A stretch of 64,000 nt of DNA from a virus (lineage: Duplodnaviria > Caudoviricetes). Within the stretch, counting starts at the first letter, position 1. Every line of letters starts with the position of its first letter. Both the position numbers and the translations under genes were made by a program. The notes under the pieces are model-generated. The model did no database searches. It was not told where the DNA came from and saw only the letters and a list, made by a program, of their open reading frames with translations. This document shows, piece after piece, positions 1 through 64,000 of the stretch. The stretch lies in the IMG/VR virus record IMGVR_UViG_3300038393_000457, positions 1 to 64,000 of that record. One strand, given 5' to 3'.

Positions 1-46
1 CTGCTGCTTTCGGGCACGGTGGGTTCGAACCCCACACTTCCAACCA
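1..46 (+). tRNA. 3' part of a class II tRNA (Tyr/Leu/Ser-like), truncated by the window edge
   Basis: variable arm gctttcgggc, T-arm gtggg-ttcgaac-cccac, ACCA end. Confidence 0.75.
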
Positions 47-54
47 GTTTTTAT

Positions 55-126
55 GCCTTCTTAGTTCAGCGGAAGAACGTCGCTTTTACACGGCGAATGT
101 CGGTGGTTCGAACCCGCCAGAAGGTA
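55..126 (+). tRNA. trnV: tRNA-Val(TAC), no encoded CCA
   Basis: gccttct/agaaggt acceptor; tcgct-tttacac-ggcga anticodon arm; ttcgaac T-loop. Confidence 0.9.
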
Positions 127-131
127 CTTAG

Positions 132-188
132 ACCGGAAGTTTCCCTAAGTAAGCATATATAAGACTTGCTTAGAGGGAACTTCCGGTG
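132..188 (+). promoter_or_regulatory. hairpin sequestering the RBS and GTG start of the GIY-YIG gene, with late-promoter-like CTAAGTA in the 5' arm
   Basis: accggaagtttccc-taagtaag / cttgctta-gagggaacttccggt; second copy at 39381. Confidence 0.7.
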
Positions 189-827
189 TTTTTTACGATA
201 TACAAAACAACCAATAAAATTAATGGTAAATATTACCACGGTAAACATCAAACGGAGATTTTGGATGATGGTTATCTTGGTTCTGGAAGGCTTTTGCAGA
301 GAGCCATTAAGAAATATGGTTCAGAGAATTTTGTGAAAGAAATCCTGTTCATTTACGATAATGAACAAGAGATGAATGATAAAGAAAAAGAATTGGTTGA
401 AATAGGTAATCACACATACAATTTGTGTGAAGGTGGTAAAGGTGGGTTTAGTTATATTAATCGTGAAGTAATGACTACAGAAAAAAGAAAAATTTATGGT
501 TATATTAACGGTAAGAAGACAAAACCAAAAAGAGAAGGTGGTCTAAAGAATGTTTCTCTAGGATTAGGAATATGGAATCCTATCTATAAAGACAAAAGAA
601 GTTTCTGGTGTAGTAAAGCCTTTCTTGGGAAATATCATTCCGAATCTTCTAAAGAAAAAATGCGAGAAGCAAAAATAGGTAAATATACAGGCAAAAAGAA
701 TTCTCAGTATGGTACTTGTTGGATTTACCATCCACAATTAGGTAATAAGAAGATTGACAAAACAGAATTGAAGAAGTATATTGAGTTAGGTTATTCAAAA
801 GGTCGAAAGATCAAAACATCTCAATAG
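186..827 (+). CDS. Seg-like GIY-YIG homing endonuclease
   Basis: IYKTTNKINGKYYHGKH...YLGSG...AIKKYG.ENFVKEIL; NUMOD3-like C-terminal half. Confidence 0.9.
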   Translation: MFFTIYKTTNKINGKYYHGKHQTEILDDGYLGSGRLLQRAIKKYGSENFVKEILFIYDNEQEMNDKEKELVEIGNHTYNLCEGGKGGFSYINREVMTTEKRKIYGYINGKKTKPKREGGLKNVSLGLGIWNPIYKDKRSFWCSKAFLGKYHSESSKEKMREAKIGKYTGKKNSQYGTCWIYHPQLGNKKIDKTELKKYIELGYSKGRKIKTSQ

Positions 828-934
828 AGGTTATCATGATCGAAGCATTGTGTTGGATTGTTTTCTTTGGTATCCCAGCGGCTGTTCTTTATTTCGGTAT
901 CCGTTACCGAAAGAACCGTCAAGGATACTAAGTT

Positions 935-1032
935 CCTGAGGTAGCTCAATTGGCTAGAGCGTTGAAAGCTTGAACGGATGTTCGATTAAAGTGATTAGAA
1001 GGTTGGGGGTTCGAGTCCTCCCTTCGGGGCCA
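935..1032 (+). tRNA. tRNA-like RNA with expanded anticodon arm and no assignable anticodon
   Basis: cctgagg/cttcggg acceptor + GCCA, canonical D and T arms, about 22 extra nt in the anticodon region. Confidence 0.65.
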
Positions 1033-1045
1033 TAATTTGATTTGT

Positions 1046-1167
1046 GTCGTGATAGCTTAAATGGTAATAGAGCACGCAAGTATTGGAACTGGTTGCAACC
1101 GCCATATAGCTTGTATGGTTTAATGATCCGAGAAAGTGGTATCCAAGTTCGATCCTTGGTCGCGACA
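1046..1167 (+). tRNA. 122-nt tRNA-like RNA with greatly expanded anticodon/variable region
   Basis: gtcgtga/tcgcgac acceptor, D arm gctt..gagc, T arm ccaag-ttcgatc-cttgg; no CCA. Confidence 0.65.
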
Positions 1168-1175
1168 GGAATTTA

Positions 1176-1250
1176 GTCCATCGAGTAGGTTGGGAATACG
1201 TCTGGTCGACATCCAGAAGAGGCAAGGTTCGATTCCTTGGATGGGCACCA
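1176..1250 (+). tRNA. trnV: tRNA-Val(GAC), C33 variant
   Basis: tctgg-tcgacat-ccaga; gtccatc/gatgggc; ACCA. Confidence 0.8.
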
Positions 1251-1262
1251 GATTTTGAGATA

Positions 1263-1336
1263 CGGAGTATAGGATAATTTGGCATTCCGCATGGTTTGGG
1301 ACCATGAGACTCACAGTTCGAATCTGTGTACTCCGA
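1263..1336 (+). tRNA. trnP: tRNA-Pro(TGG)
   Basis: catgg-tttggga-ccatg; cggagta/tactccg. Confidence 0.9.
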
Positions 1337-1365
1337 CATTGAGCAATGATGAATTGTTCCACAAG

Positions 1366-1397
1366 AAACAGCGGACCCTTGAGGTCCGCTGTTTTTA
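1366..1397. terminator. intrinsic (likely bidirectional) terminator
   Basis: aaacagcggacc-cttga-ggtccgctgttttt. Confidence 0.75.
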
Positions 1398-1430
1398 TGT
1401 TATACTAAGTCAATTCGTTATGAGGTTTAT

Positions 1431-2021
1431 ATGAAGGTCACTCTGACAATATATGTCCACGATGAACGAAAATTGTTTCATGTGGCAGTTAATAAAGTTG
1501 GTACTACCGCCCATATAGGATGGGAGAATGCGGCTTCTCATGCTCGTGGAATGTATGAGAGAGGTATAGTTGGTAGAGCATGTGATGGTATTGTAATTGC
1601 ACTGATCAATACCAATTACACTGGATGGAAGAACGTTTTTCTGAAAAATGAATTCGATAAAGAATCTTTGGAATATCTCAATAAAAAACTTGAGGTAATT
1701 GAATATTGGGAAAAGAATGGTTATACCAATGTTGGTGTAAGATTGCATGTTTCCAATGGCCATGGTACAAGCGAAATTCCTGCCGGTTGGACTAGGAAAT
1801 TTAATGTTTCGAATATGCCTAAGAAAAAGATTTATGAAAAGATTAATTTCATTAATCGTAGTTTGCAAATGGATATCCCAGACAAGGTGAAAAATCTAGC
1901 ATATCGTGAAGTTGTTTCAATTCGACCAACAATCAATTTTATTATCGATGATATGATTTCCCTTCTCCGGTTTGTTCGTATTAAAATGGGTCTTGAAACA
2001 AATCTTTCTTTGGCAGCTTAA
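1431..2021 (+). CDS. hypothetical protein
   Basis: 196-aa ORF with RBS (gaggt). Confidence 0.6.
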   Translation: MKVTLTIYVHDERKLFHVAVNKVGTTAHIGWENAASHARGMYERGIVGRACDGIVIALINTNYTGWKNVFLKNEFDKESLEYLNKKLEVIEYWEKNGYTNVGVRLHVSNGHGTSEIPAGWTRKFNVSNMPKKKIYEKINFINRSLQMDIPDKVKNLAYREVVSIRPTINFIIDDMISLLRFVRIKMGLETNLSLAA

Positions 2022-2030
2022 GGATTAAGG

Positions 2031-2618
2031 ATGTTTGGAATGGGTAAGAAAAAGGAACGTATCCGTCAGCTTGAAGAGTTGGCGGCAGATATGCATCAAA
2101 TTTTTGGGGCAATGGCTTTCGAGCTTGGTATCTTTAATACCAAGACCGCGACATTGATTCTCGATAAGTTGTCCGCAGCATCGAATAGCCTTGAACTGCC
2201 GGATACCGATCTGCTTCCATTTGATCCTATGCACGTATTGATGGTTGATCAGCGTAAGAGCAAACATTGGGGATACCATGCGGTCTTTGATTGTCGTGGT
2301 GGTGCTCTTGAGGTGATCACAAATGGATCAATGATCCAGAAATTCATTCGTGAGCTTGTCAACAAGATCGACATGAAGGCTTATGGTGAACCTGTGTTGG
2401 AACATTTTGCAACACATGATCCCGACAAGGGTGGCTATACTGTGATGCAGATGATTGAAACATCGTCAATCACGGGACATTTCGTAGACAAGACAGGTGA
2501 TTTCTATCTTGATGTATTTTCTTGCAAACCATTTGATCTTGAAATTTGCCAGGTCTACATCGATGATTTCTTCAAGCCAAAGAATATTTCATCTCGTTTC
2601 ATCAAGAGGCAAGCATGA
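2031..2618 (+). CDS. speD: S-adenosylmethionine decarboxylase proenzyme with N-terminal extension
   Basis: WGYHAVFDC...QMIETSSITGHF...YLDVFSCKPFD (pyruvoyl AdoMetDC family). Confidence 0.85.
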   Translation: MFGMGKKKERIRQLEELAADMHQIFGAMAFELGIFNTKTATLILDKLSAASNSLELPDTDLLPFDPMHVLMVDQRKSKHWGYHAVFDCRGGALEVITNGSMIQKFIRELVNKIDMKAYGEPVLEHFATHDPDKGGYTVMQMIETSSITGHFVDKTGDFYLDVFSCKPFDLEICQVYIDDFFKPKNISSRFIKRQA

Positions 2619-2866
2619 GCGATCTTGATAAACCTAGAAAGCTGATTGATTGGAAGCTTTACAAAAAGACAGATACCCATGAAATCTATATGGGATTTGA
2701 TCCGAATAAGAACGAATATTTGGCGGCATCTGATGGACCACCGTATTTCTATTTTGTTGGTGGAACACTAGATGATGTTACAAAACAAGTAAATCTAGCC
2801 ACGGAATTTTATAAGAAATATAAGGCTGAGAAAGATGCCACTGACAGTAAAAATTCCACCTCTTGA
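2615..2866 (+). CDS. hypothetical protein
   Basis: coupled ORF (ATGA overlap). Confidence 0.55.
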   Translation: MSDLDKPRKLIDWKLYKKTDTHEIYMGFDPNKNEYLAASDGPPYFYFVGGTLDDVTKQVNLATEFYKKYKAEKDATDSKNSTS

Positions 2867-3605
2867 ATCGATTGCTCATATCACGATTTTGAATAAAGTT
2901 TGTCTAAATGAATTTAATCCTTTTGTTTCAACCATATCACATTCATTAGGATATGATTTGGATCGGATAGCTGAAATATTAAACATCTCCTATCCGAATC
3001 TATCATTTACTATTGGGTTTGAGGAATTCGAATTCAATGGTATTGATTCCAGAGACAATATTGATCATGTGATTCTGCATAATATCTCGGAACGTATCAA
3101 GATGATATTCTATGGTATCCAAGAATATTCACTGCACAATTATCCAACTATCATTTCTGGTGGGTTCTTGTCGGATATGATTTGGAGATTTTTTATTGGA
3201 TCACCTGATAAATCTCATAATACTGATATCGATTTCTTTATCTATGGTGATAAGTTAAATATGAAGAGTCTGAAGCAACATCCAGATTATTATCTATCTT
3301 CTAAAGATTATGGTCAAATAATAGATTTTGCTTCTTACTATCACAATGAGAAATTTTCTCCAGAAACTCAGTGGGGAGAATTGAATGTAATTGTCACGGA
3401 AAAGAAGGACCCATTTGAAATCGTTTCAAAATTCGATTTTGAACATTGTAAGCCATTTTGGTCAAACCAAGACAATAAATTGTATATCAGCCCCGAACAA
3501 CTCGACCTTATCAAAAATAAAAGACTATATTGGAGTGATATTGAGCCCAGTGAAGAGAGAATGCAGAAATATATAGCTAGAGGATGGACGCCATGCAGAC
3601 ATTGA
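2835..3605 (+). CDS. Pol-beta superfamily nucleotidyltransferase (CCA/poly(A)-polymerase-like head domain)
   Basis: ISGGFLSD...TDIDFF and FDFEHC motifs. Confidence 0.6.
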   Translation: MPLTVKIPPLESIAHITILNKVCLNEFNPFVSTISHSLGYDLDRIAEILNISYPNLSFTIGFEEFEFNGIDSRDNIDHVILHNISERIKMIFYGIQEYSLHNYPTIISGGFLSDMIWRFFIGSPDKSHNTDIDFFIYGDKLNMKSLKQHPDYYLSSKDYGQIIDFASYYHNEKFSPETQWGELNVIVTEKKDPFEIVSKFDFEHCKPFWSNQDNKLYISPEQLDLIKNKRLYWSDIEPSEERMQKYIARGWTPCRH

Positions 3606-4333
3606 GAGAGATATTCAGTTCTTTGGATAAACTTTGTGATAAGTGGGAACCCTATTTCCCGGTCTATGAAACATGGTTTTCGAGGTTTCGTAACCAGGCA
3701 CCACGAATTTTGGAAATTGGTGTCTATAAGGGTGGTTCAGCCGAAATGTGGTTGAAATATTTTGGTAATGGTACAACGATTACTGGAATCGATATTAATC
3801 CAGATTGCGCACAATATCAAACAGATTATTTAGATATTATTATTGGCGATTCTGGAGATTTAAATTTCTGGATGAATAAGCCGCAATTATTGAATAGGAA
3901 ATTTGATATCATCATTGATGATGGTGGTCATCATATGGACCAACAGATTTTCACTCTTCAGCGCACATGGCCAATGTTAAATGAAGGTGGGGTTTATCTC
4001 TGTGAAGATACTCACACTTCATATTGGGATCATTGGCCTAATTCTGGGTATGGAAAAGCTTCCAGTTTCATGGAATATTCAAAGGGCATTATCGACGGTT
4101 TGAATGCTGATCATACCACCAAGGGTCCTGATGGGGAAACATTCCAGGGTCCCATCATCAAAAGACCACTCGGAAATACTGTTGGCGGAATCCATTATTA
4201 TGATTCCATGGTTGTTCTTGAGAAGAAAACTCCACTTCCTTTCAAGCGAGTATTCAGCAAGACTCCAGAAACTATGACACCGGAATTGATTTCCGAGCTA
4301 TCTAGTGATACAATACTAACATTCAAAACCTGA
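3584..4333 (+). CDS. class I SAM-dependent methyltransferase (sugar O-methyltransferase-like)
   Basis: ILEIGVYKGGS, GIDINP, IIIDDGGH motifs. Confidence 0.85.
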   Translation: MDAMQTLREIFSSLDKLCDKWEPYFPVYETWFSRFRNQAPRILEIGVYKGGSAEMWLKYFGNGTTITGIDINPDCAQYQTDYLDIIIGDSGDLNFWMNKPQLLNRKFDIIIDDGGHHMDQQIFTLQRTWPMLNEGGVYLCEDTHTSYWDHWPNSGYGKASSFMEYSKGIIDGLNADHTTKGPDGETFQGPIIKRPLGNTVGGIHYYDSMVVLEKKTPLPFKRVFSKTPETMTPELISELSSDTILTFKT

Positions 4334-4340
4334 GGATAAT

Positions 4341-4658
4341 ATGGACAAGAAGATTGTTGTTGTAAGAATGCTTACTGGTGAGGAATTGCTTACTACTCAT
4401 GTAGGAACAGATTCCGATACGTTTGAATTTCATAATACGATTCAGTTGATGGCGGGAAATATTCCTGATCCTCGTTCTGGTAAGGCTCAATCACTTGGTT
4501 TGCTGCCATGGATGACTTATACCAATGCTAGAGAGAAGGTGTATATCAACAAGAATGCTGTTGCATTCATGGCTGATCCAGCTGATTCTCTTCGTGTCGA
4601 ATATCAGAAGGCTACAGGTAGTATTGTCACACCAAAGACTGGATTGATCCTTCCTTAA
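4341..4658 (+). CDS. conserved T4-like phage protein upstream of gp43
   Basis: VVRMLTGEELL N-terminus, typical position. Confidence 0.55.
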   Translation: MDKKIVVVRMLTGEELLTTHVGTDSDTFEFHNTIQLMAGNIPDPRSGKAQSLGLLPWMTYTNAREKVYINKNAVAFMADPADSLRVEYQKATGSIVTPKTGLILP

Positions 4659-7171
4659 TGTCAGATTCCCAGTATACCTCAGTCGAGGTTGATAGAAATA
4701 AGATTTGTTACCGTGGTAGGGATGAAGAGGGGCGGGAAATCCGGAAACAGGTTTCCTATCGCCCCTCTTTGTTTGTTCCAGCGGAACTTGGTCATCATAA
4801 GACCTATGAAGGTCAACCATTAGCTCGTATTGAGTTTAATGGTATCAAAGAAGCACGTGAATACGTAAAACGGTATTCTGAAATTGGCAACTTTGATTTC
4901 TACGGTAACACCAACTATCAGTATGCATTCATTTCAGATGTTTTCACCGGTAAAATCCCTTGGGATGCTCGCCGTATTTCTGTATGGAAAATCGATATTG
5001 AAGTTGGATCAGAAAATGGTTTTCCTGATCCCGCATTTGCGTCGGAAGAAATTACTGGCATAACGATCAAGACGAATACCGATATTGTATGCTTTGGATG
5101 CGGCAATTTCACACCAAAGAATGGTGAAATCTATATCAAGTGTCGCGATGAATATGATCTAATCGAGAAGTTTATCCAGTATTGGGAAAAGAAGACACCA
5201 GACGTGGTGACAGGTTGGAATATTCGTTTCTTCGATATTCCTTATATTATCAATCGCATCAAGAGACTGACAAGCGAAGATAACGTAAAGCGTCTGTCTC
5301 CATGGAGGAACATCCGTCAACGTGAATTGACGATGTTGAACAAACAGAGTCAAGTCTATGAAATCCTTGGCATATCGGTTCTGGACTATATTGATTTGTA
5401 TCGTAAATTCGCAAAAGATGGTACATCTCGCGAATCATACGCTCTTGGCTATATCGCTCAACTAGAAATCGGTAAAACCAAGCTTGAAGGAACTGACGAG
5501 GCTGCAGCTTACACGCTTTACAAGACCGATTTCCAGAAATTCATGGAGTACAACATCCAAGACGTGATGTTGATCCAGTGGTTAGACGATAAGCTTAAGC
5601 TTCTGGAATTAGCATTCCAGATGGCTTATACAGCCAAATGTAATTTTGACGATGTTCTGTTTCAGACTCGTATGTGGGATTGCCTTGTTTTCAATCAATT
5701 CGTGGAAGATAAGATTGCAATGCCTCAGAACAAGCGGTCAGAGAAGACGGCCTTTGAAGGTGCATTCGTTAAACCACCTCAAGTTGGTATGTTCAAGTGG
5801 CTTACATCTTGGGACTTGACGTCCCTGTATCCTCATTTGATCATGCAATATGGAATCTCACCAGAGATGATATTCAACAGTGCTGATCCCGAATTGATTA
5901 AGATCAAGGGATCAGTTTCTGTTGAAGTTCTACTTGGACAGCAAATTGATCTTTCACCACTAAAGAAACATAATGTTTGTGTAACACCCAATGGTATGTT
6001 CTTTAGAACTGATCGTGGTATGGGCTTTATGCCAAAGCTCATGCATCGCATGTTCAACACTCGTAAGCAAGCAAAAGACGAAATGTTGAAATTGCAACAA
6101 AAACTTGAAACGTGTGATCCAAACGAAAAATCCGCACTAGAGTCGAAAATTGCAAGTCTTGATAATCTTCAATTGGCAATCAAGGTAACTCTTAATTCGG
6201 CATATGGTAGTTTCTCAAATCCTGGGTTTAGATTCTATGATTATAGAATTGGTCAAGCTATCACAAGTGCGGGTCAATTGTCGGTCCTTTGGTCTCAAAC
6301 CAACATCAATAGGTTCCTGAATGATTCTATGAAGACGGTATCCGAACGCGACTTTATTGTGGCATCTGATACTGATTCAATGTATATTGACATGGGTGAT
6401 ATCCTCAAGAAATTCTTTGGCATCAGCAACGATGTTCAAGAGAATATCAAGAATATCGACATGATTTGTAAGAAGGTATTGGCCCCCAAGATCAACAGTA
6501 TCTTCGAGGAACTTAAGGAATACACAAACGCTTATGAACAGAAAATGATCATGAAGCGTGAAGTTATTGCGGATATTGGTATTTGGACTTCAAAGAAACA
6601 CTATATTTTGAACATCTGGAATTCTGAAGGTGTTCAATATAAGGAGCCAAAGCTCAAGATCGTTGGTCTTGAAGCAGTGAAAGCATCGGCATATCCTAAA
6701 ATATGCCGAGAAGCAATGAAGAAAATCTTCAAGGAACTTGTAACTTCTCAATCAGAGGAGAAGGTGCAGGAAATGATTGCAAACTTCAAAGGTGAATTCT
6801 TCAAGATGCCATTGCAGGATATAGCAACTCCTCGTGGTGTAAGTGATGTTTCGGGATTTGTTGGACAGACAAAATCTGTTCCTATCCATGTCAAGGCTGC
6901 ACTCATTCACAATGAACTAATTAAGAAGAAGGGATTGACCAAAGAAATTAGAGAAATCAAGGACGGAGAAAAGCTAAAGTTTGCATATCTGAAGTTTCCT
7001 AATCCCATGCAAGCTCATGTGTGTGCGTTTCAGAACAAGCCACATAAGGCATTGGAATTAGAACAATGGGTAGATTATAATATGCAATACGAGAAGATGT
7101 TTCTTGGTCCCATGAATAATGTTTTGAATGTGATTGGTTGGTCGTCAGAAGCAAGGAATACATTATGGTAA
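4658..7171 (+). CDS. 43: family B DNA polymerase (T4 gp43-like)
   Basis: DIEV exonuclease, SWDLTSLYPH, KVTLNSAYG, SDTDS, C-terminal clamp-binding W. Confidence 0.98.
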   Translation: MSDSQYTSVEVDRNKICYRGRDEEGREIRKQVSYRPSLFVPAELGHHKTYEGQPLARIEFNGIKEAREYVKRYSEIGNFDFYGNTNYQYAFISDVFTGKIPWDARRISVWKIDIEVGSENGFPDPAFASEEITGITIKTNTDIVCFGCGNFTPKNGEIYIKCRDEYDLIEKFIQYWEKKTPDVVTGWNIRFFDIPYIINRIKRLTSEDNVKRLSPWRNIRQRELTMLNKQSQVYEILGISVLDYIDLYRKFAKDGTSRESYALGYIAQLEIGKTKLEGTDEAAAYTLYKTDFQKFMEYNIQDVMLIQWLDDKLKLLELAFQMAYTAKCNFDDVLFQTRMWDCLVFNQFVEDKIAMPQNKRSEKTAFEGAFVKPPQVGMFKWLTSWDLTSLYPHLIMQYGISPEMIFNSADPELIKIKGSVSVEVLLGQQIDLSPLKKHNVCVTPNGMFFRTDRGMGFMPKLMHRMFNTRKQAKDEMLKLQQKLETCDPNEKSALESKIASLDNLQLAIKVTLNSAYGSFSNPGFRFYDYRIGQAITSAGQLSVLWSQTNINRFLNDSMKTVSERDFIVASDTDSMYIDMGDILKKFFGISNDVQENIKNIDMICKKVLAPKINSIFEELKEYTNAYEQKMIMKREVIADIGIWTSKKHYILNIWNSEGVQYKEPKLKIVGLEAVKASAYPKICREAMKKIFKELVTSQSEEKVQEMIANFKGEFFKMPLQDIATPRGVSDVSGFVGQTKSVPIHVKAALIHNELIKKKGLTKEIREIKDGEKLKFAYLKFPNPMQAHVCAFQNKPHKALELEQWVDYNMQYEKMFLGPMNNVLNVIGWSSEARNTLW

Positions 7172-7286
7172 AGATGCCAGAAGAAGATCGTGAAGAATTA
7201 CAGGTTCGTGATGAAGCATCGCGAGGTAATATGGATTGGCTACCAGAAACAGAAAGAATTGGTAGCATGATAGATTTTGATCACAC

Positions 7287-8591
7287 ATGGGACGGATTGT
7301 CATGATAAAATGGGAATTGAAAGAGGGTGACTGTCTAAAAGTAATGGAACAAATGATCAAGGATGGTATTAAAGTACATTCGGTGGTAACGGATGCTCCT
7401 TACCATCTAGCAAGTATTGTAAAGAGATTCGGAAAGGAAGGATCCGCACCAACAGTAGATGAAGGTGTATTCCGTCGTTCATCTAAAGGCTTCATGGGCA
7501 AGGAATGGGATGGTGGCGACATTGCTTTCCGCAAAGAGACTTGGGAGCTATGTCATGAATTATTGTTGCCTGGCGGACATTTGTTGGCGTTTGCGGCAAC
7601 AAAGAATTATCATAGAATGGCAGTAGCGATTGAAGATGCAGGATTTGAAATCCGTGATCAAATAGGGTGGGTCTACGCAACCGGATTCCCCAAATCACAT
7701 GATATTAGTAAGGATATTGATAAAATGTCGGGAATTGGGAGAGAAAATAAATTTGAAGGTCTAGGTAGAGGATATTCTGGTCCATCAGGAAATAAACGTT
7801 GTGAAATCTGCAATAAATGGTTGGTTAGTGGCAATCCATGTAGATGTCCTCGACCACAAGACAAATCACAATCCGAATATGCTAAAAAATGGGAAGGTTG
7901 GGGAACTGCACTCAAGCCAGCATGGGAGCCTATTTGTGTTGCTCGCAAGGCATTGGAAGAAAATACAATTGCTAAGAACGTTCTTAAGTATGGAACAGGT
8001 GGATTGAATATAGATGATTGTAGAATTTCAACAGATGAAATGATAACTAACCATTCTAGAGGTCATGAGTCATCAAAAAGTAAAGGTATATATGGTGATA
8101 GTAAACAACAGGAAACTCACCAAACAGAAGGGCAAAGCCTTGGTCGTTGGCCCGCCAATGTGATTCATGATGGATCAGATGAAGTGATTGATGCATTTCC
8201 TATTTCCAATAGTACAAGGATTAATAATCCAAACAATAATATCGGAAAAGGAAATCATGATGCAACATCTTTTTCATTGGCTGCTGAACGCGAATATATT
8301 GATTATCGTGATTCTGGTTCTGCCGCTCGTTTCTTTTATTCTGCCAAAGCGTCTAAGGAAGAACGTAATGGATCAAAGCACCCAACTGTCAAGCCAGTAG
8401 CTTTGATGCGCTATCTCGTTCGTCTGGTTACACCTAAAGATGGTATTGTGCTTGATCCGTTTTGTGGAACAGGAACAACACTAGAGGCCGCATATCTGGA
8501 AGATATTCAATCTATTGGTATTGAACGTGATCCAGAATATGCACAAGATATTCGAAAGCGCATGTCTAAATTTGCAGGAGCATTGTTCTAA
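7287..8591 (+). CDS. beta-class N6-A/N4-C DNA methyltransferase with DAPY variant motif
   Basis: VTDAPY, HPTVKP, DPFCGTGTT. Confidence 0.85.
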   Translation: MGRIVMIKWELKEGDCLKVMEQMIKDGIKVHSVVTDAPYHLASIVKRFGKEGSAPTVDEGVFRRSSKGFMGKEWDGGDIAFRKETWELCHELLLPGGHLLAFAATKNYHRMAVAIEDAGFEIRDQIGWVYATGFPKSHDISKDIDKMSGIGRENKFEGLGRGYSGPSGNKRCEICNKWLVSGNPCRCPRPQDKSQSEYAKKWEGWGTALKPAWEPICVARKALEENTIAKNVLKYGTGGLNIDDCRISTDEMITNHSRGHESSKSKGIYGDSKQQETHQTEGQSLGRWPANVIHDGSDEVIDAFPISNSTRINNPNNNIGKGNHDATSFSLAAEREYIDYRDSGSAARFFYSAKASKEERNGSKHPTVKPVALMRYLVRLVTPKDGIVLDPFCGTGTTLEAAYLEDIQSIGIERDPEYAQDIRKRMSKFAGALF

Positions 8592-9064
8592 TGTCAGATA
8601 ATCCATTCGATACACAACATGAAAATTGGTTCCTAAGGTTTTGTAGAAGATTTATTCTAGCCATCTTGCTATTGGTGGCATCTATGTGTATAATACTGTT
8701 GGCTGCTAATGTTTCACATGCTCATGGCTATGCAATGTGGTTCAATCAGCCATACTATGTATCGAAGAGTGGGATACATTGCTGTGGGCCGGATGATTAT
8801 AAGTATCTAGAAGAGTGGCACGCTACTGTCGTGGAAGATGAATTTGGTTATACGGTAGATGTACCGAAGCGTAAACAGATGGTTGATAATGAATTTGGTG
8901 GGCCGGTCGAAATTGAATGGCCAGCCGATCATCATTATTTTTCGAAGAAAGAAGACTATAAACACGGTCTCTACTTCACCGAAGACCCTGACAATAAATA
9001 TGTACTATGCCTATATGGAGGCAAAATTAAATGTTTGGCAGTACCAAGAAAAACTGGAATATAA
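8591..9064 (+). CDS. membrane-anchored/secreted Cys-containing protein
   Basis: hydrophobic N-terminal segment, AHA signal site, CCGPDD. Confidence 0.6.
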   Translation: MSDNPFDTQHENWFLRFCRRFILAILLLVASMCIILLAANVSHAHGYAMWFNQPYYVSKSGIHCCGPDDYKYLEEWHATVVEDEFGYTVDVPKRKQMVDNEFGGPVEIEWPADHHYFSKKEDYKHGLYFTEDPDNKYVLCLYGGKIKCLAVPRKTGI

Positions 9065-9230
9065 AGATTGAAACGAGTATATTTCGATTGGAAATTTTGG
9101 ATACCGCTTACAATCGAGATTTGATCCATGATTTAAAAGGTGTAATGGGTCTTGATCCACAAGAAGAGTATATAAAAATCATACTAACAGAAATCGAAAA
9201 ACAACTAAGAGAATATAAGGAATAATAAAA

Positions 9231-10334
9231 ATGGACTTTCTAAAAACAATCCTAAAACAAGCAGATAACGAATATGCATCAATCGCTGAAGATGGAATTG
9301 CCGCAGGTGATATCATTGGTTGGGTGGATACTGGAGCTTACACTCTCAATGCGTTATTATCTGGTAGCATTTATGGTGGACTACCATCCAATAAAATTAC
9401 TGCTTTAGCGGGTGAGCCATCAACTGGTAAGACTTTCATTGCAATCGCAACAATCAAGCAATTTCTGGATTCCGATCCGAAAGCTAGAGTTGCATGTTTC
9501 TTGACAGAATCAGACATTTCAAAGGATGTTCTCGTTGCTCGTGGTGTTGATGTATCACGTGTAGCTATTTTTCCAGTTGAAACTGTGGAAGAATTCAGAA
9601 CACAATTGATGCGTGTTGCTGTTGCATATGAAGCTTTGGATGAAGAGGATCGTCCTCCATTTTTCTGTCTTCTTGATTCGCTTGGTATGCTTTCGACTGC
9701 CAAAGAAATGGCAGATATTGAAAGCGGTTCCGATAAGCGAGACATGACAAGAGCCGCTTTGACCAAGGGTGCTTTCAGAGCTTTGACTCTTAAGCTTGGT
9801 AAAGTAAATATTCCTCTTTTAATGACAAACCACGTATATGATGTTGTCGGTGCCTATATTCCAACAAAGAAAATGGGAGGAGGAAGCGGACCCGTCTACT
9901 CTGCATCCCAAGTTGTCTTTCTTTCGAAAAAGCGCGCAAAAGACGGGGAAGGTAAAGACGCGGAGCACATTGGTTCTATTATTACCTGTGTTCTTGAAAA
10001 ATCACGTTTCACCATTGAACGCAAAAAAGTCGAAATTCTCCTCCGATTTGACTCTGGACTATCCCGATTTTATGGACTTCTTGATTTGGCTGAAAAATTC
10101 GGGATTGTCGTAAAGAAAAAGAGTGACAAGGATGCCCGCAAGACAGTCTGGGCATTCCCTGGTGGTGTTGAGGCGACTTCAGAGAAAGAGGTTTATGAGA
10201 AACCAGAAACCTATTTTACCAAGGAAGTGCTTGACTCCATTGATGAAAAATGTAAAGATGAATTCTTGTACGGCAACACAAGCCTCACTGATCTGAAGGA
10301 GGAGGAAGTTCCCGTAACCAACAAGAAAAAATAA
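9231..10334 (+). CDS. uvsX: RecA-like recombinase UvsX
   Basis: AGEPSTGKT Walker A, LDSLGML, TNHVY, KMGGGSG. Confidence 0.95.
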   Translation: MDFLKTILKQADNEYASIAEDGIAAGDIIGWVDTGAYTLNALLSGSIYGGLPSNKITALAGEPSTGKTFIAIATIKQFLDSDPKARVACFLTESDISKDVLVARGVDVSRVAIFPVETVEEFRTQLMRVAVAYEALDEEDRPPFFCLLDSLGMLSTAKEMADIESGSDKRDMTRAALTKGAFRALTLKLGKVNIPLLMTNHVYDVVGAYIPTKKMGGGSGPVYSASQVVFLSKKRAKDGEGKDAEHIGSIITCVLEKSRFTIERKKVEILLRFDSGLSRFYGLLDLAEKFGIVVKKKSDKDARKTVWAFPGGVEATSEKEVYEKPETYFTKEVLDSIDEKCKDEFLYGNTSLTDLKEEEVPVTNKKK

Positions 10335-10343
10335 GGGACTTCT

Positions 10344-11738
10344 ATGACGACTAGAATTGAAACGACAATTCTTCGTAATTTGATTGATGATGAAAACTAT
10401 GCTCGCAAAGTATTGCCTTATCTGAAAGCTGATTATTTTCGAAACGAATCAGATAAGGCAATCTTTGTCCAAGCAACTGAGTTTTATAGAACGTACAATA
10501 AGAAACCAACCATTGAAACTCTCAAGATCGACCTGAATAATAACAAGAAGATAACGGGTCCAGTCTTAAAGGATGCAGACGCAATCCTGGAGAGTTTCAA
10601 GTCTTCTCAGACTGCACCAGACTTAAATTGGTTGGTTGATCGGACAGAAACTTTCTGTAAAGACGAGGCAATTTTTATTGCCATGATGAAGTCTATTGAG
10701 ATTGCAGAAGGTAAGACAAAATTCGATAAAGGTATGATCCCCGAGTTATTGAAGGAGGCTCTTGCAGTCACCTTCGATCCTAGGGTTGGACATGACTATA
10801 TTGATGAGTCTGACGAACGTTTCACCTATTATACAAACGTGGAAGAGAAGCTTCCATTCGATCTAGCTATAATGAACAAGCTGACGAATGGTGGTGTTGC
10901 AAACAAGACTCTCAATATGCTTCTTGGTGGCATTCATGCCGGCAAGACTTTAAATCTGTGTTCGTTCGCAGCATCATATCTCCTACAAGGAAAGAACGTT
11001 CTCTATATCACACTTGAAATGTCTGACAAGGAAATTGGCAGACGTATCGACGCTAATTTGCTGGATATTCCGATTGCTGATTTGGGAATATCTTCGAAGA
11101 ATTTCTTCGATTCAAAAATTGGTCTTTTGAAGGCAAAGACGACAGGCAAGCTCAAGATCAAGGAATACCCAACGGGTGGAGCCAACGTCAATAATTTCCG
11201 TGGTCTGCTCAATGACCTTAACTTAAAGGGGAACTTTCAACCAGATGTTATCATCATTGATTACCTTAATCTATGCACATCCGTTAGATTTAAGTCTGGC
11301 GATCATAATTCTTACACTCTTGTTAAGTCGATTGCGGAAGAGGTTCGAGGTTTGGCGATTGAACAGGACGTACCGATCTGGTCTGCGACACAAATGACCC
11401 GTTCGGGTATGTCAAGCTCTGATCCAGAAATGACAGATACCTCAGAGTCCATTGGTCTTCCGGCCGTCGCTGACTTAATGTGGGCAATCTATCGAAATGA
11501 AGACTTGGATAAACAGAATCAGTTGATGTTCAAACAATTGAAGAACAGATACCACGATATGTCGGTAATGGGTAAGTTTATTGTTGGACTTGATCGTGTT
11601 AAGATGCGTTTGCATGAAGTGGTTGACAAGAGCGCCACTATCATTCAAGACCCTAGCAATGTCGTTCCAATGTCTATGTCAAAGCCGAAACTAAGTACAG
11701 TACCAGAAAAAAAGGTTGTGTGGAATGTCGATGAATAG
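10344..11738 (+). CDS. 41: DnaB-like replicative helicase gp41
   Basis: GGIHAGKT, TLEMS, IIDYLN, SATQMTR, TSESIGLPAVAD. Confidence 0.97.
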   Translation: MTTRIETTILRNLIDDENYARKVLPYLKADYFRNESDKAIFVQATEFYRTYNKKPTIETLKIDLNNNKKITGPVLKDADAILESFKSSQTAPDLNWLVDRTETFCKDEAIFIAMMKSIEIAEGKTKFDKGMIPELLKEALAVTFDPRVGHDYIDESDERFTYYTNVEEKLPFDLAIMNKLTNGGVANKTLNMLLGGIHAGKTLNLCSFAASYLLQGKNVLYITLEMSDKEIGRRIDANLLDIPIADLGISSKNFFDSKIGLLKAKTTGKLKIKEYPTGGANVNNFRGLLNDLNLKGNFQPDVIIIDYLNLCTSVRFKSGDHNSYTLVKSIAEEVRGLAIEQDVPIWSATQMTRSGMSSSDPEMTDTSESIGLPAVADLMWAIYRNEDLDKQNQLMFKQLKNRYHDMSVMGKFIVGLDRVKMRLHEVVDKSATIIQDPSNVVPMSMSKPKLSTVPEKKVVWNVDE

Positions 11739-11925
11739 CTATCAAACGATGACTACCAATAATTTGAAATTTGGTATTAAGGAACAATCTACGAATTTCT
11801 TCGTAGCGGTTTCCTTGTTCCCAGATGATTGTAAGAAGTATACCAAGAAACTAAATAAAGGAACAGGTTTCAATGGGAACACCCCTAGGTTTTTCTGTGA
11901 CCCACCATTGAATTTGGATAAATAG
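11716..11925 (+). CDS. small conserved T4-like hypothetical protein
   Basis: LNKGTGFNGNTPRFF motif downstream of gp41. Confidence 0.5.
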   Translation: MCGMSMNSYQTMTTNNLKFGIKEQSTNFFVAVSLFPDDCKKYTKKLNKGTGFNGNTPRFFCDPPLNLDK

Positions 11926-12545
11926 TGCCAATACTCTCTCAAAGGACGATCAATAAGAGAATACGTAAAGCCTTTGATGGATTAGGAAATACAGTCATTG
12001 AACCGAAGAAATTGGCTATAGAATTAAGAAAATTATTTAAAAAGTCTAAAATTGGGTTTTCGATAATTAATGAACCAGATGCTGTGTTAAATTATATAGA
12101 AACAACAGGGTTTTATTGCCCTGATAGTCCGATCAATACGATTATCATACAATTCAATGTGAATCCTAATACAACGTTTGTCGAATTAACAGAAAGTTTG
12201 CTTGTTGATATTTCGATGACAATTCAACATGAATTGGTTCATAAAAGACAATTCCATAAACGCGGCAAGAAGTTTTTCGACTCATACGATTTCAATCCAA
12301 ACATAACTTCAACCGAAGAATTGAAGCAATATTTTGAGACACCGGATGAAGTGGATGCATATGCTCTAAATATCATACTTGGATTGACATATACCTTTCC
12401 TGGGCTAGAAGCTAAAGACATAAATAAATTCCTAATTTTTTCGGATATTTGGTATATTTACGACATTACCTCTAGGAAAACCAGGAAACGACTACTCAAA
12501 AAGGTCTATAAACTACACCAACAAGGCGTCCACTGGGACATATAA
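11925..12545 (+). CDS. HExxH (zincin-like) hypothetical protein
   Basis: IQHELVHKRQ...DEVDAYA. Confidence 0.55.
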   Translation: MPILSQRTINKRIRKAFDGLGNTVIEPKKLAIELRKLFKKSKIGFSIINEPDAVLNYIETTGFYCPDSPINTIIIQFNVNPNTTFVELTESLLVDISMTIQHELVHKRQFHKRGKKFFDSYDFNPNITSTEELKQYFETPDEVDAYALNIILGLTYTFPGLEAKDINKFLIFSDIWYIYDITSRKTRKRLLKKVYKLHQQGVHWDI

Positions 12546-12564
12546 ATAGCTCCGTAGTCACAAC

Positions 12565-13215
12565 CTACGGAGTTTTATTTTGTCTGTATATACTTTGAAT
12601 TCCATATGTTATTAACAAGTGTTCATTATTTAGTTTTCTTATTTTTGTTATACAAGACAGACTGATACCCAATTTTATAGACAATTCCTTTAGAGTCGTG
12701 ATGGTTTCTAATCCATCAGAGAATGTGATGGAATAAATTCCAGTTTTATTTTTTGATAATTTTTGACGACTTTCAATTGATTTCATAGGATTCTTATAGC
12801 CCTGAAGATATCTATTTTTCATTTTTTGGCTTAAGATGGCTCTCGTTTCGATGGAATGTTGTTTACCATAAAAATGATTTTTTATGCCAATATTAGATTC
12901 TGAATTCTTACGTCTATGTTCTTGTGTCTGTTTCTTTCCGAACATTGGGTTACCAGAACCTTTATTGCGTTCACGAGCTTTAGTCTTCCATCTCTCACTT
13001 TTTGGTGCTTTTTGGATTAATTTAATTGCTTCGGCTTGTGAAATTTGACTAGTTAATGATAACCAAGCTATTCTATCTTGTTCCTTACCATGTTTTTCAT
13101 ATAGAGCCTTATGACGCTCGGCATGTTCCTCAATTGTGATGCGTTCAATATTTGATGGAACATCAGTTCCATTCATATGTCTTGGTACAATATGATGATT
13201 ATGGTAGATTGACAT
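12565..13215 (-). CDS. HNH homing endonuclease with NUMOD3 repeats
   Basis: HHIVPRHMNGTDVPSNIERITIEEHAERH; NPMFGKKQTQEHRRK; start placed at MSIY behind aggaagga RBS. Confidence 0.9.
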   Translation of the reverse strand: MSIYHNHHIVPRHMNGTDVPSNIERITIEEHAERHKALYEKHGKEQDRIAWLSLTSQISQAEAIKLIQKAPKSERWKTKARERNKGSGNPMFGKKQTQEHRRKNSESNIGIKNHFYGKQHSIETRAILSQKMKNRYLQGYKNPMKSIESRQKLSKNKTGIYSITFSDGLETITTLKELSIKLGISLSCITKIRKLNNEHLLITYGIQSIYRQNKTP

Positions 13216-13237
13216 AGCTGTTATTCCTTCCTGGATA

Positions 13238-13270
13238 ATAGAGTTGGTGGGACTGGCATCCGCGACCAAC
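13238..13270 (-). promoter_or_regulatory. conserved structured leader motif upstream of a homing endonuclease (copy A)
   Basis: gttggt-cgc-gga-tgccag-tcc-c-accaac-tctat on the minus strand. Confidence 0.7.
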
Positions 13271-13307
13271 ATTTGATAAGTATACTTATCAAATGTAAGG
13301 AATTAAG

Positions 13308-13871
13308 ATGCCAATTATAAACGCATACCATGGCACAAATGCCATCTTCAATAAATTTTCTATGGATTCTGCTAAAATCCAGAATGATTATTACGGTGGA
13401 GGGTTTTATTTCACACCTAATCTTGAAGTTGCTAAAATCTATGCAAAGTCGGCTGTGCGCAAGACGGGTGGGAAAGAGGTAATCTATCGCGTCCAATTGA
13501 ATTTAAAGAAAACCTTTGACGTTGATAAAGAATATACTGGTGATGAATTGAAAAAATTGATTATTCCCAACTTTGAAACATTTGCAAGATCAGCTGGACT
13601 TCTTTCTCTTGGCAAAGATCGATATGCAATTATGGCAGATTTGAAGGATGGTAATACTGTTATGACGGGAGCAGAGGTTTTCAAGGGTATGTCCAATGGA
13701 ATGGTAAATACAGCCAAAGCTCGTGATCATCTAAAAAGACTTCATTATGACTCACTGCGCTATAATCCAGTACAGCATTCAGATAGGATCAAACATGAAG
13801 TATACATCGCGTATAACGCCGCAAGTGTCCGCATCATTGGACAATATGGAAGCCCCGCTCATGAACAATGA
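13308..13871 (+). CDS. ADP-ribosyltransferase-fold protein (H-G-T type)
   Basis: YHGT...YGGGFYFT....AKIYA. Confidence 0.65.
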   Translation: MPIINAYHGTNAIFNKFSMDSAKIQNDYYGGGFYFTPNLEVAKIYAKSAVRKTGGKEVIYRVQLNLKKTFDVDKEYTGDELKKLIIPNFETFARSAGLLSLGKDRYAIMADLKDGNTVMTGAEVFKGMSNGMVNTAKARDHLKRLHYDSLRYNPVQHSDRIKHEVYIAYNAASVRIIGQYGSPAHEQ

Positions 13872-14676
13872 TTTCAAGGAAGTAGTTGTATTTCTGGAAG
13901 ATAAGAAACCTAAACCAAAAAAGAAAACCCCAGAAGAAGAAGCAAAATCAAAGGGATTGACCCATCTGGGAATGGGCAGATTCGGAGACGGTAAATCGAT
14001 TAGTCATATCCTTCATAAAGGAAAATTGGTGAATGTCCATAAGCCACCAAAGGTCAAGGATGAAATGGATTATACTGGAAAGCGTCGTGTCACCGTTGAA
14101 GTCCAGAAAGAACATCCATTGGAAAGTGTTCGTTCCGATAAAGAAGTCAAGCAACTAGACAAGACGCTGAGAGATTACAACAAGGAATTTGTTGCGAAAC
14201 TGGATAATGATCACAAAGATTCTATTGGTCATCTGATATCAGGTAAACTTGATACCGCTCTATCAACATTCAAACGTGGTCAAAATCCACGAGATGGAGA
14301 AACTCAGAAGAAAATCGGGAAACTTGATGAGGTTATGAAAAAATCGAAAACCCCTATTTCAATGTCTGTCTTTAGACCTACAAATATGGATAATTTCGAG
14401 AAGGGTAAATCATATGAATATTCGGGGTATCTCCACACAACTCTTGATCCAAAAGAAATCGAAAAACACGGTAAACATTTGTTACACATTGAAATCCCGA
14501 AAGGGCATCCTGGAATATATAATGACCGTAAAGCTGGCAAAGAATACATTCTACCGCGACGTTCACAAATTCATATCGTATCTGATCCAGTTGCAATTTC
14601 AGTACCTGACTTTGATAAGAAAGGTGGGATAACATCCCCCACCCTTTTGTGGAAAGCCATAGTTGTCCATAAGTAG
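13747..14676 (+). CDS. Alt/VIP2-like ADP-ribosyltransferase domain protein (true start probably 13846 or 13861)
   Basis: VFRPT...GYLHTTLD...IEIPKG...KEYILPR. Confidence 0.65.
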   Translation: MTHCAIIQYSIQIGSNMKYTSRITPQVSASLDNMEAPLMNNDFKEVVVFLEDKKPKPKKKTPEEEAKSKGLTHLGMGRFGDGKSISHILHKGKLVNVHKPPKVKDEMDYTGKRRVTVEVQKEHPLESVRSDKEVKQLDKTLRDYNKEFVAKLDNDHKDSIGHLISGKLDTALSTFKRGQNPRDGETQKKIGKLDEVMKKSKTPISMSVFRPTNMDNFEKGKSYEYSGYLHTTLDPKEIEKHGKHLLHIEIPKGHPGIYNDRKAGKEYILPRRSQIHIVSDPVAISVPDFDKKGGITSPTLLWKAIVVHK

Positions 14677-14703
14677 TTACTCACTCATTTTAAGGATTGT
14701 CAT

Positions 14704-15330
14704 ATGCCACGTTATTCTGAAGATTTGTTGAATGAAGCTAAGAAACTTGGTCATTCTGCGGAAGATTTGAACAAATACTATAATCATGGACTTTTGTCTT
14801 GGCACACACATAAGGAATCTATTCCTGGAACTACTCCAGAACAGCTAGGAATGGCTCTTGTTGAAGAGTTTATTTTGAGCGAAAAGGCTCGCGTCAACAC
14901 AATCCGGAAGGATTTGATTGTTGAACAGGAGCAAGAAATAGTTGGTCTAAAGAAACCTTCTCAGTTGAAGAGAAAGACCACTGTTGAAGGTGATCTATAT
15001 AACGAAGAATTTCTGGATGCTCTACCAGACGATGAAGTCATTGTGGAATGGGCAACCAGTGAGAAAATCCTGTCTTCCTATGAAAAACGTTATGGAAAAG
15101 ATGCTCCCCAAAAGCTCCTAGAGGCTGCCAATCTATTTGTGAGAAAATCTGAATGGTCTCCTTCGGAAGAACCCGCTTCTGAATCCCGTCGAGGCTCAAA
15201 GCGTCATTCGTGGGATATGAAGACTTGGCATGAAAGCAAGCTTGAAGAAGCCAAGGAACAGAACATCCAGGAAGCTATAGAGTATCATTCTGAAAAGATC
15301 GAAGAATATAACAAAAAAATCAAGAAATGA
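14704..15330 (+). CDS. hypothetical protein (possible internal virion protein)
   Basis: charged 208-aa ORF in late-type block. Confidence 0.5.
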   Translation: MPRYSEDLLNEAKKLGHSAEDLNKYYNHGLLSWHTHKESIPGTTPEQLGMALVEEFILSEKARVNTIRKDLIVEQEQEIVGLKKPSQLKRKTTVEGDLYNEEFLDALPDDEVIVEWATSEKILSSYEKRYGKDAPQKLLEAANLFVRKSEWSPSEEPASESRRGSKRHSWDMKTWHESKLEEAKEQNIQEAIEYHSEKIEEYNKKIKK

Positions 15331-15833
15331 GCAAACCTGAACCAAAATGGTTCATTCGCGTAACGTCAATCGACAAAGCGAATGGTCCTACTCATAACAT
15401 GGTAACCACTCATGGCACGTACAGCCAGGCATCATTACATTTGACTAATGTGATTGGCGCTGAACGTTCTTCTGAGCCAATGAAACATTATACAAAAGGC
15501 AAGCTTCGCTTTGACATTCTACCTTTGAAAGGTTCTAAAAACAAACTCAAGAAAGACACCAGAACGGAGTCATTGATGGAAGACGACAATAAAGATGATG
15601 ACAAGGTAAAACCTCGTGATAAGAAACAGATTGTGACAGATGCGTCAAATAGAGCCAAAAAGAAGGCAGGTCTTGAAAAAGACAAGGATGTAGAAAAAGT
15701 TACTGGAAACAAGACAATGGCGGGCGGTCCAGTCAATAAGATTGATGATGACCCTGAATTGGAAAATAGTCAGTCTTCCGCAGGTGAAAAGCCGGTAATT
15801 CAACCATCTCCGAGAAATGTTGGTTCATCTTGA
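15327..15833 (+). CDS. hypothetical protein (possible internal virion protein)
   Basis: coupled ORF, highly charged C-terminus. Confidence 0.5.
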   Translation: MSKPEPKWFIRVTSIDKANGPTHNMVTTHGTYSQASLHLTNVIGAERSSEPMKHYTKGKLRFDILPLKGSKNKLKKDTRTESLMEDDNKDDDKVKPRDKKQIVTDASNRAKKKAGLEKDKDVEKVTGNKTMAGGPVNKIDDDPELENSQSSAGEKPVIQPSPRNVGSS

Positions 15834-16417
15834 TAACGACATTTCCAGCCAAAATTGGATGTTTTATTTTTACCCTTGGTTGATTGAACCATATTACTAT
15901 TATTTAAATCGTGTTCACGACAAAATTTACGTAAGTTTTGAACTATCATTACATTTCCTAGAGGGTCTGTAACAATATATGTTTTCCATTTACTCTTAGC
16001 GTTTGACAATTTTGTTTTATGTTCATCGGTCAATTTTCTACCTTTTTGGGATCGTGATATTGCTTGGTTATGTTCTTTTGTTCTGAATTTCATCGCTCGG
16101 AACACTCCATCACTGGCGGTATTTTCATTTTGATTTAGCCATTTTGGATTATTGGCTACCTTCATCCTCTTCAGAACTTTATCCTCCCATTCAAAGCATT
16201 TCCGAGGATCATTGAAAGTTTTACGTATTTGATAGGTAAAACTGTCTTTACCTGTCTTTTTTATCAATTCTTTTATTAAATTTGAAGATGTAAAATAAGT
16301 AGTCCAAAGAGTGCTAGGATGAACATCTTTACCATACCGGCAACCGTAATAACGTTGCCCAGTTGGAAGATATGTTAAGCAATAAGTAAAATATAATGGA
16401 AATTGAGACTGTGACAT
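15800..16417 (-). CDS. GIY-YIG/Seg-like homing endonuclease with NUMOD3
   Basis: YFTYCLTYLPTGQRYYGCR...YFTSS; KGRKLTDEHKTKLS. Confidence 0.85.
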   Translation of the reverse strand: MSQSQFPLYFTYCLTYLPTGQRYYGCRYGKDVHPSTLWTTYFTSSNLIKELIKKTGKDSFTYQIRKTFNDPRKCFEWEDKVLKRMKVANNPKWLNQNENTASDGVFRAMKFRTKEHNQAISRSQKGRKLTDEHKTKLSNAKSKWKTYIVTDPLGNVMIVQNLRKFCREHDLNNSNMVQSTKGKNKTSNFGWKCRYQDEPTFLGDG

Positions 16418-16442
16418 TTAGGGAAACCTTTGAATTTGTGTC

Positions 16443-16478
16443 ATAGAACCAGTGGAAGTTGCAACCTTCGCGACTGGT
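16443..16478 (-). promoter_or_regulatory. conserved structured leader motif (copy B)
   Basis: accagt-cgc-gaag-gttgcaa-cttc-c-actggt-tctat. Confidence 0.7.
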
Positions 16479-16486
16479 AACCTATA

Positions 16487-16500
16487 TATTTATATAAATA
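16487..16500. promoter_or_regulatory. palindromic pair of T4-type late promoters (TATAAATA on both strands)
   Basis: tatttatataaata between divergent genes. Confidence 0.75.
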
Positions 16501-16554
16501 CTGGCACCAATTTAATGGTATTTCCATTAATTAACAAAATTTAGGAGAAATCAA

Positions 16555-17055
16555 TTGTCAGCCTGGTCTAACACAGATACATCACAATCAAAACCAACAT
16601 GGACAAAGACTGGCAATAGGAATTTGTCCGCCGCCAATACCTATGGGGTTAGCTCACTAGAAAAGCAACAGACCGCAAATACAAGCTCATTTGCTCGCTC
16701 TGCTGGTCACCAGGGTTGGGTACGTATTCAACCACAGTATACCGATTCTTCTGGTAATATCCGCCGTAAAGCGGAAACATTGGTGGTTATGTCCACATCA
16801 ATTACCGGCAATGCCAATGTACAAATTTCTGGCACTTCAAATACAACAAATGGCAGTGTCAATGTCGTTGGAACAAATACAAAATATACAACTGAATTGA
16901 AGGTTGGTGACGTTATCAATGTTGGTCCTGGGTCTTCTGCAAGAGTTGCCACCCTGGTAAATTCCACATTCCTGACAGTTAACACCGCATTTTCGAGCAA
17001 CACAAATACTCAAAATGTCTTCGTTGGTGATTCCGTTTGGTTCCCGATCCAATGA
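16555..17055 (+). CDS. late, probably structural protein (beta-rich)
   Basis: TATAAATA promoter, aggag RBS, S/T/N/G-rich sequence. Confidence 0.55.
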   Translation: MSAWSNTDTSQSKPTWTKTGNRNLSAANTYGVSSLEKQQTANTSSFARSAGHQGWVRIQPQYTDSSGNIRRKAETLVVMSTSITGNANVQISGTSNTTNGSVNVVGTNTKYTTELKVGDVINVGPGSSARVATLVNSTFLTVNTAFSSNTNTQNVFVGDSVWFPIQ

Positions 17056-17059
17056 TTCT

Positions 17060-17782
17060 TTAATTTATTATCTTTGCTTTCCAACCTCTATGTGGGAGAA
17101 TTCGTTCTCCCCTACATAGCTCCCTTATTCGACATGTATTTAAATTGTGATTTTTACAGAATTTATCAAGCCCATCATTAACAATATAAATTTCATTATT
17201 TGGTGATATTAACTCATAAGTTTTACATTGTCTTAGACGAAATTCTTCATTGTATAGCGCTTTACGTCTTTTTTCATTCCAAGGTATACCTTTTTTAATT
17301 TTTGATTGATAATCACACCATTCCTTTGTTTGTTTAAATCTCTTACCATACATGGGATTACCCTCACCGGAATATTTTATTGAGGCGGCTTGTTTTTGTT
17401 TTTCGGAATGTTTTCTACCATAATTTGGACTATTTTGACCTGTTATGGATATAACAAATTTAGAACGTAGATTTTGATAAAGACGGCTATTTTTTACTTG
17501 TTTCGTCCTTGTACACATGAACCAAAAAGCCTGTAACATTTTATTTTTATGGTTGTTGTTAATATAACAACATTTGGTAAGAATTAGGTGTGCTAGATAA
17601 TGTTCACGAAATGTAAGATTGACAATATTTTGATCATCGTCGGTACCACCCATTGATTTTGGAATAATATGATGAGCTTCAGTAATTCCTTTTAATTTCG
17701 GACGACCGATGGCTCTTGTAATGATTTTGTTGTACCTATCCATATATTTGGAAGGTATAAATATATCTGATTGCTGTAACAT
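17060..17782 (-). CDS. HNH homing endonuclease with NUMOD3
   Basis: EAHHIIPKSMGGTDDDQNIVNLTFREHYLAH. Confidence 0.9.
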   Translation of the reverse strand: MLQQSDIFIPSKYMDRYNKIITRAIGRPKLKGITEAHHIIPKSMGGTDDDQNIVNLTFREHYLAHLILTKCCYINNNHKNKMLQAFWFMCTRTKQVKNSRLYQNLRSKFVISITGQNSPNYGRKHSEKQKQAASIKYSGEGNPMYGKRFKQTKEWCDYQSKIKKGIPWNEKRRKALYNEEFRLRQCKTYELISPNNEIYIVNDGLDKFCKNHNLNTCRIRELCRGERILPHRGWKAKIIN

Positions 17783-17796
17783 TTTAACCCTTTGTT

Positions 17797-17830
17797 ATAG
17801 AGTTGGTGGGGAACCGACTCCGCGACCAAC
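17797..17830 (-). promoter_or_regulatory. conserved structured leader motif (copy C), downstream of ACTAAATA
   Basis: gttggt-cgc-gga-gtcggt-tcc-cc-accaac-tctat. Confidence 0.7.
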
Positions 17831-17859
17831 ATCATTTATTTAGTAAAGGTTAAACCCTA

Positions 17860-18810
17860 ATGAAGTCATTTAAATCATATCTGGCAGAAAACTACGACGT
17901 TCCAGTTACTCATTTTACGGCAGATGGTGCTCACGAGAGTCTTGCTAGCCAGAATTTGTCTAACAAGGAAACACGTGACGAAATCAACGTCCAGTTGTTG
18001 CGTGCAACCGCCGGACAGTTCACAAATCCATATCTTTCTTTGATGAAGGTTGCGAAGCTTCTTGCTGTTTACGGTGTATTGCTTCCAAGACCTTATTTCC
18101 CTGCTGTAGATGGTGGTGAAATGATCTGGGTTATCAACCCAGATGGTCAAATGCACGACTATAATACGTCTGTTCCTGCAAGTGAAAAGGATGTTCCAAA
18201 GTGGTTCCTATACTTCGAATATGGTGTAGACACTGACGGGGCTTATGTCTGCTATTCTGAAATCTGTGACATGGATGGATTGGATGATCTTCTAGAAGAA
18301 GAATTGGATGAAGAAAATCTAGACGAATCTCTTCCTAAAAATGCTTCAGCCGGCGATTATGTAAAGGATTTTGTTCATTCTAAGAATTCCAAATTTGATG
18401 GAGATTCCAAGAAAGAACGTATTCGCAGAGCACTCGGGGCTTATTATAGTAAAAAAAATGAGGAATTGGATACAGAAAAAAAAAGTCTGAATGAAAATCT
18501 TTTAACTGAAGATAACGAATTACATTTTTCTTTGAAAGGTTTTGGTTTCAAACACAAAAATAAACATGGCGGATATCATTCATTCAATCATGATAAGGGT
18601 GTAAGTCACGAAGACCTTCATAAACATTTGGTAAACAATGGTTATCGTTTAACTCGTTCAGACAGGTCTATGGGTGATAGACATGATGAAAAAACACATG
18701 TTTATACCAAAACTACACCATATGAAGAACACGGTGTTTCAATATCTGGTCATAAACATGGTGAGAAGATTAGAAATATTCAATCCAGTCACCAGGTTTC
18801 AAGAGATTAA
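17860..18810 (+). CDS. T4-like hypothetical protein (possible internal virion protein)
   Basis: MKSFKSYLAE start; DFVHSKNSKFDGDSKKERIRRALGAYY motif. Confidence 0.55.
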   Translation: MKSFKSYLAENYDVPVTHFTADGAHESLASQNLSNKETRDEINVQLLRATAGQFTNPYLSLMKVAKLLAVYGVLLPRPYFPAVDGGEMIWVINPDGQMHDYNTSVPASEKDVPKWFLYFEYGVDTDGAYVCYSEICDMDGLDDLLEEELDEENLDESLPKNASAGDYVKDFVHSKNSKFDGDSKKERIRRALGAYYSKKNEELDTEKKSLNENLLTEDNELHFSLKGFGFKHKNKHGGYHSFNHDKGVSHEDLHKHLVNNGYRLTRSDRSMGDRHDEKTHVYTKTTPYEEHGVSISGHKHGEKIRNIQSSHQVSRD

Positions 18811-18824
18811 GTGCCAATTATATA

Positions 18825-19208
18825 ATGTTTGAGGATTTGAACGAAAGTAATTTCACTCTTTATGCAGCTAAGGCCTACGATACACCAAATTGTATCAAAA
18901 GTGAATTTGCGGAAGATATCAACAGAGTGCGATATATCAGACGAATGTTTAGAACGTATCGTAAGACCGGTGAATTAAAGGAACGCAATCTCGTCAATCA
19001 TCTTGTGGTCACATATAATGTGTTTGGACCTGCTGCCACAAGAATGTTGTTCTATATGGTAGATAAAGAAAACCATGTATTGTTGAAGACGTTCCTTTTG
19101 TTTATTGGAAGAATGCCAGAAAGAATTGCCAAAGTTAGAGGGGAAGAAATCATCTCTTCTGACATAGGAATAGACCTAAAGATCGTTGAATTGTTGAGGA
19201 AGCTATGA
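18825..19208 (+). CDS. conserved T4-like hypothetical protein
   Basis: LNESNFTLYAAKAYDTPNC...NHLVVTYNVFG. Confidence 0.65.
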   Translation: MFEDLNESNFTLYAAKAYDTPNCIKSEFAEDINRVRYIRRMFRTYRKTGELKERNLVNHLVVTYNVFGPAATRMLFYMVDKENHVLLKTFLLFIGRMPERIAKVRGEEIISSDIGIDLKIVELLRKL

Positions 19209-19381
19209 AAAATAAACAACTCAAAGAAGATGCTCCACTCAATTCAGTTGGTAATGGTATGGGTGTACAAGGTATTGGTGTAGGTCCAAATGGTGAACCA
19301 GGCGGACCAAAAAGTAAACTTATCAAGAGAATTCTAAAGCGAAGACAAGATAAGGATTATAAACATGTCACTGACTATTGA
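19205..19381 (+). CDS. small Gly-rich conserved protein (EDAPxNSVG motif)
   Basis: 58-aa ORF read manually, overlaps both neighbours. Confidence 0.55.
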   Translation: MKNKQLKEDAPLNSVGNGMGVQGIGVGPNGEPGGPKSKLIKRILKRRQDKDYKHVTDY

Positions 19382-19922
19382 TGAAGTATTGGATATGATC
19401 ATCCGTAATGAGGGTGGTTATGTTTCAAATCCTGCGGATCGTGGCGGCCCTACCAATATGGGTGTAACTCAAGCAACCCTTTCACAATATCTTGGTCGCC
19501 AGGCATCAATCCAGGATGTTAAGAATCTTACTATGGATCAGGCCAAGGAAATCTTTGCTCGAAACTATGTTTCTGGCCCTCGCATTGATACATTACCAGC
19601 TGATATAGTTCCAGTTCTCGCAGACGCCTCCGTCTTGTTTGGTCCAAAACGTGCTATCATGTTTCTTCAGACAGTTTTGAATAAGTCTGGATATGGCCCT
19701 GTGGATGTAGATGGTGTTATTGGACCTATTTCTAGACAGAAGGTGATTGATGCTTATGGGGATGGTACACCATCAAAGACCGTTCCAGGTAAATATCTCG
19801 TAAATGCTATTGTTCATGAACGTATCGCATTTTGTCAACGGATTGTTGCAAATGATCCAAGTCAAGGTATCTTCCTTGATGGTTGGAATAATCGTTCCAA
19901 TCGTTTCCTAGTGGAGGTTTAA
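19365..19922 (+). CDS. GH108 family endolysin with peptidoglycan-binding domain
   Basis: EGGYVSNPADRGGPTNMGVT; VDGVIGP; FLDGWNNR. Confidence 0.9.
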   Translation: MSLTIDEVLDMIIRNEGGYVSNPADRGGPTNMGVTQATLSQYLGRQASIQDVKNLTMDQAKEIFARNYVSGPRIDTLPADIVPVLADASVLFGPKRAIMFLQTVLNKSGYGPVDVDGVIGPISRQKVIDAYGDGTPSKTVPGKYLVNAIVHERIAFCQRIVANDPSQGIFLDGWNNRSNRFLVEV

Positions 19923-19923
19923 A

Positions 19924-20514
19924 ATGGGTATCCTGTCTGGTCTTAATCCAGTATCAGCCATTGTCGATTCAGTCTCCGGCGCTGTACAAGGTGTCGGAAA
20001 AGTTTTCTTTGGATCAACCGAGGAACGTGACCAACAGGCTTCCGATGAAATCAAATCAGTTCAAGCTGGCTACCAAGCTGAATTTATGGCACCTGAGAAG
20101 AAGGGTAAATTCAACCAGTTTGTTGACGGAGCTAATCGTCTTGTAAGACCATTCTTCACTTTTGGTGTTGTTGCTTTGTTTGCATGGTGTGTTTATGATC
20201 CGGCTCAGTTCTCGGTCGCGATGCAGGCATTACGATTGATGCCCGATAATCTCTGGTATGTGTTATTTGCAATCATCACTTTCTGGTTTGGATCCAGAAC
20301 ACTTATCGATCATGCTGCAGCAAAAGCTCAAATCACAGGCCCAACAGAACAGCAAGTCTCTGATGTTCTCAATAGCCAAAGGCAATTGCAGGAATTGCGG
20401 GCTGCGGCACAACAAGATAAGTATGCATCCAAGATCAAAGACGGCGCTTCTACGGTAAACACTACGGATAATCCATCTATCCAGGATTGGATTAATAAGT
20501 TCAAGGGTCTATAA
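19924..20514 (+). CDS. holin-like membrane protein (3TM holin family-like)
   Basis: VRPFFTFG, two hydrophobic helices, FWFGSR; adjacent to endolysin. Confidence 0.65.
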   Translation: MGILSGLNPVSAIVDSVSGAVQGVGKVFFGSTEERDQQASDEIKSVQAGYQAEFMAPEKKGKFNQFVDGANRLVRPFFTFGVVALFAWCVYDPAQFSVAMQALRLMPDNLWYVLFAIITFWFGSRTLIDHAAAKAQITGPTEQQVSDVLNSQRQLQELRAAAQQDKYASKIKDGASTVNTTDNPSIQDWINKFKGL

Positions 20515-21212
20515 TGACCCCGGATTTCTGGGTGACACTTCTCCAGGGTGGAAATATTATGATCGCCGCTATTATTGCGGAAGGTCTTATTATTGTCTAT
20601 TTGGGTCGTTATGTTGCCAAGTTGGTTGACAAGATCATTGATATGTCTCAAAAGACGGCGGAGGTGATGGAAAAGCTTTCGAGTGACTATAGAGAAAGGA
20701 ACAAACATTGAAATTCCTTCCTTTTTTGTGTCCCAAAAAAATAAAAGACCTGGATAAATGTCTAGAACGCTTTGATCATGCTTTTGATGACATAAGTAAT
20801 TTTCTCCCCATTGATTTATTACCCGAAAATACGGTTGGTTCATTAATTCAACAGCTACCAGACCATAAGAAGGAAACCAAGAATGGTTGAACCATTTTCC
20901 TTTAATATGATACTGATAGTAACAACCGCACTATTAACAGTTGTTGCAATTCTTTATACATTAATGCGCCAAAGAATCACAAAGCTGGATCGACGTGTCC
21001 GCTTGTTTCTTTTTGGCATTTTCGTTACATGGACAGGATTCATAACAATACCTTTCCTTACAACTTCCGTTGCATTTATATCCTCTGGAATGATCGTGAT
21101 CGGAAGCTTGATCACGGTCCAAATTCTTTTGGAATGGAAGTATGGAAGAATGGTTTGGTTAAAATTCCTTGGATTGATCCTATTGATATCTCTCCTGATC
21201 TTCTTCATGTAA
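20514..21212 (+). CDS. three small ORFs (20514-20711, 20708-20890, 20883-21212), two of them membrane proteins; possible lysis accessories
   Basis: coupled ORFs with TM segments after the holin. Confidence 0.5.
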
Positions 21213-21241
21213 TTGACAAAACCATAGGTTAATGCTATAAC
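21213..21241 (+). promoter_or_regulatory. sigma70-type early/middle promoter
   Basis: TTGACA-N17-TATAAC; similar sites at 25788, 28328, 32303, 35073, 36978, 40700 (N16-17). Confidence 0.7.
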
Positions 21242-21247
21242 CTATGA

Positions 21248-22273
21248 ATGTCCGTATTCATTTGTAGAAAATATGCAAACGCTCTAGGCACTCGCCTAGA
21301 GCGTTTTTCACCTAAAGGCAACGACACTTGGATGTTTCGTTGTCCGCTTTGCGGCGACTCCAAGAAAAACAAATACAAAGCTCGTGGTCATATCTATCGC
21401 AAGAAGGATAGTTTCTACTATCGTTGCTTCAATTGCAACGTCAGCACCACTTTCGAGTCTTTCCTAAAACAAGTTGCACCTGATCTTAACAACGAATTTC
21501 GATATGAGCGATTCGCAGAAATGCGTGCTGATCGCAAGACATTTGAAGTGGACCAGGTAATCGAGAAAATGAATGAGCGCAATGAAAGACTTAACAATCT
21601 GTCATTGAAAAATGTGTTGACTCCTTTGAGTGATCTTCCCAAAGATCACAAGGCACGATTGTATATCGAAAAACGAAAAATTCCTCAGGATGCTTGGAAG
21701 TATTTGTCTTATTCAGATGATTTCCGGAAAGTTGTCCGGGAGCTTGATCCTGAAAAAGCGAACAAAATGCCCGATAATGATGAACGTGTGGTGATCACAA
21801 CATTTGGTCCTAATCACGAAATCATCGGTGTTGCCGGCCGTTCACTCGATCCGAACAATGAGAAGAAATATATTCATATCAAGGCCTCTGACAAGTACCC
21901 GAAGTTATTTGGGATGGATCGTACACCATTTCATCATGGTGCTTTGGTATTTGAAGGGCCGATTGATGCATTGTTTTTTGACAATGGCATAGCAACTTGC
22001 GATTCCGATTTGACATTTGCTTGCAGATATTACAAAGATGTTATATTGGTCTATGATAATGAACCAAAGAATCCATATATCGTCAAAGGAATAAAGAACG
22101 CAATTGACAGGGAGTTTCGTGTCTGTATTTGGCCTTCAGATATCTCTTTCAAAGATGTTAATGATATGGTTATGGGAGGAATGTTGATTCAGGATATCAG
22201 AAGAATTATCCTGGACAATACAGTTGAAGGTATGCGAGCACAGATATATTTCAATCGCTGGAAAAAAGTATAA
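21248..22273 (+). CDS. 61: DNA primase gp61
   Basis: RCPLCGDS..K.KARG zinc finger; VFEGPIDALF; YDNE TOPRIM. Confidence 0.95.
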   Translation: MSVFICRKYANALGTRLERFSPKGNDTWMFRCPLCGDSKKNKYKARGHIYRKKDSFYYRCFNCNVSTTFESFLKQVAPDLNNEFRYERFAEMRADRKTFEVDQVIEKMNERNERLNNLSLKNVLTPLSDLPKDHKARLYIEKRKIPQDAWKYLSYSDDFRKVVRELDPEKANKMPDNDERVVITTFGPNHEIIGVAGRSLDPNNEKKYIHIKASDKYPKLFGMDRTPFHHGALVFEGPIDALFFDNGIATCDSDLTFACRYYKDVILVYDNEPKNPYIVKGIKNAIDREFRVCIWPSDISFKDVNDMVMGGMLIQDIRRIILDNTVEGMRAQIYFNRWKKV

Positions 22274-22447
22274 AAATTCCCCGAGTAATGTTAATGGAAT
22301 GGAGTGCTGAAACCTCAATAGGATCAGCACTCTATTAGGCCTATATGGTTCCGAAAATCTCGCAATAGATAGTATGGCTATTGCCTTTTTAGGCAAAATG
22401 AGATAAATAAAAAATCAAACAATAAGAAGAAGAGAGAGTATCAAGAA

Positions 22448-24397
22448 ATGCCGGATAATGTCGCGGGCAAGCGCAATAATTTTTTCCCAACCGATCTACA
22501 AAATTACGTTCACATTTCGAAATATGCCCGTTGGCTACCTGATGAAAACAGACGTGAAAACTGGCCAGAAACAGTTGGACGCTATTTCAATCATTTCGAG
22601 AAGCATCTAAAAGGGTCTACACTTTACACCTTGACTCCAAAGGATCGTGCTGAACTGGAAGATGCTGTATTGAACCAGAAGATCGTACCATCAATGCGTG
22701 CGTTGATGACTGCTGGTCCAGCCATGGAGCGTTGTGGTGTTTGTGCCTATAATTGTGCATACGTTGCCGTTGATTCACCCCGCACTTTTGATGAAATTGT
22801 GTATGTTCTCATGTGTGGTACTGGCGTTGGTTTTTCTGTCGAAAAGAAATATGTAAGCAAACTACCAATAATCGAAGAGGAATTCCACGAAACCGATACG
22901 ACTATCAAGGTACGTGATTCCAAGATCGGATGGGCGAAAGCTTATCGTGAGCTTGTTCATTTGCTTTATGGTGGACAGATTCCCAAGTATGATGTATCTG
23001 CTGTACGCCCTGCTGGTGCACCTCTAAAGACATTTGGTGGTCGTGCATCTGGACCGGAACCTCTTGTCGATTTGTTTGAATTCACAATCAAGATGTTCCA
23101 ACAGGCCGCTGGTCGCAGACTTAAGCCAATCGAATGTCATGATATCGTGTGCAAGATTGCTGAAATTGTTGTTGTTGGCGGCGTTCGTCGTTCCGCTTTG
23201 ATTTCTTTGTCTGATATGGATGACAGAGAAATGCGCGATGCAAAGAGTGGCAAGTGGTGGGAAACCCATCCGCATCGTCGTCTCGCAAACAATTCCTGGG
23301 TAGCTACAGAGCCAGAAATCAATCCTGGCATCTTCATGGAAGAATGGTATTCTCTTTACAAGTCCAATTCTGGTGAAAGAGGCATCTATTCCCGTTATGC
23401 TGCGCAACAACAGGTAGAGAAGATTGGTCGTCGCAAGATGGATGATGATTTTGGTGTCAATCCTTGTTCTGAAATCATCTTGCGCAATCGTCAATTCTGC
23501 AACCTCACCGAAGTGGTTGTCCGTTCAACTGATGGACCAAAGGAATTAAAGGAAAAGGTTCGTCTTGCAACTATTCTCGGCACATTCCAATCTACTGTGA
23601 CAAACTTCAAATACATCACAAAGAAATGGTCCGAGAATTGTAAGGAAGAAAGATTGCTTGGTGTGTCCTTAACAGGCATCTTGGATAACAAGTATCTCAA
23701 TGGTCGTCATAATGGTTTGAATGAAACCATAAAGCTTCTAGAAGAGATGAAGCAAGTAGCAATTGACACAAACAAGGAATGGGCGGCAAAGCTTGGTATC
23801 AATCAAGCAACAGCCATCACTTGTGTCAAACCATCTGGTTCTGTTTCTACTCTTATGGATACTTCTGCTGGCATCCACACTCGTCATTCGCAGTATTATA
23901 TTCGCACTGTGCGTAATGACAAGAAGGATCCATTATATTTCATGATGGCAGATTCTGGTTTCCCAGTTGAAGATTGCGTTATGAATCCAACTCAAACTGC
24001 GGTGTTTTCTTTCCCAGTAAAAGCCCCGAAGGATGCTGTATTCCGTAAGGATTGGGATGCTATTGTTCAGTTGGAAGTGTGGAAGGTTTATCAGGATCAT
24101 TGGACAGAACACAAGCCATCTGTGACAATCTCAGTCAAGGAAGACGAATGGGTCAAAGTTGGCTCTTGGGTCTATGATCACTTTGATAATATTTCTGGTG
24201 TGTCGTTCCTGCCTTATTCCGATGCTGAATATAAGCAAATGCCTTATCAGGAATGCAGCAAGGAAGAATACGAGGAACTCCTTGCGAAGATGCCCAAGGA
24301 TGTTGACTGGTCACGACTTCAGATGTATGAAATGTATGACCAGACCACGGGCATGGCCGAGCTTGCGTGCACCGGTGGAAGTTGCGATATTACATAA
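22448..24397 (+). CDS. nrdJ: class II (adenosylcobalamin) ribonucleotide reductase, monomeric RTPR type
   Basis: PSMRAL, NCAY, GVRRSA, NPCSE, TCVKPSG, C-terminal CxGGxC. Confidence 0.95.
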   Translation: MPDNVAGKRNNFFPTDLQNYVHISKYARWLPDENRRENWPETVGRYFNHFEKHLKGSTLYTLTPKDRAELEDAVLNQKIVPSMRALMTAGPAMERCGVCAYNCAYVAVDSPRTFDEIVYVLMCGTGVGFSVEKKYVSKLPIIEEEFHETDTTIKVRDSKIGWAKAYRELVHLLYGGQIPKYDVSAVRPAGAPLKTFGGRASGPEPLVDLFEFTIKMFQQAAGRRLKPIECHDIVCKIAEIVVVGGVRRSALISLSDMDDREMRDAKSGKWWETHPHRRLANNSWVATEPEINPGIFMEEWYSLYKSNSGERGIYSRYAAQQQVEKIGRRKMDDDFGVNPCSEIILRNRQFCNLTEVVVRSTDGPKELKEKVRLATILGTFQSTVTNFKYITKKWSENCKEERLLGVSLTGILDNKYLNGRHNGLNETIKLLEEMKQVAIDTNKEWAAKLGINQATAITCVKPSGSVSTLMDTSAGIHTRHSQYYIRTVRNDKKDPLYFMMADSGFPVEDCVMNPTQTAVFSFPVKAPKDAVFRKDWDAIVQLEVWKVYQDHWTEHKPSVTISVKEDEWVKVGSWVYDHFDNISGVSFLPYSDAEYKQMPYQECSKEEYEELLAKMPKDVDWSRLQMYEMYDQTTGMAELACTGGSCDIT

Positions 24398-24767
24398 TTG
24401 AGGATTTACTATGTGGAAACCAATTTCTGAATGTCCAGAAGATACTAAAGGTGTTTTTGGATATTGGGATCAATTTGATAGTTGGGTATTCAACATTTTC
24501 GGGTCAAAAGACCAACCCGAAAAGTATGGATATACTCATTGGCTTGATATGAATCCTCCACAAAGGGATGTGTAATGCCTGCTGAATATAGAAATCCAGA
24601 TGGTACTTGGTCGCAAGGATACTATTGCATGACTTGCGGTGAATGTTGCAACATGTACGCTACTGGTCATGGTGATGGTAAGTGTAAGCCAAATCCAAAG
24701 TTGGTTGCAGCATTAATTGAAGTAAATAAGAGAGAAAATGATTATCCAAGACACTCTGGTATGAAAA

Positions 24768-25217
24768 ATGTTGACACTACTAGAACAAGCTAATCATAGT
24801 AAAGGTACATATTTCGCGTTGCAGCCATCTGGGGCGACGCGAAATCGCCTGCAGGATTTGGTGTCAGAATTGAACATCGACAATGCAGTCAAACCTATGG
24901 AATATCATTGCACGGTGATTTATTCCAAGACACCTTGCCCGCAAATGAGAAATTTCAGACCTAAACTGCCGGTTTGGGCAATGGGTGTTGAATTTCTGTT
25001 GTTCGGGGAAAACAAGAATATTTTGGTATTGAAGTTGGAGTCCATCTCTCTCCATAAGTTATATGATGATCTTCAAGTCTATAATCCATCAAGTGATTAC
25101 GATCAATACAATCCTCATATCACTCTTTCATATAATTGGGAGGAAGAACTTCCTAAATTGAAGGAGGTAATTCCAGTGTGTTTTGATACGTTCCTTTGCA
25201 CTCCTTTGGAGGACTAA
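24768..25217 (+). CDS. 2H phosphodiesterase, T4 57B/Acb1-like
   Basis: YHCTVIYS and PHITLSY HxT motifs. Confidence 0.8.
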   Translation: MLTLLEQANHSKGTYFALQPSGATRNRLQDLVSELNIDNAVKPMEYHCTVIYSKTPCPQMRNFRPKLPVWAMGVEFLLFGENKNILVLKLESISLHKLYDDLQVYNPSSDYDQYNPHITLSYNWEEELPKLKEVIPVCFDTFLCTPLED

Positions 25218-25240
25218 GTATCCAGACTTAAGGAGTCTGG

Positions 25241-25807
25241 ATGTCAACAAATTTACTAGTCGGAATTGATTATAGTCTTAGCTGCCCGTGCATTGGTTTT
25301 CTTGATGGAGGACAGATGCATTTTCGGTTCCTAACAGACACCAAGAAATACATCAATAAATGGAAATACAAGAACCTGATCATAGAAGGAATTGAACATA
25401 AGAATTGGAGTCATCCACTAGAACGCTACAACAATATTGCTGTTCAGATACTTGGTGACACTGATTATGAAGTCAAGACTTTAAGAAATGCCAAAAACAT
25501 TAACATCGAAGATTATTCTATGGGCTCTAAGGGAAAGGTATTTGGGATTGCAGAGAATACGGCAATCCTTAAGAACCATCTTTGGTCAAAAGAAATAACA
25601 TATGGAACAATCCCACCAACTGTTGTGAAGAAATTTGCAACCACAAAGGGTAATTCCAAGAAAGAACAGATGTATGAAGCATGGTTAGATCAAGTTGGGA
25701 TCGATCTAAAGAAGCTCATGGATATTGAAACTGATAAAGTAACTTCACCTTTGTCAGATTTAGTAGATGCGTTTTTCTTAGCTAAACTTGACAAGTGGCA
25801 TAAGTAG
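25241..25807 (+). CDS. RuvC-like (RNase H fold) nuclease/resolvase
   Basis: GIDYSL, IEDYS, PTVVKKFAT.KGNSKKE, DLVDAF. Confidence 0.75.
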   Translation: MSTNLLVGIDYSLSCPCIGFLDGGQMHFRFLTDTKKYINKWKYKNLIIEGIEHKNWSHPLERYNNIAVQILGDTDYEVKTLRNAKNINIEDYSMGSKGKVFGIAENTAILKNHLWSKEITYGTIPPTVVKKFATTKGNSKKEQMYEAWLDQVGIDLKKLMDIETDKVTSPLSDLVDAFFLAKLDKWHK

Positions 25808-25870
25808 TATATAAGTAAAAGGAGAACGACAGACGTTCTCCACAAATATAAGAAGTTAGGGGTTCTAACG

Positions 25871-26929
25871 ATGTATGAATTAGCTGTGTTTATCGGCAGA
25901 TTTCAGCCGTTTCATTTAGGTCATAAGCTCGTTCTAGATAACGGCTTCAAGGTCGCCAAGAATGTCTTGGTGTTCCTCGGTTCGCATGATTCTCCTCGCA
26001 CGATGGTCAATCCGTGGACGAGTGAAGAACGTGCCGGACTAATCAATTCGATCTATGCAAAGACTGAATTTGCTCATAGAATCGACTTCAAACCAATTGT
26101 AGATTTCCCATATAACGATACACTTTGGATGCGTCAAGTCCAGCAGGAAGTATATTCTCGCGGATTGACTGACGATCAGGTTTGTCTAATTGGTGAAAAG
26201 AAAGATGAAGGAACATCCTTCTATCTCAAGATGTTCCCACAATGGGATTATGTCGGTGTTCCTGATGTTCCAGACATCAATGCGACCGATATCCGTGAGT
26301 CATATTTTGAATATGAGAAGGCTCGAAATCATATTGGTTATTTCGACGGGTTTCAAAAGAATGTGCCGAAAGAAACTTTTGATTTCTTGGTTGATTTTTT
26401 CTCAGCAGAGGAAGATTATGAATATGTTAAGAACGAATTTGAATTCCAGTACCAATACGACAAAAAGTGGGAAAATTCTCCTTATCCACCGATGTTCATT
26501 ACTGTTGATTCCGTTGTTGTGCAAAGTGGACATGTGTTATTGGTCAAACGCCGTGCCCATCCTGGAAAAGGGCTTTGGGCTCTTCCAGGTGGTTACCTAA
26601 ACAAAAATGAAAAGTTGTTTGATGGGGCTATTCGTGAATTGATGGAAGAAACAAAGATCAAGGTGCCAATTGATGCACTCAAGGGATCATTCGTTGAAGT
26701 CCAAGTTTTCGATGCACCAAATAGATCAACTCGCGGCCGTATTGTAACTCATGCTCATTCCTTCAAACTGAAGGATGGCGGTAAGCTTCCCCGCATTAAA
26801 GGAAGTGATGATGCAGAGAAAGCAAAATGGATACCTTTCTCTGATATCAAGCGTAGTGAACTTTTTGAAGACCACCACGCGATTTTAGAAACAATGATAT
26901 CCAGACTTAACGGCGATAGACGCCAATAA
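25871..26929 (+). CDS. nadM: bifunctional NMN adenylyltransferase / Nudix ADP-ribose pyrophosphatase
   Basis: IGRFQPFHLGH; PGG...AIRELMEET Nudix box; GSDDAEKA. Confidence 0.95.
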   Translation: MYELAVFIGRFQPFHLGHKLVLDNGFKVAKNVLVFLGSHDSPRTMVNPWTSEERAGLINSIYAKTEFAHRIDFKPIVDFPYNDTLWMRQVQQEVYSRGLTDDQVCLIGEKKDEGTSFYLKMFPQWDYVGVPDVPDINATDIRESYFEYEKARNHIGYFDGFQKNVPKETFDFLVDFFSAEEDYEYVKNEFEFQYQYDKKWENSPYPPMFITVDSVVVQSGHVLLVKRRAHPGKGLWALPGGYLNKNEKLFDGAIRELMEETKIKVPIDALKGSFVEVQVFDAPNRSTRGRIVTHAHSFKLKDGGKLPRIKGSDDAEKAKWIPFSDIKRSELFEDHHAILETMISRLNGDRRQ

Positions 26930-26953
26930 TAACGAAAGGTTAGGGGTTCTAAC

Positions 26954-28327
26954 ATGACAAATCCTATTCTAAATGTTGACAGTTACAAGCATTCTCATTT
27001 TCTACAGTATCCACATGGCACGACCGAGGTGTATTCCTATATTGAGTCACGTGGTGGAGAATTCGGCAAGTTTGTATTCTTTGGTTTACAAGCTTATCTC
27101 AAGAAGTCTTTGAGTCGTGTTCCGACTCTTGATGAAATCGACCAGGCAGAAAAGATTGTTGTTGCCCATGGTCTACCTTTCAATCGTCAGGGGTGGGTCG
27201 ATCTTCATATCCTCGGATATTGGCCTGTTGAAATCAAGGCACTTCCAGAAGGTATGGTTGTTCCTACACATGTGCCTTGTGTGACTATTTGCAACACCGA
27301 TCCTCGCTTCTATTGGATTACTTCGTTCTTGGAAACCGCATTGCTTCGTGCTGTTTGGTATCCATCAACAGTGGCGACTATTTCATATAATGCAAAGAAG
27401 ATCATTTCTAAATATTTGGAAGAAACCTGTGATGTTCCTGATTGGAAGACAAACATTCTTCCTTTCCGTCTGCATGACTTTGGTGCTCGTGGTGTAAGTT
27501 CGGAAGAGTCTGCTGCTCTTGGTGGTCTTGGTCACCTTGTGAATTTCATGGGCACAGACACCATGTCGGCGCTTATTGCGGCCATGGAATTCTACAATGC
27601 CAAGGATGTTGTTGGATATTCCATTCCTGCCGCCGAACATTCCACCATTACTTCATGGGGCGAATCTGGTGAACCTGATGCATATCAGAACATGATTACA
27701 CAGTTTGGTGGTGGTCTGTATGCGGTTGTGTCCGATTCTTATGATCTTGACTTTGCGGTAAGGTCTATCTGGGGAGAAGAATTGCGGCACGATGTTCTGG
27801 ATGCAAAAGGTACCTTGGTTGTTCGTCCTGATTCAGGCGATCCTGCAACGATTGTTGTCAATACCTTGAATATCCTTGGTACCAAATTTGATTATACCAC
27901 AAATTCTAAGGGGTATATGGTACTTAATCCGAAAGTTCGCGTAATTCAGGGTGATGGTATCAATTTGAAGAGTATTCCTCAAATTCTAGAAGCTGTTAAG
28001 CAATCTGGATGGTCAACAGAGAATTTGGCCATGGGTATGGGTGGAATGCTCTTGCAGGGCTGTAATCGTGACACTCTCAAGTGGGCAATGAAGGCCTCAA
28101 GTGTCACGATCAATGGAAACGAGAAAGGTGTTAACAAGAATCCTAAGACTGATCCAGGAAAGGCTTCCAAGAAAGGTAAGTTTTCTGTGGTTGCAGAAAA
28201 TGGTACTCTTGTCTGCAAGCCACGCAATGGCTTTGCTGCATGGGATACAATGCAGACAGTCTATCGTGATGGTAAGCTTTTGGTGGATTGGACGTTTGAT
28301 GATGTGCGTTCTTTTGCTAATAGATGA
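26954..28327 (+). CDS. nadV: nicotinamide phosphoribosyltransferase
   Basis: DSYKHSH, LHDFGARG, IPAAEHS, VRPDSG, QGDG. Confidence 0.95.
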   Translation: MTNPILNVDSYKHSHFLQYPHGTTEVYSYIESRGGEFGKFVFFGLQAYLKKSLSRVPTLDEIDQAEKIVVAHGLPFNRQGWVDLHILGYWPVEIKALPEGMVVPTHVPCVTICNTDPRFYWITSFLETALLRAVWYPSTVATISYNAKKIISKYLEETCDVPDWKTNILPFRLHDFGARGVSSEESAALGGLGHLVNFMGTDTMSALIAAMEFYNAKDVVGYSIPAAEHSTITSWGESGEPDAYQNMITQFGGGLYAVVSDSYDLDFAVRSIWGEELRHDVLDAKGTLVVRPDSGDPATIVVNTLNILGTKFDYTTNSKGYMVLNPKVRVIQGDGINLKSIPQILEAVKQSGWSTENLAMGMGGMLLQGCNRDTLKWAMKASSVTINGNEKGVNKNPKTDPGKASKKGKFSVVAENGTLVCKPRNGFAAWDTMQTVYRDGKLLVDWTFDDVRSFANR

Positions 28328-28353
28328 TTGACAACACGATTAAATAAGATATG

Positions 28354-28385
28354 ATGCTCCGGAGATAGTCTCCGGAGCATTTATT
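28354..28385 (+). terminator. intrinsic terminator
   Basis: atgctccggaga-tag-tctccggagcat-tt. Confidence 0.7.
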
Positions 28386-28614
28386 ATGATTGTTGCATTT
28401 GTCCATATCATGGAAGATGAAAGACTACCACAATTTGGGGTGCGAGATATTCAGCCTGGAAATCCTCTCTTTGATAAGATTAGACAGTGTAAGGTGAGGC
28501 AGGAAATTCAAATTAAGATCGAAAGTTTGGAATTCTTTCAAAACAATTTTATCAACCTACCGGAAGTTGATCTTCCGGCGACTGTTGAAAAATTTTTAAC
28601 TATTTGGTCATAAC

Positions 28615-29178
28615 ATGAGATATTATGCAGGGATAGGCTCCCGAAAAACACCAAAAGATGTTCTGTTCATCATGGAACGGATTGGTCAGAGTCTCGCCTC
28701 CAGATTTGTTCTTCGATCTGGTGGTGCCGGAGGTGCTGATACCTCCTTTGAAAGAGGGGCCAATCGAGGTCAAGGTGTCACAGAAATCTTCCTTCCATGG
28801 AAAGGTTTCAATGCGGATGACGAGGACCGTGAGTTTCTTCCGGTATCTGATTTGTTTCTTGACAATCTGCCTCAGAAAATACAATATGAGGCTGCTGAGA
28901 TTGCAAAGCAGTTTCATCGCCATTGGAATGAATTGACTATCGGAGGAAAAAAGCTTCATACCAGAAATGTTTTACAAATTCTTGGTCGTGATCTAAATAC
29001 CCCAAGTGAATTTGTTATCTGTTGGACAAAAGATGGTAAAGCAACCGGCGGAACCGGTCAGGCAATGCGTATTGCGAAATCTAAGGGAATTCCAATCTAT
29101 AATCTAAAGAATAACGATGACAGGGATTCTTTGGTGAAGTGGTGGAATATGGAATATGGGTCTGATCCCATCGTCTGA
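28615..29178 (+). CDS. SLOG superfamily (DprA/YpsA-like) protein
   Basis: YAGIGSR, LRSGGAGGAD, GGTGQAMRIA. Confidence 0.8.
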   Translation: MRYYAGIGSRKTPKDVLFIMERIGQSLASRFVLRSGGAGGADTSFERGANRGQGVTEIFLPWKGFNADDEDREFLPVSDLFLDNLPQKIQYEAAEIAKQFHRHWNELTIGGKKLHTRNVLQILGRDLNTPSEFVICWTKDGKATGGTGQAMRIAKSKGIPIYNLKNNDDRDSLVKWWNMEYGSDPIV

Positions 29179-29383
29179 TCTTGAAACTACTCGTTGGCCA
29201 GAAGATCATCCAAATCTTCGTCCTGGCGGTCAACATGTCGGTAGTGGCCCTTTCGGAATCAAGGTAAAACACATTCCTTCTGGAATTGAAGCATGTGTGG
29301 ATATTGGGTCTTCACAACATCGCAATAGACAGATTGCCATAGAGATGATAGAAGCAGCATTAACAAGTGAGTGGTACAGATGA
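29156..29383 (+). CDS. minimal class I release-factor (GGQ) domain protein
   Basis: PGGQHV...IKVKHIPSGI...SQHRNRQIA aligns to RF1/RF2 domain 3. Confidence 0.75.
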   Translation: MGLIPSSDLETTRWPEDHPNLRPGGQHVGSGPFGIKVKHIPSGIEACVDIGSSQHRNRQIAIEMIEAALTSEWYR

Positions 29384-30391
29384 TTGTTTATTTCTTCACA
29401 GCCTTATGGGTATTAACTTGGGCCCATTTTTTCCATGCATCTGTCACGATACACAATTTACCAAAAGGTATTGGATATCTTGGTATGATTGTATTAATGA
29501 TTATTGGCGGTTTTATCGCTAATGGTCTCTTGTCTCTTTAATTTTAGTGGTTAATATGATTGATATTACAGAAAAGTACGGCAAGGATGTTTTCGATCTT
29601 ATTTGCAAGATTGATGATTTCATTAAGAAGGGTTTGGAACATCGTTCCTTTGGGCAAGGAGTGTATGCAAAGGATAGTGGTTTCAAGATGACAGGTATTA
29701 TGGATTATGGATCATTCTATGTCCAATTTCCTGAATCGGCTCCGGTTTCTCTTGCTGTTATCGATCTCAATTCCGGTGAATATTTCTTTGAGTCGTTTGA
29801 AATTCTTGGTAAGAAACTAAATATCTATGCTTTGGACGATTTCAATATTGAACGTGTGATCAAGCGTGCTGAGGCTGAATGGGCAATGGATTCACAGGAG
29901 AACGTTTAATTGCGTGCGTCTTATTTGGCGGCTTTCGTTTATTGGTTGTTTAAGAAGTTTTGGTTTCCGTTATTCCGAGATACCAGACTTCTGGCAATTT
30001 TCTTATCAGAAATAGAGGTATATAGAAGTATCCATGGAACCATCAATAATGAACCAGAAGAAGAATGAATGGGAACATTGGTGTCATTGTAATGAGATGT
30101 TTATAGTCCTGGAAGTAGGACTTTCATGTGAAACGTGCCATAGAACAGAACCAGAAAAGCCTCCTTTACAAACACAAGAGACTATGATAAGGTCAGAACT
30201 ATGAAAAGGATCATTACGGCTATTCTTTTAGCTATTGGTTTGTCGAGTTGTGCCTATTATGGCCCGGCTCCGATTTACTCTGTGCCGGTCGCCGTATATA
30301 CGCCACCGGTCGTTGTATATCACTATCCCAGTTATCCAAGGTATTATTACCACTATCGATATTGTCATCGTTGCTATTAAGGACGTAAATT

Positions 30392-30676
30392 ATGGATGAA
30401 GATAAGAAACAAGATATCTTAAATCTCCTCAAGACCGGAGAGGTCAAGGTAGTTTTTAAGAAGGTTGATGGTGGTGAACGTGTAATGCGATGCACTCATG
30501 CATTGCACCTAATTCCGGTACGAGAGGAATCTTTCCAAGATAAGGAAAGAACAGAAAGAAAGAAGAATCCGGATGTTTGTCCGGTATTCGATCTTGACAA
30601 GAATGCTTGGCGCTCTTTTCGTTGGGACTCACTTACTCGGGTTTCTGTAGAAATCCAAATGGATAAAGTAGCATGA
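30392..30676 (+). CDS. WYL_2/DUF2693-like SH3-fold protein
   Basis: VVFKKVDGGERVMRCT...VFDLDKNAWRSFR. Confidence 0.75.
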   Translation: MDEDKKQDILNLLKTGEVKVVFKKVDGGERVMRCTHALHLIPVREESFQDKERTERKKNPDVCPVFDLDKNAWRSFRWDSLTRVSVEIQMDKVA

Positions 30677-30855
30677 ATGCTTTCATTCTGGCAATTGCCA
30701 TTCTTACAGCTTCCCATGTGATTGTATATCCTGACAAGCCTGAATATCCAACTATTGAGGCTTGTCAGCAGGAGCAACTTACCTTGATTGACAAAAATCG
30801 TGACCTGTATTATGAAGGTCGCTTGATTTTGGTGTGTCAACCTAAGTAAAATTCT

Positions 30856-31075
30856 GGTGGATGGCACCGGCGCGCGGCGGGGACTAAGGTATGAATTGGT
30901 AACATCTTACATGGAATAAATTTGCTTCTATGGTGTAACGGCAGCACGGTGTCCTTATAAGACATAAGCGGTAGATGACCGCGCGGAACAGGTTCGAATC
31001 CTGTTAGAAGTACCAATCCTGGAGATCGGCTAGATTAGCTGGAACGGCACGGTTCGAAACCGTGATCCACTACCA
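30856..31075 (+). pseudogene. Sec/Ser-like long-variable-arm tRNA split at the anticodon by a 129-nt insert containing tRNA-Ile
   Basis: ggtggat (30856) pairs with atccact-ACCA (31075); ggggact...aatcct anticodon stem flanks the insert. Confidence 0.6.
30924..31015 (+). tRNA. trnI: tRNA-Ile(TAT) with long variable arm
   Basis: gtgtc-cttataa-gacat; gcggt-agatg-accgc variable hairpin; ACCA. Confidence 0.85.
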
Positions 31076-31354
31076 AAATTGAGGATACAATGAATATATA
31101 TTTGGTTTGGGGTAGATATTGCGTTCAATATGAAGGATGTGAGGAATGGTTTGTCTGCGCCTATTTCTCTGAGAAAGATGCTGAGAAGCATGTAGAATAT
31201 GCAAATAAATGGGTATCTGAACATATTGACTCTAGGGTAAAGGATTTCCCTAATCCTTATGATTCATATTGCACCGAATATTTTTGGCGTAGTGAGACCG
31301 AGTATCATTACAGCCCCATCCTCATAAAAAATTATTTTAAACCAATGTTGGAGC

Positions 31355-31861
31355 TTGACATTGAGTGTATCTAAAGTGCGAATTGGTGATGAATCCAAAG
31401 GAAAACCAGAATTTGAAGGACTATTTGGTCCGGGAATTTATGGGTTCTTTGGTGAATATAGATGGCTCTCCAATTTTTATGGATTTTCCATTGAATATAA
31501 TGGAAACAAATTTCGATCAACAGAACATGCTTATCAAGCTGCAAAATGCCTTGATCCGAACGATATCAATTTGTTTTCTGGATGCACAATGGCAGAAGCC
31601 AAGTTATATGGTCGCAAAGTTGCTAGGCGTCCTGACTGGGAACAGGCCAAAGATGGTGTTATGCTTGACGTACTCCGGATTAAGTATATGAATCCGGAAT
31701 TGAAACAGAAGTTAATCGACACCAATGGCCTTTATCTTGAAGAGACAAATTGGTGGGGAGATCAATATTGGGGTGTTTGTGAAGGCAAAGGTCTAAACAA
31801 ACTTGGTAAACTGATTATGCGAGTACGAGATGAAATCGATTCTGGACAATTACACGGATGA
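31355..31861 (+). CDS. NADAR (YbiA/RibX-like) family protein
   Basis: WLSNFY, STEHAYQAAK, EETNWWGDQYWG, NKLGKLIM. Confidence 0.9.
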   Translation: MTLSVSKVRIGDESKGKPEFEGLFGPGIYGFFGEYRWLSNFYGFSIEYNGNKFRSTEHAYQAAKCLDPNDINLFSGCTMAEAKLYGRKVARRPDWEQAKDGVMLDVLRIKYMNPELKQKLIDTNGLYLEETNWWGDQYWGVCEGKGLNKLGKLIMRVRDEIDSGQLHG

Positions 31862-32006
31862 AGTGTTCAATAACCTGGCTATCCAGGTTGGAGTAAAAGC
31901 TGCAGATACTCTCTGCACATTAGAAAATATGGTTCATTACTTCCTTGAAAATATCAGTCCTGAGGAGGCTGCCAAGGAATTAGTAATACAGGTAGTGGAG
32001 ATTTGA

Positions 32007-32294
32007 TTGGCTAAGACTAGACGACATGAGGAATATGAAGATAGTGGTTACAACCAACTATCTTTTGCGCCTTTTTGTGATGATTTCAGACATTTAGTTT
32101 GTCTACCATATTCAGTGGAAAACCTACATATTATAGCAAAAGAACTTGGTATTGGTAGGTCTTGGTTCCACGAAGGTAGACTTCCTCATTATGATATTCC
32201 AAAGAAGCGCGTTGATGAAATCACATCTCTGTGCAATGTCATTTCAACACGTGATATTGTGAGGATTATCAAAGGTCAAATTGGTAATACCTAA
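32007..32294 (+). CDS. DUF4031-like protein
   Basis: HLVC...LH..A..LGI.RSWF...HYDI. Confidence 0.7.
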   Translation: MAKTRRHEEYEDSGYNQLSFAPFCDDFRHLVCLPYSVENLHIIAKELGIGRSWFHEGRLPHYDIPKKRVDEITSLCNVISTRDIVRIIKGQIGNT

Positions 32295-32336
32295 AAAAGG
32301 ATTTGACAAAAATTAAGAGTGGTGTATAAGTAATAC

Positions 32337-32431
32337 GGATGCTGAACTGGACAAGCGCGCCGGCCACGACTTGAAATCGTGTGGAGCCTCAGAGATGGGG
32401 TTTGGAGGGCAGGACTACCCGGCATCCGCCA
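32337..32431 (+). tRNA. trnS: tRNA-Ser(TGA), non-canonical T-arm, 8-bp acceptor possible
   Basis: cacga-cttgaaa-tcgtg; ggatgctg/cggcatcc; GCCA. Confidence 0.7.
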
Positions 32432-32433
32432 TT

Positions 32434-32522
32434 GGAAAGTAAATTGCTCGGGCGGGCAACCACGCTTGGAAAGCGTGTGGTTCTTTAAAAGGAATACGGA
32501 TCAAGACCGTTGCTTTCCTCCA
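32434..32522 (+). tRNA. trnS: tRNA-Ser(GGA), 8/4-type fold
   Basis: ggaaagta/tgctttcc; cacgc-ttggaaa-gcgtg; acgg-atcaaga-ccgt; TCCA. Confidence 0.7.
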
Positions 32523-32548
32523 TTTTCTAAACCAAAAGGTAAATTGTT

Positions 32549-33145
32549 ATGAAGTCTTTGATGAACAAGATTCCTTGCACTTCTGCAACGAAGATGATGA
32601 TGTGGCATTTCATGGATGCCCCTGAGAAGTTTGCTACGGAAGACCATAAGAAGCTCTTCCATAGAATGGCTATGGCTGATGAATTTTGTCTGATGGACCT
32701 GCTGTCCTTGATGGATTATATAAATCGGCACCCTGTTACTGGAAATTATGACTATTCCAATCTTGGTGGGGCAGGACCTGATTTCATCATTGGTCAGTTG
32801 GAAGTCATGTTCCAGACAACTGCAATGACCGAGAGTATGCATTATTATGATGTTCTCGTTGGTTTTGCGGAGAATCGTGCTACGAGTTATCAGGAATTGG
32901 TTGATTACCTTGCAACTAATCCTATTCTCCCTTCTCCGACTGAGATCAGGGCTCAGTCGGATAAGGTTACCCGTGACACCAAGAAGATTATCTTGGATAA
33001 GATTGCCAAGCTCGACCCTTCTCTCGTGAACCAGTTCGGTTTGGATGATATTGCAGACAAGTACCTGGACGATGTTGGTGGTCAGGAAGGAAGTGATCTT
33101 TCTGATTGGGGCAGCGCAGAAGGAATGAAGAGAAAGCTTCACTAA
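32549..33145 (+). CDS. hypothetical protein
   Basis: 198-aa ORF with highly-expressed-type codons. Confidence 0.6.
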   Translation: MKSLMNKIPCTSATKMMMWHFMDAPEKFATEDHKKLFHRMAMADEFCLMDLLSLMDYINRHPVTGNYDYSNLGGAGPDFIIGQLEVMFQTTAMTESMHYYDVLVGFAENRATSYQELVDYLATNPILPSPTEIRAQSDKVTRDTKKIILDKIAKLDPSLVNQFGLDDIADKYLDDVGGQEGSDLSDWGSAEGMKRKLH

Positions 33146-33210
33146 CACAGTTACATTGCTTTCTCTCTGAGGTGATGATATAAAAGAGAAGAGTAATGTA
33201 AAGGTGTTAT

Positions 33211-33798
33211 GTGCAAATTCTTTCACTTGACAAGTCTGGGTATCCTAGAGGGTTTATTACGATCCAAAATGCAATCGAAATGATTGCGAAGGATAAAATC
33301 CTTTGGAGTCTTGGTAACCCAATTGCAACTTATCGTGGTGGTTATAACAATGATGGTGTGCGTTCCGTAATCGAAACGCCACCTATCATTGCTATCACCG
33401 GAACAGAGTTTGCAAAACAAAAGCGTTTTCCTAAAGTTATCCTGACGAACAATTCGCTTTTTAGTAGGGATCGTCATATTTGCGCTTATTGTGGTGGAAA
33501 ATTCATGCCACGAAAGCTATCACGTGATCATGTAATACCTGTTTCTCGTGGTGGTCCGAATACCTGGAAGAATGTGGTGACTGCATGTATCCCATGTAAC
33601 ACCAAGAAGGATAATCGGACCCCAGAAGAAGCTGGAATGAAACTTCTGTATGTTCCTTATGAGCCCTCTCATGCGGAACATCTAATATTGAAGAATCGCA
33701 ACATCACAGAAGATCAAATGGATTATCTATCAAACCATGTGTCGCCGGAGTTTCTCCGGCGCATGACGGATGTAGAATTATTTGGTGAGGATAAATAA
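33211..33798 (+). CDS. HNH endonuclease (McrA/HNH_5-like)
   Basis: RDRHICAYCG...DHVIPVSRGG.NTWKNVVTACIPCN.KK. Confidence 0.9.
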   Translation: MQILSLDKSGYPRGFITIQNAIEMIAKDKILWSLGNPIATYRGGYNNDGVRSVIETPPIIAITGTEFAKQKRFPKVILTNNSLFSRDRHICAYCGGKFMPRKLSRDHVIPVSRGGPNTWKNVVTACIPCNTKKDNRTPEEAGMKLLYVPYEPSHAEHLILKNRNITEDQMDYLSNHVSPEFLRRMTDVELFGEDK

Positions 33799-34919
33799 TG
33801 AAACTCGCTTTCTATAAAGTCGCACCTATGGCTGATGATGTGGACAATCTTGTTCCAATCAAATATGCTTACATGGATGGATATGTCTTTGGTGATCGTA
33901 TACTTGAAGATGTAATGTTCAAATATTGGATTGATGACAAAGGTAAATTGAAGTCTGATTTTGCTAAACCGAATGGTTATACCAAAGGTTTGAATAAAAA
34001 GAAATGGCTCAAGGAATCTATTGGTTATGTTACCGCCGTGGAAGGTGTTGTTGAATTTCAGTTAATTGAGGATGTGCTTTCTGAAGCGGTATTGTGGGAC
34101 CATGATAGATCATGGAATGATCAACCATATACATTCTTTGATGAAGAACCACGATTTGTGACTAAGTAAGGAATTATTCCCTATTAGACTAACTGGAAGG
34201 TCGCTAGACTCTGAATCTAGAAGTCCTGGTTCGAATCCAGGGTTGGGAGCCAATTCGAGGTTATCATGGAATATGGTTATCGTCTAATTAATCCATCATA
34301 TACAGAAGCCGCCGAATTGTGGCTCGCTAAATTGAATGTCGATTATGATTATGTAGATATTGGTTATTGGCGTCTCTATCGTATTCATTCGGATCAATTC
34401 AACAAGTTACCTGATGACAGAGGCCCATATATCCCGGTTGATGAAGATCAAGGTTTCGGTCTGATGGATGACCAGATAGCAGAATCTGAAGCGGAAGAGG
34501 CTGGTGGATGGATTAAGGTAGCACAATGAGAAATATATTGGAATATCCTATAACCAAAGAAGAAGTAGAGACTGTTTTTGTTGATGCTTTCAATGACCAT
34601 AATGGTGAAGTTGGTGGTCATCAACAAATGGTAATCCAGGACTTACTAGATAACTTTGATGAAATTTGGGAAAAGTATTATAAAGACAAGTTTGGATATG
34701 CCAATCAATAGTGATACATTCCTGGTAAATTCCATTATTGATTTATTGGAAGATCATGGTTTCAAAGGCTTGGACGGTCCAGCTATTGTATTCGAAATGC
34801 AATCCAGACATTGGACCGCTGAGGAAACCAGAAAAGCATATATTGAATTGTGTAATGAAGGTATTGTAACTTACGTGCCTTCTGGTCGCTACAAATTGAC
34901 TAAGTTTATACCAAGATAA
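33798..34919 (+). CDS. four small hypothetical ORFs (33798-34169, 34266-34529, 34526-34711, 34656-34919)
   Basis: ORF track with RBS/overlap coupling. Confidence 0.45.
34178..34252 (+). tRNA. trnQ: tRNA-Gln(CTG)
   Basis: ctaga-ctctgaa-tctag; GCCA. Confidence 0.9.
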
Positions 34920-35012
34920 GGATGGTTGTCAGAGTGGGTTATTGTCCGACTTTGCTAAAGTCGCGAGTGTCTGAAAAGGCCTCCATGGGTTCGAATCCCA
35001 TACCATCCTCCA
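34920..35012 (+). tRNA. trnS: tRNA-Ser(GCT)
   Basis: cgact-ttgctaa-agtcg; long variable arm; TCCA. Confidence 0.9.
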
Positions 35013-35120
35013 TTTTTTTAATTTATTTTTGTAATTTTGGTAAAAAAGAATACTAAGTAAACTCTCAAAGGCTTGACTACCTCAAATATTCTGATATTAT
35101 ATAGAAATGAAGCATTGATT

Positions 35121-35312
35121 TAGGCAGATTCATTCGCCTGTAAAGAGCATTATCGCTCACCGCTGTAAGGTTGGTTATTGAATGAATCTTCCTAAATTAA
35201 TGAATCCTCGATGCTAGTTTGTAACTGAGATTGTATCAAGAAGTGCAGGAATGATTGCAAAATTCCTGAAAAACAAACGACCCATCGGCTCCAGAGTCGT
35301 AATTCTGGAGAC
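35121..35312 (+). ncRNA. structured RNA(s) directly downstream of a sigma70-type promoter
   Basis: taggcagattcattc/gaatgaatcttccta stem and further hairpins; no ORF. Confidence 0.45.
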
Positions 35313-35320
35313 TTTACAAT

Positions 35321-35395
35321 GCACCGTTCGTCTATAGGAAGGACACTTGGCTTTCAACCAGGGCAGCAGGGGTTCGAATCCCCTACGGTGCACCA
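35321..35395 (+). tRNA. trnE: tRNA-Glu(TTC)
   Basis: cttgg-ctttcaa-ccagg; gcaccgt/acggtgc; ACCA. Confidence 0.95.
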
Positions 35396-35453
35396 ATTAC
35401 TACCCCTACCAAGGGATCGAATAAAAGATCATAACTTTGGTAGTTTCATTTAT

Positions 35454-35503
35454 GCTCGCTCGCCGTAAGGTGTGCAACTGATCGAAAGATCAAGCGAGCA
35501 CCA
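35454..35503 (+). ncRNA. 50-nt CCA-ended tRNA-minihelix mimic
   Basis: gctcgct/agcgagc + ACCA with two GNRA-capped hairpins. Confidence 0.6.
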
Positions 35504-35539
35504 ATTATAATGTCCCTATAGTGAAACTGAATAGTCAAT

Positions 35540-35617
35540 GGTGCTGTATCCCTCGACGCTACGAACGTCGTGAAAGGTAATTGGATCATGCAGGTTCGAC
35601 CCCTGTCAGCATCTCCA
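35540..35617 (+). tRNA. D-armless tRNA-Arg(ACG)-like RNA
   Basis: ggtgctg/cagcatc TCCA; cgacg-ctacgaa-cgtcg; only 7 nt between acceptor and anticodon stems. Confidence 0.7.
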
Positions 35618-36194
35618 TTATTCTATTAGGTTCTCCATATAGAAGCTTAATAGATTTTTTTACTTGATCTAATTTCTCCTGTTGTTTGATGACAACGATT
35701 GGATTCTTTGGATCAAGAAATATGTTAAGATTAGGAAGATAGAAATCTGGAAAGTATTTGTGTTCTTTCCCATTTTTATCGATCCAAGGAATTGATGTTT
35801 TTGGTTGTTCCCAAATAATATTGGCTTCATCAAGTAATTGGGCCATTTTTACTTCCCAACCAGAATCAAAGATAAAGTTTTTGTAAATTTGACGTTTTAT
35901 ACCGGAAGCATTCTTTCTTTTGACCGCGATGAAACATTGGTCAGAACAAGTTGTTCCAATTTTCTTTTGTGACGCAAAATATTTTTGGCATACAGAACAT
36001 TGTCGAAAATATACCTTGGAATTGGGTCCACAAACATGTCTCTTGCTGAAGAAGCCTCTTTTACCAATTGTTGTTGATTTTATCCTTGTATAATTACGAC
36101 CGCGTTTAAGGTTATTGTATGTTGCGGAACAAGATGAACCACAGAATTTTCTTTTTAATGGTATAAGTAAGTTGCAATTTAAACAATTATGCAT
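35586..36194 (-). CDS. PD-(D/E)XK-type homing endonuclease with N-terminal Zn-binding motifs
   Basis: CxxC repeats; DSGWE...KYFPDFYLP..NIFLDPKN. Confidence 0.8.
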   Translation of the reverse strand: MHNCLNCNLLIPLKRKFCGSSCSATYNNLKRGRNYTRIKSTTIGKRGFFSKRHVCGPNSKVYFRQCSVCQKYFASQKKIGTTCSDQCFIAVKRKNASGIKRQIYKNFIFDSGWEVKMAQLLDEANIIWEQPKTSIPWIDKNGKEHKYFPDFYLPNLNIFLDPKNPIVVIKQQEKLDQVKKSIKLLYGEPNRIMEMLTGVEPA

Positions 36195-36526
36195 TATAAA
36201 TCTCCTTCTAAATGCTAATTGTATTTAGTAAAATTTCGACTCAAGATGTGGGTTCGAGTCCTGCTAGGGACGCCATTTAAGAGGTTGTTATGACAGATTG
36301 GGGAACAGGTTGCACAGAGACGAGTGATGATTGTACTCTTCACAACCTTCATTGTGGTTATCCAAATTATCCTAAAGGTAAAAGGGATAAAGCAAAGATC
36401 AAAACTCCAACGGAGTTGATCGTGGAAAGAATGAGAAGTCTTGGTCTAGCTATCAATGACGCTCAGAGAATCGCCAATGAAGTTGTTCATGTACTTGGAC
36501 AAAATGGTTATTTGAAATAGAAATTT

Positions 36527-36606
36527 GGGGGACGGGACTGCTTGGGGTGGTCGTCGCACTTGCAATGCGAATATTCAGCAGGGTTCAAATCCCTGGTTCT
36601 CCACCA
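36527..36606 (+). tRNA. trnA: tRNA-Ala(TGC)
   Basis: G3-U70 pair; tcgca-cttgcaa-tgcga; ACCA. Confidence 0.9.
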
Positions 36607-36608
36607 AA

Positions 36609-36727
36609 ATTAACATACACCAGCGCCGCGTGGTTATACTAATCACCTAAGACGTGAAAGCATTCGAAAGAATGGGCCTGTTGGAGCAAAATACGGTGCG
36701 GATAAACTTGCTTTCATGTATGTTAAT
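36609..36727 (+). ncRNA. compact pseudoknotted RNA candidate
   Basis: 11-bp closing stem; crossing gcgccg/cggtgc and tgaaagca/tgctttca helices. Confidence 0.55.
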
Positions 36728-37018
36728 ATTCTAGAAATAGTCAGCTAACAACTTCCCCGTAGAAGGGGTGGCCAGTCACAAATCGACGGCCTGACAAATG
36801 GTTAGCACAATTCAGAGCTTAGACCGGGATCGATTCACTCAGAAGCTATCAGTGACCGGCTATGTGGTTGTTGTCTCGCAATGCTTCTGGCACGCAACCA
36901 GAAATTATGCAGGTACCATTCGCGTGAAGATTTGGCTAAGCTAATGTGATAATCTGAGGCCTGCACCACATTAGATGTTGACAGTAAGTAGAGTTTTTGT
37001 TAGTATGTGTTTGTTCGT

Positions 37019-37331
37019 TCTTAGAGAAATGCCGTGACAGAGTGATCACGTTTTACTTTTCGGACGGAATGTGCCCTGGTAAACAACTACGGGGCGGGAG
37101 TAGGAGTGAGAAGGATAAAGTCCTTGAAGACTGGAAAGTATGTTGTAGCGTCCAGTTGGAGAGAGCAACACGACAGAACATAGTCTAGAAAAGCGTGTTG
37201 TATCCGTTAATAACGGATGAGTCGTTGATAATGTACTAAGCGGCCACTTGGTAAGTTTGAGACTCTGACTGATTAATCCCCTCATGTTTGAAACTCGGAG
37301 GCCTTGACAGCCACCCGGCATTTCTCTAAGA
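37019..37331 (+). ncRNA. 313-nt multi-hairpin RNA candidate
   Basis: perfect 16-bp terminal helix; TTGACA-N17-TAGTAT promoter upstream. Confidence 0.7.
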
Positions 37332-37454
37332 TCGAATGATTGTAGACGCTAAGGTTTAATTTGACCTCAGAAGTGAAAACCAATAAAGATTGTTGGTGAT
37401 AGTATCTTCGATTACGAGACGATTTGAAAGGGTCGGTTCTACATTTGTTTTTAT

Positions 37455-37529
37455 ACGGGAGTAGCTCAGTGAAAGAGCGTCTGGCATCAGGTCAGAAGGT
37501 CGGTGGTTCAAGTCCATCCTTCCGTGCCA
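37455..37529 (+). tRNA. tRNA with apparent TCA anticodon (A33, G37); suppressor-like or degenerate
   Basis: tctgg-catcagg-tcaga; acgggag/cttccgt; GCCA. Confidence 0.6.
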
Positions 37530-37534
37530 ATTAT

Positions 37535-37589
37535 GGAGGGCTTCCTAAGGGTATGGGAGCTAAGTGCGCTAGAGGTGCAACCTCCACCA
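37535..37589 (+). ncRNA. 55-nt CCA-ended two-hairpin mini RNA
   Basis: ggagg/cctcc + ACCA. Confidence 0.45.
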
Positions 37590-37656
37590 GTTTTTGATAT
37601 AGACAACGACGATGATGATCTTACCTGTATTTGGAGAAATTTAATTTCTTCTTAGT

Positions 37657-37729
37657 ACACCAGTGTTCCGACAGGTAAGGGAGACGTCTTTTAAACGTCT
37701 ATATGTGGGTTCAAATCCCACCTGGTGTA
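37657..37729 (+). tRNA. trnK: tRNA-Lys(TTT) within a 21-bp inverted repeat, no CCA
   Basis: gacgt-cttttaa-acgtc. Confidence 0.8.
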
Positions 37730-38442
37730 CTAAGAAGAAATTTTTTCTTTACAGTATTATAATTAGCACCTCTTGGACTTTTTCCTTGTGCAATAAGATA
37801 TTGACGAATAGAAGGATATCCTTCTATTTCAATTTTCTTGGTGTTCTTTCTACGTCTTATATTTCTACCTCTCCATGTATCTGTTTGTGAATGACAATTT
37901 GGGCATAGAAATTCCACATTTTCTCTTGTGTTATTATGATGATTACCATCCTTATGTTCAAATTCCAATGTAATTGGTTTACCTAACCAAGTGTCATTAT
38001 GACATTTATTGCACCTATTTTCTTGATCTCTTAATACCTGTTCTTTAAGTTCTTTGACATATGATAATGGATTTCTTTCTCGTCTTTTTGCATGTTCTAT
38101 TTTCCATTTAAGACCATCCATTAATCTTTTATGTTCCATTGAACAAAATTTCTTTTGTTTTCTGCTAAGTATATTATAACAACCATCAATTCCACAATAA
38201 CAATTTTTATTATCTAAATCCTTTAGACGTTGGAAATTGTTGACTCTGGTGGAACAACTATTGCAGCAATATTTTGGATTTCTTGTGTTTTTGTTGCATT
38301 CTTGGTTCATACATTGATGTGGTTGTCTCATTATTTGACTTTCATTTTTTGTTATGTTAGTATTTACCATACTAAATAATTGATCAAAAGTCAATTGGAT
38401 ATTATAAATAGGATTTCCGGCACGATGTAATGGTGCCGCCAA
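37711..38442 (-). CDS. HNH homing endonuclease with Zn motifs (true start probably internal)
   Basis: RCNKC..W.GKPITLEFEHKDGNHHNNTRENVEFLCPNCHSQT. Confidence 0.9.
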   Translation of the reverse strand: MAAPLHRAGNPIYNIQLTFDQLFSMVNTNITKNESQIMRQPHQCMNQECNKNTRNPKYCCNSCSTRVNNFQRLKDLDNKNCYCGIDGCYNILSRKQKKFCSMEHKRLMDGLKWKIEHAKRRERNPLSYVKELKEQVLRDQENRCNKCHNDTWLGKPITLEFEHKDGNHHNNTRENVEFLCPNCHSQTDTWRGRNIRRRKNTKKIEIEGYPSIRQYLIAQGKSPRGANYNTVKKKFLLSTPGGI

Positions 38443-38760
38443 GAACGTCGGTCAGATATGGCCGATTGGATCGCTCAGGTGGTCCTAGGTTCTTGGACAA
38501 GTTTTGCGGTAGCTTACGGATGTTTGTCTAGGTCGAAAGACTAAATTTCGGAGTGTGAAGGAAGCACGGTGGTCTTTTAGACGACCAGAATCGGATCGTT
38601 ACCGGTCGAAATTTTCCGCAACTAAATAGACAACCGTAGTGTGAAGAACACGTAAATCGGATGAATTTTTGGCATTGAGTGTTTGGGAAAGTATGATATC
38701 TGACTGCACTGGTTGATGCATTCCAGACGGTCTAACTCAACTATCACCGTTGGTTATCAT
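38411..38760 (+). ncRNA. ornate structured RNA candidate downstream of late promoter TATAAATA (38403)
   Basis: more than 10 helices, multibranch junctions, one pseudoknot; no ORF. Confidence 0.7.
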
Positions 38761-38843
38761 GGTACATGGTGGAAATGGTATACACGCACGTTTTGAAGAC
38801 GGGCGCTCGAAAGAGATTGCAGGTTCGAATCCTGTTGTACACT
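38760..38843 (+). pseudogene. degenerate class II tRNA (Leu-like D arm, TGA in loop)
   Basis: D and T arms intact, acceptor mispaired, no CCA. Confidence 0.6.
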
Positions 38844-38870
38844 GTGACGATCCATTCACTTGATTTTTGT

Positions 38871-38944
38871 TGCTCTTTCGTCTAACGGCAGGACCGGTGC
38901 CTTTGACTCACCAGATTGAGGTTCGAATCCTTGAAGAGCAGCCA
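38871..38944 (+). tRNA. trnQ: tRNA-Gln(TTG)
   Basis: loop ctttgac; tgctctt/aagagca; GCCA. Confidence 0.85.
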
Positions 38945-39002
38945 ATTCTCGTTTTAAGGTAAGGGTTTTCCTCAGCGTTAAAAATCCTTCCAACAGGATT
39001 AT

Positions 39003-39077
39003 ACTCTCGTCGTCTAGTGGCTAAGGCGCGCGCTTGATAGGCGTGAAAACGGGGATCGAAACCTCGCGGGAGTACCA
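39003..39077 (+). tRNA. trnI: tRNA-Ile(GAT)
   Basis: cgcgc-ttgatag-gcgtg; ACCA. Confidence 0.8.
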
Positions 39078-39093
39078 ATTTAAGAGGTATATT

Positions 39094-39300
39094 ATGTCTG
39101 ATAATAGCAGTAGTTCTAGTAGCGGTGGTATTGGTGTTTTCGGTTTGCTTGGTGTTGCATTCGTTGTTCTCAAGCTGACTGGATATATTGATTGGTCTTG
39201 GTGGTTAGTCACTCTACCATTTTGGGGTGGATTGGCTTTTGTTATTGCCTTTCTACTGATTATCTTCCTCGGTGCGGTTTTCTTAGAAATGAGAAAATAA
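39094..39300 (+). CDS. small two-helix membrane protein
   Basis: GIGVFGLLGVAFVVLKLTGYIDWSWWLVTLPFW. Confidence 0.7.
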   Translation: MSDNSSSSSSGGIGVFGLLGVAFVVLKLTGYIDWSWWLVTLPFWGGLAFVIAFLLIIFLGAVFLEMRK

Positions 39301-39303
39301 GTA

Positions 39304-39375
39304 GTCTCTCAGGTGTTGCAGGCGGCACAAGACTGTGGTATAGTTTAGGGCGCGTTTCGATTACGCGGAGAGGCA
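39304..39375 (+). tRNA. trnT: tRNA-Thr(GGT)-like, atypical loop, no CCA
   Basis: agact-gtggtat-agttt; gtctctc/gagaggc. Confidence 0.65.
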
Positions 39376-39380
39376 CATAG

Positions 39381-39437
39381 ACGGTGGATTTCCCTAAGTA
39401 AGCATAGGTAAGACTTGCTTAAAGGAAATCCACCGTG
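39381..39437 (+). promoter_or_regulatory. second copy of the RBS/GTG-sequestering hairpin
   Basis: acggtggatttcc-ctaagtaag / cttgctta-aaggaaatccaccgt. Confidence 0.7.
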
Positions 39438-40064
39438 TTCTATACGATTTATAAGATAACTAATAAAATTAATGGAAAATATTACATTGGTAAACATCAA
39501 ACTGAAAATTTAGATGATGGTTATTTTGGTTCTGGTAAATTAATCAAAAAAGCCATTAAAAAATATGGCATAGAAAATTTTATTAAAGAAATCTTGTTCG
39601 TGTATGATAATGAACAAGAAATGAATGAGAAAGAAAAGGAATTAGTAACCTTAAGAGAAGATAGTTATAACCTTTGTCCTGGTGGACAAGGTGGATTTGG
39701 TTATATTAATAAAATAATATCGAAAGATGATAGATCAAAATATGGTAAAATTGGCGGCATCAAAATATCCACAGAAATTCAAACAAAAGGATTGTTCTTC
39801 AAAAATCTTACCAACAAATTTTCTAAAGGAAATCCATACCGATTTACTAAAGAAAATAATTACATGGCAGGTAAACAACATTCCTTAGAAGTGAAGAAAA
39901 AAATTGGTGAAGCGAATTCTTTACATCAGTCTGGTAAAAAGAATTCTCAATATGGTACTTGTTGGATATATCATCCACAACTAGGTAATAAGAAGATTGA
40001 CAAAGAAGAACTAAATAAATATATTGAATTGGGCTATATTAAAGGCCGTCAAAAGTGGTATTAG
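39435..40064 (+). CDS. Seg-like GIY-YIG homing endonuclease, paralog of 186-827
   Basis: IYKITNKINGKYYIGKH; shared C-terminus QYGTCWIYHPQLGNKKIDK. Confidence 0.9.
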   Translation: MFYTIYKITNKINGKYYIGKHQTENLDDGYFGSGKLIKKAIKKYGIENFIKEILFVYDNEQEMNEKEKELVTLREDSYNLCPGGQGGFGYINKIISKDDRSKYGKIGGIKISTEIQTKGLFFKNLTNKFSKGNPYRFTKENNYMAGKQHSLEVKKKIGEANSLHQSGKKNSQYGTCWIYHPQLGNKKIDKEELNKYIELGYIKGRQKWY

Positions 40065-40085
40065 AGTTTGTAGAATGAGATTTGC

Positions 40086-40160
40086 TCCATCCGGACGATC
40101 AAGGTGAACGTGCTCGCCTGTTAAGCGAGATTAAGACAGGTTCGATGCCTGTGGATGGAG
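40086..40160 (+). tRNA. trnN: tRNA-Asn(GTT), no CCA
   Basis: ctcgc-ctgttaa-gcgag. Confidence 0.85.
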
Positions 40161-40361
40161 CTAATCTCATTCAATAATTTTGGAGTTGTGATGAATAAGT
40201 TGTTGAATGCCTTTGAACGTTGGATGTGCGAATATCCACCCCTGTTGGATGACACCAAGGATATGAATGAACGTCCTGGTGGTTTTTGGACCTATCGTGC
40301 GAAGAAAGCATATCCACCTGGTCGCGGTCCAGAAAAATATTGGGATGATTTAGAAAAGAAT

Positions 40362-40434
40362 GCCTAGTGGTCTCGGGTACCAATCTGGTCTCATAAGCTG
40401 GATGTGATTGGTTCAAATCCAATACGAGGCACCA
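40362..40434 (+). tRNA. tRNA-Met/Ile2(CAT) with shortened D arm
   Basis: loop ctcataa; ACCA. Confidence 0.75.
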
Positions 40435-40531
40435 AAATTGCGGAAAGACTACCATGGATGTCGTCACAGGGACCGTGACCTTGCGCGTTGAGGATAGACT
40501 GTTGACCCGCAATAGTATTTGTGTATAATTT

Positions 40532-40613
40532 GCCAAGTTCGCATAGCGGCGATTGCAGCACTTTTGTAAAGTGCCATTCCACATCGGGGGTTCGAGTCCC
40601 TCACTTGGCTCCA
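40532..40613 (+). tRNA. trnT: tRNA-Thr(TGT), enlarged variable region
   Basis: gcact-tttgtaa-agtgc; TCCA. Confidence 0.9.
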
Positions 40614-40887
40614 ATTAATGTTGACCTTGTGACTATGCCGGTGGAAGTTGATAGCCCCATAGATATGGAAGAATCAGCGACTCAAGGAAGCCGTCAACAT
40701 TGACAAGATTTTGTATTATGGTATAAATAGATCATGTTTAGAGTTTTAGTTAGTTGGGCAGTTATTGCAGCTTTTATATTGGGATTGATGGATTGGGCGT
40801 ATGATCTATCTGAACGTTACAATCAACCAAACCCAAATAGAGCAGTAATTGTGGTTCCAAAGGAGCCAATAAAATATTAATTGTAAT

Positions 40888-40960
40888 GCGGGTGTTCTCC
40901 TGGGAGAGGACATTGCCTTCCAAGCAATTGAAGAGGGTTCGAATCCCTTCACCCGCTCCA
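40888..40960 (+). tRNA. trnG: tRNA-Gly(TCC)
   Basis: attgc-cttccaa-gcaat; TCCA. Confidence 0.9.
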
Positions 40961-40971
40961 TTATTTCTGAA

Positions 40972-41523
40972 GTGATGTTAAATAAAATAGAATGTCAAAA
41001 ATTATATGACCAAGGTTTCTCTTTAAAAGAGATTGCAGAAAAATTTGGTACCTATAAATTGAAGATTCAAAGACTTGGTCTGGATATTAGGACAAGTCAT
41101 GAGTCAAGAGAATTTCGTAATAACCACAAGTTAACAACGGAACAAAAGAAAAAATTATCATTGATAGCCATCAAAAGAGGTTTTGGTGGTACAAACAGAA
41201 GAAAGACATTTCTATACAAAAATGTTATTTTGGAAAGTTCTTATGAATTGAAAGTGGCTAAAGAATTAGATAATAATGGAATTTTGTGGGAACGACCCAA
41301 AAGATTTCATTGGATTGATAATTTTGGAATTAAGCACCATTATACGCCAGATTTTTATCTTCTAGATTATGATCTATATCTTGATCCCAAAAATGATTAT
41401 CTAATTAAAAAAGATAAAGACAAAATTGAAAGAGTTCAAAACCAAAACAACATAAAGATATTTGTTATTGATAAGTATCATTTGACGTGGAAAGATATTT
41501 CTGTTATAATAGGTAAATCTTAA
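40972..41523 (+). CDS. PD-(D/E)XK-type homing endonuclease, same family as 35586-36194
   Basis: ESSYE...HYTPDFYL..YDLYLDPKN. Confidence 0.8.
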   Translation: MMLNKIECQKLYDQGFSLKEIAEKFGTYKLKIQRLGLDIRTSHESREFRNNHKLTTEQKKKLSLIAIKRGFGGTNRRKTFLYKNVILESSYELKVAKELDNNGILWERPKRFHWIDNFGIKHHYTPDFYLLDYDLYLDPKNDYLIKKDKDKIERVQNQNNIKIFVIDKYHLTWKDISVIIGKS

Positions 41524-41536
41524 ATAGAGGTGTATT

Positions 41537-42288
41537 GTGATGGTATTTCTTGCTTGGATTGTTGTTGCTTTTGTCATTATCGGAGGTGCCCTTGCTATGA
41601 TGAAGGGTTTCAATAAGGGTCCAGACTATTCGTCTGAAACCGACGGTAAGGTTCTGGATACTTCTGACAATACCTGGAAGACACCAGAAGAACTGATGTC
41701 GTCTGCTAATTCTTTTACGCAAATTGTAAATTCGGTTCAATAAGTTTGAATGCCGCTTTGGCTGTGATGGTTCAAGCACCGCGCTGAAGACGTGGATATC
41801 TCGGTTCGATCCCGAGGGGCGGCTCCATTTTCTATGAGGTTAAAATGGTAATTGTTGGTCTAGTTTTGATTCTTGGCATTCTTGGTTGGATCGTATATGA
41901 AAAGATTGTCAAGAATGAAAGGATTGCAGCACAAGTAATTCGTGAACGTGAATTGGATGAAGAAGTTGTCCGAGATAGGGTTTATGATCCGGTACTGAAT
42001 GATATTGTTTTGGATCGTATCAATAAGCTTCGTGTCTACAATGGACGTACTCCATTGACAATGGAACAAGCAAAGTCTGCGATCGATATGCGTAAACTTC
42101 ATTCCGTAGACACCATTATTTCAAGTGCTCCTGGTGGTAAGCGTCAATGTGTTGACACCAATGAGAAATTTTTGGAATATTTGAATCCTGATTATGCTGT
42201 TGAAATTGAAAAGCCTGGTACTCCTTTGAATAAAGGAATCTTTGCTGCTATTGACAAAGATATGCAAAAGAATAAGAAGACTAAGTAA
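41537..42288 (+). CDS. two membrane-anchored hypothetical proteins (41537-41743, 41845-42288)
   Basis: N-terminal TM helices, RBS. Confidence 0.55.
41752..41827 (+). tRNA. trnF: tRNA-Phe(GAA)
   Basis: ccgcg-ctgaaga-cgtgg; TCCA. Confidence 0.9.
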
Positions 42289-42297
42289 AGAGTAATT

Positions 42298-42382
42298 GCG
42301 GGTGTCGGATAGCGGCTATTCCGCTTCCTTGCCAAGGAAGAGCCGAAAGGCATCATGGGTTCGAGTCCCATTACCCGCTCCA
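42298..42382 (+). tRNA. trnG: tRNA-Gly(GCC) with long variable arm
   Basis: cttcc-ttgccaa-ggaag; gcc-gaaa-ggc arm. Confidence 0.9.
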
Positions 42383-42632
42383 ATCCCTCCCATCTAACGT
42401 GTCTCAATGGATGGTGTATGATTGCTGGTTCAATTTTCTGTCAGATGCGGCACGCGACTTTGGCAGTAAACGGTAGTCTCTCCAGCTATAAAAAGGATGA
42501 AACCGAATATTTCTTTGTGTGATCAGTAGTGAATTTTGCGACACGTAAGTCTAGCTATTGGTTCCACCTTGTATGATCTGTGTCGAGGAGTGGCGGATGC
42601 TTAAACTTGACAAGTGTGAATATGAGTTTTAT

Positions 42633-42716
42633 ATCGGTGCTAGGGTAGTGGGATACCTAACTGTCTCCAAAACAGTCGCCTAGAGCTAGGGGGTTCGATT
42701 CCTCACACCGGTGCCA
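42633..42716 (+). tRNA. trnW: tRNA-Trp(CCA) with enlarged variable region
   Basis: actgt-ctccaaa-acagt; GCCA. Confidence 0.85.
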
Positions 42717-42960
42717 TAGCGTGCTAGACGTTATCTAGCCTGGTCCTATGACAGTTCCATAGGAAGGGATTTGTTGATTGTTCCTGGAACAATACAATCA
42801 TCGCGAAATTCTCTGCCCCTATAGTTTACTTTAGGGCCCCCCGAGTCCTTCGTGACACGGGACGATGCCTGCAAGTGTGACCTTGCAGGGACCAATGGAG
42901 TAATCTGTTGGTATAGGGTAGCCAGCGTTCCCCATGTCACAGAAACGCTGGGTTTATTTT

Positions 42961-43036
42961 GGTTCCGAAGAGCAAAGGATAGAGCCTCTTCCCTGTCTAG
43001 GAAGAGTAGGGGGTTTGAGTCCCCCCGGAATCGCCA
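42961..43036 (+). tRNA. trnD: tRNA-Asp(GTC), weak D stem
   Basis: cttcc-ctgtcta-ggaag; GCCA. Confidence 0.8.
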
Positions 43037-43213
43037 TTTTCTCCACGCGGCAGGAAGCGGGGTCCACTGAAACAGCCCGTAAGGATAAAAGGAATTAGGA
43101 GTCCAGTAGAATAAGATTTCATTTGAAAGTTGCCGTCTGAGACGGATTTGGTATAACTGCGGTGGATATTATTCGTGAAGCTTGTCCCTTGGTCCTTGGA
43201 GAAAGTTATTGAC

Positions 43214-43286
43214 GTGGGCGTGGTGTAGTGGTAGCACAGGAGATTGTGATTCTCCAGGGATGGGTTCGAACCCCAAGCTCACCCCA
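43214..43286 (+). tRNA. trnH: tRNA-His(GTG)
   Basis: ggaga-ttgtgat-tctcc; CCCA. Confidence 0.85.
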
Positions 43287-43294
43287 GATTTTTA

Positions 43295-43745
43295 TGATGT
43301 TTGGAAAGACTGTATAATGAGTAGGAATAATTTGAAGGCGACCTAAGGATAGGGTAGTCCCGCGTGTAGTCACAGGTCCAATTAAAGTCTCCCATCTTAT
43401 TGAAAATTATACATCTTCTCCGACTGCCTGCACATTACGGTGTGTGATTGGAGCATCTGGTATTCCAATGTCTAGAAATAGGCGGCAGAGCAATTGAACA
43501 AATAAGTAGAATAGGAAATTCCCAACGGAGGGTGAGTGTCAACCACTGGAATGACATTTGCAAGTCTAGTATACATGAGTGGCCAGCCGTAAGGTAAAGC
43601 GCACGTGAAGGTCGACAACAGCCCGTATGTACTCTTTTGAAGTGCTATGCTACCCAAGAGTGGTAGGAAAGTAATAAGAAGGATGATGACGGTCCCCTGG
43701 ATAACCGAAAGCCGAAGAACGTCAGACTTCCAACGTGTATATTAG
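43295..43745 (+). ncRNA. about 450-nt ornate ncRNA candidate between tRNA-His and tRNA-Cys
   Basis: multiple nested domains, no credible ORF. Confidence 0.65.
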
Positions 43746-43769
43746 AGACTGCAAGGGAATATTTTTTTT

Positions 43770-43847
43770 GGTGCCGTGGACTGAATGGATTTAGGCACGA
43801 GACTGCAAATCTCGTTTATGTGGGTTCAAGTCCCACCGGCTCCTCCA
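43770..43847 (+). tRNA. trnC: tRNA-Cys(GCA)
   Basis: cgaga-ctgcaaa-tctcg; TCCA. Confidence 0.9.
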
Positions 43848-43868
43848 ATTTATATAATAAGGAAGATA

Positions 43869-44513
43869 ATGAAAGTAGCGTTGAAGGCTATTACCAAGCC
43901 AGTTGATGATACCATGACAGTGGAAGACTTCGTTGCATATGTTGCACGAGTCTCCAATCCAGATAATCAAAACAACAAACTCACTTCCAAGAAGCTTCTA
44001 AAATATCTTCGGAAAAATAAGCATTTTTCCCCATTTGAGATGGTTAGTTTGGTAATAGAAGTCAATACTACTCGTGATATTGGTCGTCAGATTTTGCGTC
44101 ATAGAAGTTGCCATTTCCAGGAATTTTCCCAGCGATATGCTGATCCAACTAAAATGGAATTTGTTTATCGAGAAGCCCGATTACAAGATAATAAAAATCG
44201 TCAAAATAGCATTGAGATTGATGACCCAGAATTGCAAAAAGAATGGGAAGCAATCCAATATGATATAATCTCTCGCGCAAAGGCAGGTTATCAATGGGCT
44301 GTTTCTAAAGGTATTGCCAAGGAACAAGCTAGAGTTGTATTACCGGAGGGATTAACAGCATCAAAAATGTATATTAGTGGCACTCTAAGAGATTGGTATT
44401 TTTATTGTCAACTTCGTATGTCCAACGGTACCCAGAAAGAACACATGGAAATTGCAAAAGCATGTTGGGATATCATCATTCAACAATTCCCTTCTTTGGC
44501 TGAAACAGAATGA
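43869..44513 (+). CDS. thyX: FAD-dependent thymidylate synthase
   Basis: ARVSNP, HFSPFEM, RQILRHRS..FQEFSQRY; start moved to MKVALK. Confidence 0.95.
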   Translation: MKVALKAITKPVDDTMTVEDFVAYVARVSNPDNQNNKLTSKKLLKYLRKNKHFSPFEMVSLVIEVNTTRDIGRQILRHRSCHFQEFSQRYADPTKMEFVYREARLQDNKNRQNSIEIDDPELQKEWEAIQYDIISRAKAGYQWAVSKGIAKEQARVVLPEGLTASKMYISGTLRDWYFYCQLRMSNGTQKEHMEIAKACWDIIIQQFPSLAETE

Positions 44514-44941
44514 AGATTGATCCAGAACGTCTAAATAGTATGTTCCAGTTTGCTGGAATTGATAAAACCAAATTATATGATGCTCTCAGGACTATGGGCA
44601 TCAAGCAACTCAAGAAAGAAATGAGAGAGGGTTGGAGTCCTGACAATCCGACAAGGTGTTTCTGCTATGTGGTTTCGGAATTTGTTTACTGGTATGTCGC
44701 CCCTAACGGCTCAATTCCTTACTCTGTTGGCGTTCCTGGTGATCCTTGGATTCATCGGTATCTTCGGTGGCCTGATGGTACCGTTGTCGATCTAACAGCG
44801 GAACAATTTGACAACCATGAATTGGTAGATTATAATCTTGGTAAAAGGAGAATGTTTCTCCAAACTGGCTGTAAAGGCCCAAGCAAGCGCGCAAGAATGC
44901 TTGCAGAATTGATGGGATATGACACTATTATCGCAAAGTGA
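44510..44941 (+). CDS. YunG-like Cys-His-Asp (transglutaminase/papain-like) protein
   Basis: WSPDNPTRCFCY...H.YL...VDLTAEQF. Confidence 0.55.
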   Translation: MKIDPERLNSMFQFAGIDKTKLYDALRTMGIKQLKKEMREGWSPDNPTRCFCYVVSEFVYWYVAPNGSIPYSVGVPGDPWIHRYLRWPDGTVVDLTAEQFDNHELVDYNLGKRRMFLQTGCKGPSKRARMLAELMGYDTIIAK

Positions 44942-45731
44942 AGAAGCTTCCGAATTTTTGAAATCTATTGGTAATTGGAGAGACCCTAATCCTGATCCAG
45001 TCATTACCGTACATGAAGGCATCCATGTTGTTCGGGATGATCTTCTAAATGCCGGCACCAAAGTAAGAGCAATTGACTATATCATTGGTCATATGAATCA
45101 TGAAGTCAACGAATGGGTAATGGGATCATGCCCTGCCATTGGTTATGCTCAAATTTCACTTCCAATAGTTTGTGCAAAACATGGAAAAAAGGCCGTAATC
45201 TTCGCTGCCAAAAGAGGGATGAATAATCTCCACCCATATCAGAAACGTGGAATTGAATTGGGTGTTAAATACTATTGGGTGGACAACGGAATGTTGACAG
45301 TTACCCAGAAGCGTGCTAGAGATTATGTCAATGCAAGTCCTGAGACGCGCAAGACTCTTCCGATGGGTCTTGAACATCCAACAGTATTTGGGTCGTTCAT
45401 CAAAGTAGCGAGAAGTCTGCCAATCAAACCAGATTATGTCTGGTCGGCAGGGTCTTCTGGAACAGTCAATCGTTCTTTGCAGATGGCTTGGCCTGATGCT
45501 GAAGTTCATGTTGTTTCAGTTGGACATAAAATGTCTGAACGGGAAATTGGAAGAGCGATTCATCATCGTTCATCCTATGCTTATACAGCAAGCGTAAAGG
45601 AAGTAGATAAACCACCTTTTCCGTCTGTTCCCGAATATGACGCTAAAGTATGGCCTGTATTGAGAGAGTGGAAGTTGACAAACAAGATACCTGATAGTAA
45701 AATTGTGCTTTTCTGGAACGTAGGCGGATAA
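44919..45731 (+). CDS. fold-type II PLP-dependent enzyme
   Basis: VRDDLLNAGTKVRA; SAGSSGT; YDAKVW; FWNVG. Confidence 0.8.
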   Translation: MTLLSQSEEASEFLKSIGNWRDPNPDPVITVHEGIHVVRDDLLNAGTKVRAIDYIIGHMNHEVNEWVMGSCPAIGYAQISLPIVCAKHGKKAVIFAAKRGMNNLHPYQKRGIELGVKYYWVDNGMLTVTQKRARDYVNASPETRKTLPMGLEHPTVFGSFIKVARSLPIKPDYVWSAGSSGTVNRSLQMAWPDAEVHVVSVGHKMSEREIGRAIHHRSSYAYTASVKEVDKPPFPSVPEYDAKVWPVLREWKLTNKIPDSKIVLFWNVGG

Positions 45732-45945
45732 GCAAAAGACAACCCTTAAAAAGGAATCTCAAATGGTAGACGTAGTAAAGACTGCTCAAGATGCGGCTAA
45801 CACCGTAAATCAGACTGCACAGACTGTAGAAACCAAGGTAGAGGTTTCCGAAAGCTGGGTGAAACAGCACCCTCTTATCACTCTAGCTATTGGTGCTGGT
45901 CTAGTTCTATTGGTTCTAGCTCTGGTTCTTTAATCAATTTTTTAT

Positions 45946-46030
45946 GCGGGTATGGCGGAATTGGTAGACGTCCCGGCTTCAAACTCCGGCGAGGAAACTC
46001 ATGGGGGTTCAAGTCCCTCTACCCGTACCA
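45946..46030 (+). tRNA. trnL: tRNA-Leu(CAA)
   Basis: Leu-type D loop; ccggc-ttcaaac-tccgg; ACCA. Confidence 0.85.
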
Positions 46031-46049
46031 GTTTTGTATAAAGGTAATT

Positions 46050-46220
46050 ATGAGTAATTTGTGGAAGACAGATACCGAATATAAAGTCGGTGATAGAGTT
46101 ATGGTCCTTGGTAAGGAATATGAATGTACCAAGGATCATAAATCTAACGTCTTCGCAGACCAATTCTTTGGAAAGAACACCTCTCATAAGATAGAGGAAA
46201 AGGTCTGGAAGAAGGTTTAA
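46050..46220 (+). CDS. 56-aa CBM5/12-like (chitin-binding type) microprotein
   Basis: W....YKVGDRV...GKEYEC...H.S read manually. Confidence 0.5.
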   Translation: MSNLWKTDTEYKVGDRVMVLGKEYECTKDHKSNVFADQFFGKNTSHKIEEKVWKKV

Positions 46221-46229
46221 AAATATTTT

Positions 46230-46306
46230 GCTACCGTAGCCCAACGGCAGGAGGCACGAGTCTTAGGAACTCGCCAGTGTCAGTTCGAATCTGACCGGTA
46301 GTACCA
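46230..46306 (+). tRNA. trnL: tRNA-Leu(TAG) with short variable loop
   Basis: cgagt-cttagga-actcg; ACCA. Confidence 0.85.
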
Positions 46307-46549
46307 ATTTTGGTTTATTATGCAATCTTTGATTGAAAGCTTCTTCAAGAATTTTAAATCAGCCAATATCTTATTGGAATGCATTCTTGACGGAACACAT
46401 GTGGGATATTGTGTTATTCACATCCCCAAGACAAAGAGACCAGATGATGGTGTGTCGTATAAACCCATCTGGCACGGTGAATGTAAGTATTGCAACAAAC
46501 CAATCCAATGTAATGAATTCGGAATGTGGGAATTAGAGAAGGATAAAAA

Positions 46550-46855
46550 ATGAAAGTGAATGATAATGTTGGTTTCCGTCCAATTGGAAACCAAGTATTG
46601 ATTAGAGCAGAAGCAAATGCTTCGAAGAGTGCCGGTGGAATTTTAATTCCAGATAGCGCACAAGGTAGACCGACTGAAGGTGTTGTATTGGCAGTTGGTC
46701 AAGGTTCACGAAACGACAAGGGTGAATTGATCCCTCTTGACGTTAAGCCTGGCGATAAGATCATGTTTGGTAAGTTTACTGGCACCGAGCTTTCCTTGAA
46801 TGGAAATCGCTTGCTAATTATGAAAGAAACTGATATATTGGGTATTCTTAGTTAA
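46550..46855 (+). CDS. groES: co-chaperonin GroES
   Basis: RPIGNQV...SAGGILIPDSAQ...DVKPGD..FGKFTGTE...KETDILG. Confidence 0.95.
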   Translation: MKVNDNVGFRPIGNQVLIRAEANASKSAGGILIPDSAQGRPTEGVVLAVGQGSRNDKGELIPLDVKPGDKIMFGKFTGTELSLNGNRLLIMKETDILGILS

Positions 46856-46933
46856 AGAAAAGTGGTATAGCGGAGAAATCGTAGCCACCACTCCTTCGAC
46901 CAAAGGCGCTACATAAAGGTCGAAACAATTCAT

Positions 46934-47016
46934 GCACACGTCCCATAGCGGCCATTGGAGCAGACCCTTAATCTGTCGCGAAAGCATCGTCGGTTCGAGT
47001 CCGACCGTGTGTACCA
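46934..47016 (+). tRNA. trnK: tRNA-Lys(CTT), C33 and long variable arm
   Basis: gcaga-cccttaa-tctgt; ACCA. Confidence 0.8.
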
Positions 47017-47024
47017 ATTCTAAC

Positions 47025-47101
47025 GTCCTTGTGGTATAAAGGAATAGTGCCCCTCTTTCCTAAAGAGGTGTATGCAGGTTCGAATCCTGTCAAGGGCACC
47101 A
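47025..47101 (+). tRNA. trnR: tRNA-Arg(CCT)
   Basis: cctct-ttcctaa-agagg; ACCA. Confidence 0.9.
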
Positions 47102-47116
47102 AAAAGGTATTTTATT

Positions 47117-47506
47117 ATGAGCAAGATGAATAGACTGGGTAATGCCCACAACAAATATCAGAACTTCGATATGTATCCACGCGCACTATCCGTATGTTCT
47201 GCGGGTATGCTTCGCTCTCCAACAGCAGCTTGGGTTCTCTCAAATGACCCTTTCAATTTCAACACGCGCGCTGTTGGTGCCAGTGACGAATATGCATTGA
47301 TGGAAGTTGATGATGTTCATTTGGAATGGGCTGATTACGTCTTCTTTATGGAGGAGAAACATCACCGAGTTGTTAGTGAGAGATTTCCTAGCGTTCTTTC
47401 TGCCAAGAAATTTTTTGTATTGGATGTGCCGGACGATTTCCCGTATCGCCATCCTGAATTGGTGAAGATGATCACCGATAAGGTTAAGGGTGTTTTAGGT
47501 ATCTAA
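47117..47506 (+). CDS. low-molecular-weight protein-tyrosine-phosphatase-like protein
   Basis: VCSAGMLRSPTA CX5R loop; LDVPDDF. Confidence 0.8.
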   Translation: MSKMNRLGNAHNKYQNFDMYPRALSVCSAGMLRSPTAAWVLSNDPFNFNTRAVGASDEYALMEVDDVHLEWADYVFFMEEKHHRVVSERFPSVLSAKKFFVLDVPDDFPYRHPELVKMITDKVKGVLGI

Positions 47507-48435
47507 TGCCACACAAAACGCCATATCTTGTCAGGACCGAAGTAATAATCCATCACGATTGGAATCCAGAATTCGATCAAGATGCCTTATGTGTTTGTGG
47601 TCATCCATATGAGCGACATTTCGATGGTTACGAAAATATGGAACCTATTGGTTGCAAATATTGCCATTGCCATATGTTTGGCGATACCGTTGAAAAATGG
47701 GAAGAAAGAAATAGACTGAAATATTGGAATGAACCTGAAAAAGAGAATTTGTACAGAGTCATCTCACTTCAGGATTATAAAGAAAAGATTGAGAAAAACA
47801 GACAAGGTAATTGGAATCTAAAATTGGGTCATGGATATCCAATGAAAGACGGTAAGGTCTGTTACTTGGTTTTCTTGGGTGCATATGATATAAAGAAGCT
47901 ACCGTTTGAACCAGATGCATATTATTGGGTGGAGGAGGATTGATTATGCCGTGGCCAAAGAAGTGTGGAAATGGACGCCGTAAGAAGGGTAAGAAGAAGC
48001 GACTAAAGGCCTGGAGAAACAGGAACAAGAAGTCATGATGGATCACGAAAAGAACAATCCTTATATGCAGGAAAAGTTTGATTACTTTCCTCCTGCGTAT
48101 AAGATGACTCCACAAAGTCAGATAGAATCATTTCAGAAACGGTTCAGATATTTTAACCCAAAGTGTTCAGAAACAATTTTGGTGAATGAAACCTATAAAT
48201 TTTGTGTGGATTATGTTCAGGATACATTGGAAGACCGGATTGGAATGATATGATAAACATGCTTAATTCTGAAGCATATAAGAATGCACCAAAATTAATT
48301 CAACGTATTTGGGATAGATTCCCTGATAAGTCGGAATTGGAACTCTGTGATATCCTTATCAAAATGTGGTCCGAACAACCAACCTATGAAGATTGGAAAT
48401 GGTTTGATGAAACAGTTAAACGATATTCCAAGTAA
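47506..48435 (+). CDS. hypothetical proteins (47506-47943, 48035-48253, 48202-48435)
   Basis: ORF track, coupled. Confidence 0.45.
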
Positions 48436-48817
48436 TGAAATCTTTGTGTTCGGCAGCAACCTGCGGGGGATTCACGGTGCCGGGGCGGCGTTGTATGCCA
48501 AACGCTACTATGGAGCCGTTTATGGTGTTGGTGAAGGACGTACTGGTCAAGCTTATGCACTTCCAACTAAACGGACTCCATATCAATCATTGACATTGGC
48601 TGAAGTGGAAAATCATGTAACAAACTTCATCACATATGCCTATGAAAACCTCGATTTGCGTTTTATTGTAACACCTGTCGGATGTGGCCTAGCAGGGTTT
48701 CGTCATGAAGAAATTGGTCCCATGTTCACTTGTTCTCCAGACAATTGTATCCTTCCCAAAGGTTGGTGGCCATATAGTCTAGGTCAAAGATTGGAATATC
48801 ACGATAGGTCTGAATGA
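48347..48817 (+). CDS. macro-domain-like phage protein
   Basis: IFVFGSN..GIHGAGAA...YALPTK...TPVGCGLAG. Confidence 0.7.
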   Translation: MISLSKCGPNNQPMKIGNGLMKQLNDIPSNEIFVFGSNLRGIHGAGAALYAKRYYGAVYGVGEGRTGQAYALPTKRTPYQSLTLAEVENHVTNFITYAYENLDLRFIVTPVGCGLAGFRHEEIGPMFTCSPDNCILPKGWWPYSLGQRLEYHDRSE

Positions 48818-49001
48818 GAAGTAATCATCTGATACCACCAAACGCTCAACCAGGTGATTTCAACCTAAAAGGAAAACGAGGACCATTTCTTTTGAGTTGT
48901 GGTTGTTGTACAATCAGAAATCTCAAATGCCGTGAGCTAAATAAGATTGCCAAGAAAGAGTTGAAACAAGATTTGAACGAATATCATAATAAGGAAAAAT
49001 A

Positions 49002-50051
49002 ATGAGTCGTAATGTTCTTATTTCCGGCGGAGCCGGCTTCATTGCCCATACAGTTATTGGCCATCTGTTGAAGAATACAGATTGGAATATAGTAGCATTA
49101 GATAGGTTGGATTTTTCTGGCAACCTAAATCGTCTAGCAGACATGATGCAGGATTTTGATCCAGAAACACGTAAGAGGGTTCGTGTTGAGTTCCATGATC
49201 TAAGAGCGGAACTAAATCCTCAACTCATTCATCAAATTGGTCCCGTAGATATCGTGTTGCATTTGGCAGCAGGATCACACGTTGACCGCTCTATTGAATT
49301 CCCGATGGAATTCGTTCAGGACAATGTTGTTGGTACATGCAACATCCTGAATTATGCACGACAACAGGATAAGTTGGAACGCTTCGTCTATTTCTCTACC
49401 GATGAAGTGTTTGGTCCTGCTCCAGATGGGATTGCTTACAAGGAACGTGATCGTTACAATTCAACGAATCCTTATTCAGCATCAAAGGCCGCCGGCGAGG
49501 AGCTTTGTGTTGCTTTCGAGAACACTTATAAGATGCCGATCTTTGTCACCCATACAATGAACGTCTTTGGTCAGAGGCAACATCCGGAAAAATTCATCCC
49601 GATGGCTATCCAGAAGGTTCGTGACGGAGAGACTGTCAGCATCCATTCCGATAGCACTAGAACAAAGCCAGGTTCTCGTCATTACATCCATGCAGAAGAC
49701 GTAGCGAGCGGTCTCCTTCATCTTCTGCATCTTCCAGACAATTGGAATAATAGTTTGGCAGCACAAGCAAACTGGGATCTTGGCGGTGCGCATTGTCCTA
49801 AGTTCAATCTTGTTGGCAAGGAAGAGATTGACAATCTTACACTAGCACGTTATATTGCTGAGGCTCAAAACAAGCCATTGAACTATGAGCTTGTTGACTT
49901 CCATTCATCAAGACCCGGACATGACTTGCGTTATGCATTGTCTGGTGACTATATGCGTAAGCTTGGATGGGAACCACAAATTTCTCTCAAGGAACGCATT
50001 ACGGAAGTGGTTGATTGGACCCTTAAAAACCCTCGTTGGTTACGTCGTTAA
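49002..50051 (+). CDS. rmlB: dTDP-glucose 4,6-dehydratase (RmlB-like)
   Basis: GGAGFI, AAGSHVDRSI, STDEVFG, YSASK. Confidence 0.9.
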   Translation: MSRNVLISGGAGFIAHTVIGHLLKNTDWNIVALDRLDFSGNLNRLADMMQDFDPETRKRVRVEFHDLRAELNPQLIHQIGPVDIVLHLAAGSHVDRSIEFPMEFVQDNVVGTCNILNYARQQDKLERFVYFSTDEVFGPAPDGIAYKERDRYNSTNPYSASKAAGEELCVAFENTYKMPIFVTHTMNVFGQRQHPEKFIPMAIQKVRDGETVSIHSDSTRTKPGSRHYIHAEDVASGLLHLLHLPDNWNNSLAAQANWDLGGAHCPKFNLVGKEEIDNLTLARYIAEAQNKPLNYELVDFHSSRPGHDLRYALSGDYMRKLGWEPQISLKERITEVVDWTLKNPRWLRR

Positions 50052-50097
50052 TCCGCGACAGACAAGCTTTTAACGTATTATTTATGGTTTCAGATAA

Positions 50098-50805
50098 ATG
50101 AAATATACATTCATAGTAACAAGCGCGGTCAATTCCAAATTCGGCAAGTTTAGTCCTGCCGAACGTTTGATCGACACTGAGAAGACAATTCAATCAGTCC
50201 AGGAAAAAGCACCTGAGGCTGATATTGTTTTGGTTGACATGTGTGGTGACCCTCTAACTGAGGATCAGAAGAAACGTCTTGCGGCACAAGTCACCGAAAT
50301 TGTAGACTATTCTGGTGTTCCTGATGTACAGGCAATCTATCAGATTCCAAATCATGATATCGTGAAGAACCTGACGGAAATGCTTTGCTTTGAAAGCCTG
50401 CTTCGTTCCAAGAACTGGAAGAAGTATGACCGCGTGTTCAAGATTTCTGGACGCTATCAATTGACCGACAAATTCAACATCGATGATTACAAGACTATGG
50501 GAACCCGGATTGTATTTTCTGGTATTCACAAAAGTCAATTCGACCCCGCAGTCACCGGTAATCCTCCAGAAGATAACTTTCAGTTTATGAGTCGCCTCTG
50601 GTCGTTTCCAACATCATTGATAAATGAAATCACTGACGCATATTCCGCTATGGTGAAGAACATGGTGGAACGTATCAATTCTGGTGGATATATTGATATT
50701 GAACACCTGTTATACAAGCATATGCCAATAAACAATATCTCCTTTAAGATTCCGATTGGTTTGACTGGTGGCATTGCCCCTAATGGAATGGTTGTGAATG
50801 ATTAA
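50098..50805 (+). CDS. hypothetical protein, glycosyltransferase-like
   Basis: FKISGRY motif, position in sugar cluster. Confidence 0.5.
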   Translation: MKYTFIVTSAVNSKFGKFSPAERLIDTEKTIQSVQEKAPEADIVLVDMCGDPLTEDQKKRLAAQVTEIVDYSGVPDVQAIYQIPNHDIVKNLTEMLCFESLLRSKNWKKYDRVFKISGRYQLTDKFNIDDYKTMGTRIVFSGIHKSQFDPAVTGNPPEDNFQFMSRLWSFPTSLINEITDAYSAMVKNMVERINSGGYIDIEHLLYKHMPINNISFKIPIGLTGGIAPNGMVVND

Positions 50806-51832
50806 GAAACGTATTCTTATTGTTGGTGGTGAAGGTTATATTGGTTCTTATCTTTGTAATAACCTTCAGTATCAGTATGATATACTATCAATCGACCTTG
50901 GCTGGTTTACACCAGATTCATGGAGAGCCTCAAGCCGTAGACCATCTGCTAAGAAAGTAACTTTTGTTCATGGTAGGATAACAACAGATTTAATTTTACC
51001 AATAGAAAGTTTTGATGCAATAATTTGGGTGGCAGGTCATTCCAGCGTCAAAATGTGTGAAAATGATTTCAATAGCGCCTATGAAAATAATGTCGTTGAA
51101 TTTACTGGTTTTCTCGATGAATATATTAATACGTATAGAGATAGACGGCCACTTTTGATATTTACATCAAGTTCAAGTGTGTATGGTAATGTGGATCGTA
51201 TGGCAATTGAGACTGAAGTTGACGATGGAAACATCCGAGGTCCATATGATCAGACAATGCGCCTGCGTGAAATTGATGCCAACAAGACGATGAAGAATGG
51301 TTGCAATAAAATTATCGGTTTAAGACTTGGCACCGTTTGTGGGTTTTCTCCAAACCAAAGAGAAGAATTGATGCTCAATAGCATGGTGCATTCTGGTCTC
51401 ACAGAAGGTAAAATCTACTATTCGAATCCAGACACAAAGAGAGCTATTCTAGACCTGGATGATTTATCTGATATCATTGATACGATTCTCGACAAATATT
51501 TCGATGACGAATATCAGGCAACCATTGATGATGGAAATTTTGCAGGTCTGTATAATACATCATCCTACAATTCTACAGTCGGTGAATTAGCTGAAATTTG
51601 TTTAGATACCATGAGGAATAGAGGATTTAAGGTTGAATTGGTAGAATCTGATGCTCCAGCTTCCCCCTATTCATTTCATTTGGATCGATCTTTATTCCGA
51701 AAAAGATTGGGATTTATTAATAATTCTATAACTCCTAAAAATACAATCAATACCATCATTGATGGATATCTGAATAAGCCTTCGTACTATAATTTTGGTG
51801 ATAGAAATGAGCCACGACACTTCCGATACTAA
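50798..51832 (+). CDS. extended SDR NAD-dependent epimerase/dehydratase
   Basis: GGEGYIG, SSSSVYG, GLRLGTVCG. Confidence 0.85.
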   Translation: MIKKRILIVGGEGYIGSYLCNNLQYQYDILSIDLGWFTPDSWRASSRRPSAKKVTFVHGRITTDLILPIESFDAIIWVAGHSSVKMCENDFNSAYENNVVEFTGFLDEYINTYRDRRPLLIFTSSSSVYGNVDRMAIETEVDDGNIRGPYDQTMRLREIDANKTMKNGCNKIIGLRLGTVCGFSPNQREELMLNSMVHSGLTEGKIYYSNPDTKRAILDLDDLSDIIDTILDKYFDDEYQATIDDGNFAGLYNTSSYNSTVGELAEICLDTMRNRGFKVELVESDAPASPYSFHLDRSLFRKRLGFINNSITPKNTINTIIDGYLNKPSYYNFGDRNEPRHFRY

Positions 51833-53093
51833 ACATTTGCTGAATTGCCTTGCATGTGGATCAAACAAGCTCAAGAATATCCTTGATTTGGGGGAGCAAC
51901 CTCTAGCCAATTCATATGTCAAGAACATCAATGATCCAGAATCAAAATATCCTCTGGCATTGAATGTTTGTGAAGAATGTTTCCACTGTCAGTTGTCTCA
52001 TGCCGTCAATCCAGATTTGATGTTCAAACATTATCTCTATGTTTCTGGAACATCTCAGACGCTCAAAGATTACTTCAAGTGGTTTGCCCAGTTTGCTTAC
52101 AATGTATGCTATCAACGCAATACGTTATACAAACCAAAGACTTTCCTCGATATTGCGTGTAATGATGGAACACAATTGGATGTTGTCAGAGAAATCTATC
52201 CTACACAATTAATGACTTTTGGTATTGACCCAGCAAGGAATCTCTTTGAAAAGACTTCAAAGAACCATGTTGTGATTTGTGACTATTTGAACGAAAATAG
52301 TGTAAAGGCTCTTCTTGGTGAAGCAAAGAGTTATGGTGAAGGACCATTTGATATTATCAATGCTCAGAACGTCTTTGCTCATAATGACAATCCAATGAAA
52401 TTTCTGGAATGTTGTCGTGAAATGATGCATGGTGATAGCTTCTTGTTCATTCAAAATTCACAGACATACATGATCGAAAATGGTGAATTCGACACCATGT
52501 ACCATGAACACATTAGTTTTTGGAATATGTCTTCAATGTCAATGGTAGCAGCCATGGCAGGTTTGAGAGTTGTTGATCGAATTCGAGTCCCTGTCCATGG
52601 AGTTTCCGATCTCTTCATTCTCCAGAAGAAGAATATCTTTGAACCATTCGGTTATTTTAGAGCCGATAACGCTCTTGCAATGGAGAATCTTGATGGAATG
52701 CATAATCTTAGTAAATATGTTGCATTTGGTTATAAAGCGGATGAAGTAATAACAGAATTTGCTGCTGCATTAGAAATGATGCGGCAGAAGCATCCTAATT
52801 TCCTATTTGTTGGATTTGGTGCCGCTGCTAAAGGAAATACATTTCTTAATGCTGGAAATTTCAAGTTGGATTATGTAATCGATGAAAATCCATTGAAACA
52901 AGGACTCTATACTCCTGGTACTCACATTCCGATTGTTGGTCCAGAATTACTACAGACAAACAACAATCTTGTCGTTATCCCTCTTGCCTGGAATTTCAAG
53001 GAAGAAATTTTCAAGAAAATCAAGGCGGCAAGACCAAATCGCATTGATCATTACATCACCTATTTCCCTAAAGTTAATACTGGAATTATTTGA
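51795..53093 (+). CDS. NDP-hexose C-methyltransferase (zinc-binding Methyltransf_13/14 type)
   Basis: CLACGS...DLGEQPLAN...CEEC; DIACNDG; NVFAH; YHEH; GAAAKGNT. Confidence 0.9.
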   Translation: MVIEMSHDTSDTKHLLNCLACGSNKLKNILDLGEQPLANSYVKNINDPESKYPLALNVCEECFHCQLSHAVNPDLMFKHYLYVSGTSQTLKDYFKWFAQFAYNVCYQRNTLYKPKTFLDIACNDGTQLDVVREIYPTQLMTFGIDPARNLFEKTSKNHVVICDYLNENSVKALLGEAKSYGEGPFDIINAQNVFAHNDNPMKFLECCREMMHGDSFLFIQNSQTYMIENGEFDTMYHEHISFWNMSSMSMVAAMAGLRVVDRIRVPVHGVSDLFILQKKNIFEPFGYFRADNALAMENLDGMHNLSKYVAFGYKADEVITEFAAALEMMRQKHPNFLFVGFGAAAKGNTFLNAGNFKLDYVIDENPLKQGLYTPGTHIPIVGPELLQTNNNLVVIPLAWNFKEEIFKKIKAARPNRIDHYITYFPKVNTGII

Positions 53094-53851
53094 TGGAAAA
53101 GACACTTTTATGTCATTTTTTTAATGAGGAATTTCTTTTGTATGATTGGTTAGAACATCATACCAAGATATTCGATAAGATCATTATGATTGACTACCAA
53201 TCGACAGATCAATCTACTGATCTTATCGAATATTGGTATAAACACAGCCCAAAAGCGGATATCAAATATGTTGAATCTAGCAATAAAGATTTTGGTGCCA
53301 TGAATGTTGACTTAGAAGTAGAACGTTACGAACATACGTTAGATGGTTGGCGTATGTGTCTCAATGTAACAGAGTTTCTCCATGGGGATTTCTCCGTGTT
53401 GACTGAACAACCCAGCCAGCATGTGGTTCCAAGCTTTATGGTAGTCGATGATCAGTTTCGGGATTATCCAGAAACTTTGAATCTCGACAATGCAAATAAT
53501 GGGATACCACATTGGGTTTGGAACGAACGTGCTGGTAGGTCGTTCCACAATTTCAACAATACCTACCCAAAACCAGGTAGACACTACTTTGTTGATCCAT
53601 CACAATATTCAAAGGATTTTGTCATTTTCCATTATGGTTGGTATCCAATGTGTGATGCCACACTAAACCGTAAACTTCAAATCCAAACAAGGATACCAGA
53701 AACAGATAAAAATAATCGTTTGGGATGGCATCATATCACAGATCGTGAATCATTACTAAATAAATGGAAGAATGATTATCTCACTAAAATAAAGAACCAT
53801 TCTGAATATTTAGATTATTGGAGAAAAAGGACCAAAAAATGTGCGTCGTAA
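53090..53851 (+). CDS. GT-A fold glycosyltransferase (GT2/GT92-like)
   Basis: FFNEEFLL..WLEHH...IDYQSTD. Confidence 0.7.
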   Translation: MMEKTLLCHFFNEEFLLYDWLEHHTKIFDKIIMIDYQSTDQSTDLIEYWYKHSPKADIKYVESSNKDFGAMNVDLEVERYEHTLDGWRMCLNVTEFLHGDFSVLTEQPSQHVVPSFMVVDDQFRDYPETLNLDNANNGIPHWVWNERAGRSFHNFNNTYPKPGRHYFVDPSQYSKDFVIFHYGWYPMCDATLNRKLQIQTRIPETDKNNRLGWHHITDRESLLNKWKNDYLTKIKNHSEYLDYWRKRTKKCAS

Positions 53852-56800
53852 GTATGATTTCCGATCATTATGATAAAAAATGGGATGAAGAATATAAGAA
53901 AATTATTCAACAACCACATCCTGGTACATTATATCCACCAACTACTATTATGCCAATTGATACGAGTGGAATGGCACCAATTTTTACTCAAATCTCTCGC
54001 ACAGAATTTGAAAACCTCAAGAAACAAGTTGAGGAGATGCGGGAATTATTGACAAAGGCACTTGCCTATGACAGAATGACTAATCAAGCCGAATGCTCAA
54101 ACGAGGAGAAACTTGATCGGTTGGAAAAGGTTGCTAAATTTGTAGGGATCGATTGTGATGATCTATTCAAGGAACTCCGAAAGGTCCATGCAAAGAAGCC
54201 AAGGAAACGTAGACGTAAGACAACAAGGAAGACACTTCCGAATCTATAAATTTGTCCCTGTGCTCGGAATTGGTAGACGGCACAAACTTAAAATTTGATG
54301 GGCTTCGGCCGTGGGGGTTCAAGTCCCTCCAGGGACACCAAAAATTGCGCCTGTCGGCAACTGGAAAGTCGGCTGGTCTTCTAAACCGGCATAGTATCCG
54401 TTCGAATCGGATCAGGCGCACCATTATTAACTTTAAGGTTACATGTGGCAAATAGCAATTCTTTATTTTGAGTTAAATAAATGATAACACCAATAAATTC
54501 AAATGAAAAATGTTATATTAATCTAACCATTGCTGATTTTGGTCATGGTGTATCACTCAATTTAGATAGTGATGGAAGACTTCGTATCTACAAAAATTGT
54601 GGAACTATTGTGATCGATTGTAATCAGGGTCAATATGGTAAAGCTTTTGCGGAAATGATCCGAAAAGCCTTGTTGGTAACCCATGAACCAGAAATTGATG
54701 ATGAAGTTATTGTACGTACTCGTGTAGGTACAATTCATAAGGTGATCAATTCTGGAATAAAGAAGTTTTATCTTGTGAGATTTGGTGATAATATGTGCCG
54801 TGAGATTATCAATTGGCACGACAAATGGAACGTGTTTATCAATCCAGCAGAATCTATAATGGTAAATCGTGAGCAGATTACGCTTGTCAAGTCACCTAAA
54901 GTTGATACGGCGGCAACATTAGAGACAATGCAATTGATAGCCGATCCTAAATTATACCTAACAAAGAATCCACAATGGGCTAGTCTCCATGCCTTCTAAA
55001 AACGATCCTGTAATCTTTACCCCTGTCTTTCCATCTTCTCTATTTGATTGGTTTCCAGATATTAAAAAAGGACTTACATCTGTTCCAAAGATCGTTGAAT
55101 TTTATCAAAAACGAGGCTCCAGGAGAACGCCAATTGATTTGAATGGTCAAATCAAAATCGAATCTATTGAAACCAAAAAAATTATTGTAGGATTTGCAGA
55201 AGGTGGCGCAAAAGATTATACCTCTTATCATATCAAGGAAGATGACCTTATGGATGACCTTATGAAAGGTTGGTTTATTTTTGTAATGCATAATGAGGAG
55301 CGATATCAACAAGAAATCGACCTCCTTAACGAACGCTTGACATGTGGTCAGAGTTGCCGTAAAGTCGCGAAAGATCAATAAGAAAGCGGGAAACATGGCC
55401 AGACAGAAAAAAATGGGCAAGCTTGCTATTGCCATGACAGAAAGGCAGTTTGTTGGTCCCGAGCCAATGTGGTCTGGAATGGCCACCCAAAACCAACTTG
55501 TTCACTATTACAATTGGTGCAGCTACCGCTTCGAAGCAAAGGAAACCAAGGAATTTGTCATCTCCTATCTTGAGAAGAATGGAGAGGATACAGGAAGACT
55601 CCGGGAGCTTCCTGCGGAACTGTTCATGACGCTCGGCGCTACAGCACGGCTACATGACTCTGGCAGGCAAGTACCTCTTGATGTGATGGAACGCTTCAGA
55701 GACAAGATTACGACGCTCCGCGAGCGGTCCCCAAGTGTCGAGACTAGCACAAAACGTGCGACCTCTGTTGCCAATGACAATAACTTTCGGGAAGCCTGCA
55801 TCTTTGCTGATCGCGTCTTTGATCAGTTGGTGATCCATTATGATTACACGGAAGAGATGCGTAAAGATGTGGATAATGGAATCGTGACCAAGAAGGTTGC
55901 AGATTCCTTGATTCCTCAGTATCGCAAGGAACTTGCCGAGATTGAGCTTGCATTGTCTGGCAAGGACCCAGAAATTGCGGAAGGTTTCATGCATTACGAC
56001 CGAAAGGACCTCAAGCGTCTTTGTGTCGGAATGGATGACTTCATTTCACATCTTAGTGTTCTGGCTCTCAAGGAAGAACCGAAGATCAAGAAAGCGCGCA
56101 AGCAGCGGATCAGTCGGCCGAAGTCTCCCGACAAGCAAATCAAGAAATTAAAATTCGCCAGAAATGACGATAAATATAAATTGAACAGTATCGATCCTCG
56201 CTCTATCGTCGGAGCAGCAGAGTTGTGGTTGTTCAATGGAGAATATCGAAAGCTAACGGTTCTCCGAGCCGCTGATAATATGCAAGGTCTTTCTGTCAAA
56301 GGCTCCACAATTTGTGGATTTGATGACAAGAATTCCTTTTCAAAGCGTGTTCGTAAGCCGGAAGTCATCCTGCCTGAGATAATGAATGGCGGTAAAGTCT
56401 CTGCCCGCAAGGCTTTCGAGGGGTTGAAGACGCAATTGATTGAAGCGAAAGGCCGTGTCAACGCCGATACAATCTTGATGCGAGTCTTCCGATAGGAGAA
56501 TAATGGAAGAGACTACTGAACAACAAGAACAAGAAACCAAAGTAGTACAATTCAATAGAATTGGTAAGAAAAAACCTCAAGAAAAGAAGTTGATAAACTG
56601 GTCGGCTTCTAATGAAGAGGAAGCAATCTATAACAGAGCCGTCAATGTTATTGACGCACATACGGACAATATGATTGACGTTCTCGCCTCCTATATGAAG
56701 GAGAACGAGATCATTGACCCAGAAAAATTGAGTGTCGGTGAATTCAAGGATATGGTGCTTGTCAAAGAGGCACTAAAATCCTTGATGTTTCGCGTCTTGG

Positions 56801-57664
56801 GTTTCGAGCATGAATTGCAAACCATCGTGGAAAATTTTATGGAAATTCCTCTACCAACCGAAGAGGAATTAAATGGTGAAGAAAATAATGAGTGATTCAT
56901 ATCATGATGGCTATATCTCCAATTATATAATGACTGGGGGTACATTTGAAGAATACAAGAAATTTCTGGTTAATGTTTCCAAATTAACCAAAGATTTGGA
57001 AACAGCCAAACCATATATCACCAAAGCTATTGAAATTGCTGAAAGTCTGGAATCTCATAGAGGTTTCGAGGAATACAAATATGAAGGCCCAAATATGACC
57101 GATTTGTTGCAACTGATCAAGTATCAGTTGTACGATCTAGCTAAGTATACCGATGTGAAATTAGAGGATTAATCAAAACCAATGAAACAGTTTAGTGAAG
57201 TATTTGACGAAATTAAAGCTGCCAGACGTAAGCATGATAAGATTGCCGTTATGGTAAAGTATGGAACCAACGATTATAACTACCCTTCAGCAAGGACGTT
57301 TCAGGCTATGTTGCTTGGCAACTTCCATCCTGGAGTTAGATTCGATACACCGATCCCTGACTATAAGCCCATGGATGTACCGGTGACGTTCGGCTACACG
57401 AGCCTTTACGATGCTATGCAGCGTATCTATATCTTTCAGACTAATGACTCGGTCATTCGTGATCTATGGCGACCACAGAACCCAAGATCATCCGTTCTCC
57501 CTGTTACCAGAAAGACGGAAATTTTGATCCAGATATTGGAAGGTCTCCAGAAAGATGATGCGGTTGTGTTGTCAAATCTCTTGACCAAGAATTTCCAGAA
57601 AGCTTATGGTATTACGGAAGCGATGGTCAGAGAAGCATTTCCGGGTCTACTTGGACCGAACTAA
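53818..57664 (+). CDS. run of hypothetical proteins (53818-54249, 54481-54999, 54989-55381, 55344-56495, 56503-56895, 56873-57172, 57182-57664)
   Basis: contiguous same-strand ORFs; 55344-56495 and 57182-57664 resemble conserved T4-like hypotheticals. Confidence 0.55.
54254..54340 (+). tRNA. trnL: tRNA-Leu(TAA)
   Basis: loop cttaaaa; class II; ACCA. Confidence 0.9.
54347..54423 (+). tRNA. trnR: tRNA-Arg(TCT)
   Basis: ctggt-cttctaa-accgg; ACCA. Confidence 0.9.
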
Positions 57665-57752
57665 AGATTATTCGGCTCAGAGACGTTTTAATAATGGAAG
57701 GTGCCGAATAAGCATTTTGTCATGATATATCTTACCAACACTAGGAGTATCC

Positions 57753-58163
57753 ATGACAAAGAAAAAGCTCAAAGCTCTAAAGCGTGCATACGAAGAATGT
57801 GAGGATGATACCGACGTATTCTTTCCAAGAAAATCTGATATAAAGCATTGGTTTGATTTCATAAATGAAATGATGTTCAATGGTCTCGTGGAACGTCCAT
57901 CGTATATAGAGATCAAAAGGATGCGAGATTTGGGGCAGGCAGAAGGGGATTTAGATACCGGGGTCACCTACATGAGACTCAGGGATCGCTTCCGTGCCGT
58001 ATCTCAACGTAACCTCATCGCTTCCGCGTCACAGATGTTCATCTCTACAGTCGCACACGAGATGGTCCATTTATGGCAATTTCAAACTGATTATACCATG
58101 AATCATGGTCGAGGTTTTCAAGAATGGAAAACCAAATTTAAAAAAATTGGAATCATCATATAA
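57753..58163 (+). CDS. SprT-like zinc metalloprotease
   Basis: TVAHEMVHLWQ...HGRGF..W. Confidence 0.8.
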   Translation: MTKKKLKALKRAYEECEDDTDVFFPRKSDIKHWFDFINEMMFNGLVERPSYIEIKRMRDLGQAEGDLDTGVTYMRLRDRFRAVSQRNLIASASQMFISTVAHEMVHLWQFQTDYTMNHGRGFQEWKTKFKKIGIII

Positions 58164-58165
58164 AG

Positions 58166-58204
58166 AGAACCCCGGGAGTCTAAGAAGTCCCGGGGTTCTT
58201 TTCT
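58166..58204. terminator. bidirectional terminator at the strand switch
   Basis: agaaccccggga/tcccggggttct with U-runs on both sides. Confidence 0.8.
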
Positions 58205-58606
58205 TTAGTGTAAAATCATAGCGTCACTGACTTCAGGAAAAAGACCTTCCTCGAATTCATCAATCTGTTCTTCCTCGGGATTCCATTCTACCCAACCTGG
58301 CATTCCACTACCGTCATCTTTCGACCAAATCTGGAGACCACCATGATTTGTGTAGTCCCCTTTAATCTTGTTTTCAAACTGGAACAAATCATACTTGGCA
58401 AGCATGTCCAACATAGACACTGCATGTTCTAGAGAATCCACAGGATATGTGAACATCTTTCCACCAACCTGAGGGAACCAATATATTTGGAGGGAACCAA
58501 CAAGCGGGACCTCCTCACTTTCTGTCTCAGACACGTTTTGCATACGACCCACATCCCTGTCCTTGATGATAATTTGATTTCTGTTTGTGTGATCAAACAG
58601 TGACAT
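58205..58606 (-). CDS. P22 gp17-like (exclusion-escape) protein
   Basis: LQIYWFPQV...YDLFQFENKIKGDYTNHGGLQIW recalls P22 gp17; start reset to MSLFDH. Confidence 0.65.
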   Translation of the reverse strand: MSLFDHTNRNQIIIKDRDVGRMQNVSETESEEVPLVGSLQIYWFPQVGGKMFTYPVDSLEHAVSMLDMLAKYDLFQFENKIKGDYTNHGGLQIWSKDDGSGMPGWVEWNPEEEQIDEFEEGLFPEVSDAMILH

Positions 58607-58635
58607 AATAGTAACACGATTCATCACAGACGCAA

Positions 58636-58674
58636 CAAAAAACCGGCGAGGAAAAACCAATCTCCTCGCCGGTT
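58636..58674 (-). terminator. intrinsic terminator
   Basis: aaccggcgagg/cctcgccggtt followed by a U-run on the minus strand. Confidence 0.7.
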
Positions 58675-58695
58675 CTTTTGTGCGGAGCGGACTGA

Positions 58696-59043
58696 CTACG
58701 CTTCCGTACGAGCATCCTTCAACGGCACGATCTTGGCCGTTTTGGAACTCCCCCTCACCGCGAACCGCGACTTGGGGATCGACCGACTGCCAAGCGTTCC
58801 GCTGCCCCTCTGCAGCGAAAAACCCAGGAGCTTGCGCCCCTCGCGCACAGGCACGATATTGTGGGTCATCTTCACTGCTGCAAGCGAACGACGGACCCAC
58901 TTTTTACCCGTCGCTTCCTGCATCTCCTTGAGGGAGACGACCTTCTTGCGCTTCATCGCGCCGAGGATCGCTTCCACGTTGTCTGCGGTGGTCTTCGGAA
59001 AGGCCCGACCGCTATACGCAATAACGTTCTTTTCCTTCGTCAT
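58696..59043 (-). CDS. small basic, HTH-like DNA-binding protein
   Basis: K/R-rich 115 aa, aggagag RBS, own promoter. Confidence 0.5.
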   Translation of the reverse strand: MTKEKNVIAYSGRAFPKTTADNVEAILGAMKRKKVVSLKEMQEATGKKWVRRSLAAVKMTHNIVPVREGRKLLGFSLQRGSGTLGSRSIPKSRFAVRGSSKTAKIVPLKDARTEA

Positions 59044-59198
59044 GTTGAACTCTCCTTAATGATGATTAACTTGTGTTAAGTTGTCAATAGCAATTACGTC
59101 CACTGACAACGAATATAACACCTACCCTCATCGGAAGATGCAGAACAAATATTGCGTTGTTGGGTGTGAATGTGAACTTTTATTATAACGTGGAAATG

Positions 59199-60278
59199 CT
59201 ACCCTTCTCCTCTGTATACTTTGATGGTGTTTCCAGCTTCGGTATGTACAGTTTCTTGAATGATCAATTTAGTAATTGGACCAATCGGGGTAATCCGACT
59301 TCTACCCCATCTATAATGATTGAGGTCTGAATATTGGATAACGCCATTGTTAACCAGTGCAGCTTGATCTATTTCATAAAGATCAAGGCTTCCGTAATTC
59401 TGATAGTGATAGTATTTACCATTATATTCACAAATACCATTGTATTGTCGATCAACGGGACGATTATCCGTAACCAGGTCAATTTCACGCTTGACGATAT
59501 TGCTTAGATAGAAAGCGTAACAGTTTCCCTTTGCAATATCTTGGACAATTTGATTTTCAAGATATTTCTGAGTTTGTTCAGCAGTATCGAGGATTTCCGA
59601 GGCTTTAACCTCTGTACGAGTGTAGACATATTCGACACCATCTTTATTGGTACAAATGAATGTATGGCTTGGCTTTTTGGTCCGTCGATATTCCGAATAA
59701 CCATTCATACGACCACAATAAATGCCAGTGATTCCGTTTTCCAGGATCACTTTGTTGCCAATCTTTACATTCTTCATTGGAATGTAAGCCTTCTTGGCAC
59801 CATCAATTGCCTTGGTGGCCTTCACCGCATTCTTGTATTCATCTGAATTGACAGACAACAGGATGTTGTTCCCGCCACGTCTTGCCCAGATACACTCTCC
59901 CGAAATATCTCCCTTGTCAATCGCGCAATCCATCATCAATTCGGCAAGATTTTCATTCTTGATTTCCAGTTCGAAACCACGAGGATCAAGCACCCGCCAT
60001 GAGTCGGGACCACTATATCGGTAGGCACGTCTTACATCCAACGTGAGCTTGAAGCCCTTCATTGGATGGTTGTTCAGGATTTCAGGAGCCTTGTTCTTCG
60101 CATTTTTTGGATTGTTCTGCCAAGAATAACCATTGACCCAACGATCAACAGTCTCCTTGCGCTTGTCAAACGCCTTCGTCTTATCATATGGCGTCATGAA
60201 ACCAAGTTGTGGTTCACCATCACCACGATGCTTGTAGCCAATATAACAGCTTTCAGGAATCTTGGTAATCTGGGTCAT
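59199..60278 (-). CDS. conserved phage hypothetical protein
   Basis: 359-aa ORF; GFMTPY, DPRGFELEI motifs. Confidence 0.6.
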   Translation of the reverse strand: MTQITKIPESCYIGYKHRGDGEPQLGFMTPYDKTKAFDKRKETVDRWVNGYSWQNNPKNAKNKAPEILNNHPMKGFKLTLDVRRAYRYSGPDSWRVLDPRGFELEIKNENLAELMMDCAIDKGDISGECIWARRGGNNILLSVNSDEYKNAVKATKAIDGAKKAYIPMKNVKIGNKVILENGITGIYCGRMNGYSEYRRTKKPSHTFICTNKDGVEYVYTRTEVKASEILDTAEQTQKYLENQIVQDIAKGNCYAFYLSNIVKREIDLVTDNRPVDRQYNGICEYNGKYYHYQNYGSLDLYEIDQAALVNNGVIQYSDLNHYRWGRSRITPIGPITKLIIQETVHTEAGNTIKVYRGEG

Positions 60279-60285
60279 CGAAAAT

Positions 60286-62819
60286 CTACTTTTTCAACAC
60301 ATAGAATAGACCGGCATCCTTGTACATCTTGTAGATGCCAACATTCAGTCGATTTTTTGTTTTAGTGGGAATAATAAAAGGCGTATAATGTTTATCATAA
60401 CCAGTCCAAAAATCTCCCTTATGAGCCCACCTTCTATTATTGGCAGGCAAGGAATCATGTTCTGCCATTACAAGATCGGCATTTTGTTTCAAGATGTCAC
60501 CTTCAGTGAAGATTTTAGACTTCAACATTTAAGCCATGCTCCCAACCTTCGGTGCCCCAATAATCCTCGGCTGCAAGTGGATCCAAAACTTCTTCCACAA
60601 GCATCTTGAGGAATTCCTTGCAGTTCTCAGGATTGTTCTCAAAGAACATCTTGAGACCATCGCAGATTTCATTGATGGTGTCAACCGCACCCTCGTCAGA
60701 CATTTTCTTTATATTCATTTCACTATAAACCTAACCATGATTGCAACAAATAATTCTGTAAATACCACAGTCAACAAAAGATCAAATCCCATCAGGGCCT
60801 ATATTTCTTGGTCGTCTTGAGGTAAGCAATTCCCAATGGAGTGATTTCGAGCTTAGTTTGACAAGGGCTACTAATTTTGGATGATTTAGAACTACCGTGG
60901 TTTTTAGGATATATTTTAGGTGTTCTCGTCACCTTAGCATAACCTTTTTTGACCAATTCAAGATGACGTTTGGTCATTCTTGGTTGATATTTGTTATTGA
61001 CATAACCTCGATCTTTATAAATTAAATCAAGGATATCATCCAATTCTTCTCGTCTGGTTTTCTTTGCTTGGACTGGAATACCGTATAAGGGAATAAGTTT
61101 TTTCATGGTTCAAAGAACAACCAATGTGTCACCATTAGGTCCAATTTTCTGGAGCTTTTCTTCAACTTTGATGGACAATTCAACCAACTGTTCACCGACT
61201 ATAAGACCCGGATTATGTTTATAGATCTTTGGAATAGCGGTCTTGCCGGTTCCTGCCCGGAACTTACCAGTCGCCTTCTCCCGGACAAGGTAGACCTTGT
61301 CCGGCATGTTGACATAATTTGTCATGATTAATTGGCTTCATCCAAAGCAAGAGCCAAGATAATAGTACCGGTCATCATGATTTCCTCAAGACGAGCCCTG
61401 GTGTTCGGATATTTCGTCCAATCACTCTGTTTGAGATGCGCGCCGACTGCACCAAGAAGTTGCGCAAGCATGGCAGCATTGATCTCGACAGTGGTGTTCT
61501 TCAGAACCTCATAGGTATTGGCGGCTTCAGGGTCTATCGCCAAGAATTCCTCGGTTGTCAGTTCATCTCTCTTCATTTGGTCTATCCTCATTAATTGGGA
61601 ACAAAGGATCGGAATTTATCACATTTGAGATGGCTTCCTTTAGGAAGGCTCGATCCGTATCGTTGAACCCATCGATTTTTTCTTCTGACATGCCGGCCAC
61701 AACAATACCAGCAGTCAACAGGATCGATAAGTCATCCGCATGAACCTTGACATAGGCATCAGTTGGCAGGCCAGTAGGATTGATTTGATCCAAATATGTT
61801 CGCATGGTTTCACGAGACATTGGAAGAGTCCTCGTAAGCATCGACGGCATCCTGCGCCAACGATTCGATGCGATTCACCGTGTCAATAAGTGACTGGGCG
61901 TTGTGACTGCCGTTCATGATTGCAACGTCGCAACCGCCCAACATGATCGAAACAGTGGCACAATCAACTTCGACCGTCATTGGATCACTTGTTGGCACCA
62001 AGCAAAGCGCCTCGACGTGCTTGATAACGTCGCTCACCAGTTCCGGATGCATACAGCCGAAGGAAATCGCTTCCCGGCAGCCCATCAGAAGCATGGAAAT
62101 ATCGTAACGATCAATCTTGACCTTGATCTTTGAAACCCTCGCGGCGGCAGCCGCGATATGTGGCGGAGCCTGATCAAAAAGAGGAGACAACATGAAAACT
62201 TCCCATAAAATGTTTATTGACTACGACCACAATCTCACAGAAATTCAAATTGTCAAATCGACTTCATCTTATCAAAGGAGTCTCGCATTTCCTTGAACGT
62301 CTGTTCCAATCCCTTGATCATCTTGTCGAATTCCGCTCTTTCCTCGTCTGTCATCTCACGACCAGAAGTCTTGACCGTTCGTTTGCCGTCGGCGTCTACT
62401 GTGTAGGTGACATTGGAAATAGTGGTCGTCCAAAGTGGAGAAGGGTCTGGGATATAGTCTACCCTCCAGTTTCCGACAAGAGCATTCCAGAAAGACTTGA
62501 AAAATTGAATCATCTTGGTTTCCTTAAAATTTGGTGGAGCTAGTCAGAGTGCGTAACGTCCTGACACACCGGCAAATCCCCGGGCCCGATTAGCCGCTTT
62601 CGGGTTAGCCCCCTAACGTTGTGCCGTTCGATAAGTCAGACAATGAAAGCGCGCCGTTTCTTCTGGAATGATCACCCACTCACGACCACCACCTTGTGGA
62701 TAAACCTTGACCGAGATTTCATGGCAAGTCGGGCACTCCAGGACATGGCCATAAGGGATATGCTCTCCCTCAGTCTCGTGGCCTTTGCTGCAAACATAGG
62801 TGACTTTCATGTTTCCCAT
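60286..62819 (-). CDS. cluster of small early hypothetical ORFs (60286-60528, 60515-60718, 60792-61106, 61110-61325, 61328-61591, 61563-61850, 61810-62193, 62253-62513, 62613-62819)
   Basis: tightly packed minus-strand ORFs with RBS. Confidence 0.55.
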
Positions 62820-62895
62820 TCCGTCACAGGAAAGACATAATCGACCTGCATAGTCAGCCTGACGACCTGATACCTCTGTTTGTCCGTCATCATAC

Positions 62896-63222
62896 TCAGA
62901 ATGCTCCGAGTTGCGCGGACAGGAAAACGAGTGTCGCTATGAACAATACAAACCAGATAATGTCAAGAAGTCTCATCCCCAAACCCCGGAAACCGTCAGA
63001 ATGAAAACTTGGAAGAACAACACCACCAAGAGAAAGCGATAGAACATCACATCCACCGGAAGTCAAGAACCATGGCACAGAACACCACCGTCACACCAAG
63101 AGTGACACTGGCAACCGCCAACCAGTCAAGCCAGAAACGAGTCAACGTACCACAACTTTCAGGAGGCAGCACCCGGTCCAGAAAATGGCAAGACTGCCAC
63201 CGAAGACGAGTAGATTAGTCAT
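62896..63222 (-). CDS. four coupled single-TM microproteins (63142-63222, 63047-63145, 62973-63047, 62896-62976)
   Basis: manual translation; stop/start overlaps TTGA, TGATG, ATGA. Confidence 0.65.
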
Positions 63223-63253
63223 GCCACGAGACTAGCAGAACATGACTAGAGCG

Positions 63254-63475
63254 TCAAGGAGAAACCGGCAGCAAGCCCGAAATTGCATCTTCCTTGGCTT
63301 TGATCGCCGCTTCCACCTTGTCAATTGCCGCCCTAGTCAAAATCACGACATGTTCTCTTGTATCGACTTCGGAGATCGCCTGCTCCGATGCCGCAACCAA
63401 CAACACCAACGATTTGGCATCAATGGTGATTTCCACCTTCTCAAGGAAGTCAAGCATGTCAAGAAGTTTCATCAA
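63254..63475 (-). CDS. small helical hypothetical protein
   Basis: 73-aa ORF with gaggt RBS and an upstream TTGACT promoter. Confidence 0.55.
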   Translation of the reverse strand: MMKLLDMLDFLEKVEITIDAKSLVLLVAASEQAISEVDTREHVVILTRAAIDKVEAAIKAKEDAISGLLPVSP

Positions 63476-63925
63476 AATACCTCAAAGTTAAGATGTCATA
63501 GCTCTAACAGCGACCACAAAGAAAGTCAAGAAGAACGATATGCCTCAGAAACCTCCTGCTCAGTATGCGTCCTGTCGGGGTTCCTCCGGTAAATCGCCAT
63601 GACTTGATCGTGTGTCAAGGCGCCTTTCATGGCTCTTGCCCAAGTCAAGGAATCAGGGTAGGGTATAAAAGAAGTGTTCTTGGCGACTTCCACCGACGGC
63701 TTCTTGGCAGGAGCCAGCATCATCTCACGACAGCGGTTGACTTTCATCCGGTCCATGAAAGTCTCCTTTCGAGACTTGTCTACCTTGGAGGTTTCCCTAA
63801 AAGAAAGGGGAAGAAAGAAAAAGAGAAAAAGAAAGAAGGGGAAAGAAAGTGCGGAGCATAACTCCACGGAGTCCAAAAGTCAACCCCTTGTCAAGGCCTC
63901 CACGCAAATAAATCTGTGGGTAACT

Positions 63926-63999
63926 TCCTATGCGTAGTATTCCTATGCGCAACAATGGCGCTCTATACGCAATTCTGGTCTCCAATCTTGCGCATAGGA
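63926..63999. repeat. iteron-like TCCTATGCGCA repeats in both orientations
   Basis: copies at 63926, 63941, 63962 (degenerate), 63989 (inverted). Confidence 0.55.
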
Positions 64000-64000
64000 C

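Follow-up and report, generated by a model that had tools for sequence, protein, structure and literature searches.

Cis-antisense RNAs control toxic or selfish genes in type I toxin-antitoxin systems and in IS10, where RNA-OUT acts with RNA-IN. T4-type phages are said to carry promoter-early/stem-loop (PeSL) cassettes, which Arbiol et al. reportedly described in 2010. To our knowledge, the restraint of free-standing homing endonucleases has been worked out gene by gene only, for T4 and Aeh1. The genes for I-TevI, I-TevII, I-TevIII, segB and mobE of T-even phages and Aeh1 have a late promoter together with a hairpin that sequesters the ribosome binding site, which restricts a potentially harmful nuclease to low or late expression (PMC2988022). 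For the GOS "fractured genes" the available part of the report by Dassa et al. (2009; PMC2677866) describes hairpins that occur with TATAAATA and two MEME motifs ahead of free-standing endonuclease genes of the GIY-YIG and Vsr-like types. An antisense RNA of approximately 225 nt, CfrI, is located opposite a homing endonuclease gene and psbA in cyanophage S-PM2 (Millard et al., 2010, as summarized in the accessible text of PMC2984593).

The window analysed here comprises the first 64,000 nucleotides of an 83.8-kb viral contig (IMG/VR record IMGVR_UViG_3300038393_000457). It contains three copies of an element, all on the minus strand (13218-13270, 16409-16478 and 17774-17830), which are members of a widespread, undescribed cassette of approximately 80-95 bp heading free-standing homing endonuclease genes in uncultured T4-like phages. 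A pattern built from the three copies matched three times in the window and not once in 100 shuffles, and a search of the whole 83.8-kb record with this pattern and the covariance model R1 yielded no fourth copy. Each copy is the head of a minus-strand homing endonuclease gene, two of the HNH-NUMOD3 type and one SegE-like GIY-YIG gene. An earlier note on this DNA had called the three nucleases unrelated; the two HNH proteins, both phrog_655, are homologs that share 33% identity over 118 amino acids, but the element does cross the divide between HNH and GIY-YIG. Direct inspection of the sequence bore out the three repeats, their positions and their minus-strand reading, as well as the covariation described for the outer and inner stems. 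The repeats are real but larger than had been noted, since they run on into a second covarying hairpin. What had been described as a fixed internal loop (CGC opposite C or CC) is more plausibly a set of G-C pairs with two single C bulges between them. That the middle G pairs with the C preceding AC is shown by one relative (L076:3132), in which CGC is changed to CAC together with a compensatory C to T.

On the gene strand the cassette consists of a late-promoter box, (N)ATAAATA, followed after 3-5 nt by hairpin 1, a single U, hairpin 2, a C and the start AUG-NNU-AUU-UAU. Its box TATAAATA we take to be the late promoter of these uncultured phages, from what is established for T4 and cyanomyoviruses. 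Hairpin 1 has the form N4-GU, bulged C, G, bulged C, a stem of 3-5 bp with a loop of 6-8 nt, and C-C-AC-N4′. Hairpin 2 reads CUAU-N3-4, a loop with GGAG, and N3-4-ACAG; it covaries and contains the Shine-Dalgarno (SD) sequence. The bulges and the 1-nt linker are conserved. In an alignment of 51 copies 98% of the cells are paired (79% in shuffles) and the covariation score is 0.50 (0.14 when shuffled). Pairs 5-8 of hairpin 2 are Watson-Crick in 195 of 248 cells, compared with 86 after shuffling, and even near-invariant pairs show compensatory changes. No additional conserved core was found beyond the helices. The earlier note did not recognize the element as a named motif, and no Rfam family fits it: at the gathering score Rfam 15 reports only tRNAs in the window, and for 12500-18000, searched on both strands, nothing overlapping the cassettes was matched even at E ≤ 10. 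Guide-RNA and ribozyme readings were dropped, with no Rfam ribozyme match, no core outside the helices and no nuclease of the RNA-guided type nearby, and a tRNA-like hairpin 1 was discarded on the same grounds; nothing suggests the guide-like role that had been considered.

Copy 1 (13218-13270; pattern match, R1 59 bits, E 1e-10) heads HNH-NUMOD3 gene 1 (12565-13215, minus strand; Pfam NUMOD3, phrog_655), whose product starts with MSIYHNHH. Its hairpin 1 occupies 13243-13270, the UCUAU 13238-13242 and hairpin 2 with the SD 13218-13241. The octamer GATAAGTA (13283-13290, minus strand) is a weak late-promoter-like sequence matching at 6/8 positions, 12 nt from hairpin 1. It is enclosed in a perfect palindrome of 26 bp (13270-13295), so that an identical octamer is read on the plus strand, facing gene 13308. 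An antisense octamer on the ORF side is absent from copy 1 because the I-Y codons are ATC TAC. Copy 2 (16409-16478; pattern match, R1 48.9 bits) heads the SegE-like gene (15800-16417, minus strand; Pfam SegE_GIY-YIG, phrog_314), with hairpin 1 at 16448-16478, UCUAU at 16443-16447 and hairpin 2 at 16409-16446. It has a perfect sense box TATAAATA for this gene (16487-16494, minus strand), at a distance of 8 nt from hairpin 1; overlapping it on the plus strand is another perfect TATAAATA (16493-16500), which faces gene 16555-17055. On the ORF side only AATAAGTA is present as an antisense box, with 6/8 matches and a spacer of 20. Copy 3 (17774-17830; pattern match, R1 45.5 bits) heads HNH-NUMOD3 gene 2 (17060-17782, minus strand; Pfam HNH and NUMOD3, phrog_655 with E 1.5e-43). 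Here hairpin 1 lies at 17802-17830, UCUAU at 17797-17801 and hairpin 2 at 17774-17800, and the late-promoter-like octamer ACTAAATA (17837-17844, minus strand, 6/8) is 6 nt from hairpin 1. An octamer a few nucleotides upstream had been claimed for every copy and is present in all three, but only that of copy 2 is the perfect TATAAATA. A perfect TATAAATA is also found on the opposite strand of copy 3 (17756-17763, plus strand), where it lies within codons 7-9 of HNH gene 2 and precedes the CUGU foot of hairpin 2 by 10 nt. This box is a candidate promoter for an antisense RNA that would run from 17770 to approximately 17845 or on into gene 17860. The full convergent arrangement of boxes is seen in the window for copy 3 only; a good antisense box is absent from the other two, copy 2 having a perfect sense box with a doubtful antisense box and copy 1 being weak on both sides. 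To judge from their boxes, the three copies probably represent different states of the control proposed below.

Public viral and metagenome contigs yielded 62 distinct copies altogether, nearly all of them behind a TATAAATA box and ahead of ORFs for HNH, GIY-YIG or NUMOD-type nucleases. Among 41 downstream ORFs, 20 belong to phrog_314 and 19 to phrog_655, both annotated as homing endonuclease; NUMOD3 was found in 11 and HNH models in more than 10. The earlier note had proposed that the module is portable and accompanies selfish endonucleases of phages across nuclease families, and the recovered copies agree with this proposal. The cassette heads several unrelated ORF types, and the flanking genes are T4 core genes (gp23, gp41, gp44, gp15 and NrdA). 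In a pattern scan of metagenomes almost all of the matches listed were due to chance, with at least four new members among them. Model R1 found no copy in S-SRM01, S-SKS1, phiM12, S-H34 and S-B05, five cultured T4-like phages, Synechococcus phages among them, with nucleases similar to the ORFs downstream of the cassette. A protein-based search of viral contigs for relatives of HNH gene 2 and a megablast search of the region against GenBank phages likewise gave no match. In three loci (L015, L145 and L117) the gp41 helicase gene is fractured and has a split intein, and the cassette is located between the gene halves. This was found by direct comparison with gp41; a Pfam tally of 99 flanking ORFs gave no sign of the split-intein link to the loci of Dassa et al.

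The first codons of most relatives read ATG-NNT-ATT-TAT, which on the other strand gives the late-promoter octamer, a box that faces back into the hairpins. An opposite-strand octamer with at least 7/8 matches at a spacer of 4-10 is present in 35 of the 62 copies. This corresponds to 0.082 per position compared with 0.0007 inside ORFs, a more than 100-fold difference, and the spacers peak at 6-8. The box is written in codons common to HNH, GIY-YIG and other ORF types, and it is fixed down to the nucleotides: codon 2 ends in T in 23 of 24 cases and the I-Y codons are ATT TAT in 19 of 24. An RNA of the host strand, made from the facing late box or by read-through across the reversed nuclease gene, might serve the neighbouring host gene instead, the fold acting just ahead of the following host cistron as a leader for protection or processing and so limiting the damage of the insertion. 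In 28 copies a divergent gene does lie beyond the cassette with its start 20-80 nt away (38, 77 and 30 nt for the window copies), at the three gp41 loci the downstream half needs expression from that strand, and outward promoters for host genes are known inside the seg and mob genes of T4 (PMC2988022). In 17 copies, however, a long co-oriented gene ends 6-20 nt before the cassette, where such an RNA would be antisense to a 3′ end only. A late promoter would not serve an early replication gene such as gp41, and the neighbours of window copies 1 and 2 have a separate late-like box. We therefore regard a service to the host gene as rather unlikely.

The fold had been placed in the leader of the nuclease mRNA, where it is probably not located: the asymmetry of wobbles and mismatches and the folding energy point to the opposite strand, and a late-promoter box in the ORF faces the hairpins. 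In the gene-strand reading, 609 of the 620 cells of hairpin 1 are Watson-Crick, with seven A.C and no G.U. Hairpin 2 has 84 A.C (62 of them at one invariant pair, pair 3) and three G.U in 434 cells. For the interior pairs of both hairpins this amounts to 0-3 G.U compared with 29 variable and 62 invariant A.C, and members picked without reference to the outer stem show eight A.C and no G.U. Hairpin 2 is paired in 78.6% of its cells on the gene strand and in 97.2% on the opposite strand. The minimum free energy is lower on the antisense strand in 60 of the 62 copies (mean -18.5 compared with -13.6 kcal/mol). Folding z-scores of the window copies are -1.3, -2.7 and -3.1 on the plus strand and -0.6, -0.6 and +0.2 on the minus strand. 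Because of this mismatch asymmetry and the folding energy, the selected fold is probably that of the strand opposite the nuclease gene.

A fold in the nuclease mRNA could act as a 5′-terminal hairpin that stabilizes the late transcript or binds a common phage or host factor, while hairpin 2 partly masks SD and AUG and keeps translation low. Hairpin 1 follows the sense octamer at a distance of 2-8 nt in 46 of the 62 copies, so the late transcript would contain both hairpins, and with the box 3-5 nt before hairpin 1 it would start at the hairpin foot. The SD straddles the loop and the 3′ arm of hairpin 2, the AUG lies inside hairpin 2 in copy 2 (16415-16417, within the 3′ arm) and copy 3 (17780-17782), and such masking hairpins are a known control of T-even nuclease genes (PMC2988022). 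Hairpin 1, being nearly all Watson-Crick, folds on either strand. Copies that lack a facing box also retain the hairpins: among the high-scoring relatives, three (L136, L180 and L212) keep both hairpins and lack both boxes at the usual place, and therefore the hairpins may have a role independent of the facing promoter. On the gene strand, however, hairpin 2 is weak (mean -2.5 compared with -6.3 kcal/mol on the antisense strand). Selection for folding of the mRNA should keep G.U and purge A.C, and the reverse is observed, with the invariant A.C at pair 3 and 22 further A.C compared with three G.U; this pattern opposes selection on the gene strand and makes a function in the nuclease mRNA improbable. 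The almost pure Watson-Crick pairing of hairpin 1 would also suit an element acting as DNA, by promoter interference alone, as a protein-bound or extruded structure, or as a recombination handle for swapping heads, with no functional RNA fold. Several unrelated ORF types are headed by the cassette, and copies 1 and 3 have identical stems and different loops, which suggests exchange between copies. Against this, the stem sequence varies freely while pairing is kept, which argues against a sequence-specific binding site, and a one-sided preference for A.C is not expected of a duplex or cruciform; the conserved bulges and 1-nt linker also speak against it. We consider a purely DNA-level element very unlikely.

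The best reading, because of the opposite-strand fold and the facing late promoters, is an antisense RNA that restrains the nuclease, to which we give a probability of about 0.5. According to this model the facing box would fire late in infection and produce an RNA of approximately 55-70 nt, which would start at the foot of hairpin 2′ and end past hairpin 1′, where the complement of the sense box is rich in U. It would be fully complementary to the 5′ UTR, SD and AUG of the nuclease mRNA, and together with head-on promoter interference it might keep the nuclease low or delay it. After hairpin 1′ come an A, 2-4 nt and UAUUUAUA, with approximately six U in 12 nt, which is not a canonical terminator, and a simple terminator scan of the hairpins flagged nothing. 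Among public RNA runs, pieces of this phage occur in only two, both rhizosphere metatranscriptomes, whose contig sets carry neither strand nor end information; their 99%-identical contigs cover 17156-17487 and 17855-17994 only, outside the cassette. Tentatively, the cassette might represent the first family of small RNAs dedicated to the control of homing endonucleases, namely a late two-hairpin antisense RNA with its promoter within the first four codons (M-x-I-Y). The whole unit of promoter, leader, antisense gene and ORF start would then move together and be joined to unrelated nuclease domains throughout a large clade of T4-like phages that are uncultured.

One portable cassette on dozens to hundreds of unrelated nuclease genes would make control itself a mobile, modular part, combining facing late promoters with a fold apparently selected on the antisense strand. 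It would add an RNA family missing from Rfam and provide a sequence tag for finding such nuclease genes in metagenomes. With it, control by antisense RNA and by promoter interference could be tested simply in lytic phages, and its positions flag sites of insertion, among them naturally split genes and split inteins of use to protein engineers.

The cassette is a variant on endonuclease control that is already known. Like the T-even and Aeh1 genes, it places a late promoter directly ahead of a homing endonuclease gene, together with an RNA hairpin at the SD. There, the late promoter is inside the hairpin and late transcripts are without the masking arm, whereas in the cassette both hairpins are downstream of the sense box; in the 46 copies with the octamer 2-8 nt before hairpin 1 there is no nesting of the I-TevI type. 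The cassette differs further in its better fold on the opposite strand, its second facing box and its conservation across many genes and phages, which is not gene-specific. Like ours, the loci of Dassa et al. are environmental and T4-like; their free-standing nucleases belong to different families, and they have a late-promoter box as well as a conserved hairpin in which two motifs are complementary. L015, L145 and L117 match their context of a fractured gp41 with a split intein, the motifs being compared by their description only. The available part of that report presents a gene-strand translational hairpin and contains no second hairpin, facing promoter, strand asymmetry or RNA family (PMC2677866). 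The proposed RNA resembles CfrI, an antisense RNA of a T4-like phage associated with a homing endonuclease gene, but CfrI is long, lies at the other gene end and links to psbA, and the accessible text reports no conserved two-hairpin fold or portable cassette for it (PMC2984593). Like the cassette, PeSL elements are said to be short, portable combinations of promoter and stem-loop repeated in hyperplastic regions of T4-like genomes; their promoters are reportedly early and their stem-loops terminator-like, with no reported link to nuclease genes, and they are unrelated in sequence. What type I toxin-antitoxin systems and IS10 have in common with the cassette, as read here, is a pair of promoters that face each other across the 5′ UTR and start codon, and a structured antisense RNA of small size directed against the SD and AUG of a dangerous or selfish gene. 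As in these systems, we found a conserved fold on the antisense strand and a candidate promoter on the opposite strand at a fixed distance, the promoter being present in the window for copy 3 only. They have no similarity to the cassette in sequence or fold, and in the cassette both promoters are phage late promoters, so that control would act within one temporal class, while the putative antisense promoter lies in the first codons and moves with the gene start between unrelated ORFs.

The three copies of a covarying RNA motif reported in the earlier note agree exactly with our reading of the sequence. All three (copy 1, 13218-13270; copy 2, 16409-16478; copy 3, 17774-17830) lie on the minus strand and head nuclease genes. 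A pattern derived from them has three hits in the window, against zero in 100 shuffles, and regex and covariance-model searches found no further cassette copies in the 83.8-kb IMG/VR virus record to which the window belongs. The motif forms a hairpin (hairpin 1), in which N4-GU/AC-N4' encloses an inner stem of 3-4 bp. The stretch formerly described as an internal loop is present, but it consists of a G-C pair with a bulged C on each side; this pair is proven by a compensatory change in one relative, where CGC to CAC is matched by C to T. Immediately 3' of UCUAU a second hairpin follows (hairpin 2, CUAU-N3-4 ... N3-4-ACAG). The Shine-Dalgarno sequence lies within it, as does the AUG in copies 2 and 3. 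Back-to-back late-promoter-like boxes occupy the gap between nuclease gene and divergent neighbour at copy 1 (13270-13295, a 26-bp perfect palindrome with GATAAGTA on both strands) and at copy 2 (16487-16500, two perfect overlapping TATAAATA, one per strand).

The cassette belongs to a family of at least 62 distinct copies, which were collected with two IMG/VR pattern scans, one metagenome scan and R1, a covariance model of the cassette that was also searched against the fetched loci. Paired cells amount to 98%, compared with 79% in shuffles (51 copies). Member selection ignored hairpin 2 except for four conserved foot pairs; pairs 5-8 of this hairpin are Watson-Crick in 195 of 248 cells, versus 86 expected. 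Upstream of hairpin 1, 46 of the 62 copies carry a late-promoter octamer similar to TATAAATA (at least 7/8), mostly at a spacing of 3-5 nt (sense box). The downstream ORFs code for homing endonucleases of several kinds, which bears out the proposed association: among the 41 tested, 20 belong to phrog_314 and 19 to phrog_655, 11 contain NUMOD3 and several match HNH models. The genes flanking the cassette loci are T4 core genes. No Rfam family matches the motif on either strand, and five cultured T4-like phages contained no copy.

The hairpins pair better on the strand opposite to the nuclease genes. Hairpin 2 has one invariant mismatch: its third pair is A.C in the gene-strand reading of every one of the 62 copies and G.U on the opposite strand. 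The variable pairs of this hairpin contain 22 further A.C versus 3 G.U. Hairpin 1, with 620 cells, has seven A.C among its variable pairs and lacks G.U altogether; in the outer stem, for members picked by criteria blind to it, there are 8 A.C, 3 A.A and no G.U (binomial p ~0.008). Altogether, pairing in hairpin 2 rises from 78.6% on the gene strand to 97.2% on the opposite strand. The latter also gives the more stable fold in 60 of 62 copies, with a mean advantage of 4.9 kcal/mol; all three window copies show the same preference. A leader acting within the nuclease mRNA remains a rival explanation, with which the positions of the sense box and of the Shine-Dalgarno sequence agree, whereas the mismatch asymmetry counts against it.

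A second octamer on the opposite strand, inside the ORF start, faces the sense box. In 35 of 62 copies this facing box (7 or 8/8 to TATAAATA) is separated from the hairpin 2 foot by 4-10 nt, a frequency of 0.082 per position compared with 0.0007 within ORFs. It is written in codons 2-4 of the nuclease, the head being ATG-NNT-ATT-TAT, and the resulting M-x-I-Y head is common to HNH, several GIY-YIG-like and other ORF types. Codon 2 ends in T in 23 of 24 such heads and Ile-Tyr is encoded by ATT TAT in 19 of 24; therefore the nucleotides are constrained, not the peptide alone. Among the window copies, copy 3 carries a perfect facing box (17756-17763, opposite strand), with 10 nt between box and hairpin; judged against its relative L198, it appears to have lost the canonical ATG and shifted its start into hairpin 2. 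Copy 2 has merely a 6/8 box 20 nt away, and copy 1 has none, its codons being ATC TAC.

In the most economical reading, two late promoters would face each other with the two hairpins between them, and the facing box would give rise to an antisense RNA, structured and about 60 nt long. This predicted RNA would span the UTR, Shine-Dalgarno sequence and AUG of the nuclease mRNA, with its 3' end in the U-rich stretch complementary to the sense box. Pairing together with head-on interference might dampen or delay the nuclease. We hold the probability of this reading at about 0.5, because the RNA is a prediction and its 3' end is no textbook terminator. The element might instead act in a host-strand RNA serving the neighbouring gene, a rival that remains: neighbours are divergent at 28 copies, and all three window copies as well as the fractured gp41 loci fit it, while in 17 copies the upstream gene is co-oriented, which speaks against a general role of this kind.

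At these gp41 loci (L015:5290-7332, L145:1919-2545 and L117:4770-5960) an HNH gene in reverse orientation, which bears the cassette, splits the helicase gene. The upstream half has a C-terminal tail of 16 residues beginning CVHPDTK, and the downstream half has approximately 130 extra N-terminal residues, which end in ..SHN ahead of T-GVGK (Walker A); together they look like a natural intein split in an atypical way, its N part being very short. Orphan copies without a nuclease ORF behind them were found at L129:8585-8643, L141 and L204; L071:1672-1734 and L210:4266-4327; and L146:4341-4397. One orphan type sits upstream of a T4 neck-protein gene, and two GC-rich orphans lack both promoter boxes. 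The top-scoring copies (L136:4527-4580, L180:12441-12494, L212:1156-1214) are preceded by a terminator-like hairpin downstream of gp23, with no sense late box there and the closest antisense box 25-29 nt off.

The source phage is a distant T4-like phage; its record is 47% complete according to CheckV. It encodes a gp43-type DNA polymerase (42-44% identity to cyanomyovirus polymerases), UvsX, a gp41-like helicase and NrdA, and the window holds 21 tRNA genes, with a large tRNA gene cluster at 30900-54400 that also contains scattered small ORFs and endonuclease genes. Genes generally run on the + strand, and the three nuclease genes lie among them on the minus strand: HNH gene 1 (12565-13215) and HNH gene 2 (17060-17782), both with NUMOD3, and a SegE-like GIY-YIG gene (15800-16417). 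The description of three unrelated endonucleases is correct for the GIY-YIG and HNH kinds, but the two HNH proteins share 33% identity over 118 residues and are therefore relatives. The tRNA region includes at least two more HNH-type genes (35586-36194 and 37711-38442, minus strand), both lacking the motif; one carries ACTAAATA together with a plain leader, and the other contains a + strand TATAAATA (38403-38410) within its 5' end. At the 3' end of HNH gene 1 a perfect + strand TATAAATA adjoins a bidirectional terminator-like hairpin (12541-12574), and two ADP-ribosyltransferase-like genes (ART-PolyVal/DUF3990 and ADPrib_exo_Tox, 13308-14676) lie between the first two nuclease genes. Two rhizosphere metatranscriptome runs contain contigs with at least 99% identity to segments 17156-17487 and 17855-17994, a weak hint at a soil or rhizosphere habitat.

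The motif observation thus holds and is extended by the second hairpin and the family. The view of a portable module of selfish endonucleases was right; the folding strand, and with it the mode of action, probably differs from the one proposed, and nothing supports a guide-like role. A literature search returned no description of the element apart from a brief account in Dassa et al. (2009). Relative to this literature, the cassette is an undescribed variant of endonuclease control.

What the first reader, a model, noticed from the sequence alone, without database searches (positions are those of the whole stretch)
29156..29383. Stand-alone 75-aa GGQ release-factor domain
Seen: DLETT...PGGQHV...IKVKHIPSGIEAC...SSQHRNRQIA aligns by eye to domain 3 of class I release factors (GGQHVN...IRITHLPTGIVVEC...SQHKNKAKA) with GGQ intact. 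It lacks the codon-recognition domains and the basic C-terminal tail of ArfB/YaeJ. Inference: a codon-independent peptidyl-tRNA hydrolase for ribosome rescue or host translation sabotage, or a decoy for PrmC or defence sensors.
Basis: partly seen in the sequence, partly recalled or inferred. Interest (0 to 1): 0.7.

Follow-up and report, generated by a model that had tools for sequence, protein, structure and literature searches.

The report
Phage stand-alone GGQ release-factor mini-protein
A soil T4-like phage carries a well-conserved 75-residue gene that is only the peptide-releasing (GGQ) domain of a bacterial release factor. It belongs to a widespread phage family that databases already name but, in the papers I could search, nobody has tested.

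Summary
Window 29156-29383 (+) is a 75-aa ORF homologous to domain 3 of class I release factors. Pfam RF-1 gives E 1.2e-6 for the single sequence. A profile of 8 homologs matches RF1/RF2 structures at E 5e-12. The AlphaFold model (pLDDT 80.7) aligns over residues 1-75 to E. coli RF2 231-302 and RF1 214-284 (Z up to 7.4).

GGQ is intact and invariant in the 8 closest homologs. There are no codon-reading domains, no ArfB tail and no ArfB-type inserted helix.

The gene is under purifying selection (dN 0.18, dS 1.6 against the nearest relative). It is better conserved than its neighbours.

It is one member of a large family of roughly 65-80-aa phage and prophage proteins. Of 110 short representatives, 90 keep GGQ and 7 have GGM. 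No partner gene is conserved across lineages. Databases already label these proteins "RF-1 domain". This scan has noted the same kind of protein in at least 53 other genomes.

I found no experimental study. The most likely role (about 0.45) is GGQ-dependent, codon-independent peptide release in the ribosome's catalytic centre, serving ribosome rescue during infection. The main caveat is that ArfB's GGQ domain alone neither binds ribosomes nor hydrolyses.

Verdict: new member of a known but uncharacterised kind.

The parts
29156..29383 (+). Mini release factor CDS: 75 aa, RF domain 3 only. Model secondary structure is strand 9-14, GGQ loop, strands 34-39 and 44-48, helix 54-70.
29225..29233 (+). 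Codons for G24-G25-Q26, the GGQ motif. Invariant in the 8 closest homologs.
28615..29178 (+). Upstream gene: DprA-like/SLOG protein (phrog_768). It overlaps the mini-RF start by 23 nt. The adjacency is kept in the closest relatives only.
28328..28381 (+). Sigma-70-like promoter match (TTGACA-16-TATGAT, 11 of 12) overlapping a 13-bp hairpin just after the NAMPT gene. Probable end of the NAD-salvage unit and start of the unit that holds the mini-RF. This is a consensus match only.
29380..29541 (+). Small hydrophobic ORF whose ATG overlaps the mini-RF stop (ATGA). It is absent from the nearest relative's locus, so it is not a conserved partner.
29547..29909 (+). 120-aa ORF of unknown family. It lies downstream of the mini-RF here and in relative L059, at 46% identity.
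30924..54423 (+). tRNA-rich district (27 of the window's 31 ARAGORN tRNA calls) starting 1.5 kb downstream of the mini-RF. Context only.

Best explanation
The gene encodes a free-standing copy of release-factor domain 3. Shown: homology, fold, an intact GGQ motif with the other core RF-1 motifs, purifying selection, and membership of a large phage family that has no conserved partner gene. Inferred: the protein docks where domain 3 of RF1/RF2 docks, in the A-site side of the large subunit, and puts its GGQ loop into the peptidyl-transferase centre. There it triggers hydrolysis of the peptidyl-tRNA without reading a codon and without probing the mRNA channel. With no sensor domain, selectivity would come from competition. 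Ribosomes that quickly receive a ternary complex or a true release factor are spared. Ribosomes whose A site stays empty for a long time are released; split 50S subunits that still hold peptidyl-tRNA could be released in the same way. In this T4-like phage the gene probably serves as part of a kit that keeps translation running. It appears to be expressed early, and it sits next to NAD-salvage genes, a NADAR gene and a 31-tRNA island.
For: RF-1 homology and fold. Across 106 representatives of 60-100 aa the conserved positions are G24 92%, G25 98%, Q26 90%, V28, G29, H39, P41, G43, S53, Q54, N57, A61, M64 and L69. These include the core RF-1 motifs seen in the RF1/RF2 alignments. GGQ is invariant in the 8 closest homologs and present in 90 of 110 short representatives. 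Of the 20 without GGQ, 9 still keep the Gly-Gly pair: 7 GGM, one GGP and one GGS. Purifying selection: dN 0.175 and dS 1.58 against L059, with the mini-RF 75% identical while its neighbours are 54% and 46% identical. The family median dN/dS is 0.23 over 150 unsaturated pairs. The closest relatives are all short, and most end within 0-4 residues of the same C-terminal position, so this is a defined architecture and not a fragment. No partner gene is conserved across lineages, which fits a target supplied by every host, such as the ribosome. Relatives in Pseudomonas Otagovirus phages are fused to an L7/L12 C-terminal-domain motif, with Pfam PF00542 at 29.3 bits against a cut-off of 25.9. That links the family to the translation apparatus. 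Published context: RF-1-domain genes are a core gene of one class of Mycobacterium tRNA arrays (PMC5966550), and phages carry tRNAs and Pth2 as proposed ribosome-rescue tools (PMC7824862).
Against: No activity or ribosome binding has been shown for any member. ArfB/YaeJ lacking residues 101-140 (its GGQ domain alone) had no hydrolysis activity and stayed in the soluble fraction (PMC3950681). The window protein is slightly acidic (net charge -2) and the family median is 0, which is unusual for a protein that must hold on to rRNA unaided. In the window protein the Arg of the RSQ motif, present in 82% of the family, is Ser. About one in six short relatives has lost GGQ, including OLIVR5 gp157. 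Binding without catalysis may therefore be the function the family shares. The tRNA-island link is not general: most close relatives sit in temperate phages with 0-2 tRNAs nearby.
Confidence: 0.45

Rival explanations
1. Non-catalytic occupant or modulator. The protein binds the A-site/PTC region, or another partner of RF domain 3, and changes termination or elongation without hydrolysing. For example, it could compete with RF1/RF2 and so favour read-through.
For: 20 of 110 short relatives lack GGQ. OLIVR5 gp157 has no GGQ. The Otagovirus relatives carry a conserved GGM. The window holds a tRNA-like gene with a UCA anticodon 8 kb away, and one close relative (L037) has a CUA-anticodon tRNA 0.85 kb downstream. 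Earlier notes of this scan describe GGQ-less forms as conserved; I did not check that here.
Against: The window's subfamily keeps GGQ without exception, and Gly-Gly is kept in about 90% of the family. I found no sign that the phage reads TGA as sense: the large genes have no internal TGA. The UCA tRNA has an atypical anticodon loop, with A where U33 is expected.
Confidence: 0.22
2. Host-translation sabotage. The chemistry is the same (codon-independent release), but it is used as a weapon that prematurely ends host protein synthesis or kills the cell.
For: An unregulated GGQ domain could in principle act on any ribosome with a free A site. Some relatives sit in accessory-gene positions of temperate phages, between the tail genes and the integrase.
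Against: It would hit phage translation equally. No antitoxin-like partner is conserved. One relative (P0008) lies in what looks like a bacterial chromosome, just after gyrB, which fits poorly with a potent toxin.
Confidence: 0.12
3. Substrate mimic or decoy for the host methyltransferase PrmC, or for another protein that recognises the GGQ domain. This would lower methylation and activity of host RF1/RF2.
For: The best structural match by a small margin is RF1 in its complex with PrmC (2b3t_B, Z 7.4), though it is tied with the other RF chains. The GGQ loop is intact.
Against: No evidence is specific to PrmC. The recurrent GGM variants have no glutamine to methylate, yet they are conserved. 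Weakening termination would also harm phage genes.
Confidence: 0.06
4. Decaying remnant of a phage-borne full-length release factor with no function of its own.
For: The single sequence scores below the Pfam curated cut-off (28.8 against 35 bits).
Against: Strong purifying selection. The length and C-terminal end are conserved across more than 100 clusters at 50% identity. No RF-like sequence lies in the flanks.
Confidence: 0.02

Closest known systems
Domain 3 (GGQ / peptidyl-hydrolase domain, Pfam RF-1 PF00472) of bacterial class I release factors RF1 and RF2
   Same: Best sequence and structure match. The profile aligns to RF1 193-254 and RF2 234-295 at E 5e-12. The model aligns to E. coli RF2 231-302 and RF1 214-284. 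Both share the GGQ, TH.P.G and SQ..N motifs and the start of helix alpha-7.
   Different: The mini-protein has no domains 1, 2 or 4, so it has no codon reading. By the alignment and my own knowledge of RF structure, it ends about where the switch loop would follow. Family signatures differ from RF1/RF2: GGQ.VG instead of GGQ.VN, often W-P before the loop, and an end such as THP.FR (SEWYR here).
ArfB/YaeJ and mitochondrial ICT1 (codon-independent rescue factors)
   Same: Both are small proteins with a GGQ domain and no codon-reading domains. The proposed activity is the same kind.
   Different: ArfB needs a linker and a basic C-terminal helix in the mRNA channel, and its GGQ domain alone is inactive (PMC3950681). 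It also has an inserted helix that RFs lack. The window protein has neither. ArfB and ICT1 sequences did not reach E 0.01 with the family profile. They appear only as weaker structural matches, Z 5.8 and 4.8.
mtRF-R (C12orf65) with MTRES1, acting on split large subunits
   Same: A GGQ-domain protein that acts without codon reading, on large subunits holding peptidyl-tRNA (entry 7a5h). Structural match Z 6.3. This is a precedent for GGQ action without the small subunit.
   Different: mtRF-R is longer and works with a partner protein. No partner is conserved with the phage family. Sequence similarity is weaker (E 1.9e-5 to 9.4e-5).
PrfH (release factor H, paired with RtcB)
   Same: A reduced release factor with GGQ. 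NCBIfam prfH is the top single-sequence hit (E 2.5e-7).
   Different: PrfH is about 200 aa, with further domains and an RtcB neighbour. The phage record holds no RtcB, and the hit covers only the GGQ domain (118-166 of 200).
Phage 'RF-1 domain peptide chain release factor' mini-proteins (phrog_20323; e.g. Agrobacterium phage OLIVR5 gp157; 64-83-aa BFVD entries from Acinetobacter, Cellulophaga and uncultured phages)
   Same: Same architecture and size, and the same kind of genomic setting among small accessory genes. This is the family the window protein belongs to.
   Different: Many named members have lost GGQ (OLIVR5 gp157) or carry GGM plus an L12-like extension (Otagovirus). The window protein keeps GGQ, has a 3-residue insertion before the loop, and has Ser in place of the RSQ arginine.

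Membership tests
RF-1 domain superfamily (Pfam PF00472; bacterial RF peptidyl-hydrolase domain) | Significant match to the family HMM | tested here: inconclusive
   The single sequence gives E 1.2e-6 but 28.8 bits, under the curated 35. All 8 close homologs carry a precomputed PF00472 hit. The family profile hits RF1/RF2 at E 5e-12. Homology is secure; only the curated cut-off is missed.
RF-1 domain superfamily (Pfam PF00472; bacterial RF peptidyl-hydrolase domain) | GGQ motif in the loop between the first and second strand | tested here: met
   G24-G25-Q26 are present, aligned to the RF GGQ and invariant in 8 of 8 close homologs.
RF-1 domain superfamily (Pfam PF00472; bacterial RF peptidyl-hydrolase domain) | Three-stranded sheet plus long helix fold of domain 3 | tested here: met
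   The AF2 model has strands 9-14, 34-39 and 44-48 and helix 54-70. Z is 7.4-5.5 to 47 RF-type chains over residues 1-75.
Canonical class I release factors RF1/RF2 | Codon-recognition superdomain (domains 2 and 4, with the PxT or SPF motif) and domain 1 | tested here: not met
   The protein is 75 aa. The upstream and downstream DNA encodes unrelated genes. There is only one RF-1 match in the 83.8-kb record.
ArfB/YaeJ/ICT1 | Linker plus basic C-terminal helix that enters the mRNA channel | tested here: not met
   The protein ends 5 residues after the domain-3 helix and has net charge -2. The requirement for the tail comes from PMC3950681.
ArfB/YaeJ/ICT1 | Inserted alpha-helix within the GGQ domain, absent from RF1/RF2 | tested here: not met
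   Only a 4-residue turn separates strands 34-39 and 44-48 in the model. The feature is described in PMC3950681.
PrfH-RtcB ribosome repair pair | About 200-aa protein with extra domains, encoded next to RtcB | tested here: not met
   The match covers prfH profile 118-166 of 200 only. There is no RtcB in the record, although the record is only about 47% of the genome.
Phage stand-alone RF-1 mini-proteins (phrog_20323 and related clusters) | 65-80-aa protein made of RF domain 3 alone, encoded in phages or prophages | tested here: met
   phrog_20323 gives E 1.4e-5. 110 of the 157 proteins on hand (the best 150 representatives plus the close homologs) are 100 aa or shorter. 25 of the 30 ESM Atlas feature hits share the RF-1 Pfam set; the three top clusters (59-99 members, 70-81 aa) are mostly viral. 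BFVD holds matches of 64-83 aa.
Functional peptidyl-tRNA hydrolysis factor | GGQ-dependent peptide release on ribosomes | not testable with these tools
   This needs biochemistry. I found no published test for any mini-RF.

The most novel reading that the evidence does not exclude
A GGQ domain with no tail and no partner is a third kind of bacterial-type rescue factor. It chooses its targets only by how long the A site stays empty. It could therefore free ribosomes stalled on intact mRNA, for example after host anticodon nucleases or tRNA depletion, and 50S subunits holding peptidyl-tRNA. tmRNA and ArfA do not serve these substrates, and ArfB serves them poorly. Phages would carry it alongside tRNA arrays as a counter-measure to attacks on translation.
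Probability: 0.25. Interest if true: 0.8.

Novelty: new member of a known kind. Interest (0 to 1): 0.5.

Why it matters
All characterised GGQ factors need something that tells them when to fire. RF1 and RF2 use a codon-reading domain, ArfB and ICT1 use an mRNA-channel tail, and RF2 with ArfA or mtRF-R with MTRES1 use a partner. This family is widespread in phages, strongly conserved, and has none of these. That poses a clear and easily tested question: can domain 3 work alone, and on which ribosomes? A positive answer would add a new rescue principle and a new item to the phage toolkit for keeping translation alive under host attack. A negative answer would point to a natural protein ligand of the peptidyl-transferase centre or of another RF-binding partner. 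For this particular window the gene is one more member of that family and not a new kind.

Tried and rejected
- **Close DNA relatives.** Megablast of 28000-31000 against isolated phages found nothing. The phage's DNA polymerase is at most 44% identical to any isolate, the nearest being T4-like cyanophages.
- **Expression.** One metatranscriptome run held small parts of the 5-kb stretch, but its two contigs lie at 28409-28643 and 31407-31554 and do not cover the mini-RF. This gives no evidence either way.
- **Stop-codon recoding.** Reading TGA as sense does not lengthen the large genes, which have no internal TGA. I dropped recoding as a link to the UCA tRNA.
- **Conserved partner.** Clustering all ORFs within 3 kb of the gene in 30 loci gave only lineage-specific neighbours. 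One is a NusG-like antiterminator in a group of temperate phages. The DprA-like gene recurs only in the nearest relative and, 1.9 kb away from the RF gene, in PHB09.
- **Frameshift fusion.** I considered a programmed +1 frameshift joining the DprA-like ORF to the mini-RF and rejected it. There is no slippery re-pairing site at GTC-TGA. The overlap is 23 nt here but 4 nt in L059 and 8 nt in the P0002 contig.
- **Other translation genes.** No RtcB, PTH2 or L12-like gene in the 83.8-kb record, which is only about 47% complete.
- **Wide tRNA-array link.** Most close relatives have 0-2 tRNAs within 10 kb, so the association is not general.
- **Foldseek threshold.** The PDB search returned no hit at E <= 0.001, although the top 48 rows were all RF-type chains. 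The VIA second look gave Z up to 7.4.
- **Complex prediction.** Not run. A PrmC pairing would probably pass only by likeness to the solved RF1-PrmC structure. The real target, rRNA, cannot be submitted.
- **Literature.** Six searches found no experimental work on phage mini-RFs.

Full report
**The observation**

GGQ is encoded at 29225-29233.

The single sequence matches Pfam RF-1 at E 1.2e-6 (28.8 bits, below the curated 35), over profile positions 22-71 of 116. It matches NCBIfam prfH, prfB and prfA at E 2.5e-7 to 1.9e-6, always in their GGQ domain. It also matches phrog_20323, a 73-position phage family already named "RF-1 domain peptide chain release factor".

A profile of the eight closest homologs (alignment A1) hits 45 distinct PDB release-factor sequences. 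The best is E 5e-12, and the profile aligns almost end to end to RF1 193-254 and RF2 234-295.

An AlphaFold2 model built on A1 has mean pLDDT 80.7. It shows three strands, a less confident GGQ loop and a 17-residue helix. The top 48 Foldseek PDB hits are all class I RF-type chains. VIA-align gives Z 7.4-5.5 over model residues 1-75 against E. coli RF1 214-284 and RF2 231-302.

This is domain 3 and nothing else.

**What the protein lacks**

There is no room for further domains. The upstream gene, a DprA-like/SLOG protein of phrog_768, overlaps the start by 23 nt. A small hydrophobic ORF begins at the ATGA that contains the stop. The whole 83.8-kb virus record has only this one RF-1 match.

The protein has no basic tail and a net charge of -2. 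It also lacks the inserted helix that marks ArfB and ICT1. ArfB and ICT1 sequences did not reach E 0.01 with the family profile, whereas RF1/RF2 score 48 bits, PrfH 36 and mtRF-R 27. The protein is therefore an RF1/RF2-type domain 3, not a truncated ArfB.

**A real gene under selection**

The eight closest homologs are 70-76 aa, plus one 114-aa gene call with an N-terminal extension. GGQ is invariant in all eight.

- Against the nearest relative with DNA available (L059), dN is 0.175 and dS is 1.58.
- The mini-RF is 75% identical between the two phages, while the flanking genes are 54% and 46% identical.
- Across 22 distinct family sequences, the median dN/dS of 150 unsaturated pairs is 0.23.

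**The family**

An exhaustive profile search returned 6140 hits at E <= 0.001. Together with the close homologs, 157 proteins were on hand, and 110 of them are 100 aa or shorter. Most of these end within 0-4 residues of the same C-terminal position.

Conservation across 106 representatives of 60-100 aa:

| Position | Conservation |
|---|---|
| G24 | 92% |
| G25 | 98% |
| Q26 | 90% |
| V28, G29, H39, P41, G43, R52, S53, Q54, N57, A61, M64, L69 | 82-99% each |

These include the core RF-1 motifs seen in the RF1/RF2 alignments, plus a family-specific GGQ.VG. The window protein has Ser at position 52, where 82% of the family has the RSQ arginine.

Of the 110 short proteins, 90 contain GGQ. Of the 20 that do not, 7 have GGM.

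In the ESM Atlas, 25 of the 30 feature hits share the RF-1 Pfam set. The three top clusters (59-99 members, 70-81 aa) are mostly viral. The viral structure library lists 64-83-aa matches from Acinetobacter, Cellulophaga and uncultured phages.

This scan has noted the same kind of protein in at least 53 other genomes. The kind is therefore known at the level of annotation. Six literature searches found no experimental study of it.

**Genomic context**

The window comes from a soil or rhizosphere T4-like phage. It carries a family B polymerase, UvsX, a gp41-type helicase, a primase and ribonucleotide reductase. The record is about 47% complete. The polymerase is at most 44% identical to any isolate. 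The runs that hold this DNA are soil and rhizosphere metagenomes.

The mini-RF lies after an NMNAT-Nudix/NAMPT pair. A consensus promoter overlaps a strong hairpin at 28328-28381. A NADAR gene and a district holding 27 of the window's 31 tRNA calls follow downstream.

Relatives occur in quite different settings:

- between the tail genes and the integrase of a temperate phage;
- directly upstream of a NusG-like antiterminator, which in 7 loci is followed by a tRNA;
- next to a DNA-polymerase exonuclease gene;
- after gyrB on what looks like a bacterial chromosome;
- in Rhizobiales, Sphingopyxis, Devosia and Rhodopseudomonas genomes.

Clustering of all neighbouring ORFs found no partner shared across lineages.

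**Mechanism**

Shown: the protein has the fold and motifs that place a GGQ loop in the peptidyl-transferase centre, and selection maintains them.

Inferred: it docks like domain 3 and triggers peptidyl-tRNA hydrolysis without reading a codon. With no sensor, the only available discrimination is kinetic. It would act on ribosomes whose A site stays empty, or on split 50S subunits that still hold peptidyl-tRNA. mtRF-R on split mitoribosomal large subunits is a precedent for the second case (entry 7a5h).

Three things fit this reading:

- the missing partner gene;
- the published idea that phages bring tRNAs and peptidyl-tRNA hydrolases to rescue jammed ribosomes (PMC7824862);
- the reported RF-1-domain core gene of a class of Mycobacterium tRNA arrays (PMC5966550).

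A further hint that the family works with the translation apparatus comes from Pseudomonas Otagovirus phages. Their "release factor 1" genes are a domain 3 with GGM, fused to the conserved factor-binding motif of the L7/L12 C-terminal domain. Pfam PF00542 scores 29.3 bits against a cut-off of 25.9 in PHB09.

**Evidence against**

- The GGQ domain of ArfB alone does not bind ribosomes and has no activity (PMC3950681).
- The family is not basic.
- A sixth of the short members have lost GGQ, which suggests that occupancy without catalysis could be the shared function.

I put 0.45 on the hydrolase/rescue reading. The rivals are a non-catalytic modulator at 0.22, sabotage by the same chemistry at 0.12, a PrmC-type decoy at 0.06 and a dead remnant at 0.02.

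**Verdict**

Its functional reading is plausible but untested. The gene is a new, GGQ-intact member of a known but uncharacterised family of phage mini release factors. The open question of how a bare domain 3 can work, if it does, is easy to test and is of real interest to the ribosome-rescue field. That is why the score is moderate and not low.

Noticed in passing
L009:2494-2970 (Pseudomonas phage PHB09 gene 178) and L011:4941-5333 (phiPsa397 gp006): These Otagovirus 'peptide chain release factor 1' genes are an RF domain 3 with GGM instead of GGQ. It is fused to a C-terminal stretch that matches the L7/L12 C-terminal domain (PF00542, 29.3 and 25.7 bits, profile 10-37 of 67). By my own knowledge this is the motif that binds translational GTPases. 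I found no description of this fusion.
   Followed up: partly
window 37455-37529 (+): A tRNA gene with a UCA anticodon, which would read UGA. Rfam tRNA scores 50.9 bits. The anticodon loop is atypical, with A where U33 is expected and a possible sixth stem pair. The large genes show no in-frame TGA, so its role is unclear.
   Followed up: partly
window 25871-28327 and 31355-31861 (+): An NMNAT-Nudix gene, a NAMPT gene and a NADAR gene flank the mini-RF unit. This looks like an NAD-salvage and ADP-ribose-processing set of the kind linked to counter-defence.
   Followed up: no
L016:9992-10870, L020:9992-11106, L037:7012-8162, L038:4343-5302: In a group of temperate phages the mini-RF is followed directly by a NusG-like antiterminator (phrog_25909). 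In several loci a tRNA comes next: tRNA-Met in six loci and a CUA-anticodon (amber-reading) tRNA in L037.
   Followed up: partly
L010:4956-5153 (Agrobacterium phage OLIVR5 gp157): This protein is annotated 'RF-1 domain peptide chain release factor' but has no GGQ; the loop reads RPSGLVNV. The database name overstates what is known.
   Followed up: yes
window 33211-33798 and 39435-40064 (+): An HNH and a GIY-YIG (Seg-like) homing endonuclease gene sit inside the tRNA district. ThyX lies at 43785-44513.
   Followed up: no
G000:C1:64241-67083 (beyond the window's end): Several overlapping frames on both strands are free of TAA and TAG but full of TGA. GC content rises near the window's end (0.46 in 60001-64000). 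This could be a compositional oddity or foreign DNA.
   Followed up: no
window 28615-29178 (+): A DprA-like/SLOG protein (phrog_768, E 2e-60) overlaps the mini-RF start by 23 nt and may be translationally coupled to it. A 37%-identical homolog lies 1.9 kb from the RF gene in PHB09. It was found in no other mini-RF locus.
   Followed up: partly

Follow-up and report, generated by a model that had tools for sequence, protein, structure and literature searches.

How does a bacterial virus come to carry a complete tRNA gene at the place where a second tRNA-like gene should have its anticodon loop, and does the interrupted gene still give rise to a product? Interrupted tRNA genes of bacterial viruses have so far been reported only as "enigmatic" introns, in the tRNAs of Lak megaphages (Devoto et al., 2019; PMC6784885), and a mechanism of repair has never been demonstrated. 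In one of these cases, tRNA-Thr(UGU), it was proposed that the intron "may itself encode a tRNA"; the alignment shown there included alleles that have the intron and alleles that lack it (PMC6784885). The locus described here is a clean and extreme case, in which a full, conserved decoding tRNA is enclosed by a paralog of its own class.

The DNA that was analysed, a stretch of 64 kb hereafter called the window, belongs to an IMG/VR virus record of 83.8 kb whose completeness is estimated at 47%. The contig is present in SRR35147322 and SRR35147169. The record carries genes for a family B DNA polymerase, a UvsX/RecA-like protein and a DnaB-type helicase, together with NAD-salvage genes and several endonuclease genes. 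This gene content points to a large, uncultured T4-like phage of bacteria as the source. A blastn comparison with reference phages returned no relatives of the window phage, and close relatives of the proteins of two neighbouring genes were not found in a collection of 5.8 billion proteins. The genome has about 40% G+C overall. ARAGORN called 31 tRNA genes, nearly all on the plus strand between 30.9 and 54.4 kb and most of them with an encoded CCA. The tRNA genes of the phage are typically preceded by AATT(T) and followed, after the CCA, by A(A/T)TT; AATT occurs at most 12 nt upstream in 15 of 35 tRNA-like genes, against a background of 8%. These flanks may represent a processing or promoter context. 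The nested unit itself is adjoined by ORFs on both sides, with no terminator.

A tRNA-Ile(UAU) enclosed by a tRNA-like shell

The outer tRNA-like shell, at 30856-31075, encloses a 38-nt AT-rich leader and a complete tRNA-Ile(UAU) (Table 1). A preliminary description of this DNA had placed a complete tRNA-Ile(UAU) at the anticodon-loop position of a second tRNA-like gene, and the tRNA itself is recognised by both ARAGORN and Rfam. The outer acceptor strands, GGTGGAT and ATCCACT-ACCA, had been said to pair fully, and by sequence they do so at seven of seven positions, the first of which, G1-U72, is a wobble pair. The long variable hairpin reported there (CGGCTA-GAT-TAGCTG) is indeed perfect. With the stems drawn in that description, the insert covers 30886-31014 and the length of 129 nt given for it is reproduced; as had also been noted, it holds no nuclease, and there is no ORF in it. 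The outer anticodon loop is absent, these 129 nt standing in its place. As for the anticodon stem proposed from the flanks ggggact and aatcct, pairing does exist, but it amounts to four or five positions between the strand at 31016-31026 and GGGA at 30880-30883. It includes one C.A mismatch (GGGACT/AATCCT), makes use of the terminal A of the inner tRNA, and lies at the level that ARAGORN controls give by chance. The two ends of the insert differ, the 3' end being exact (31015/31016) whereas at the 5' end the 38-nt leader intervenes.

Table 1. Elements of the nested tRNA unit and of its immediate upstream region, with positions in the window.
Feature	Position	Strand	Remarks
Promoter-like site TTGATT-18-TAAAAT	30823-30852	+	ends 3 nt before outer G1; consensus scan only
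Outer acceptor, 5' strand GGTGGAT	30856-30862	+	7/7 complement of 31065-31071; AATT-type 5' flank
Outer GC-rich block	30863-30885	+	GG, D-like CACC-GGCGCGC-GGCG, then GGGGACT
Insert leader, AT-rich (26% G+C)	30886-30923	+	hairpin ATG-AATTGGTAA-CAT at 30891-30905
Inner tRNA-Ile(UAU)	30924-31015	+	92 nt; called by ARAGORN; Rfam tRNA, 55.1 bits; encoded ACCA
ATCCTGGAGAT	31016-31026	+	3' strand of the weak outer anticodon stem, and connector
Outer variable hairpin CGGCU-AGAUU-AGCUG	31027-31041	+	perfect hairpin; loop displays GAU
Outer T arm CACGG-TTCGAAA-CCGTG	31048-31064	+	canonical G53, T54, T55, C56, A58, C61
Outer acceptor, 3' strand ATCCACT, discriminator A73, encoded CCA	31065-31075	+	ACCA followed by aaatt

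Downstream, the flank of the outer gene resembles that of the other tRNAs of the window phage. Upstream, the GC-rich block ends in GGGGACT, the 5' strand of the weak anticodon stem. The spacing of the outer 5' part fits the layout of the tRNA-Ile(UAU) family treated below (7+2+15+1+5 nt); the sequence of the family is absent from it, and the block matched neither the family covariance model nor a tRNA D arm. Three of the four positions of the outer D stem are paired, and U8, A14, G18G19 and A21 are all missing. Both the D arm of the family (UAGUUUAAUGGYAGAAC) and the UAU anticodon are absent from the outer gene. A link between the outer 5' block and the variable-arm sequence of the family (GGTAGATG...ACCGCGCGG) was considered, found not to be significant, and dropped. 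The hairpin of the leader can be read as D-loop-like, or as holding a -35-like TTGGTA.

An assembly artefact can be ruled out, because an independent assembly (L290) has this region with 100% identity and a neighbouring protein is recorded on 13 contigs. Another question is whether the pairing between the two ends of the shell could be fortuitous. The probability of finding a 7/7 partner of the outer 3' strand in the 74-nt spacer is p = 0.04 when the spacer is shuffled, and about 0.02 when it is calculated from the density of such sites in the window (18 sites in 64 kb). The start of the outer 5' strand coincides with the start of a block of 80% G+C (30856-30885), which gives way at 30885/30886 to 26% G+C (30886-30923). 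In the minimum-free-energy fold of 30850-31082, the outer acceptor helix forms around the inner cloverleaf, but the fold is no better than those of shuffled sequences (z = -0.9).

Spliced forms of the outer gene are passed by ARAGORN at 11 junctions, with an identity that varies with the cut: Leu(AAG), Gly(ACC), Val(AAC) or Ser(GGA). In a control, the outer acceptor strand was grafted either onto random segments of the window or onto shuffled versions of the real GC-rich remainder. The pass rate was 27% for the random segments and 76% for the GC-matched shuffled 5' remainders. Given these rates, hardly any weight can be put on the outer "anticodon stem" and the D-like arm. The Leu(AAG), Gly(ACC) and Ser(GGA) identities were rejected as artefacts of the choice of junction.

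Relatives of the two layers

Relatives were found by scanning viral contigs for two T loops lying too close to each other for two whole tRNAs, and one metagenome scan also supplied relatives of tRNA-Ile(UAU). Three further lineages of tRNAs whose variable arm is long were obtained: one from a single 198.8-kb phage (L082, L019 and L068), one from L139, and one from L150, L155 and L157. The members of the family measure 92-93 nt. Their anticodon is UAU, ACCA is encoded, and five pairs form a variable arm whose loop is AGAUN (AGACU in L082). The long variable arm of the inner tRNA is GCGGU-AGAUG-ACCGC. A family covariance model was built from four sequences; the inner tRNA scores 95.9 bits against the family model, over model positions 1-93 and with the UAU anticodon. 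In the family alignment, 93% of the cells are paired, and compensatory changes affecting both sides are seen in 15 of the 26 pairs. None of 500 shuffles reached the observed covariation, and no slid structure came close to it. Because of this covariation, the inner gene is recognised as a member of a real, selected tRNA family. A GAU sequence, the ordinary isoleucine anticodon, is displayed in the variable loop, and this holds for the family.

The class of the outer gene can be read from its 3' part, which aligns in register to positions 44-82 of the family model (11 bits, rough E = 0.001 for the 74 nt searched). The variable stems coincide, the loop AGAUU is the consensus one, and the connector and then the T arm follow in order. 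In 2.9 Mb of fetched phage and metagenome DNA, scanned for a 5-bp AGAUN hairpin 3-9 nt before a T arm, such a hairpin served as variable arm only in tRNA-Ile(UAU) genes, namely the inner gene, those of L139 and of the L150 group, and one in L185 that had been fetched independently. All other matches were anticodon arms of other tRNAs, or sites without a tRNA call. The outer variable hairpin precedes its T arm at the family's distance of 5-6 nt. Since the variable arm and the T arm align in register and this type of hairpin is specific to tRNA-Ile(UAU), the outer gene, judged by its 3' part, is a paralog of the inner tRNA-Ile(UAU) and is not Sec- or Ser-like. With it, the GAU-displaying variable arm has a second, independent bearer; this arm is a feature that marks the tRNA-Ile(UAU) genes seen; we found no paper on a tRNA-Ile(UAU) with such an arm.

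The preliminary description had compared the outer RNA with a tRNA-Sec or tRNA-Ser. This comparison has to be given up, as the gene has a 7/5 geometry and the variable arm of the Ile(UAU) family. For selC in particular, the acceptor and T stems would be expected to have 8/5 (or 9/4) pairs instead of 7/5, and the eighth pair would here be G-G. The D region offers at best four of five pairs with a 5-nt loop, against a 6-bp stem with a 4-nt loop in selC, and the UCA anticodon is absent.

The same description had suggested looking in relatives for the uninterrupted form of the outer gene. None was found in the viral and metagenome scans, and close relatives of the phage are missing from the collections. 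A 23-mer from the outer T arm and acceptor has no exact match in the viral contigs, the loci of neighbouring proteins (L002-L007) have no tRNAs, and blastn-short searches with the outer halves returned no paralog from all the fetched DNA. Comparison therefore gives no demonstration of the insertion. The tRNA-Ile(UAU) genes of L139 and of the L150 group have no outer shell around them.

The 198.8-kb phage deserves separate consideration. In L082, a hairpin and a faultless T arm come after the orthologous tRNA, the acceptor strand being TAGGCCC; this downstream T arm and acceptor strand are identical at 20 of 21 positions to those of the inner tRNA of the same locus. The orphan T arm and acceptor lie 34 nt 3' of the tRNA-Ile(UAU) (L082:2141-2300; also in L019, L068 and L173:8589-8750), and locally the orphan can extend to a 9-bp hairpin. 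A 5' half could not be assigned to it. No such half was found among the seven GGGCCTA sites of the contig; the 8.6 kb upstream of the orphan offer a single 7/7 partner, which gave no tRNA when spliced on; and the best candidate for a 5' half, GGGTTAA, forms six of seven pairs only. The inner tRNA of L082 is directly preceded by a good promoter-like site, TTGGAA-16-TAGAAT. Its leader motif, which resembles the hairpin motif of the window leader, is the -35 element of this site. The L082/L019 locus (contig G005) was therefore not retained as a case of shell conservation, the downstream element being a copy of its own tRNA at 20 of 21 positions and the similarity of the leaders having p = 0.66 by shuffling. 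Rather than being evidence of a selected shell, L082 shows a separate partial (tandem) duplication. It indicates a tendency of the long-arm tRNA-Ile(UAU) to gather fragments of its paralogs.

Two further observations were made on the fetched loci. At about 50 distinct phage loci (L008-L125), a normal tRNA is followed at 27-40 nt by a well-formed T arm that ARAGORN leaves unassigned, and some of these orphan T arms, e.g., those of L125 and of L048 after tRNA-Asp, look like acceptor/T-arm minihelices. In L150 (4876-4968, minus strand), L155 and L157, the tRNA-Ile(UAU) is directly followed by repeats of ATTTAAGGGACTGYAACAC about 60 nt apart; this looks like a CRISPR array that starts immediately 3' of the tRNA gene.

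Origin and fate of the interrupted gene

Elements that could remove or mobilise the insert were looked for in and around it. In 30700-31200, Rfam at E values up to 10 recognised the inner tRNA and one noise match and nothing else, so that a group I intron, a hammerhead and other ribozymes are without a Rfam match. An archaeal bulge-helix-bulge intron was also rejected, since the motif cannot be drawn and the gene content is that of a bacterial phage. There is no nuclease in or beside the insert, the nearest being an HNH gene at 33211-33798, and the junctions show no repeat, palindrome or target duplication. With regard to RNA ligases, PF09414 (Rnl2-type) and PF01139 (RtcB) are absent from the 84-kb record, which means little as this record is only 47% complete. 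The control for the PF09511 (Rnl1) search matched nothing in any control genome, which makes that search uninformative.

The explanation that we hold, on balance, to be probable is that a promoter-plus-tRNA cassette went into a resident paralog, splitting it and replacing its function, and that the inner tRNA alone matures. A resident copy of tRNA-Ile(UAU) class would have been interrupted in the DNA for its anticodon loop by a cassette made of the AT-rich leader and a paralogous tRNA-Ile(UAU). The disruption of the outer gene would be compensated, because an intact tRNA of the same class lies collinear inside it; with AUA decoding taken over by the inner copy, the insertion would have cost nothing and so could have persisted. 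The nested unit would be transcribed from upstream and the inner tRNA released by RNase P and 3' trimming. The outer halves would then be by-products, joined at most by the acceptor helix. For the entry of the cassette, double-strand-break repair in a tRNA district rich in endonucleases is the obvious candidate.

Several features argue for this reading, and with it for the "dead gene" that the preliminary description had offered as one of two options. The inner family is conserved and covarying, and the two layers share one class. An anticodon loop is lacking in the outer gene, the D region there is degenerate, and the G+C content steps from 80% to 26% at the junction. Because the 38-nt leader separates the outer 5' part from the first nucleotide of the inner tRNA, RNase P would not produce a usable exon end. 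The lack of any Rfam intron or ribozyme and of a Rnl2-type ligase or RtcB in the 84-kb record is in its favour as well, as are a second split tRNA gene in the window and the HNH gene 2 kb downstream. It should, however, be noted that the universal T-arm residues are all intact in the outer 3' half and that the acceptor helix is perfect. Given this flawless 3' half and helix, a relic would have to be young, or kept by something. Also speaking against it are the 80% G+C of the 5' block, which is unlike neutral decay in a genome of 40% G+C, and the fact that no uninterrupted allele, nuclease or target duplication was found. The sequence shows the architecture, the class of both layers, and that the inner tRNA is intact and conserved; the insertion event, the loss of the outer gene as a decoding tRNA and the processing route are what we infer. 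Taken as a relic, the outer gene would illustrate the turnover of a phage tRNA array: a new copy landed in an old one and displaced it, and the recombination involved is probably the one by which homing endonucleases move.

Alternatively, the shell could be a non-decoding, tRNA-like clamp around the precursor of the inner tRNA. Its acceptor/T-arm minihelix would draw RNase P to 30855/30856 and provide a CCA-type 3' end, thereby excising a tRNA module from a polycistronic message, and it could stabilise the inner precursor or help it to fold. Such a role would account for a flawless 3' half and acceptor in a shell without the parts that decoding requires. The usual tRNA flanks of the phage at both ends, the adjoining ORFs without a terminator, and an acceptor helix that encloses the inner cloverleaf in the minimum-free-energy fold are also consistent with it. 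We nevertheless regard this as unlikely, as the fold does not surpass those of shuffled sequences, the shell is absent from the other members of the family (L139 and the L150 group), and the downstream T arm of L082 was copied recently from the inner T arm of that locus and is not a conserved shell. The reverse possibility, that there is no true outer gene, would make 31016-31075 an orphan 3' fragment of a paralog left by a partial duplication, with its upstream complement present by chance. L082 has precisely such an orphan, 20/21 identical to its own inner tRNA and devoid of a usable 5' half; moreover, the outer 5' block of the window has no family match and its acceptance by ARAGORN is uninformative. 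But a fortuitous 7/7 match has a p value of 0.02-0.04, the complement starts exactly where the GC-rich block starts, right after an AATT-type flank, and its distance from the junction fits a tRNA 5' half, so that we consider this origin very unlikely.

A functional nested gene, in which the inner tRNA would be a tRNA-shaped intron and the outer loop would be resealed by an RNA ligase, is to our mind just as improbable. It would require RNase P to cut at the 5' end of the inner tRNA, a 3' cut after the CCA, and trimming of the 5' half, with two tRNAs obtained per transcript. The exact 3' junction suits this route, 31016 being the first base after the inner CCA and usable as position 38 of a 7-nt loop, and the outer acceptor, T arm, variable arm and CCA are all intact; published Lak megaphage tRNA introns that may encode a tRNA (PMC6784885) offer a precedent. 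Yet cleavage by RNase P at 30923/30924 leaves a 38-nt tail on the 5' half, and Rfam recognised no second cleavage signal in the leader. The outer anticodon stem is at chance level and the D region has no U8, A14 or G18G19. Furthermore, the product would duplicate the function of the inner tRNA, and no ligase was found in the half genome at hand. More broadly, there is a rather low probability that the outer gene is alive in any form, be it as a ligase-resealed second molecule of tRNA-Ile class or as a non-covalent, CCA-ended tRNA-like particle, with the inner tRNA excised by the usual enzymes of tRNA end processing. If true, a bacterial virus would have a protein-only route of tRNA splicing, the intron being a real tRNA; an outer gene that is expressed and rejoined would amount to intron removal by RNase P and a ligase in bacteria. 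Some other explanation for the nested unit keeps a slim chance, slimmer than that of any reading above.

The split and replaced paralog that we favour can be set beside several known systems. Group I introns sit in the anticodon loops of bacterial and phage tRNAs, as in the cyanobacterial tRNA-Leu(UAA) and the Azoarcus tRNA-Ile. In the window too, a bacterial-type tRNA gene is interrupted in its anticodon loop, but the insert measures 129 nt, is itself a tRNA, and has no Rfam intron or ribozyme match. In archaea and red algae, split and permuted tRNA genes depend on a bulge-helix-bulge motif together with a splicing endonuclease and RtcB. As in these genes, the halves of the outer gene are apart in the DNA and would meet through the acceptor helix, whereas no bulge-helix-bulge can be drawn in the nested unit and the phage genes are of bacterial type. 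SegB is a free-standing homing endonuclease of the tRNA clusters of T-even phages, and the tRNA district of the window is likewise rich in endonuclease genes; unlike the "split and replace" cassettes of homing endonucleases, the insert has no nuclease inside or beside it. The Lak megaphage genes resemble the nested unit in that an insert with a tRNA fold interrupts the anticodon region of a phage tRNA gene, in a bacterial host and with no group I intron. The present case differs in that a decoding tRNA of full size, conserved and sharing the class of its host gene, forms the insert, that it brings a 38-nt leader, and that the outer gene has no usable D arm. In addition, the Lak outer tRNAs are treated as functional, whereas no intron-less allele was found here. 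What sets the nested unit apart is an insert that is a full decoding tRNA of the host gene's own family, with its own leader and free of nucleases. In the literature, we found no paper on the mechanism of tRNA-shaped inserts in phage tRNAs.

Other tRNA-like genes of the window

The second split tRNA gene lies at 35512-36272, where the acceptor strands GTCCCTA and TAGGGAC(+GCCA) are about 750 nt apart. Within it are found a tRNA-Arg(ACG)-like gene (35523-35617) with a poor acceptor and D arm, and an antisense ORF of 202 aa (35586-36194) with weak Phage_endo_I and TnsA-like Pfam matches. At 1046-1168 lies a type-II tRNA-like gene whose acceptor pairs 7/7 and whose D arm is canonical; a T arm is present and a CCA is not. 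Its anticodon loop holds some 26-29 extra nt, containing GGTTGCAACC, and the ARAGORN call of a Leu(UAG) with an intron is not convincing.

Two CCA-ended tRNA-like genes, at 40363-40434 and 42961-43036, were missed by ARAGORN and have non-canonical D regions. One of them has the loop CUCAUAA, with a CAU anticodon, and G8G9; the other has the loop CUGUCUA (GUC, Asp) and an anticodon stem of 7 bp. When this pair is included, only Tyr is missing from the tRNA set. Finally, a tRNA of ordinary size with a UCA anticodon, labelled SeC by ARAGORN, is present at 37455-37529 and looks like an opal suppressor.

Follow-up and report, generated by a model that had tools for sequence, protein, structure and literature searches.

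A homing-type nuclease gene and a rewired tRNA-Arg(ACG) gene probably form a mobile cassette that overwrote the core of a resident tRNA-Arg(ACG) gene in a T5-like phage

The window, i.e., the whole stretch of DNA that we analyzed, comprises 64,000 nucleotides of a virus assigned to the Caudoviricetes (IMG/VR record IMGVR_UViG_3300038393_000457, positions 1 to 64,000). Within a tRNA array, it carries the two ends of a tRNA-Arg(ACG) gene on the plus strand, held apart by 709 nt that contain a second tRNA gene and a minus-strand open reading frame. An initial annotation had taken this for a tRNA gene split by a unit made of a replacement tRNA and an endonuclease. The features of the locus are as follows.

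35321 to 35395, plus strand: tRNA-Glu(UUC), the upstream synteny anchor
35512 to 35529, plus strand: 5' remnant of a resident canonical tRNA-Arg(ACG), positions 1 to 18, identical at 18 of 18 positions to the intact genes of relatives L288, L003, and L004
35530 to 36238, no strand: 709-nt cassette in place of tRNA positions G19 to A38 (21 nt), absent from L288, L003, and L004
35540 to 35617, plus strand: cargo, a predicted rewired tRNA-Arg(ACG) of 78 nt with encoded CCA (manual fold and 78-member family alignment)
35586 to 36194, minus strand: free-standing, homing-endonuclease-like gene of 202 amino acids (open reading frame, Pfam, invariant residues, AF2 model, and structural neighbors)
36202 to 36207, minus strand: Shine-Dalgarno-like AAGGAG, 7 nt upstream of the nuclease ATG
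36222 to 36229, minus strand: ACTAAATA, a putative promoter element 28 nt upstream of the nuclease ATG
36239 to 36275, plus strand: 3' remnant of the resident tRNA-Arg(ACG), positions 39 to 76, matching L288 at 36 of 37 positions and L003 at 35 of 37
36290 to 36520, plus strand: 76-amino-acid open reading frame, the downstream synteny anchor that led to the empty-site relatives
36527 to 36606, plus strand: tRNA-Ala(UGC), a further downstream synteny anchor

The 5' remnant holds the acceptor strand, U8 and A9, the 5' strand of the D stem, and the D loop as far as G18; the 3' remnant holds the 3' strand of the anticodon stem, the variable loop, the T arm, the acceptor strand, the discriminator base G73, and CCA. 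The check that had been proposed for the split gene, a search for its uninterrupted allele in related phages, located that allele. L288, L003, and L004 each carry, at the corresponding locus, an intact canonical 76-nt tRNA-Arg(ACG) gene built of exactly these halves, which scores 56.4 bits with the Rfam tRNA model in L003 and L004. Because these three relatives have the gene uninterrupted, the two pieces in the window are no chance 7-bp match. The flanks of L288 are 96.3 to 96.6% identical to the window on both sides, and L003 and L004 are remoter relatives. In the intact locus, tRNA-Glu is followed by tRNA-Arg(ACG) and then by a 76- or 81-amino-acid open reading frame and tRNA-Ala. The empty-site contigs were reached solely through protein homologs of the downstream 76-amino-acid frame: scans of IMG/VR for exact copies of the T-arm-plus-acceptor sequences, outer and inner, and a megablast search of cultured phages gave no match, and locus searches seeded with peptides of the nuclease and of the two neighboring frames found nothing.

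Comparison with the intact genes confirmed both pieces but shifted their inner edges. The last 4 nt of the 5' piece as first drawn (35530 to 35533) belong to the insert, and the homology of the 3' piece begins at 36239 rather than at 36243. Comparison with L288 puts the breakpoints at G18 and A39, and we therefore set aside as chance a TAGTC shared by the window and the resident anticodon stem. Since the 21 nt from G19 to A38 are gone from the resident gene, the event was a replacement and not a clean insertion, and with its center replaced, the resident tRNA-Arg(ACG) is destroyed and both halves are dead. The remnants have hardly changed (18 of 18 and 36 of 37 positions match L288), which suggests that the replacement took place recently. 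The GC content of the cassette is 32 to 36%, versus 43 to 45% in the flanks. We found no terminal inverted repeats or target-site duplication at 35530 or 36238, and a transposon reading was rejected, as the cassette lacks transposon-like ends. The presence/absence polymorphism by which homing endonucleases are recognized was seen directly: the 709 nt are missing from L288, L003, and L004, whose target gene is intact.

Both genes of the cassette lie as originally described. The protein encoded on the minus strand had been called a PD-(D/E)XK endonuclease, a call that its motif and fold uphold. It is predicted to consist of an N-terminal Cys4 zinc ribbon, a second Cys4 zinc ribbon, and a C-terminal PD-(D/E)XK domain. 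The catalytic motif (E114, P149-D150, and D161-P-K163) and the two Cys4 clusters were invariant among 30 aligned homologs, and a PDB sequence match aligned the motif residues to the corresponding residues of T7 endonuclease I. The AF2 model had a pLDDT of 87 overall and above 90 at residues 100 to 190. A Foldseek search of the PDB with the whole three-domain model gave no match at an E value of ≤0.001. The structural neighbors of residues 98 to 202 (Z, 4.9 to 6.7) were TnsA, NGO0050, VRR-NUC, Bax1, I-Bth0305I, Vsr, I-Ssp6803I, and Hjc; the top ones are mostly PD-(D/E)XK enzymes, the homing enzymes I-Bth0305I and I-Ssp6803I among them. These Z values are middling, so we placed weight on the consistency of the neighbors together with the motif. 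Judged by motif and modeled fold, the 202-amino-acid protein is a PD-(D/E)XK-type nuclease.

We considered whether it might not be mobile at all but instead resolve Holliday junctions for the phage or act in repair as a nuclease of the T7 endonuclease I type. Its PHROG and Pfam matches were to endonuclease I, TnsA, and resolvase families, the endonuclease I and resolvase families giving the best ones, its PDB sequence matches were to T7 endonuclease I, and two homologs (P0017 and P0022) have a precomputed match to PF05367. For the window protein, however, all such matches fell under the curated cutoffs (PF05367, Phage_endo_I, 2.7e-5 and 24.3 bits with a gathering cutoff of 29.1; PF08722, TnsA-like N, 7e-4 and 20.5 bits with a cutoff of 26.5) and covered the catalytic core only; on account of these scores, we file the nuclease in the PD-(D/E)XK superfamily only and not in Phage_endo_I or TnsA. 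It shares with T7 endonuclease I and Tn7 TnsA the motif layout E ... PD ... D/E-x-K and the fold class (TnsA, Z of 6.7 and rmsd of 3.2 over 109 aligned residues) but differs from them in domain architecture, with two extra zinc ribbons, in genomic context, and in its presumed substrate, a specific duplex site as opposed to junctions or transposon ends. Moreover, the gene is missing at this locus from the 96 to 97% identical relative and lies antisense in a tRNA array, and the nuclease family is nearly confined to phage tRNA arrays. A nonmobile repair enzyme is thus a very improbable reading.

The tRNA anticodon loops are classic sites of bacterial group I introns, and I-Ssp6803I (PDB 2ost) is the PD-(D/E)XK enzyme of such an intron in the anticodon loop of a cyanobacterial tRNA-fMet gene. 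As I-Ssp6803I is among the structural neighbors (Z of 5.1 and rmsd of 3.6 over 86 aligned residues), the 709 nt might be an intron, of group I or another kind, in the anticodon region of tRNA-Arg, with splicing restoring the outer tRNA and the nuclease being intron encoded. Joining of the halves, however, would yield a 55-nt RNA without G19 to A38 and hence without A20, the 3' strand of the D stem, and the anticodon. No intron family matched the window at an E value of ≤1 or any of 20 family loci at the gathering score, and ARAGORN with introns allowed did not join the outer halves. In addition, the nuclease gene is antisense, and the insert contains a complete tRNA with the same anticodon. 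We see next to no chance of an intron, as the initial annotation had also held: the searches detected no intron RNA, and part of the resident exons is missing. The window nuclease and I-Ssp6803I are alike as PD-(D/E)XK nucleases at the anticodon region of a tRNA gene, but they have no detectable sequence relationship, and the zinc ribbons are absent from I-Ssp6803I. Whereas splicing restores the target of the intron-encoded enzyme, the target in the window stays broken, and a second gene would supply the function.

Apart from that second gene, the cargo, the 83.8-kb contig has no tRNA with an ACG anticodon; as the contig represents ~47% of the genome, another tRNA-Arg(ACG) may lie elsewhere. 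In our fold, a 7-bp acceptor stem is followed by a linker of 7 nt where the D hairpin would be; next come a 5-bp anticodon stem, whose loop is the universal one of Arg-ACG tRNAs, a TAAYTGGA motif that resembles a D loop, and a canonical T arm. The predicted D-like helix of the window copy is nested and consists of 2 bp only (C-G and C-G). Standard tools handle this RNA poorly: the Rfam tRNA model gave no match to the window cargo at an E value of ≤1, let alone a score of ≥29 bits, and scored four rewired relatives at 31 to 37 bits, versus 56 for the canonical gene. ARAGORN offered only a forced 95-nt fold with acceptor mismatches, which we rejected in favor of the 78-nt fold with its perfect acceptor stem and family support. 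Single-sequence folding-energy z values (−0.73 and +0.58) were not significant and therefore carry no weight.

Support for the fold came from a family of similar RNAs found at a minimum of 119 phage loci in IMG/VR (≥119), from which 78 distinct sequences passed the stem filters. Members are defined by a 7-bp acceptor stem, U8 and A9, a short linker, a 5-bp anticodon stem with the Arg loop, a covarying helix of 2 to 4 bp in which the linker pairs with the strand that follows the anticodon arm, the TAAYTGGA motif, an A-U before the T stem, a canonical T arm, and CCA. Of the cells in the alignment, 95.5% form pairs; covariation scored 0.838, as opposed to 0.213 after shuffling. The new helix stood outside the search pattern and the filters, and its pairs covary (CG 64, UA 7, GC 6, and AU 1 at one pair; CG 58, GC 10, and AU 9 at the other). 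The invariant positions map to U8, A14, A15, G18, G19, A20, and U48, and the window cargo has every invariant column of the 78-member alignment. Bacterial arginine identity is set by A20, C35, and U/G36 (PMC9976931); in the family, C35 and G36 never vary, and neither does the A that immediately follows the GG of the relocated D-loop motif. On this comparative evidence, the cargo tRNA appears to be not a decayed gene but a member of a conserved, rewired family.

In the architecture that we propose, the D-like stem of 2 to 4 bp would pair the linker after U8 and A9 with the strand just 3' of the anticodon arm, and the D-loop motif, with the equivalents of A14, A15, G18, G19, and A20, would follow this stem and run into the T arm. 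The inner tRNA had been described as D armless. It has no D hairpin, as stated, but that label misses the rest: D stem and D loop are apparently rewired and not simply lost, and the design belongs to a large phage family that mostly lacks the nuclease. Compared with a canonical tRNA-Arg(ACG) (RF00005), the cargo retains the anticodon loop, the 7-bp acceptor stem, the T arm, CCA, and a D-loop motif with GG and A20-like bases; unlike it, the cargo has one D-stem strand and the entire D loop 3' of the anticodon arm. Metazoan mitochondrial D-armless tRNAs, such as Ascaris tRNA-Ser(UCU), likewise have no D hairpin between acceptor and anticodon stems, but they lose the D-loop elements and require adapted partner proteins (PMC7609411). 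In the rewired family, by contrast, a D-loop motif and a covarying D-like stem persist but are rearranged, the T arm is of the standard type, and the molecule would be expected to function in bacterial cells.

The absence of a D hairpin and of an Rfam match to the window copy could also mean that the inner RNA has no role in translation, being a decoy or sponge for a host defense nuclease that targets tRNAs, or the 3' end or an antisense regulator of the nuclease mRNA, with tRNA-Arg(ACG) simply lost. Phage tRNAs do counter tRNA-cleaving defenses (PMC13096335), and the antisense overlap with the nuclease frame could be regulatory. Conservation, however, falls on positions of the L shape and of arginine identity (the equivalents of U8, A14, A15, G18, G19, A20, and U48, with C35 and G36), and the encoded CCA, the 7-bp acceptor stem, and the canonical T loop are also conserved family-wide. 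Furthermore, most family members are ordinary units of tRNA arrays, directly following the CCA of another tRNA. We consider a nontranslational RNA unlikely.

The initial annotation had further proposed that tRNA and nuclease form one mobile unit, and we found the pair at all nine loci that we examined from the nuclease and its closest relatives, in different phages (the window, L005, L006, L007, L134, L208, L209, L290, and L291), most of them beside leftover tRNA pieces. The nucleases of the other loci are 43 to 63% identical to that of the window. A rewired tRNA-Arg(ACG) is antisense adjacent to the nuclease gene in all nine and overlaps the 3' end of its frame in eight. In the window, the last 10 codons and the stop codon are the antisense of the T arm and acceptor strand of the cargo tRNA, and many C termini of the nuclease family read G-F/L-E-P, i.e., the T arm read in antisense. 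A leftover T arm, usually with acceptor strand and CCA, lies beyond the promoter-like motif in seven of the nine loci. L005 retains the matching 5' half as well, and both this half and that of the window break off at one and the same position of the D loop. The left and right flanking pieces of L006 do not match and could not be paired into one tRNA, and no 5' half was found in L007, L134, and L208, whose contigs are short or whose sequence has decayed.

These loci bear on whether one event or two gave rise to the arrangement. Nuclease genes often land in tRNA arrays, and the rewired tRNA could first have replaced the resident core by recombination between tRNA genes, a nuclease without specificity for tRNA-Arg(ACG) landing downstream later. 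The rewired tRNA is indeed present in >100 phage contigs without the nuclease, the more distant relatives of the nuclease adjoin many other tRNA types, and SegB, whose recognition motif is generic to T arms, cleaves numerous tRNA genes (PMC2330249). Both parts, however, are missing together from L288, and the pair is adjacent in nine loci, eight with the 3'-end overlap, despite the divergence of the nucleases and compensatory changes in the tRNA stems. The leftover tRNA pieces, moreover, recur at the outer edges of the pair and not between its genes. We therefore give two separate events only a small chance. From the side of the tRNA, only 9 of ~117 pattern loci in IMG/VR contain a homolog of the nuclease, and none of these homologs overlaps the tRNA. 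As the rewired tRNA mostly occurs without the nuclease, its design need not have arisen as nuclease immunity.

Taken together, these results suggest that positions 35530 to 36238 are very probably a mobile cassette of a T5-like phage, composed of a homing-type nuclease and a substitute tRNA, that overwrote the core of tRNA-Arg(ACG). In such an element, the cargo would substitute for the target and thus spare the cost of target breakage, with no need for a self-splicing intron. In a mixed infection, the nuclease would cut a cassette-free tRNA-Arg(ACG) gene of the L288 type within or next to G19 to A38, and repair would copy the donor cassette, with the conserved flanks of the tRNA gene acting as short homology arms. 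The cargo tRNA would keep up the decoding of CGU, CGC, and CGA, and its gene would escape the nuclease because the D-loop and anticodon segments differ in order and spacing. Against this model, some cargo genes retain a D-loop heptamer that is also present in the resident gene, so immunity must depend on context. The acceptor stems that flank the cassette also differ between the window and L005, and spread between lineages would therefore need very short homologies or a nonhomologous step.

A more far-reaching proposal is a drive at the DNA level, a "poison and immune spare part," in which the nuclease destroys canonical tRNA-Arg(ACG) genes and leaves the reordered cargo gene unrecognized, with the cassette as the only arrangement to survive. 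We put this forward tentatively, as possible but on balance doubtful.

Free-standing homing endonucleases are known from phage tRNA clusters, namely, SegB of T4/T6 (GIY-YIG) and the F-Tfl enzymes of T5 (HNH) (PMC2330249; PMC13096335). The window element resembles them in having a free-standing nuclease gene within a phage tRNA array, without an intron, in its presumed spread together with neighboring tRNA genes, and in its presumptive target, tRNA genes of phages that lack the nuclease gene. Unlike them, its nuclease has a PD-(D/E)XK fold and two zinc ribbons. The tRNA genes on either side of SegB are intact, and its target is the generic T-arm motif, whereas the window element destroyed one specific tRNA gene and brings a substitute with the same anticodon and an altered architecture. 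A second comparison is with prophages and genomic islands at tRNA genes, which use an integrase and carry a copy of the disrupted tRNA gene end. There, too, a mobile element enters a tRNA gene and supplies sequence that preserves tRNA function, but the same gene is rebuilt from a duplicated 3' end; the window element, presumably driven by its nuclease, brings a whole, differently built gene, and both target halves are dead.

To our knowledge, homing endonucleases are thought to enter essential genes only behind an intron or intein and otherwise to sit harmlessly between genes. The existence of a 96 to 97% identical phage with the whole gene suggests that a selfish nuclease gene does not need an intron in order to invade an RNA gene. 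This would be a third homing route, in which the element disables the target gene but supplies the lost function itself, through a gene of different construction; the near-identical empty site makes that route directly testable. In the literature, we found no published description of a nuclease combined with a substitute tRNA. A non-cloverleaf arginine tRNA for bacterial systems is likewise unanticipated in the current literature (PMC11551756), and the sister phages, one with the canonical gene and the other with the rewired gene that replaced it at that locus, provide a well-defined genetic context for a tRNA overlooked by standard finders. Should the cargo tRNA prove to be charged and used, the textbook rules on how tRNAs are built, how ArgRS recognizes them, and how tRNA genes of phages are annotated would have to be revised. 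If the drive reading is true, nucleases that target tRNA genes would drive, or at least maintain, the first natural non-cloverleaf tRNA that works with bacterial translation machinery.

The candidate promoter element of the nuclease gene belongs to a motif, WCTAAATA, with 15 occurrences versus 5.7 expected. It is also present 55 nt upstream of another minus-strand nuclease gene (17060 to 17782), and L005, L006, L007, L208, and L290 have a TAAATA-type motif at the matching place. The cassette nuclease gene lies antisense in its tRNA array, as do the other homing-type genes of the window.

The segment at 35512-35529 reads as the acceptor strand, U8 A9, D-stem strand and D-loop start of a tRNA gene, and that at 36239-36275 as an anticodon-stem 3' strand, variable loop, T arm, complementary acceptor strand, G73 and CCA. 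These are the two halves that the initial annotation had recognized, and their sequence is as described there. Because a 7-bp complement within ~800 nt arises by chance a few percent of the time, we searched for the uninterrupted allele. DNA searches found no close relatives of the window; three contigs with an empty site (L288, L003 and L004) were reached through protein homologs of the small downstream ORF at 36290-36520. L003 and L004 are 72 to 96% identical to the window in aligned blocks, and identity to L288 is 96.3% across 135 nt of the left flank and 96.6% across 294 nt of the right flank. All three carry a single canonical 76-nt tRNA-Arg(ACG), with tRNA-Glu on one side and the small ORF and tRNA-Ala on the other; in L003 and L004 it scores 56.4 bits against the Rfam tRNA model. 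Thus, the intact allele on whose existence the claim of a split gene turned, built of these same halves, is present in relatives.

In alignment, the window carries the L288-type allele with G19 to A38 (21 nt) swapped for 709 nt (35530-36238), so that the resident gene has lost its remaining D loop, the 3' strand of the D stem, position 26, and the 5' stem strand and loop of the anticodon arm. The pieces that are left match L288 at 18/18 and 36/37 positions, and the replacement event, judged from sequence, looks recent. What was swapped in for the core of the resident gene is a cassette of a nuclease and a tRNA, more AT-rich than its flanks and with neither terminal inverted repeats nor a target duplication at its ends.

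Genes of the insert
35540-35617, plus strand, tRNA-Arg(ACG)-like cargo gene, 78 nt (manual fold)
35586-36194, minus strand, nuclease ORF, 202 aa

Directly upstream of the split gene, at 35454-35503, we observed a mini tRNA-like element (MFE -16.2, z -2.36) that is found in L288 and in neither L003 nor L004. Its 7-bp acceptor-like stem ends in ACCA and encloses two 4-bp hairpins, each with a GNRA tetraloop, joined by a 7-nt linker; there is no anticodon arm. An 84-nt segment directly after tRNA-Glu (L003:562-645), the same in L004 and absent from the window, ends in CCAACCA and may be another tRNA-like RNA.

The cargo gene received no score from the Rfam tRNA model. A 95-nt ARAGORN fold of it has acceptor mismatches and was rejected in favor of the much better 78-nt fold, in which a perfect 7-bp acceptor stem (one G-U pair) and U8 A9 are followed by just five more nucleotides, a perfect 5-bp anticodon stem with the universal Arg-ACG loop, 19 nt, a canonical T arm, discriminator U and CCA. 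Read in antisense, the cargo T arm and acceptor strand supply the last ten codons and the stop of the nuclease ORF. The nuclease ATG is preceded by AAGGAG at 7 nt and by ACTAAATA at 28 nt; motifs of the ACTAAATA type are overrepresented in the window (15 versus 5.7 expected), and one also lies upstream of another minus-strand nuclease gene.

Pfam gave a treble-clef zinc ribbon at the N terminus of the nuclease and sub-threshold matches to phage endonuclease I and the TnsA N-terminal nuclease domain, and PHROGs gave endonuclease and resolvase families. E114, P149-D150, D161-P-K163, K174 and two Cys4 clusters are invariant in an alignment of 30 homologs, and the predicted architecture is two zinc ribbons followed by a PD-(D/E)XK motif. 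The AlphaFold model is confident (pLDDT 87). Foldseek with the whole model gave no match at E <= 0.001; when residues 98-202 were compared with 48,161 PDB representatives, the neighbors were for the most part PD-(D/E)XK nucleases: TnsA, NGO0050 and VRR-NUC (Z 6.7 each), Bax1 (6.5), the homing endonuclease I-Bth0305I (6.0), Vsr (5.4), I-Ssp6803I (5.1), which is the PD-(D/E)XK homing enzyme of a tRNA-fMet intron, and Hjc (4.9). These Z values are middling, and we therefore put weight on the consistency of the neighbors together with the motif. We assign the protein to the PD-(D/E)XK superfamily and to no Pfam family.

We then compared nine loci from different samples and phages (the window, L005, L006, L007, L134, L208, L209, L290 and L291), the other eight of which encode nucleases 43 to 63% identical to that of the window. 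A rewired-type tRNA-Arg(ACG), that is, one with the D-loop motif moved to just before the T arm, directly adjoins the nuclease gene on the opposite strand at all nine, and its stems show compensatory differences among them. The 3' ends of ORF and tRNA overlap as in the window at eight loci, the exception being L290, with the tRNA on the promoter side of the nuclease gene. G-F/L-E-P, which is what a T arm encodes in antisense, is the C-terminal sequence of many nuclease family members, so that the protein alignment by itself reveals the overlap. Seven of the nine retain a leftover T arm of a tRNA, in most cases still joined to an acceptor strand and CCA, just beyond a TAAATA-type motif upstream of the nuclease gene, and L005 has the matching 5' half too, with a complementary acceptor strand and the same D-loop endpoint as the window. 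The nuclease and the rewired tRNA form a unit that is conserved and is found repeatedly within disrupted tRNA genes. That the insert is a mobile tRNA-plus-nuclease unit, as first proposed, is supported by this adjacency and by a near-identical phage with an empty site, and the accompanying claim that no intron is involved agrees with the lack of any group I intron in 20 nuclease-family loci.

More distant relatives of the nuclease (27 to 45% identity) also lie in phage tRNA arrays, mostly co-oriented with other tRNA types, and some sit between two tRNAs of one anticodon (Leu-UAG in L130; Pro-UGG in L137 and L128), which suggests that the strategy of carrying a spare part reaches other tRNA types as well. 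In such pairs one copy frequently has an unusual build, as in a 93-nt tRNA-Pro that carries a long insert ahead of the T arm. A relaxed rewired-tRNA pattern matches elements with GAU or UCU anticodons in L138-L140 (~2685-2732 in L138) and L207 (1163-1212), near co-oriented nuclease family members; these are pattern matches alone. In L007 (reverse strand), just past the nuclease start, a 7-nt strand, 17 nt, a T arm and a complementary 7-nt strand form a minihelix-like remnant that looks like a tRNA gene minus its D and anticodon arms.

The "variable" region of the first four rewired copies shares a D-loop-like TAAYTGGA motif. We scanned IMG/VR with a pattern consisting of the Arg-ACG loop, this motif and the T-loop start at fixed spacing and found at least 119 loci. 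The 7-bp acceptor stem, 5-bp anticodon stem and T stem, all outside the pattern, are correctly placed in 117 of 124 matches among those listed, the 7 failures being about the chance expectation. An 85-column alignment of the 78 distinct sequences among the listed matches has pairing in 95.5% of cells and a covariation score of 0.838, versus 0.213 in shuffles and ~0.1 for slid partners. An extra helix, absent from both pattern and filters, pairs the linker after U8 A9 with the strand just 3' of the anticodon arm (CG 64, UA 7, GC 6, AU 1 at one pair; CG 58, GC 10, AU 9 and one exception at the other; a third pair in a subset); it encloses the anticodon arm and is nested, with no pseudoknot. By these patterns, the cargo tRNA is judged to be rewired, not decayed.

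The invariant positions would map naturally onto the canonical tRNA core: U8 to U8, the two A's of the motif to A14 and A15, its GG to G18 and G19, the A after GG to A20, and the A-U just before the T stem to an A21-like base and U48, the Levitt partner of A15. An anticodon arm is sufficient for A34 deamination by TadA, and that of the rewired tRNAs is standard. Bacterial arginine identity lies in A20, C35 and U/G36 (PMC9976931), and the equivalents of all three are invariant in the family, A20 by the inferred mapping. Among the matches listed, most rewired tRNAs are ordinary units of tRNA arrays without the window-type nuclease. The cargo is the sole ACG-anticodon tRNA in the 83.8-kb source contig, estimated to be 47% complete, of which the window is the first 64 kb. 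We regard the cargo as probably a working tRNA.

The isolated Xanthomonas jumbo phage XacN1 (L289, AP018399.1) has an unannotated rewired tRNA-Arg(ACG) at ~47,790-47,870, between ORF105 and ORF106, and phages of Rhizobium, Mesorhizobium and Stenotrophomonas have similar matches that are likewise unannotated. In L209 (reverse strand), a tandem second rewired-type tRNA lies ~100 nt upstream of the rewired tRNA-Arg(ACG); it too has the D-loop motif ahead of the T arm, and its anticodon loop reads CCGCGAA.

Taken together, these results support the view of the insert as a homing endonuclease that carries, in place of an intron, a working spare part, namely a tRNA with a reordered core. The nuclease would cut tRNA-Arg(ACG) genes that have no cassette, within or close to the G19-A38 segment that the filled allele has lost, and double-strand-break repair would copy the cassette from a co-infecting donor, with the conserved tRNA-gene flanks serving as short homology arms. 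The cargo tRNA would keep CGU/CGC/CGA decoding, and its gene would escape cleavage because its D-loop and anticodon segments are in opposite order. The mobile replacement is very probably right; tRNA-Arg(ACG) as the target is favored by a smaller measure. The D-like helix of the window's cargo, just 2 bp, counts against the mechanism. The flanking halves in the window and in L005 have different acceptor stems, and movement between lineages would therefore depend on very short stretches of homology or on an illegitimate step. The rewired design has a much wider distribution than the nuclease, so that an origin as nuclease immunity is not required.

Free-standing homing endonucleases are known from phage tRNA clusters, and the locus here likewise lies in a tRNA array. 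SegB of T4/T6, a GIY-YIG enzyme, recognizes a T-arm motif, cuts the tRNA genes of SegB-less phages and drags neighboring tRNA genes along (PMC2330249); HNH enzymes in the tRNA region of T5 are cited in the same paper. SegB homologs are enriched beside tRNAs and able to amplify tRNA genes (PMC13096335). A full-text literature search of partial coverage found neither a nuclease cassette that brings a substitute for the tRNA gene it destroys nor a tRNA with the D-loop motif before the T arm, and a 2020 review of noncanonical tRNAs mentions no phage case (PMC7609411). The key claims on cassette and cargo are within reach of ordinary phage and RNA biochemistry.

The window encodes a T5-type DNA polymerase, DnaB helicase, ribonucleotide reductase and nicotinamide phosphoribosyltransferase; this gene content and weak DNA matches of its tRNAs to Demerecviridae suggest a phage near the T5-like phages of that family. 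ARAGORN finds 31 tRNA genes in the window, every one on the plus strand and nearly all with encoded CCA. The few minus-strand ORFs within this block are homing-endonuclease-like genes, the insert's nuclease and three others.

12565-13272, minus strand, homing-endonuclease-like ORF
17060-17782, minus strand, homing-endonuclease-like ORF
37711-38442, minus strand, homing-endonuclease-like ORF, HNH, 243 aa

The 3' end of the HNH gene overlaps that of tRNA-Lys(UUU) (37657-37730, plus strand) by 20 nt, the same tail-to-tail layout as for the nuclease and cargo tRNA. Several class I tRNAs of the window have unusually long variable regions (11-12 nt, or an extra arm of 3-5 bp; genes of 82-98 nt): Phe (935-1032), Ile-UAU (30924-31015), Thr-UGU (40532-40613), Gly-GCC (42298-42382), Trp (42633-42716) and Lys-CUU (46934-47016). 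The class I tRNA at 37455-37529 (75 nt, anticodon UCA), labeled "SeC" by ARAGORN (Rfam tRNA 50.9 bits), has A instead of U at position 33, lies in a region 96% identical in L003 and may be an opal suppressor or recoding tRNA.
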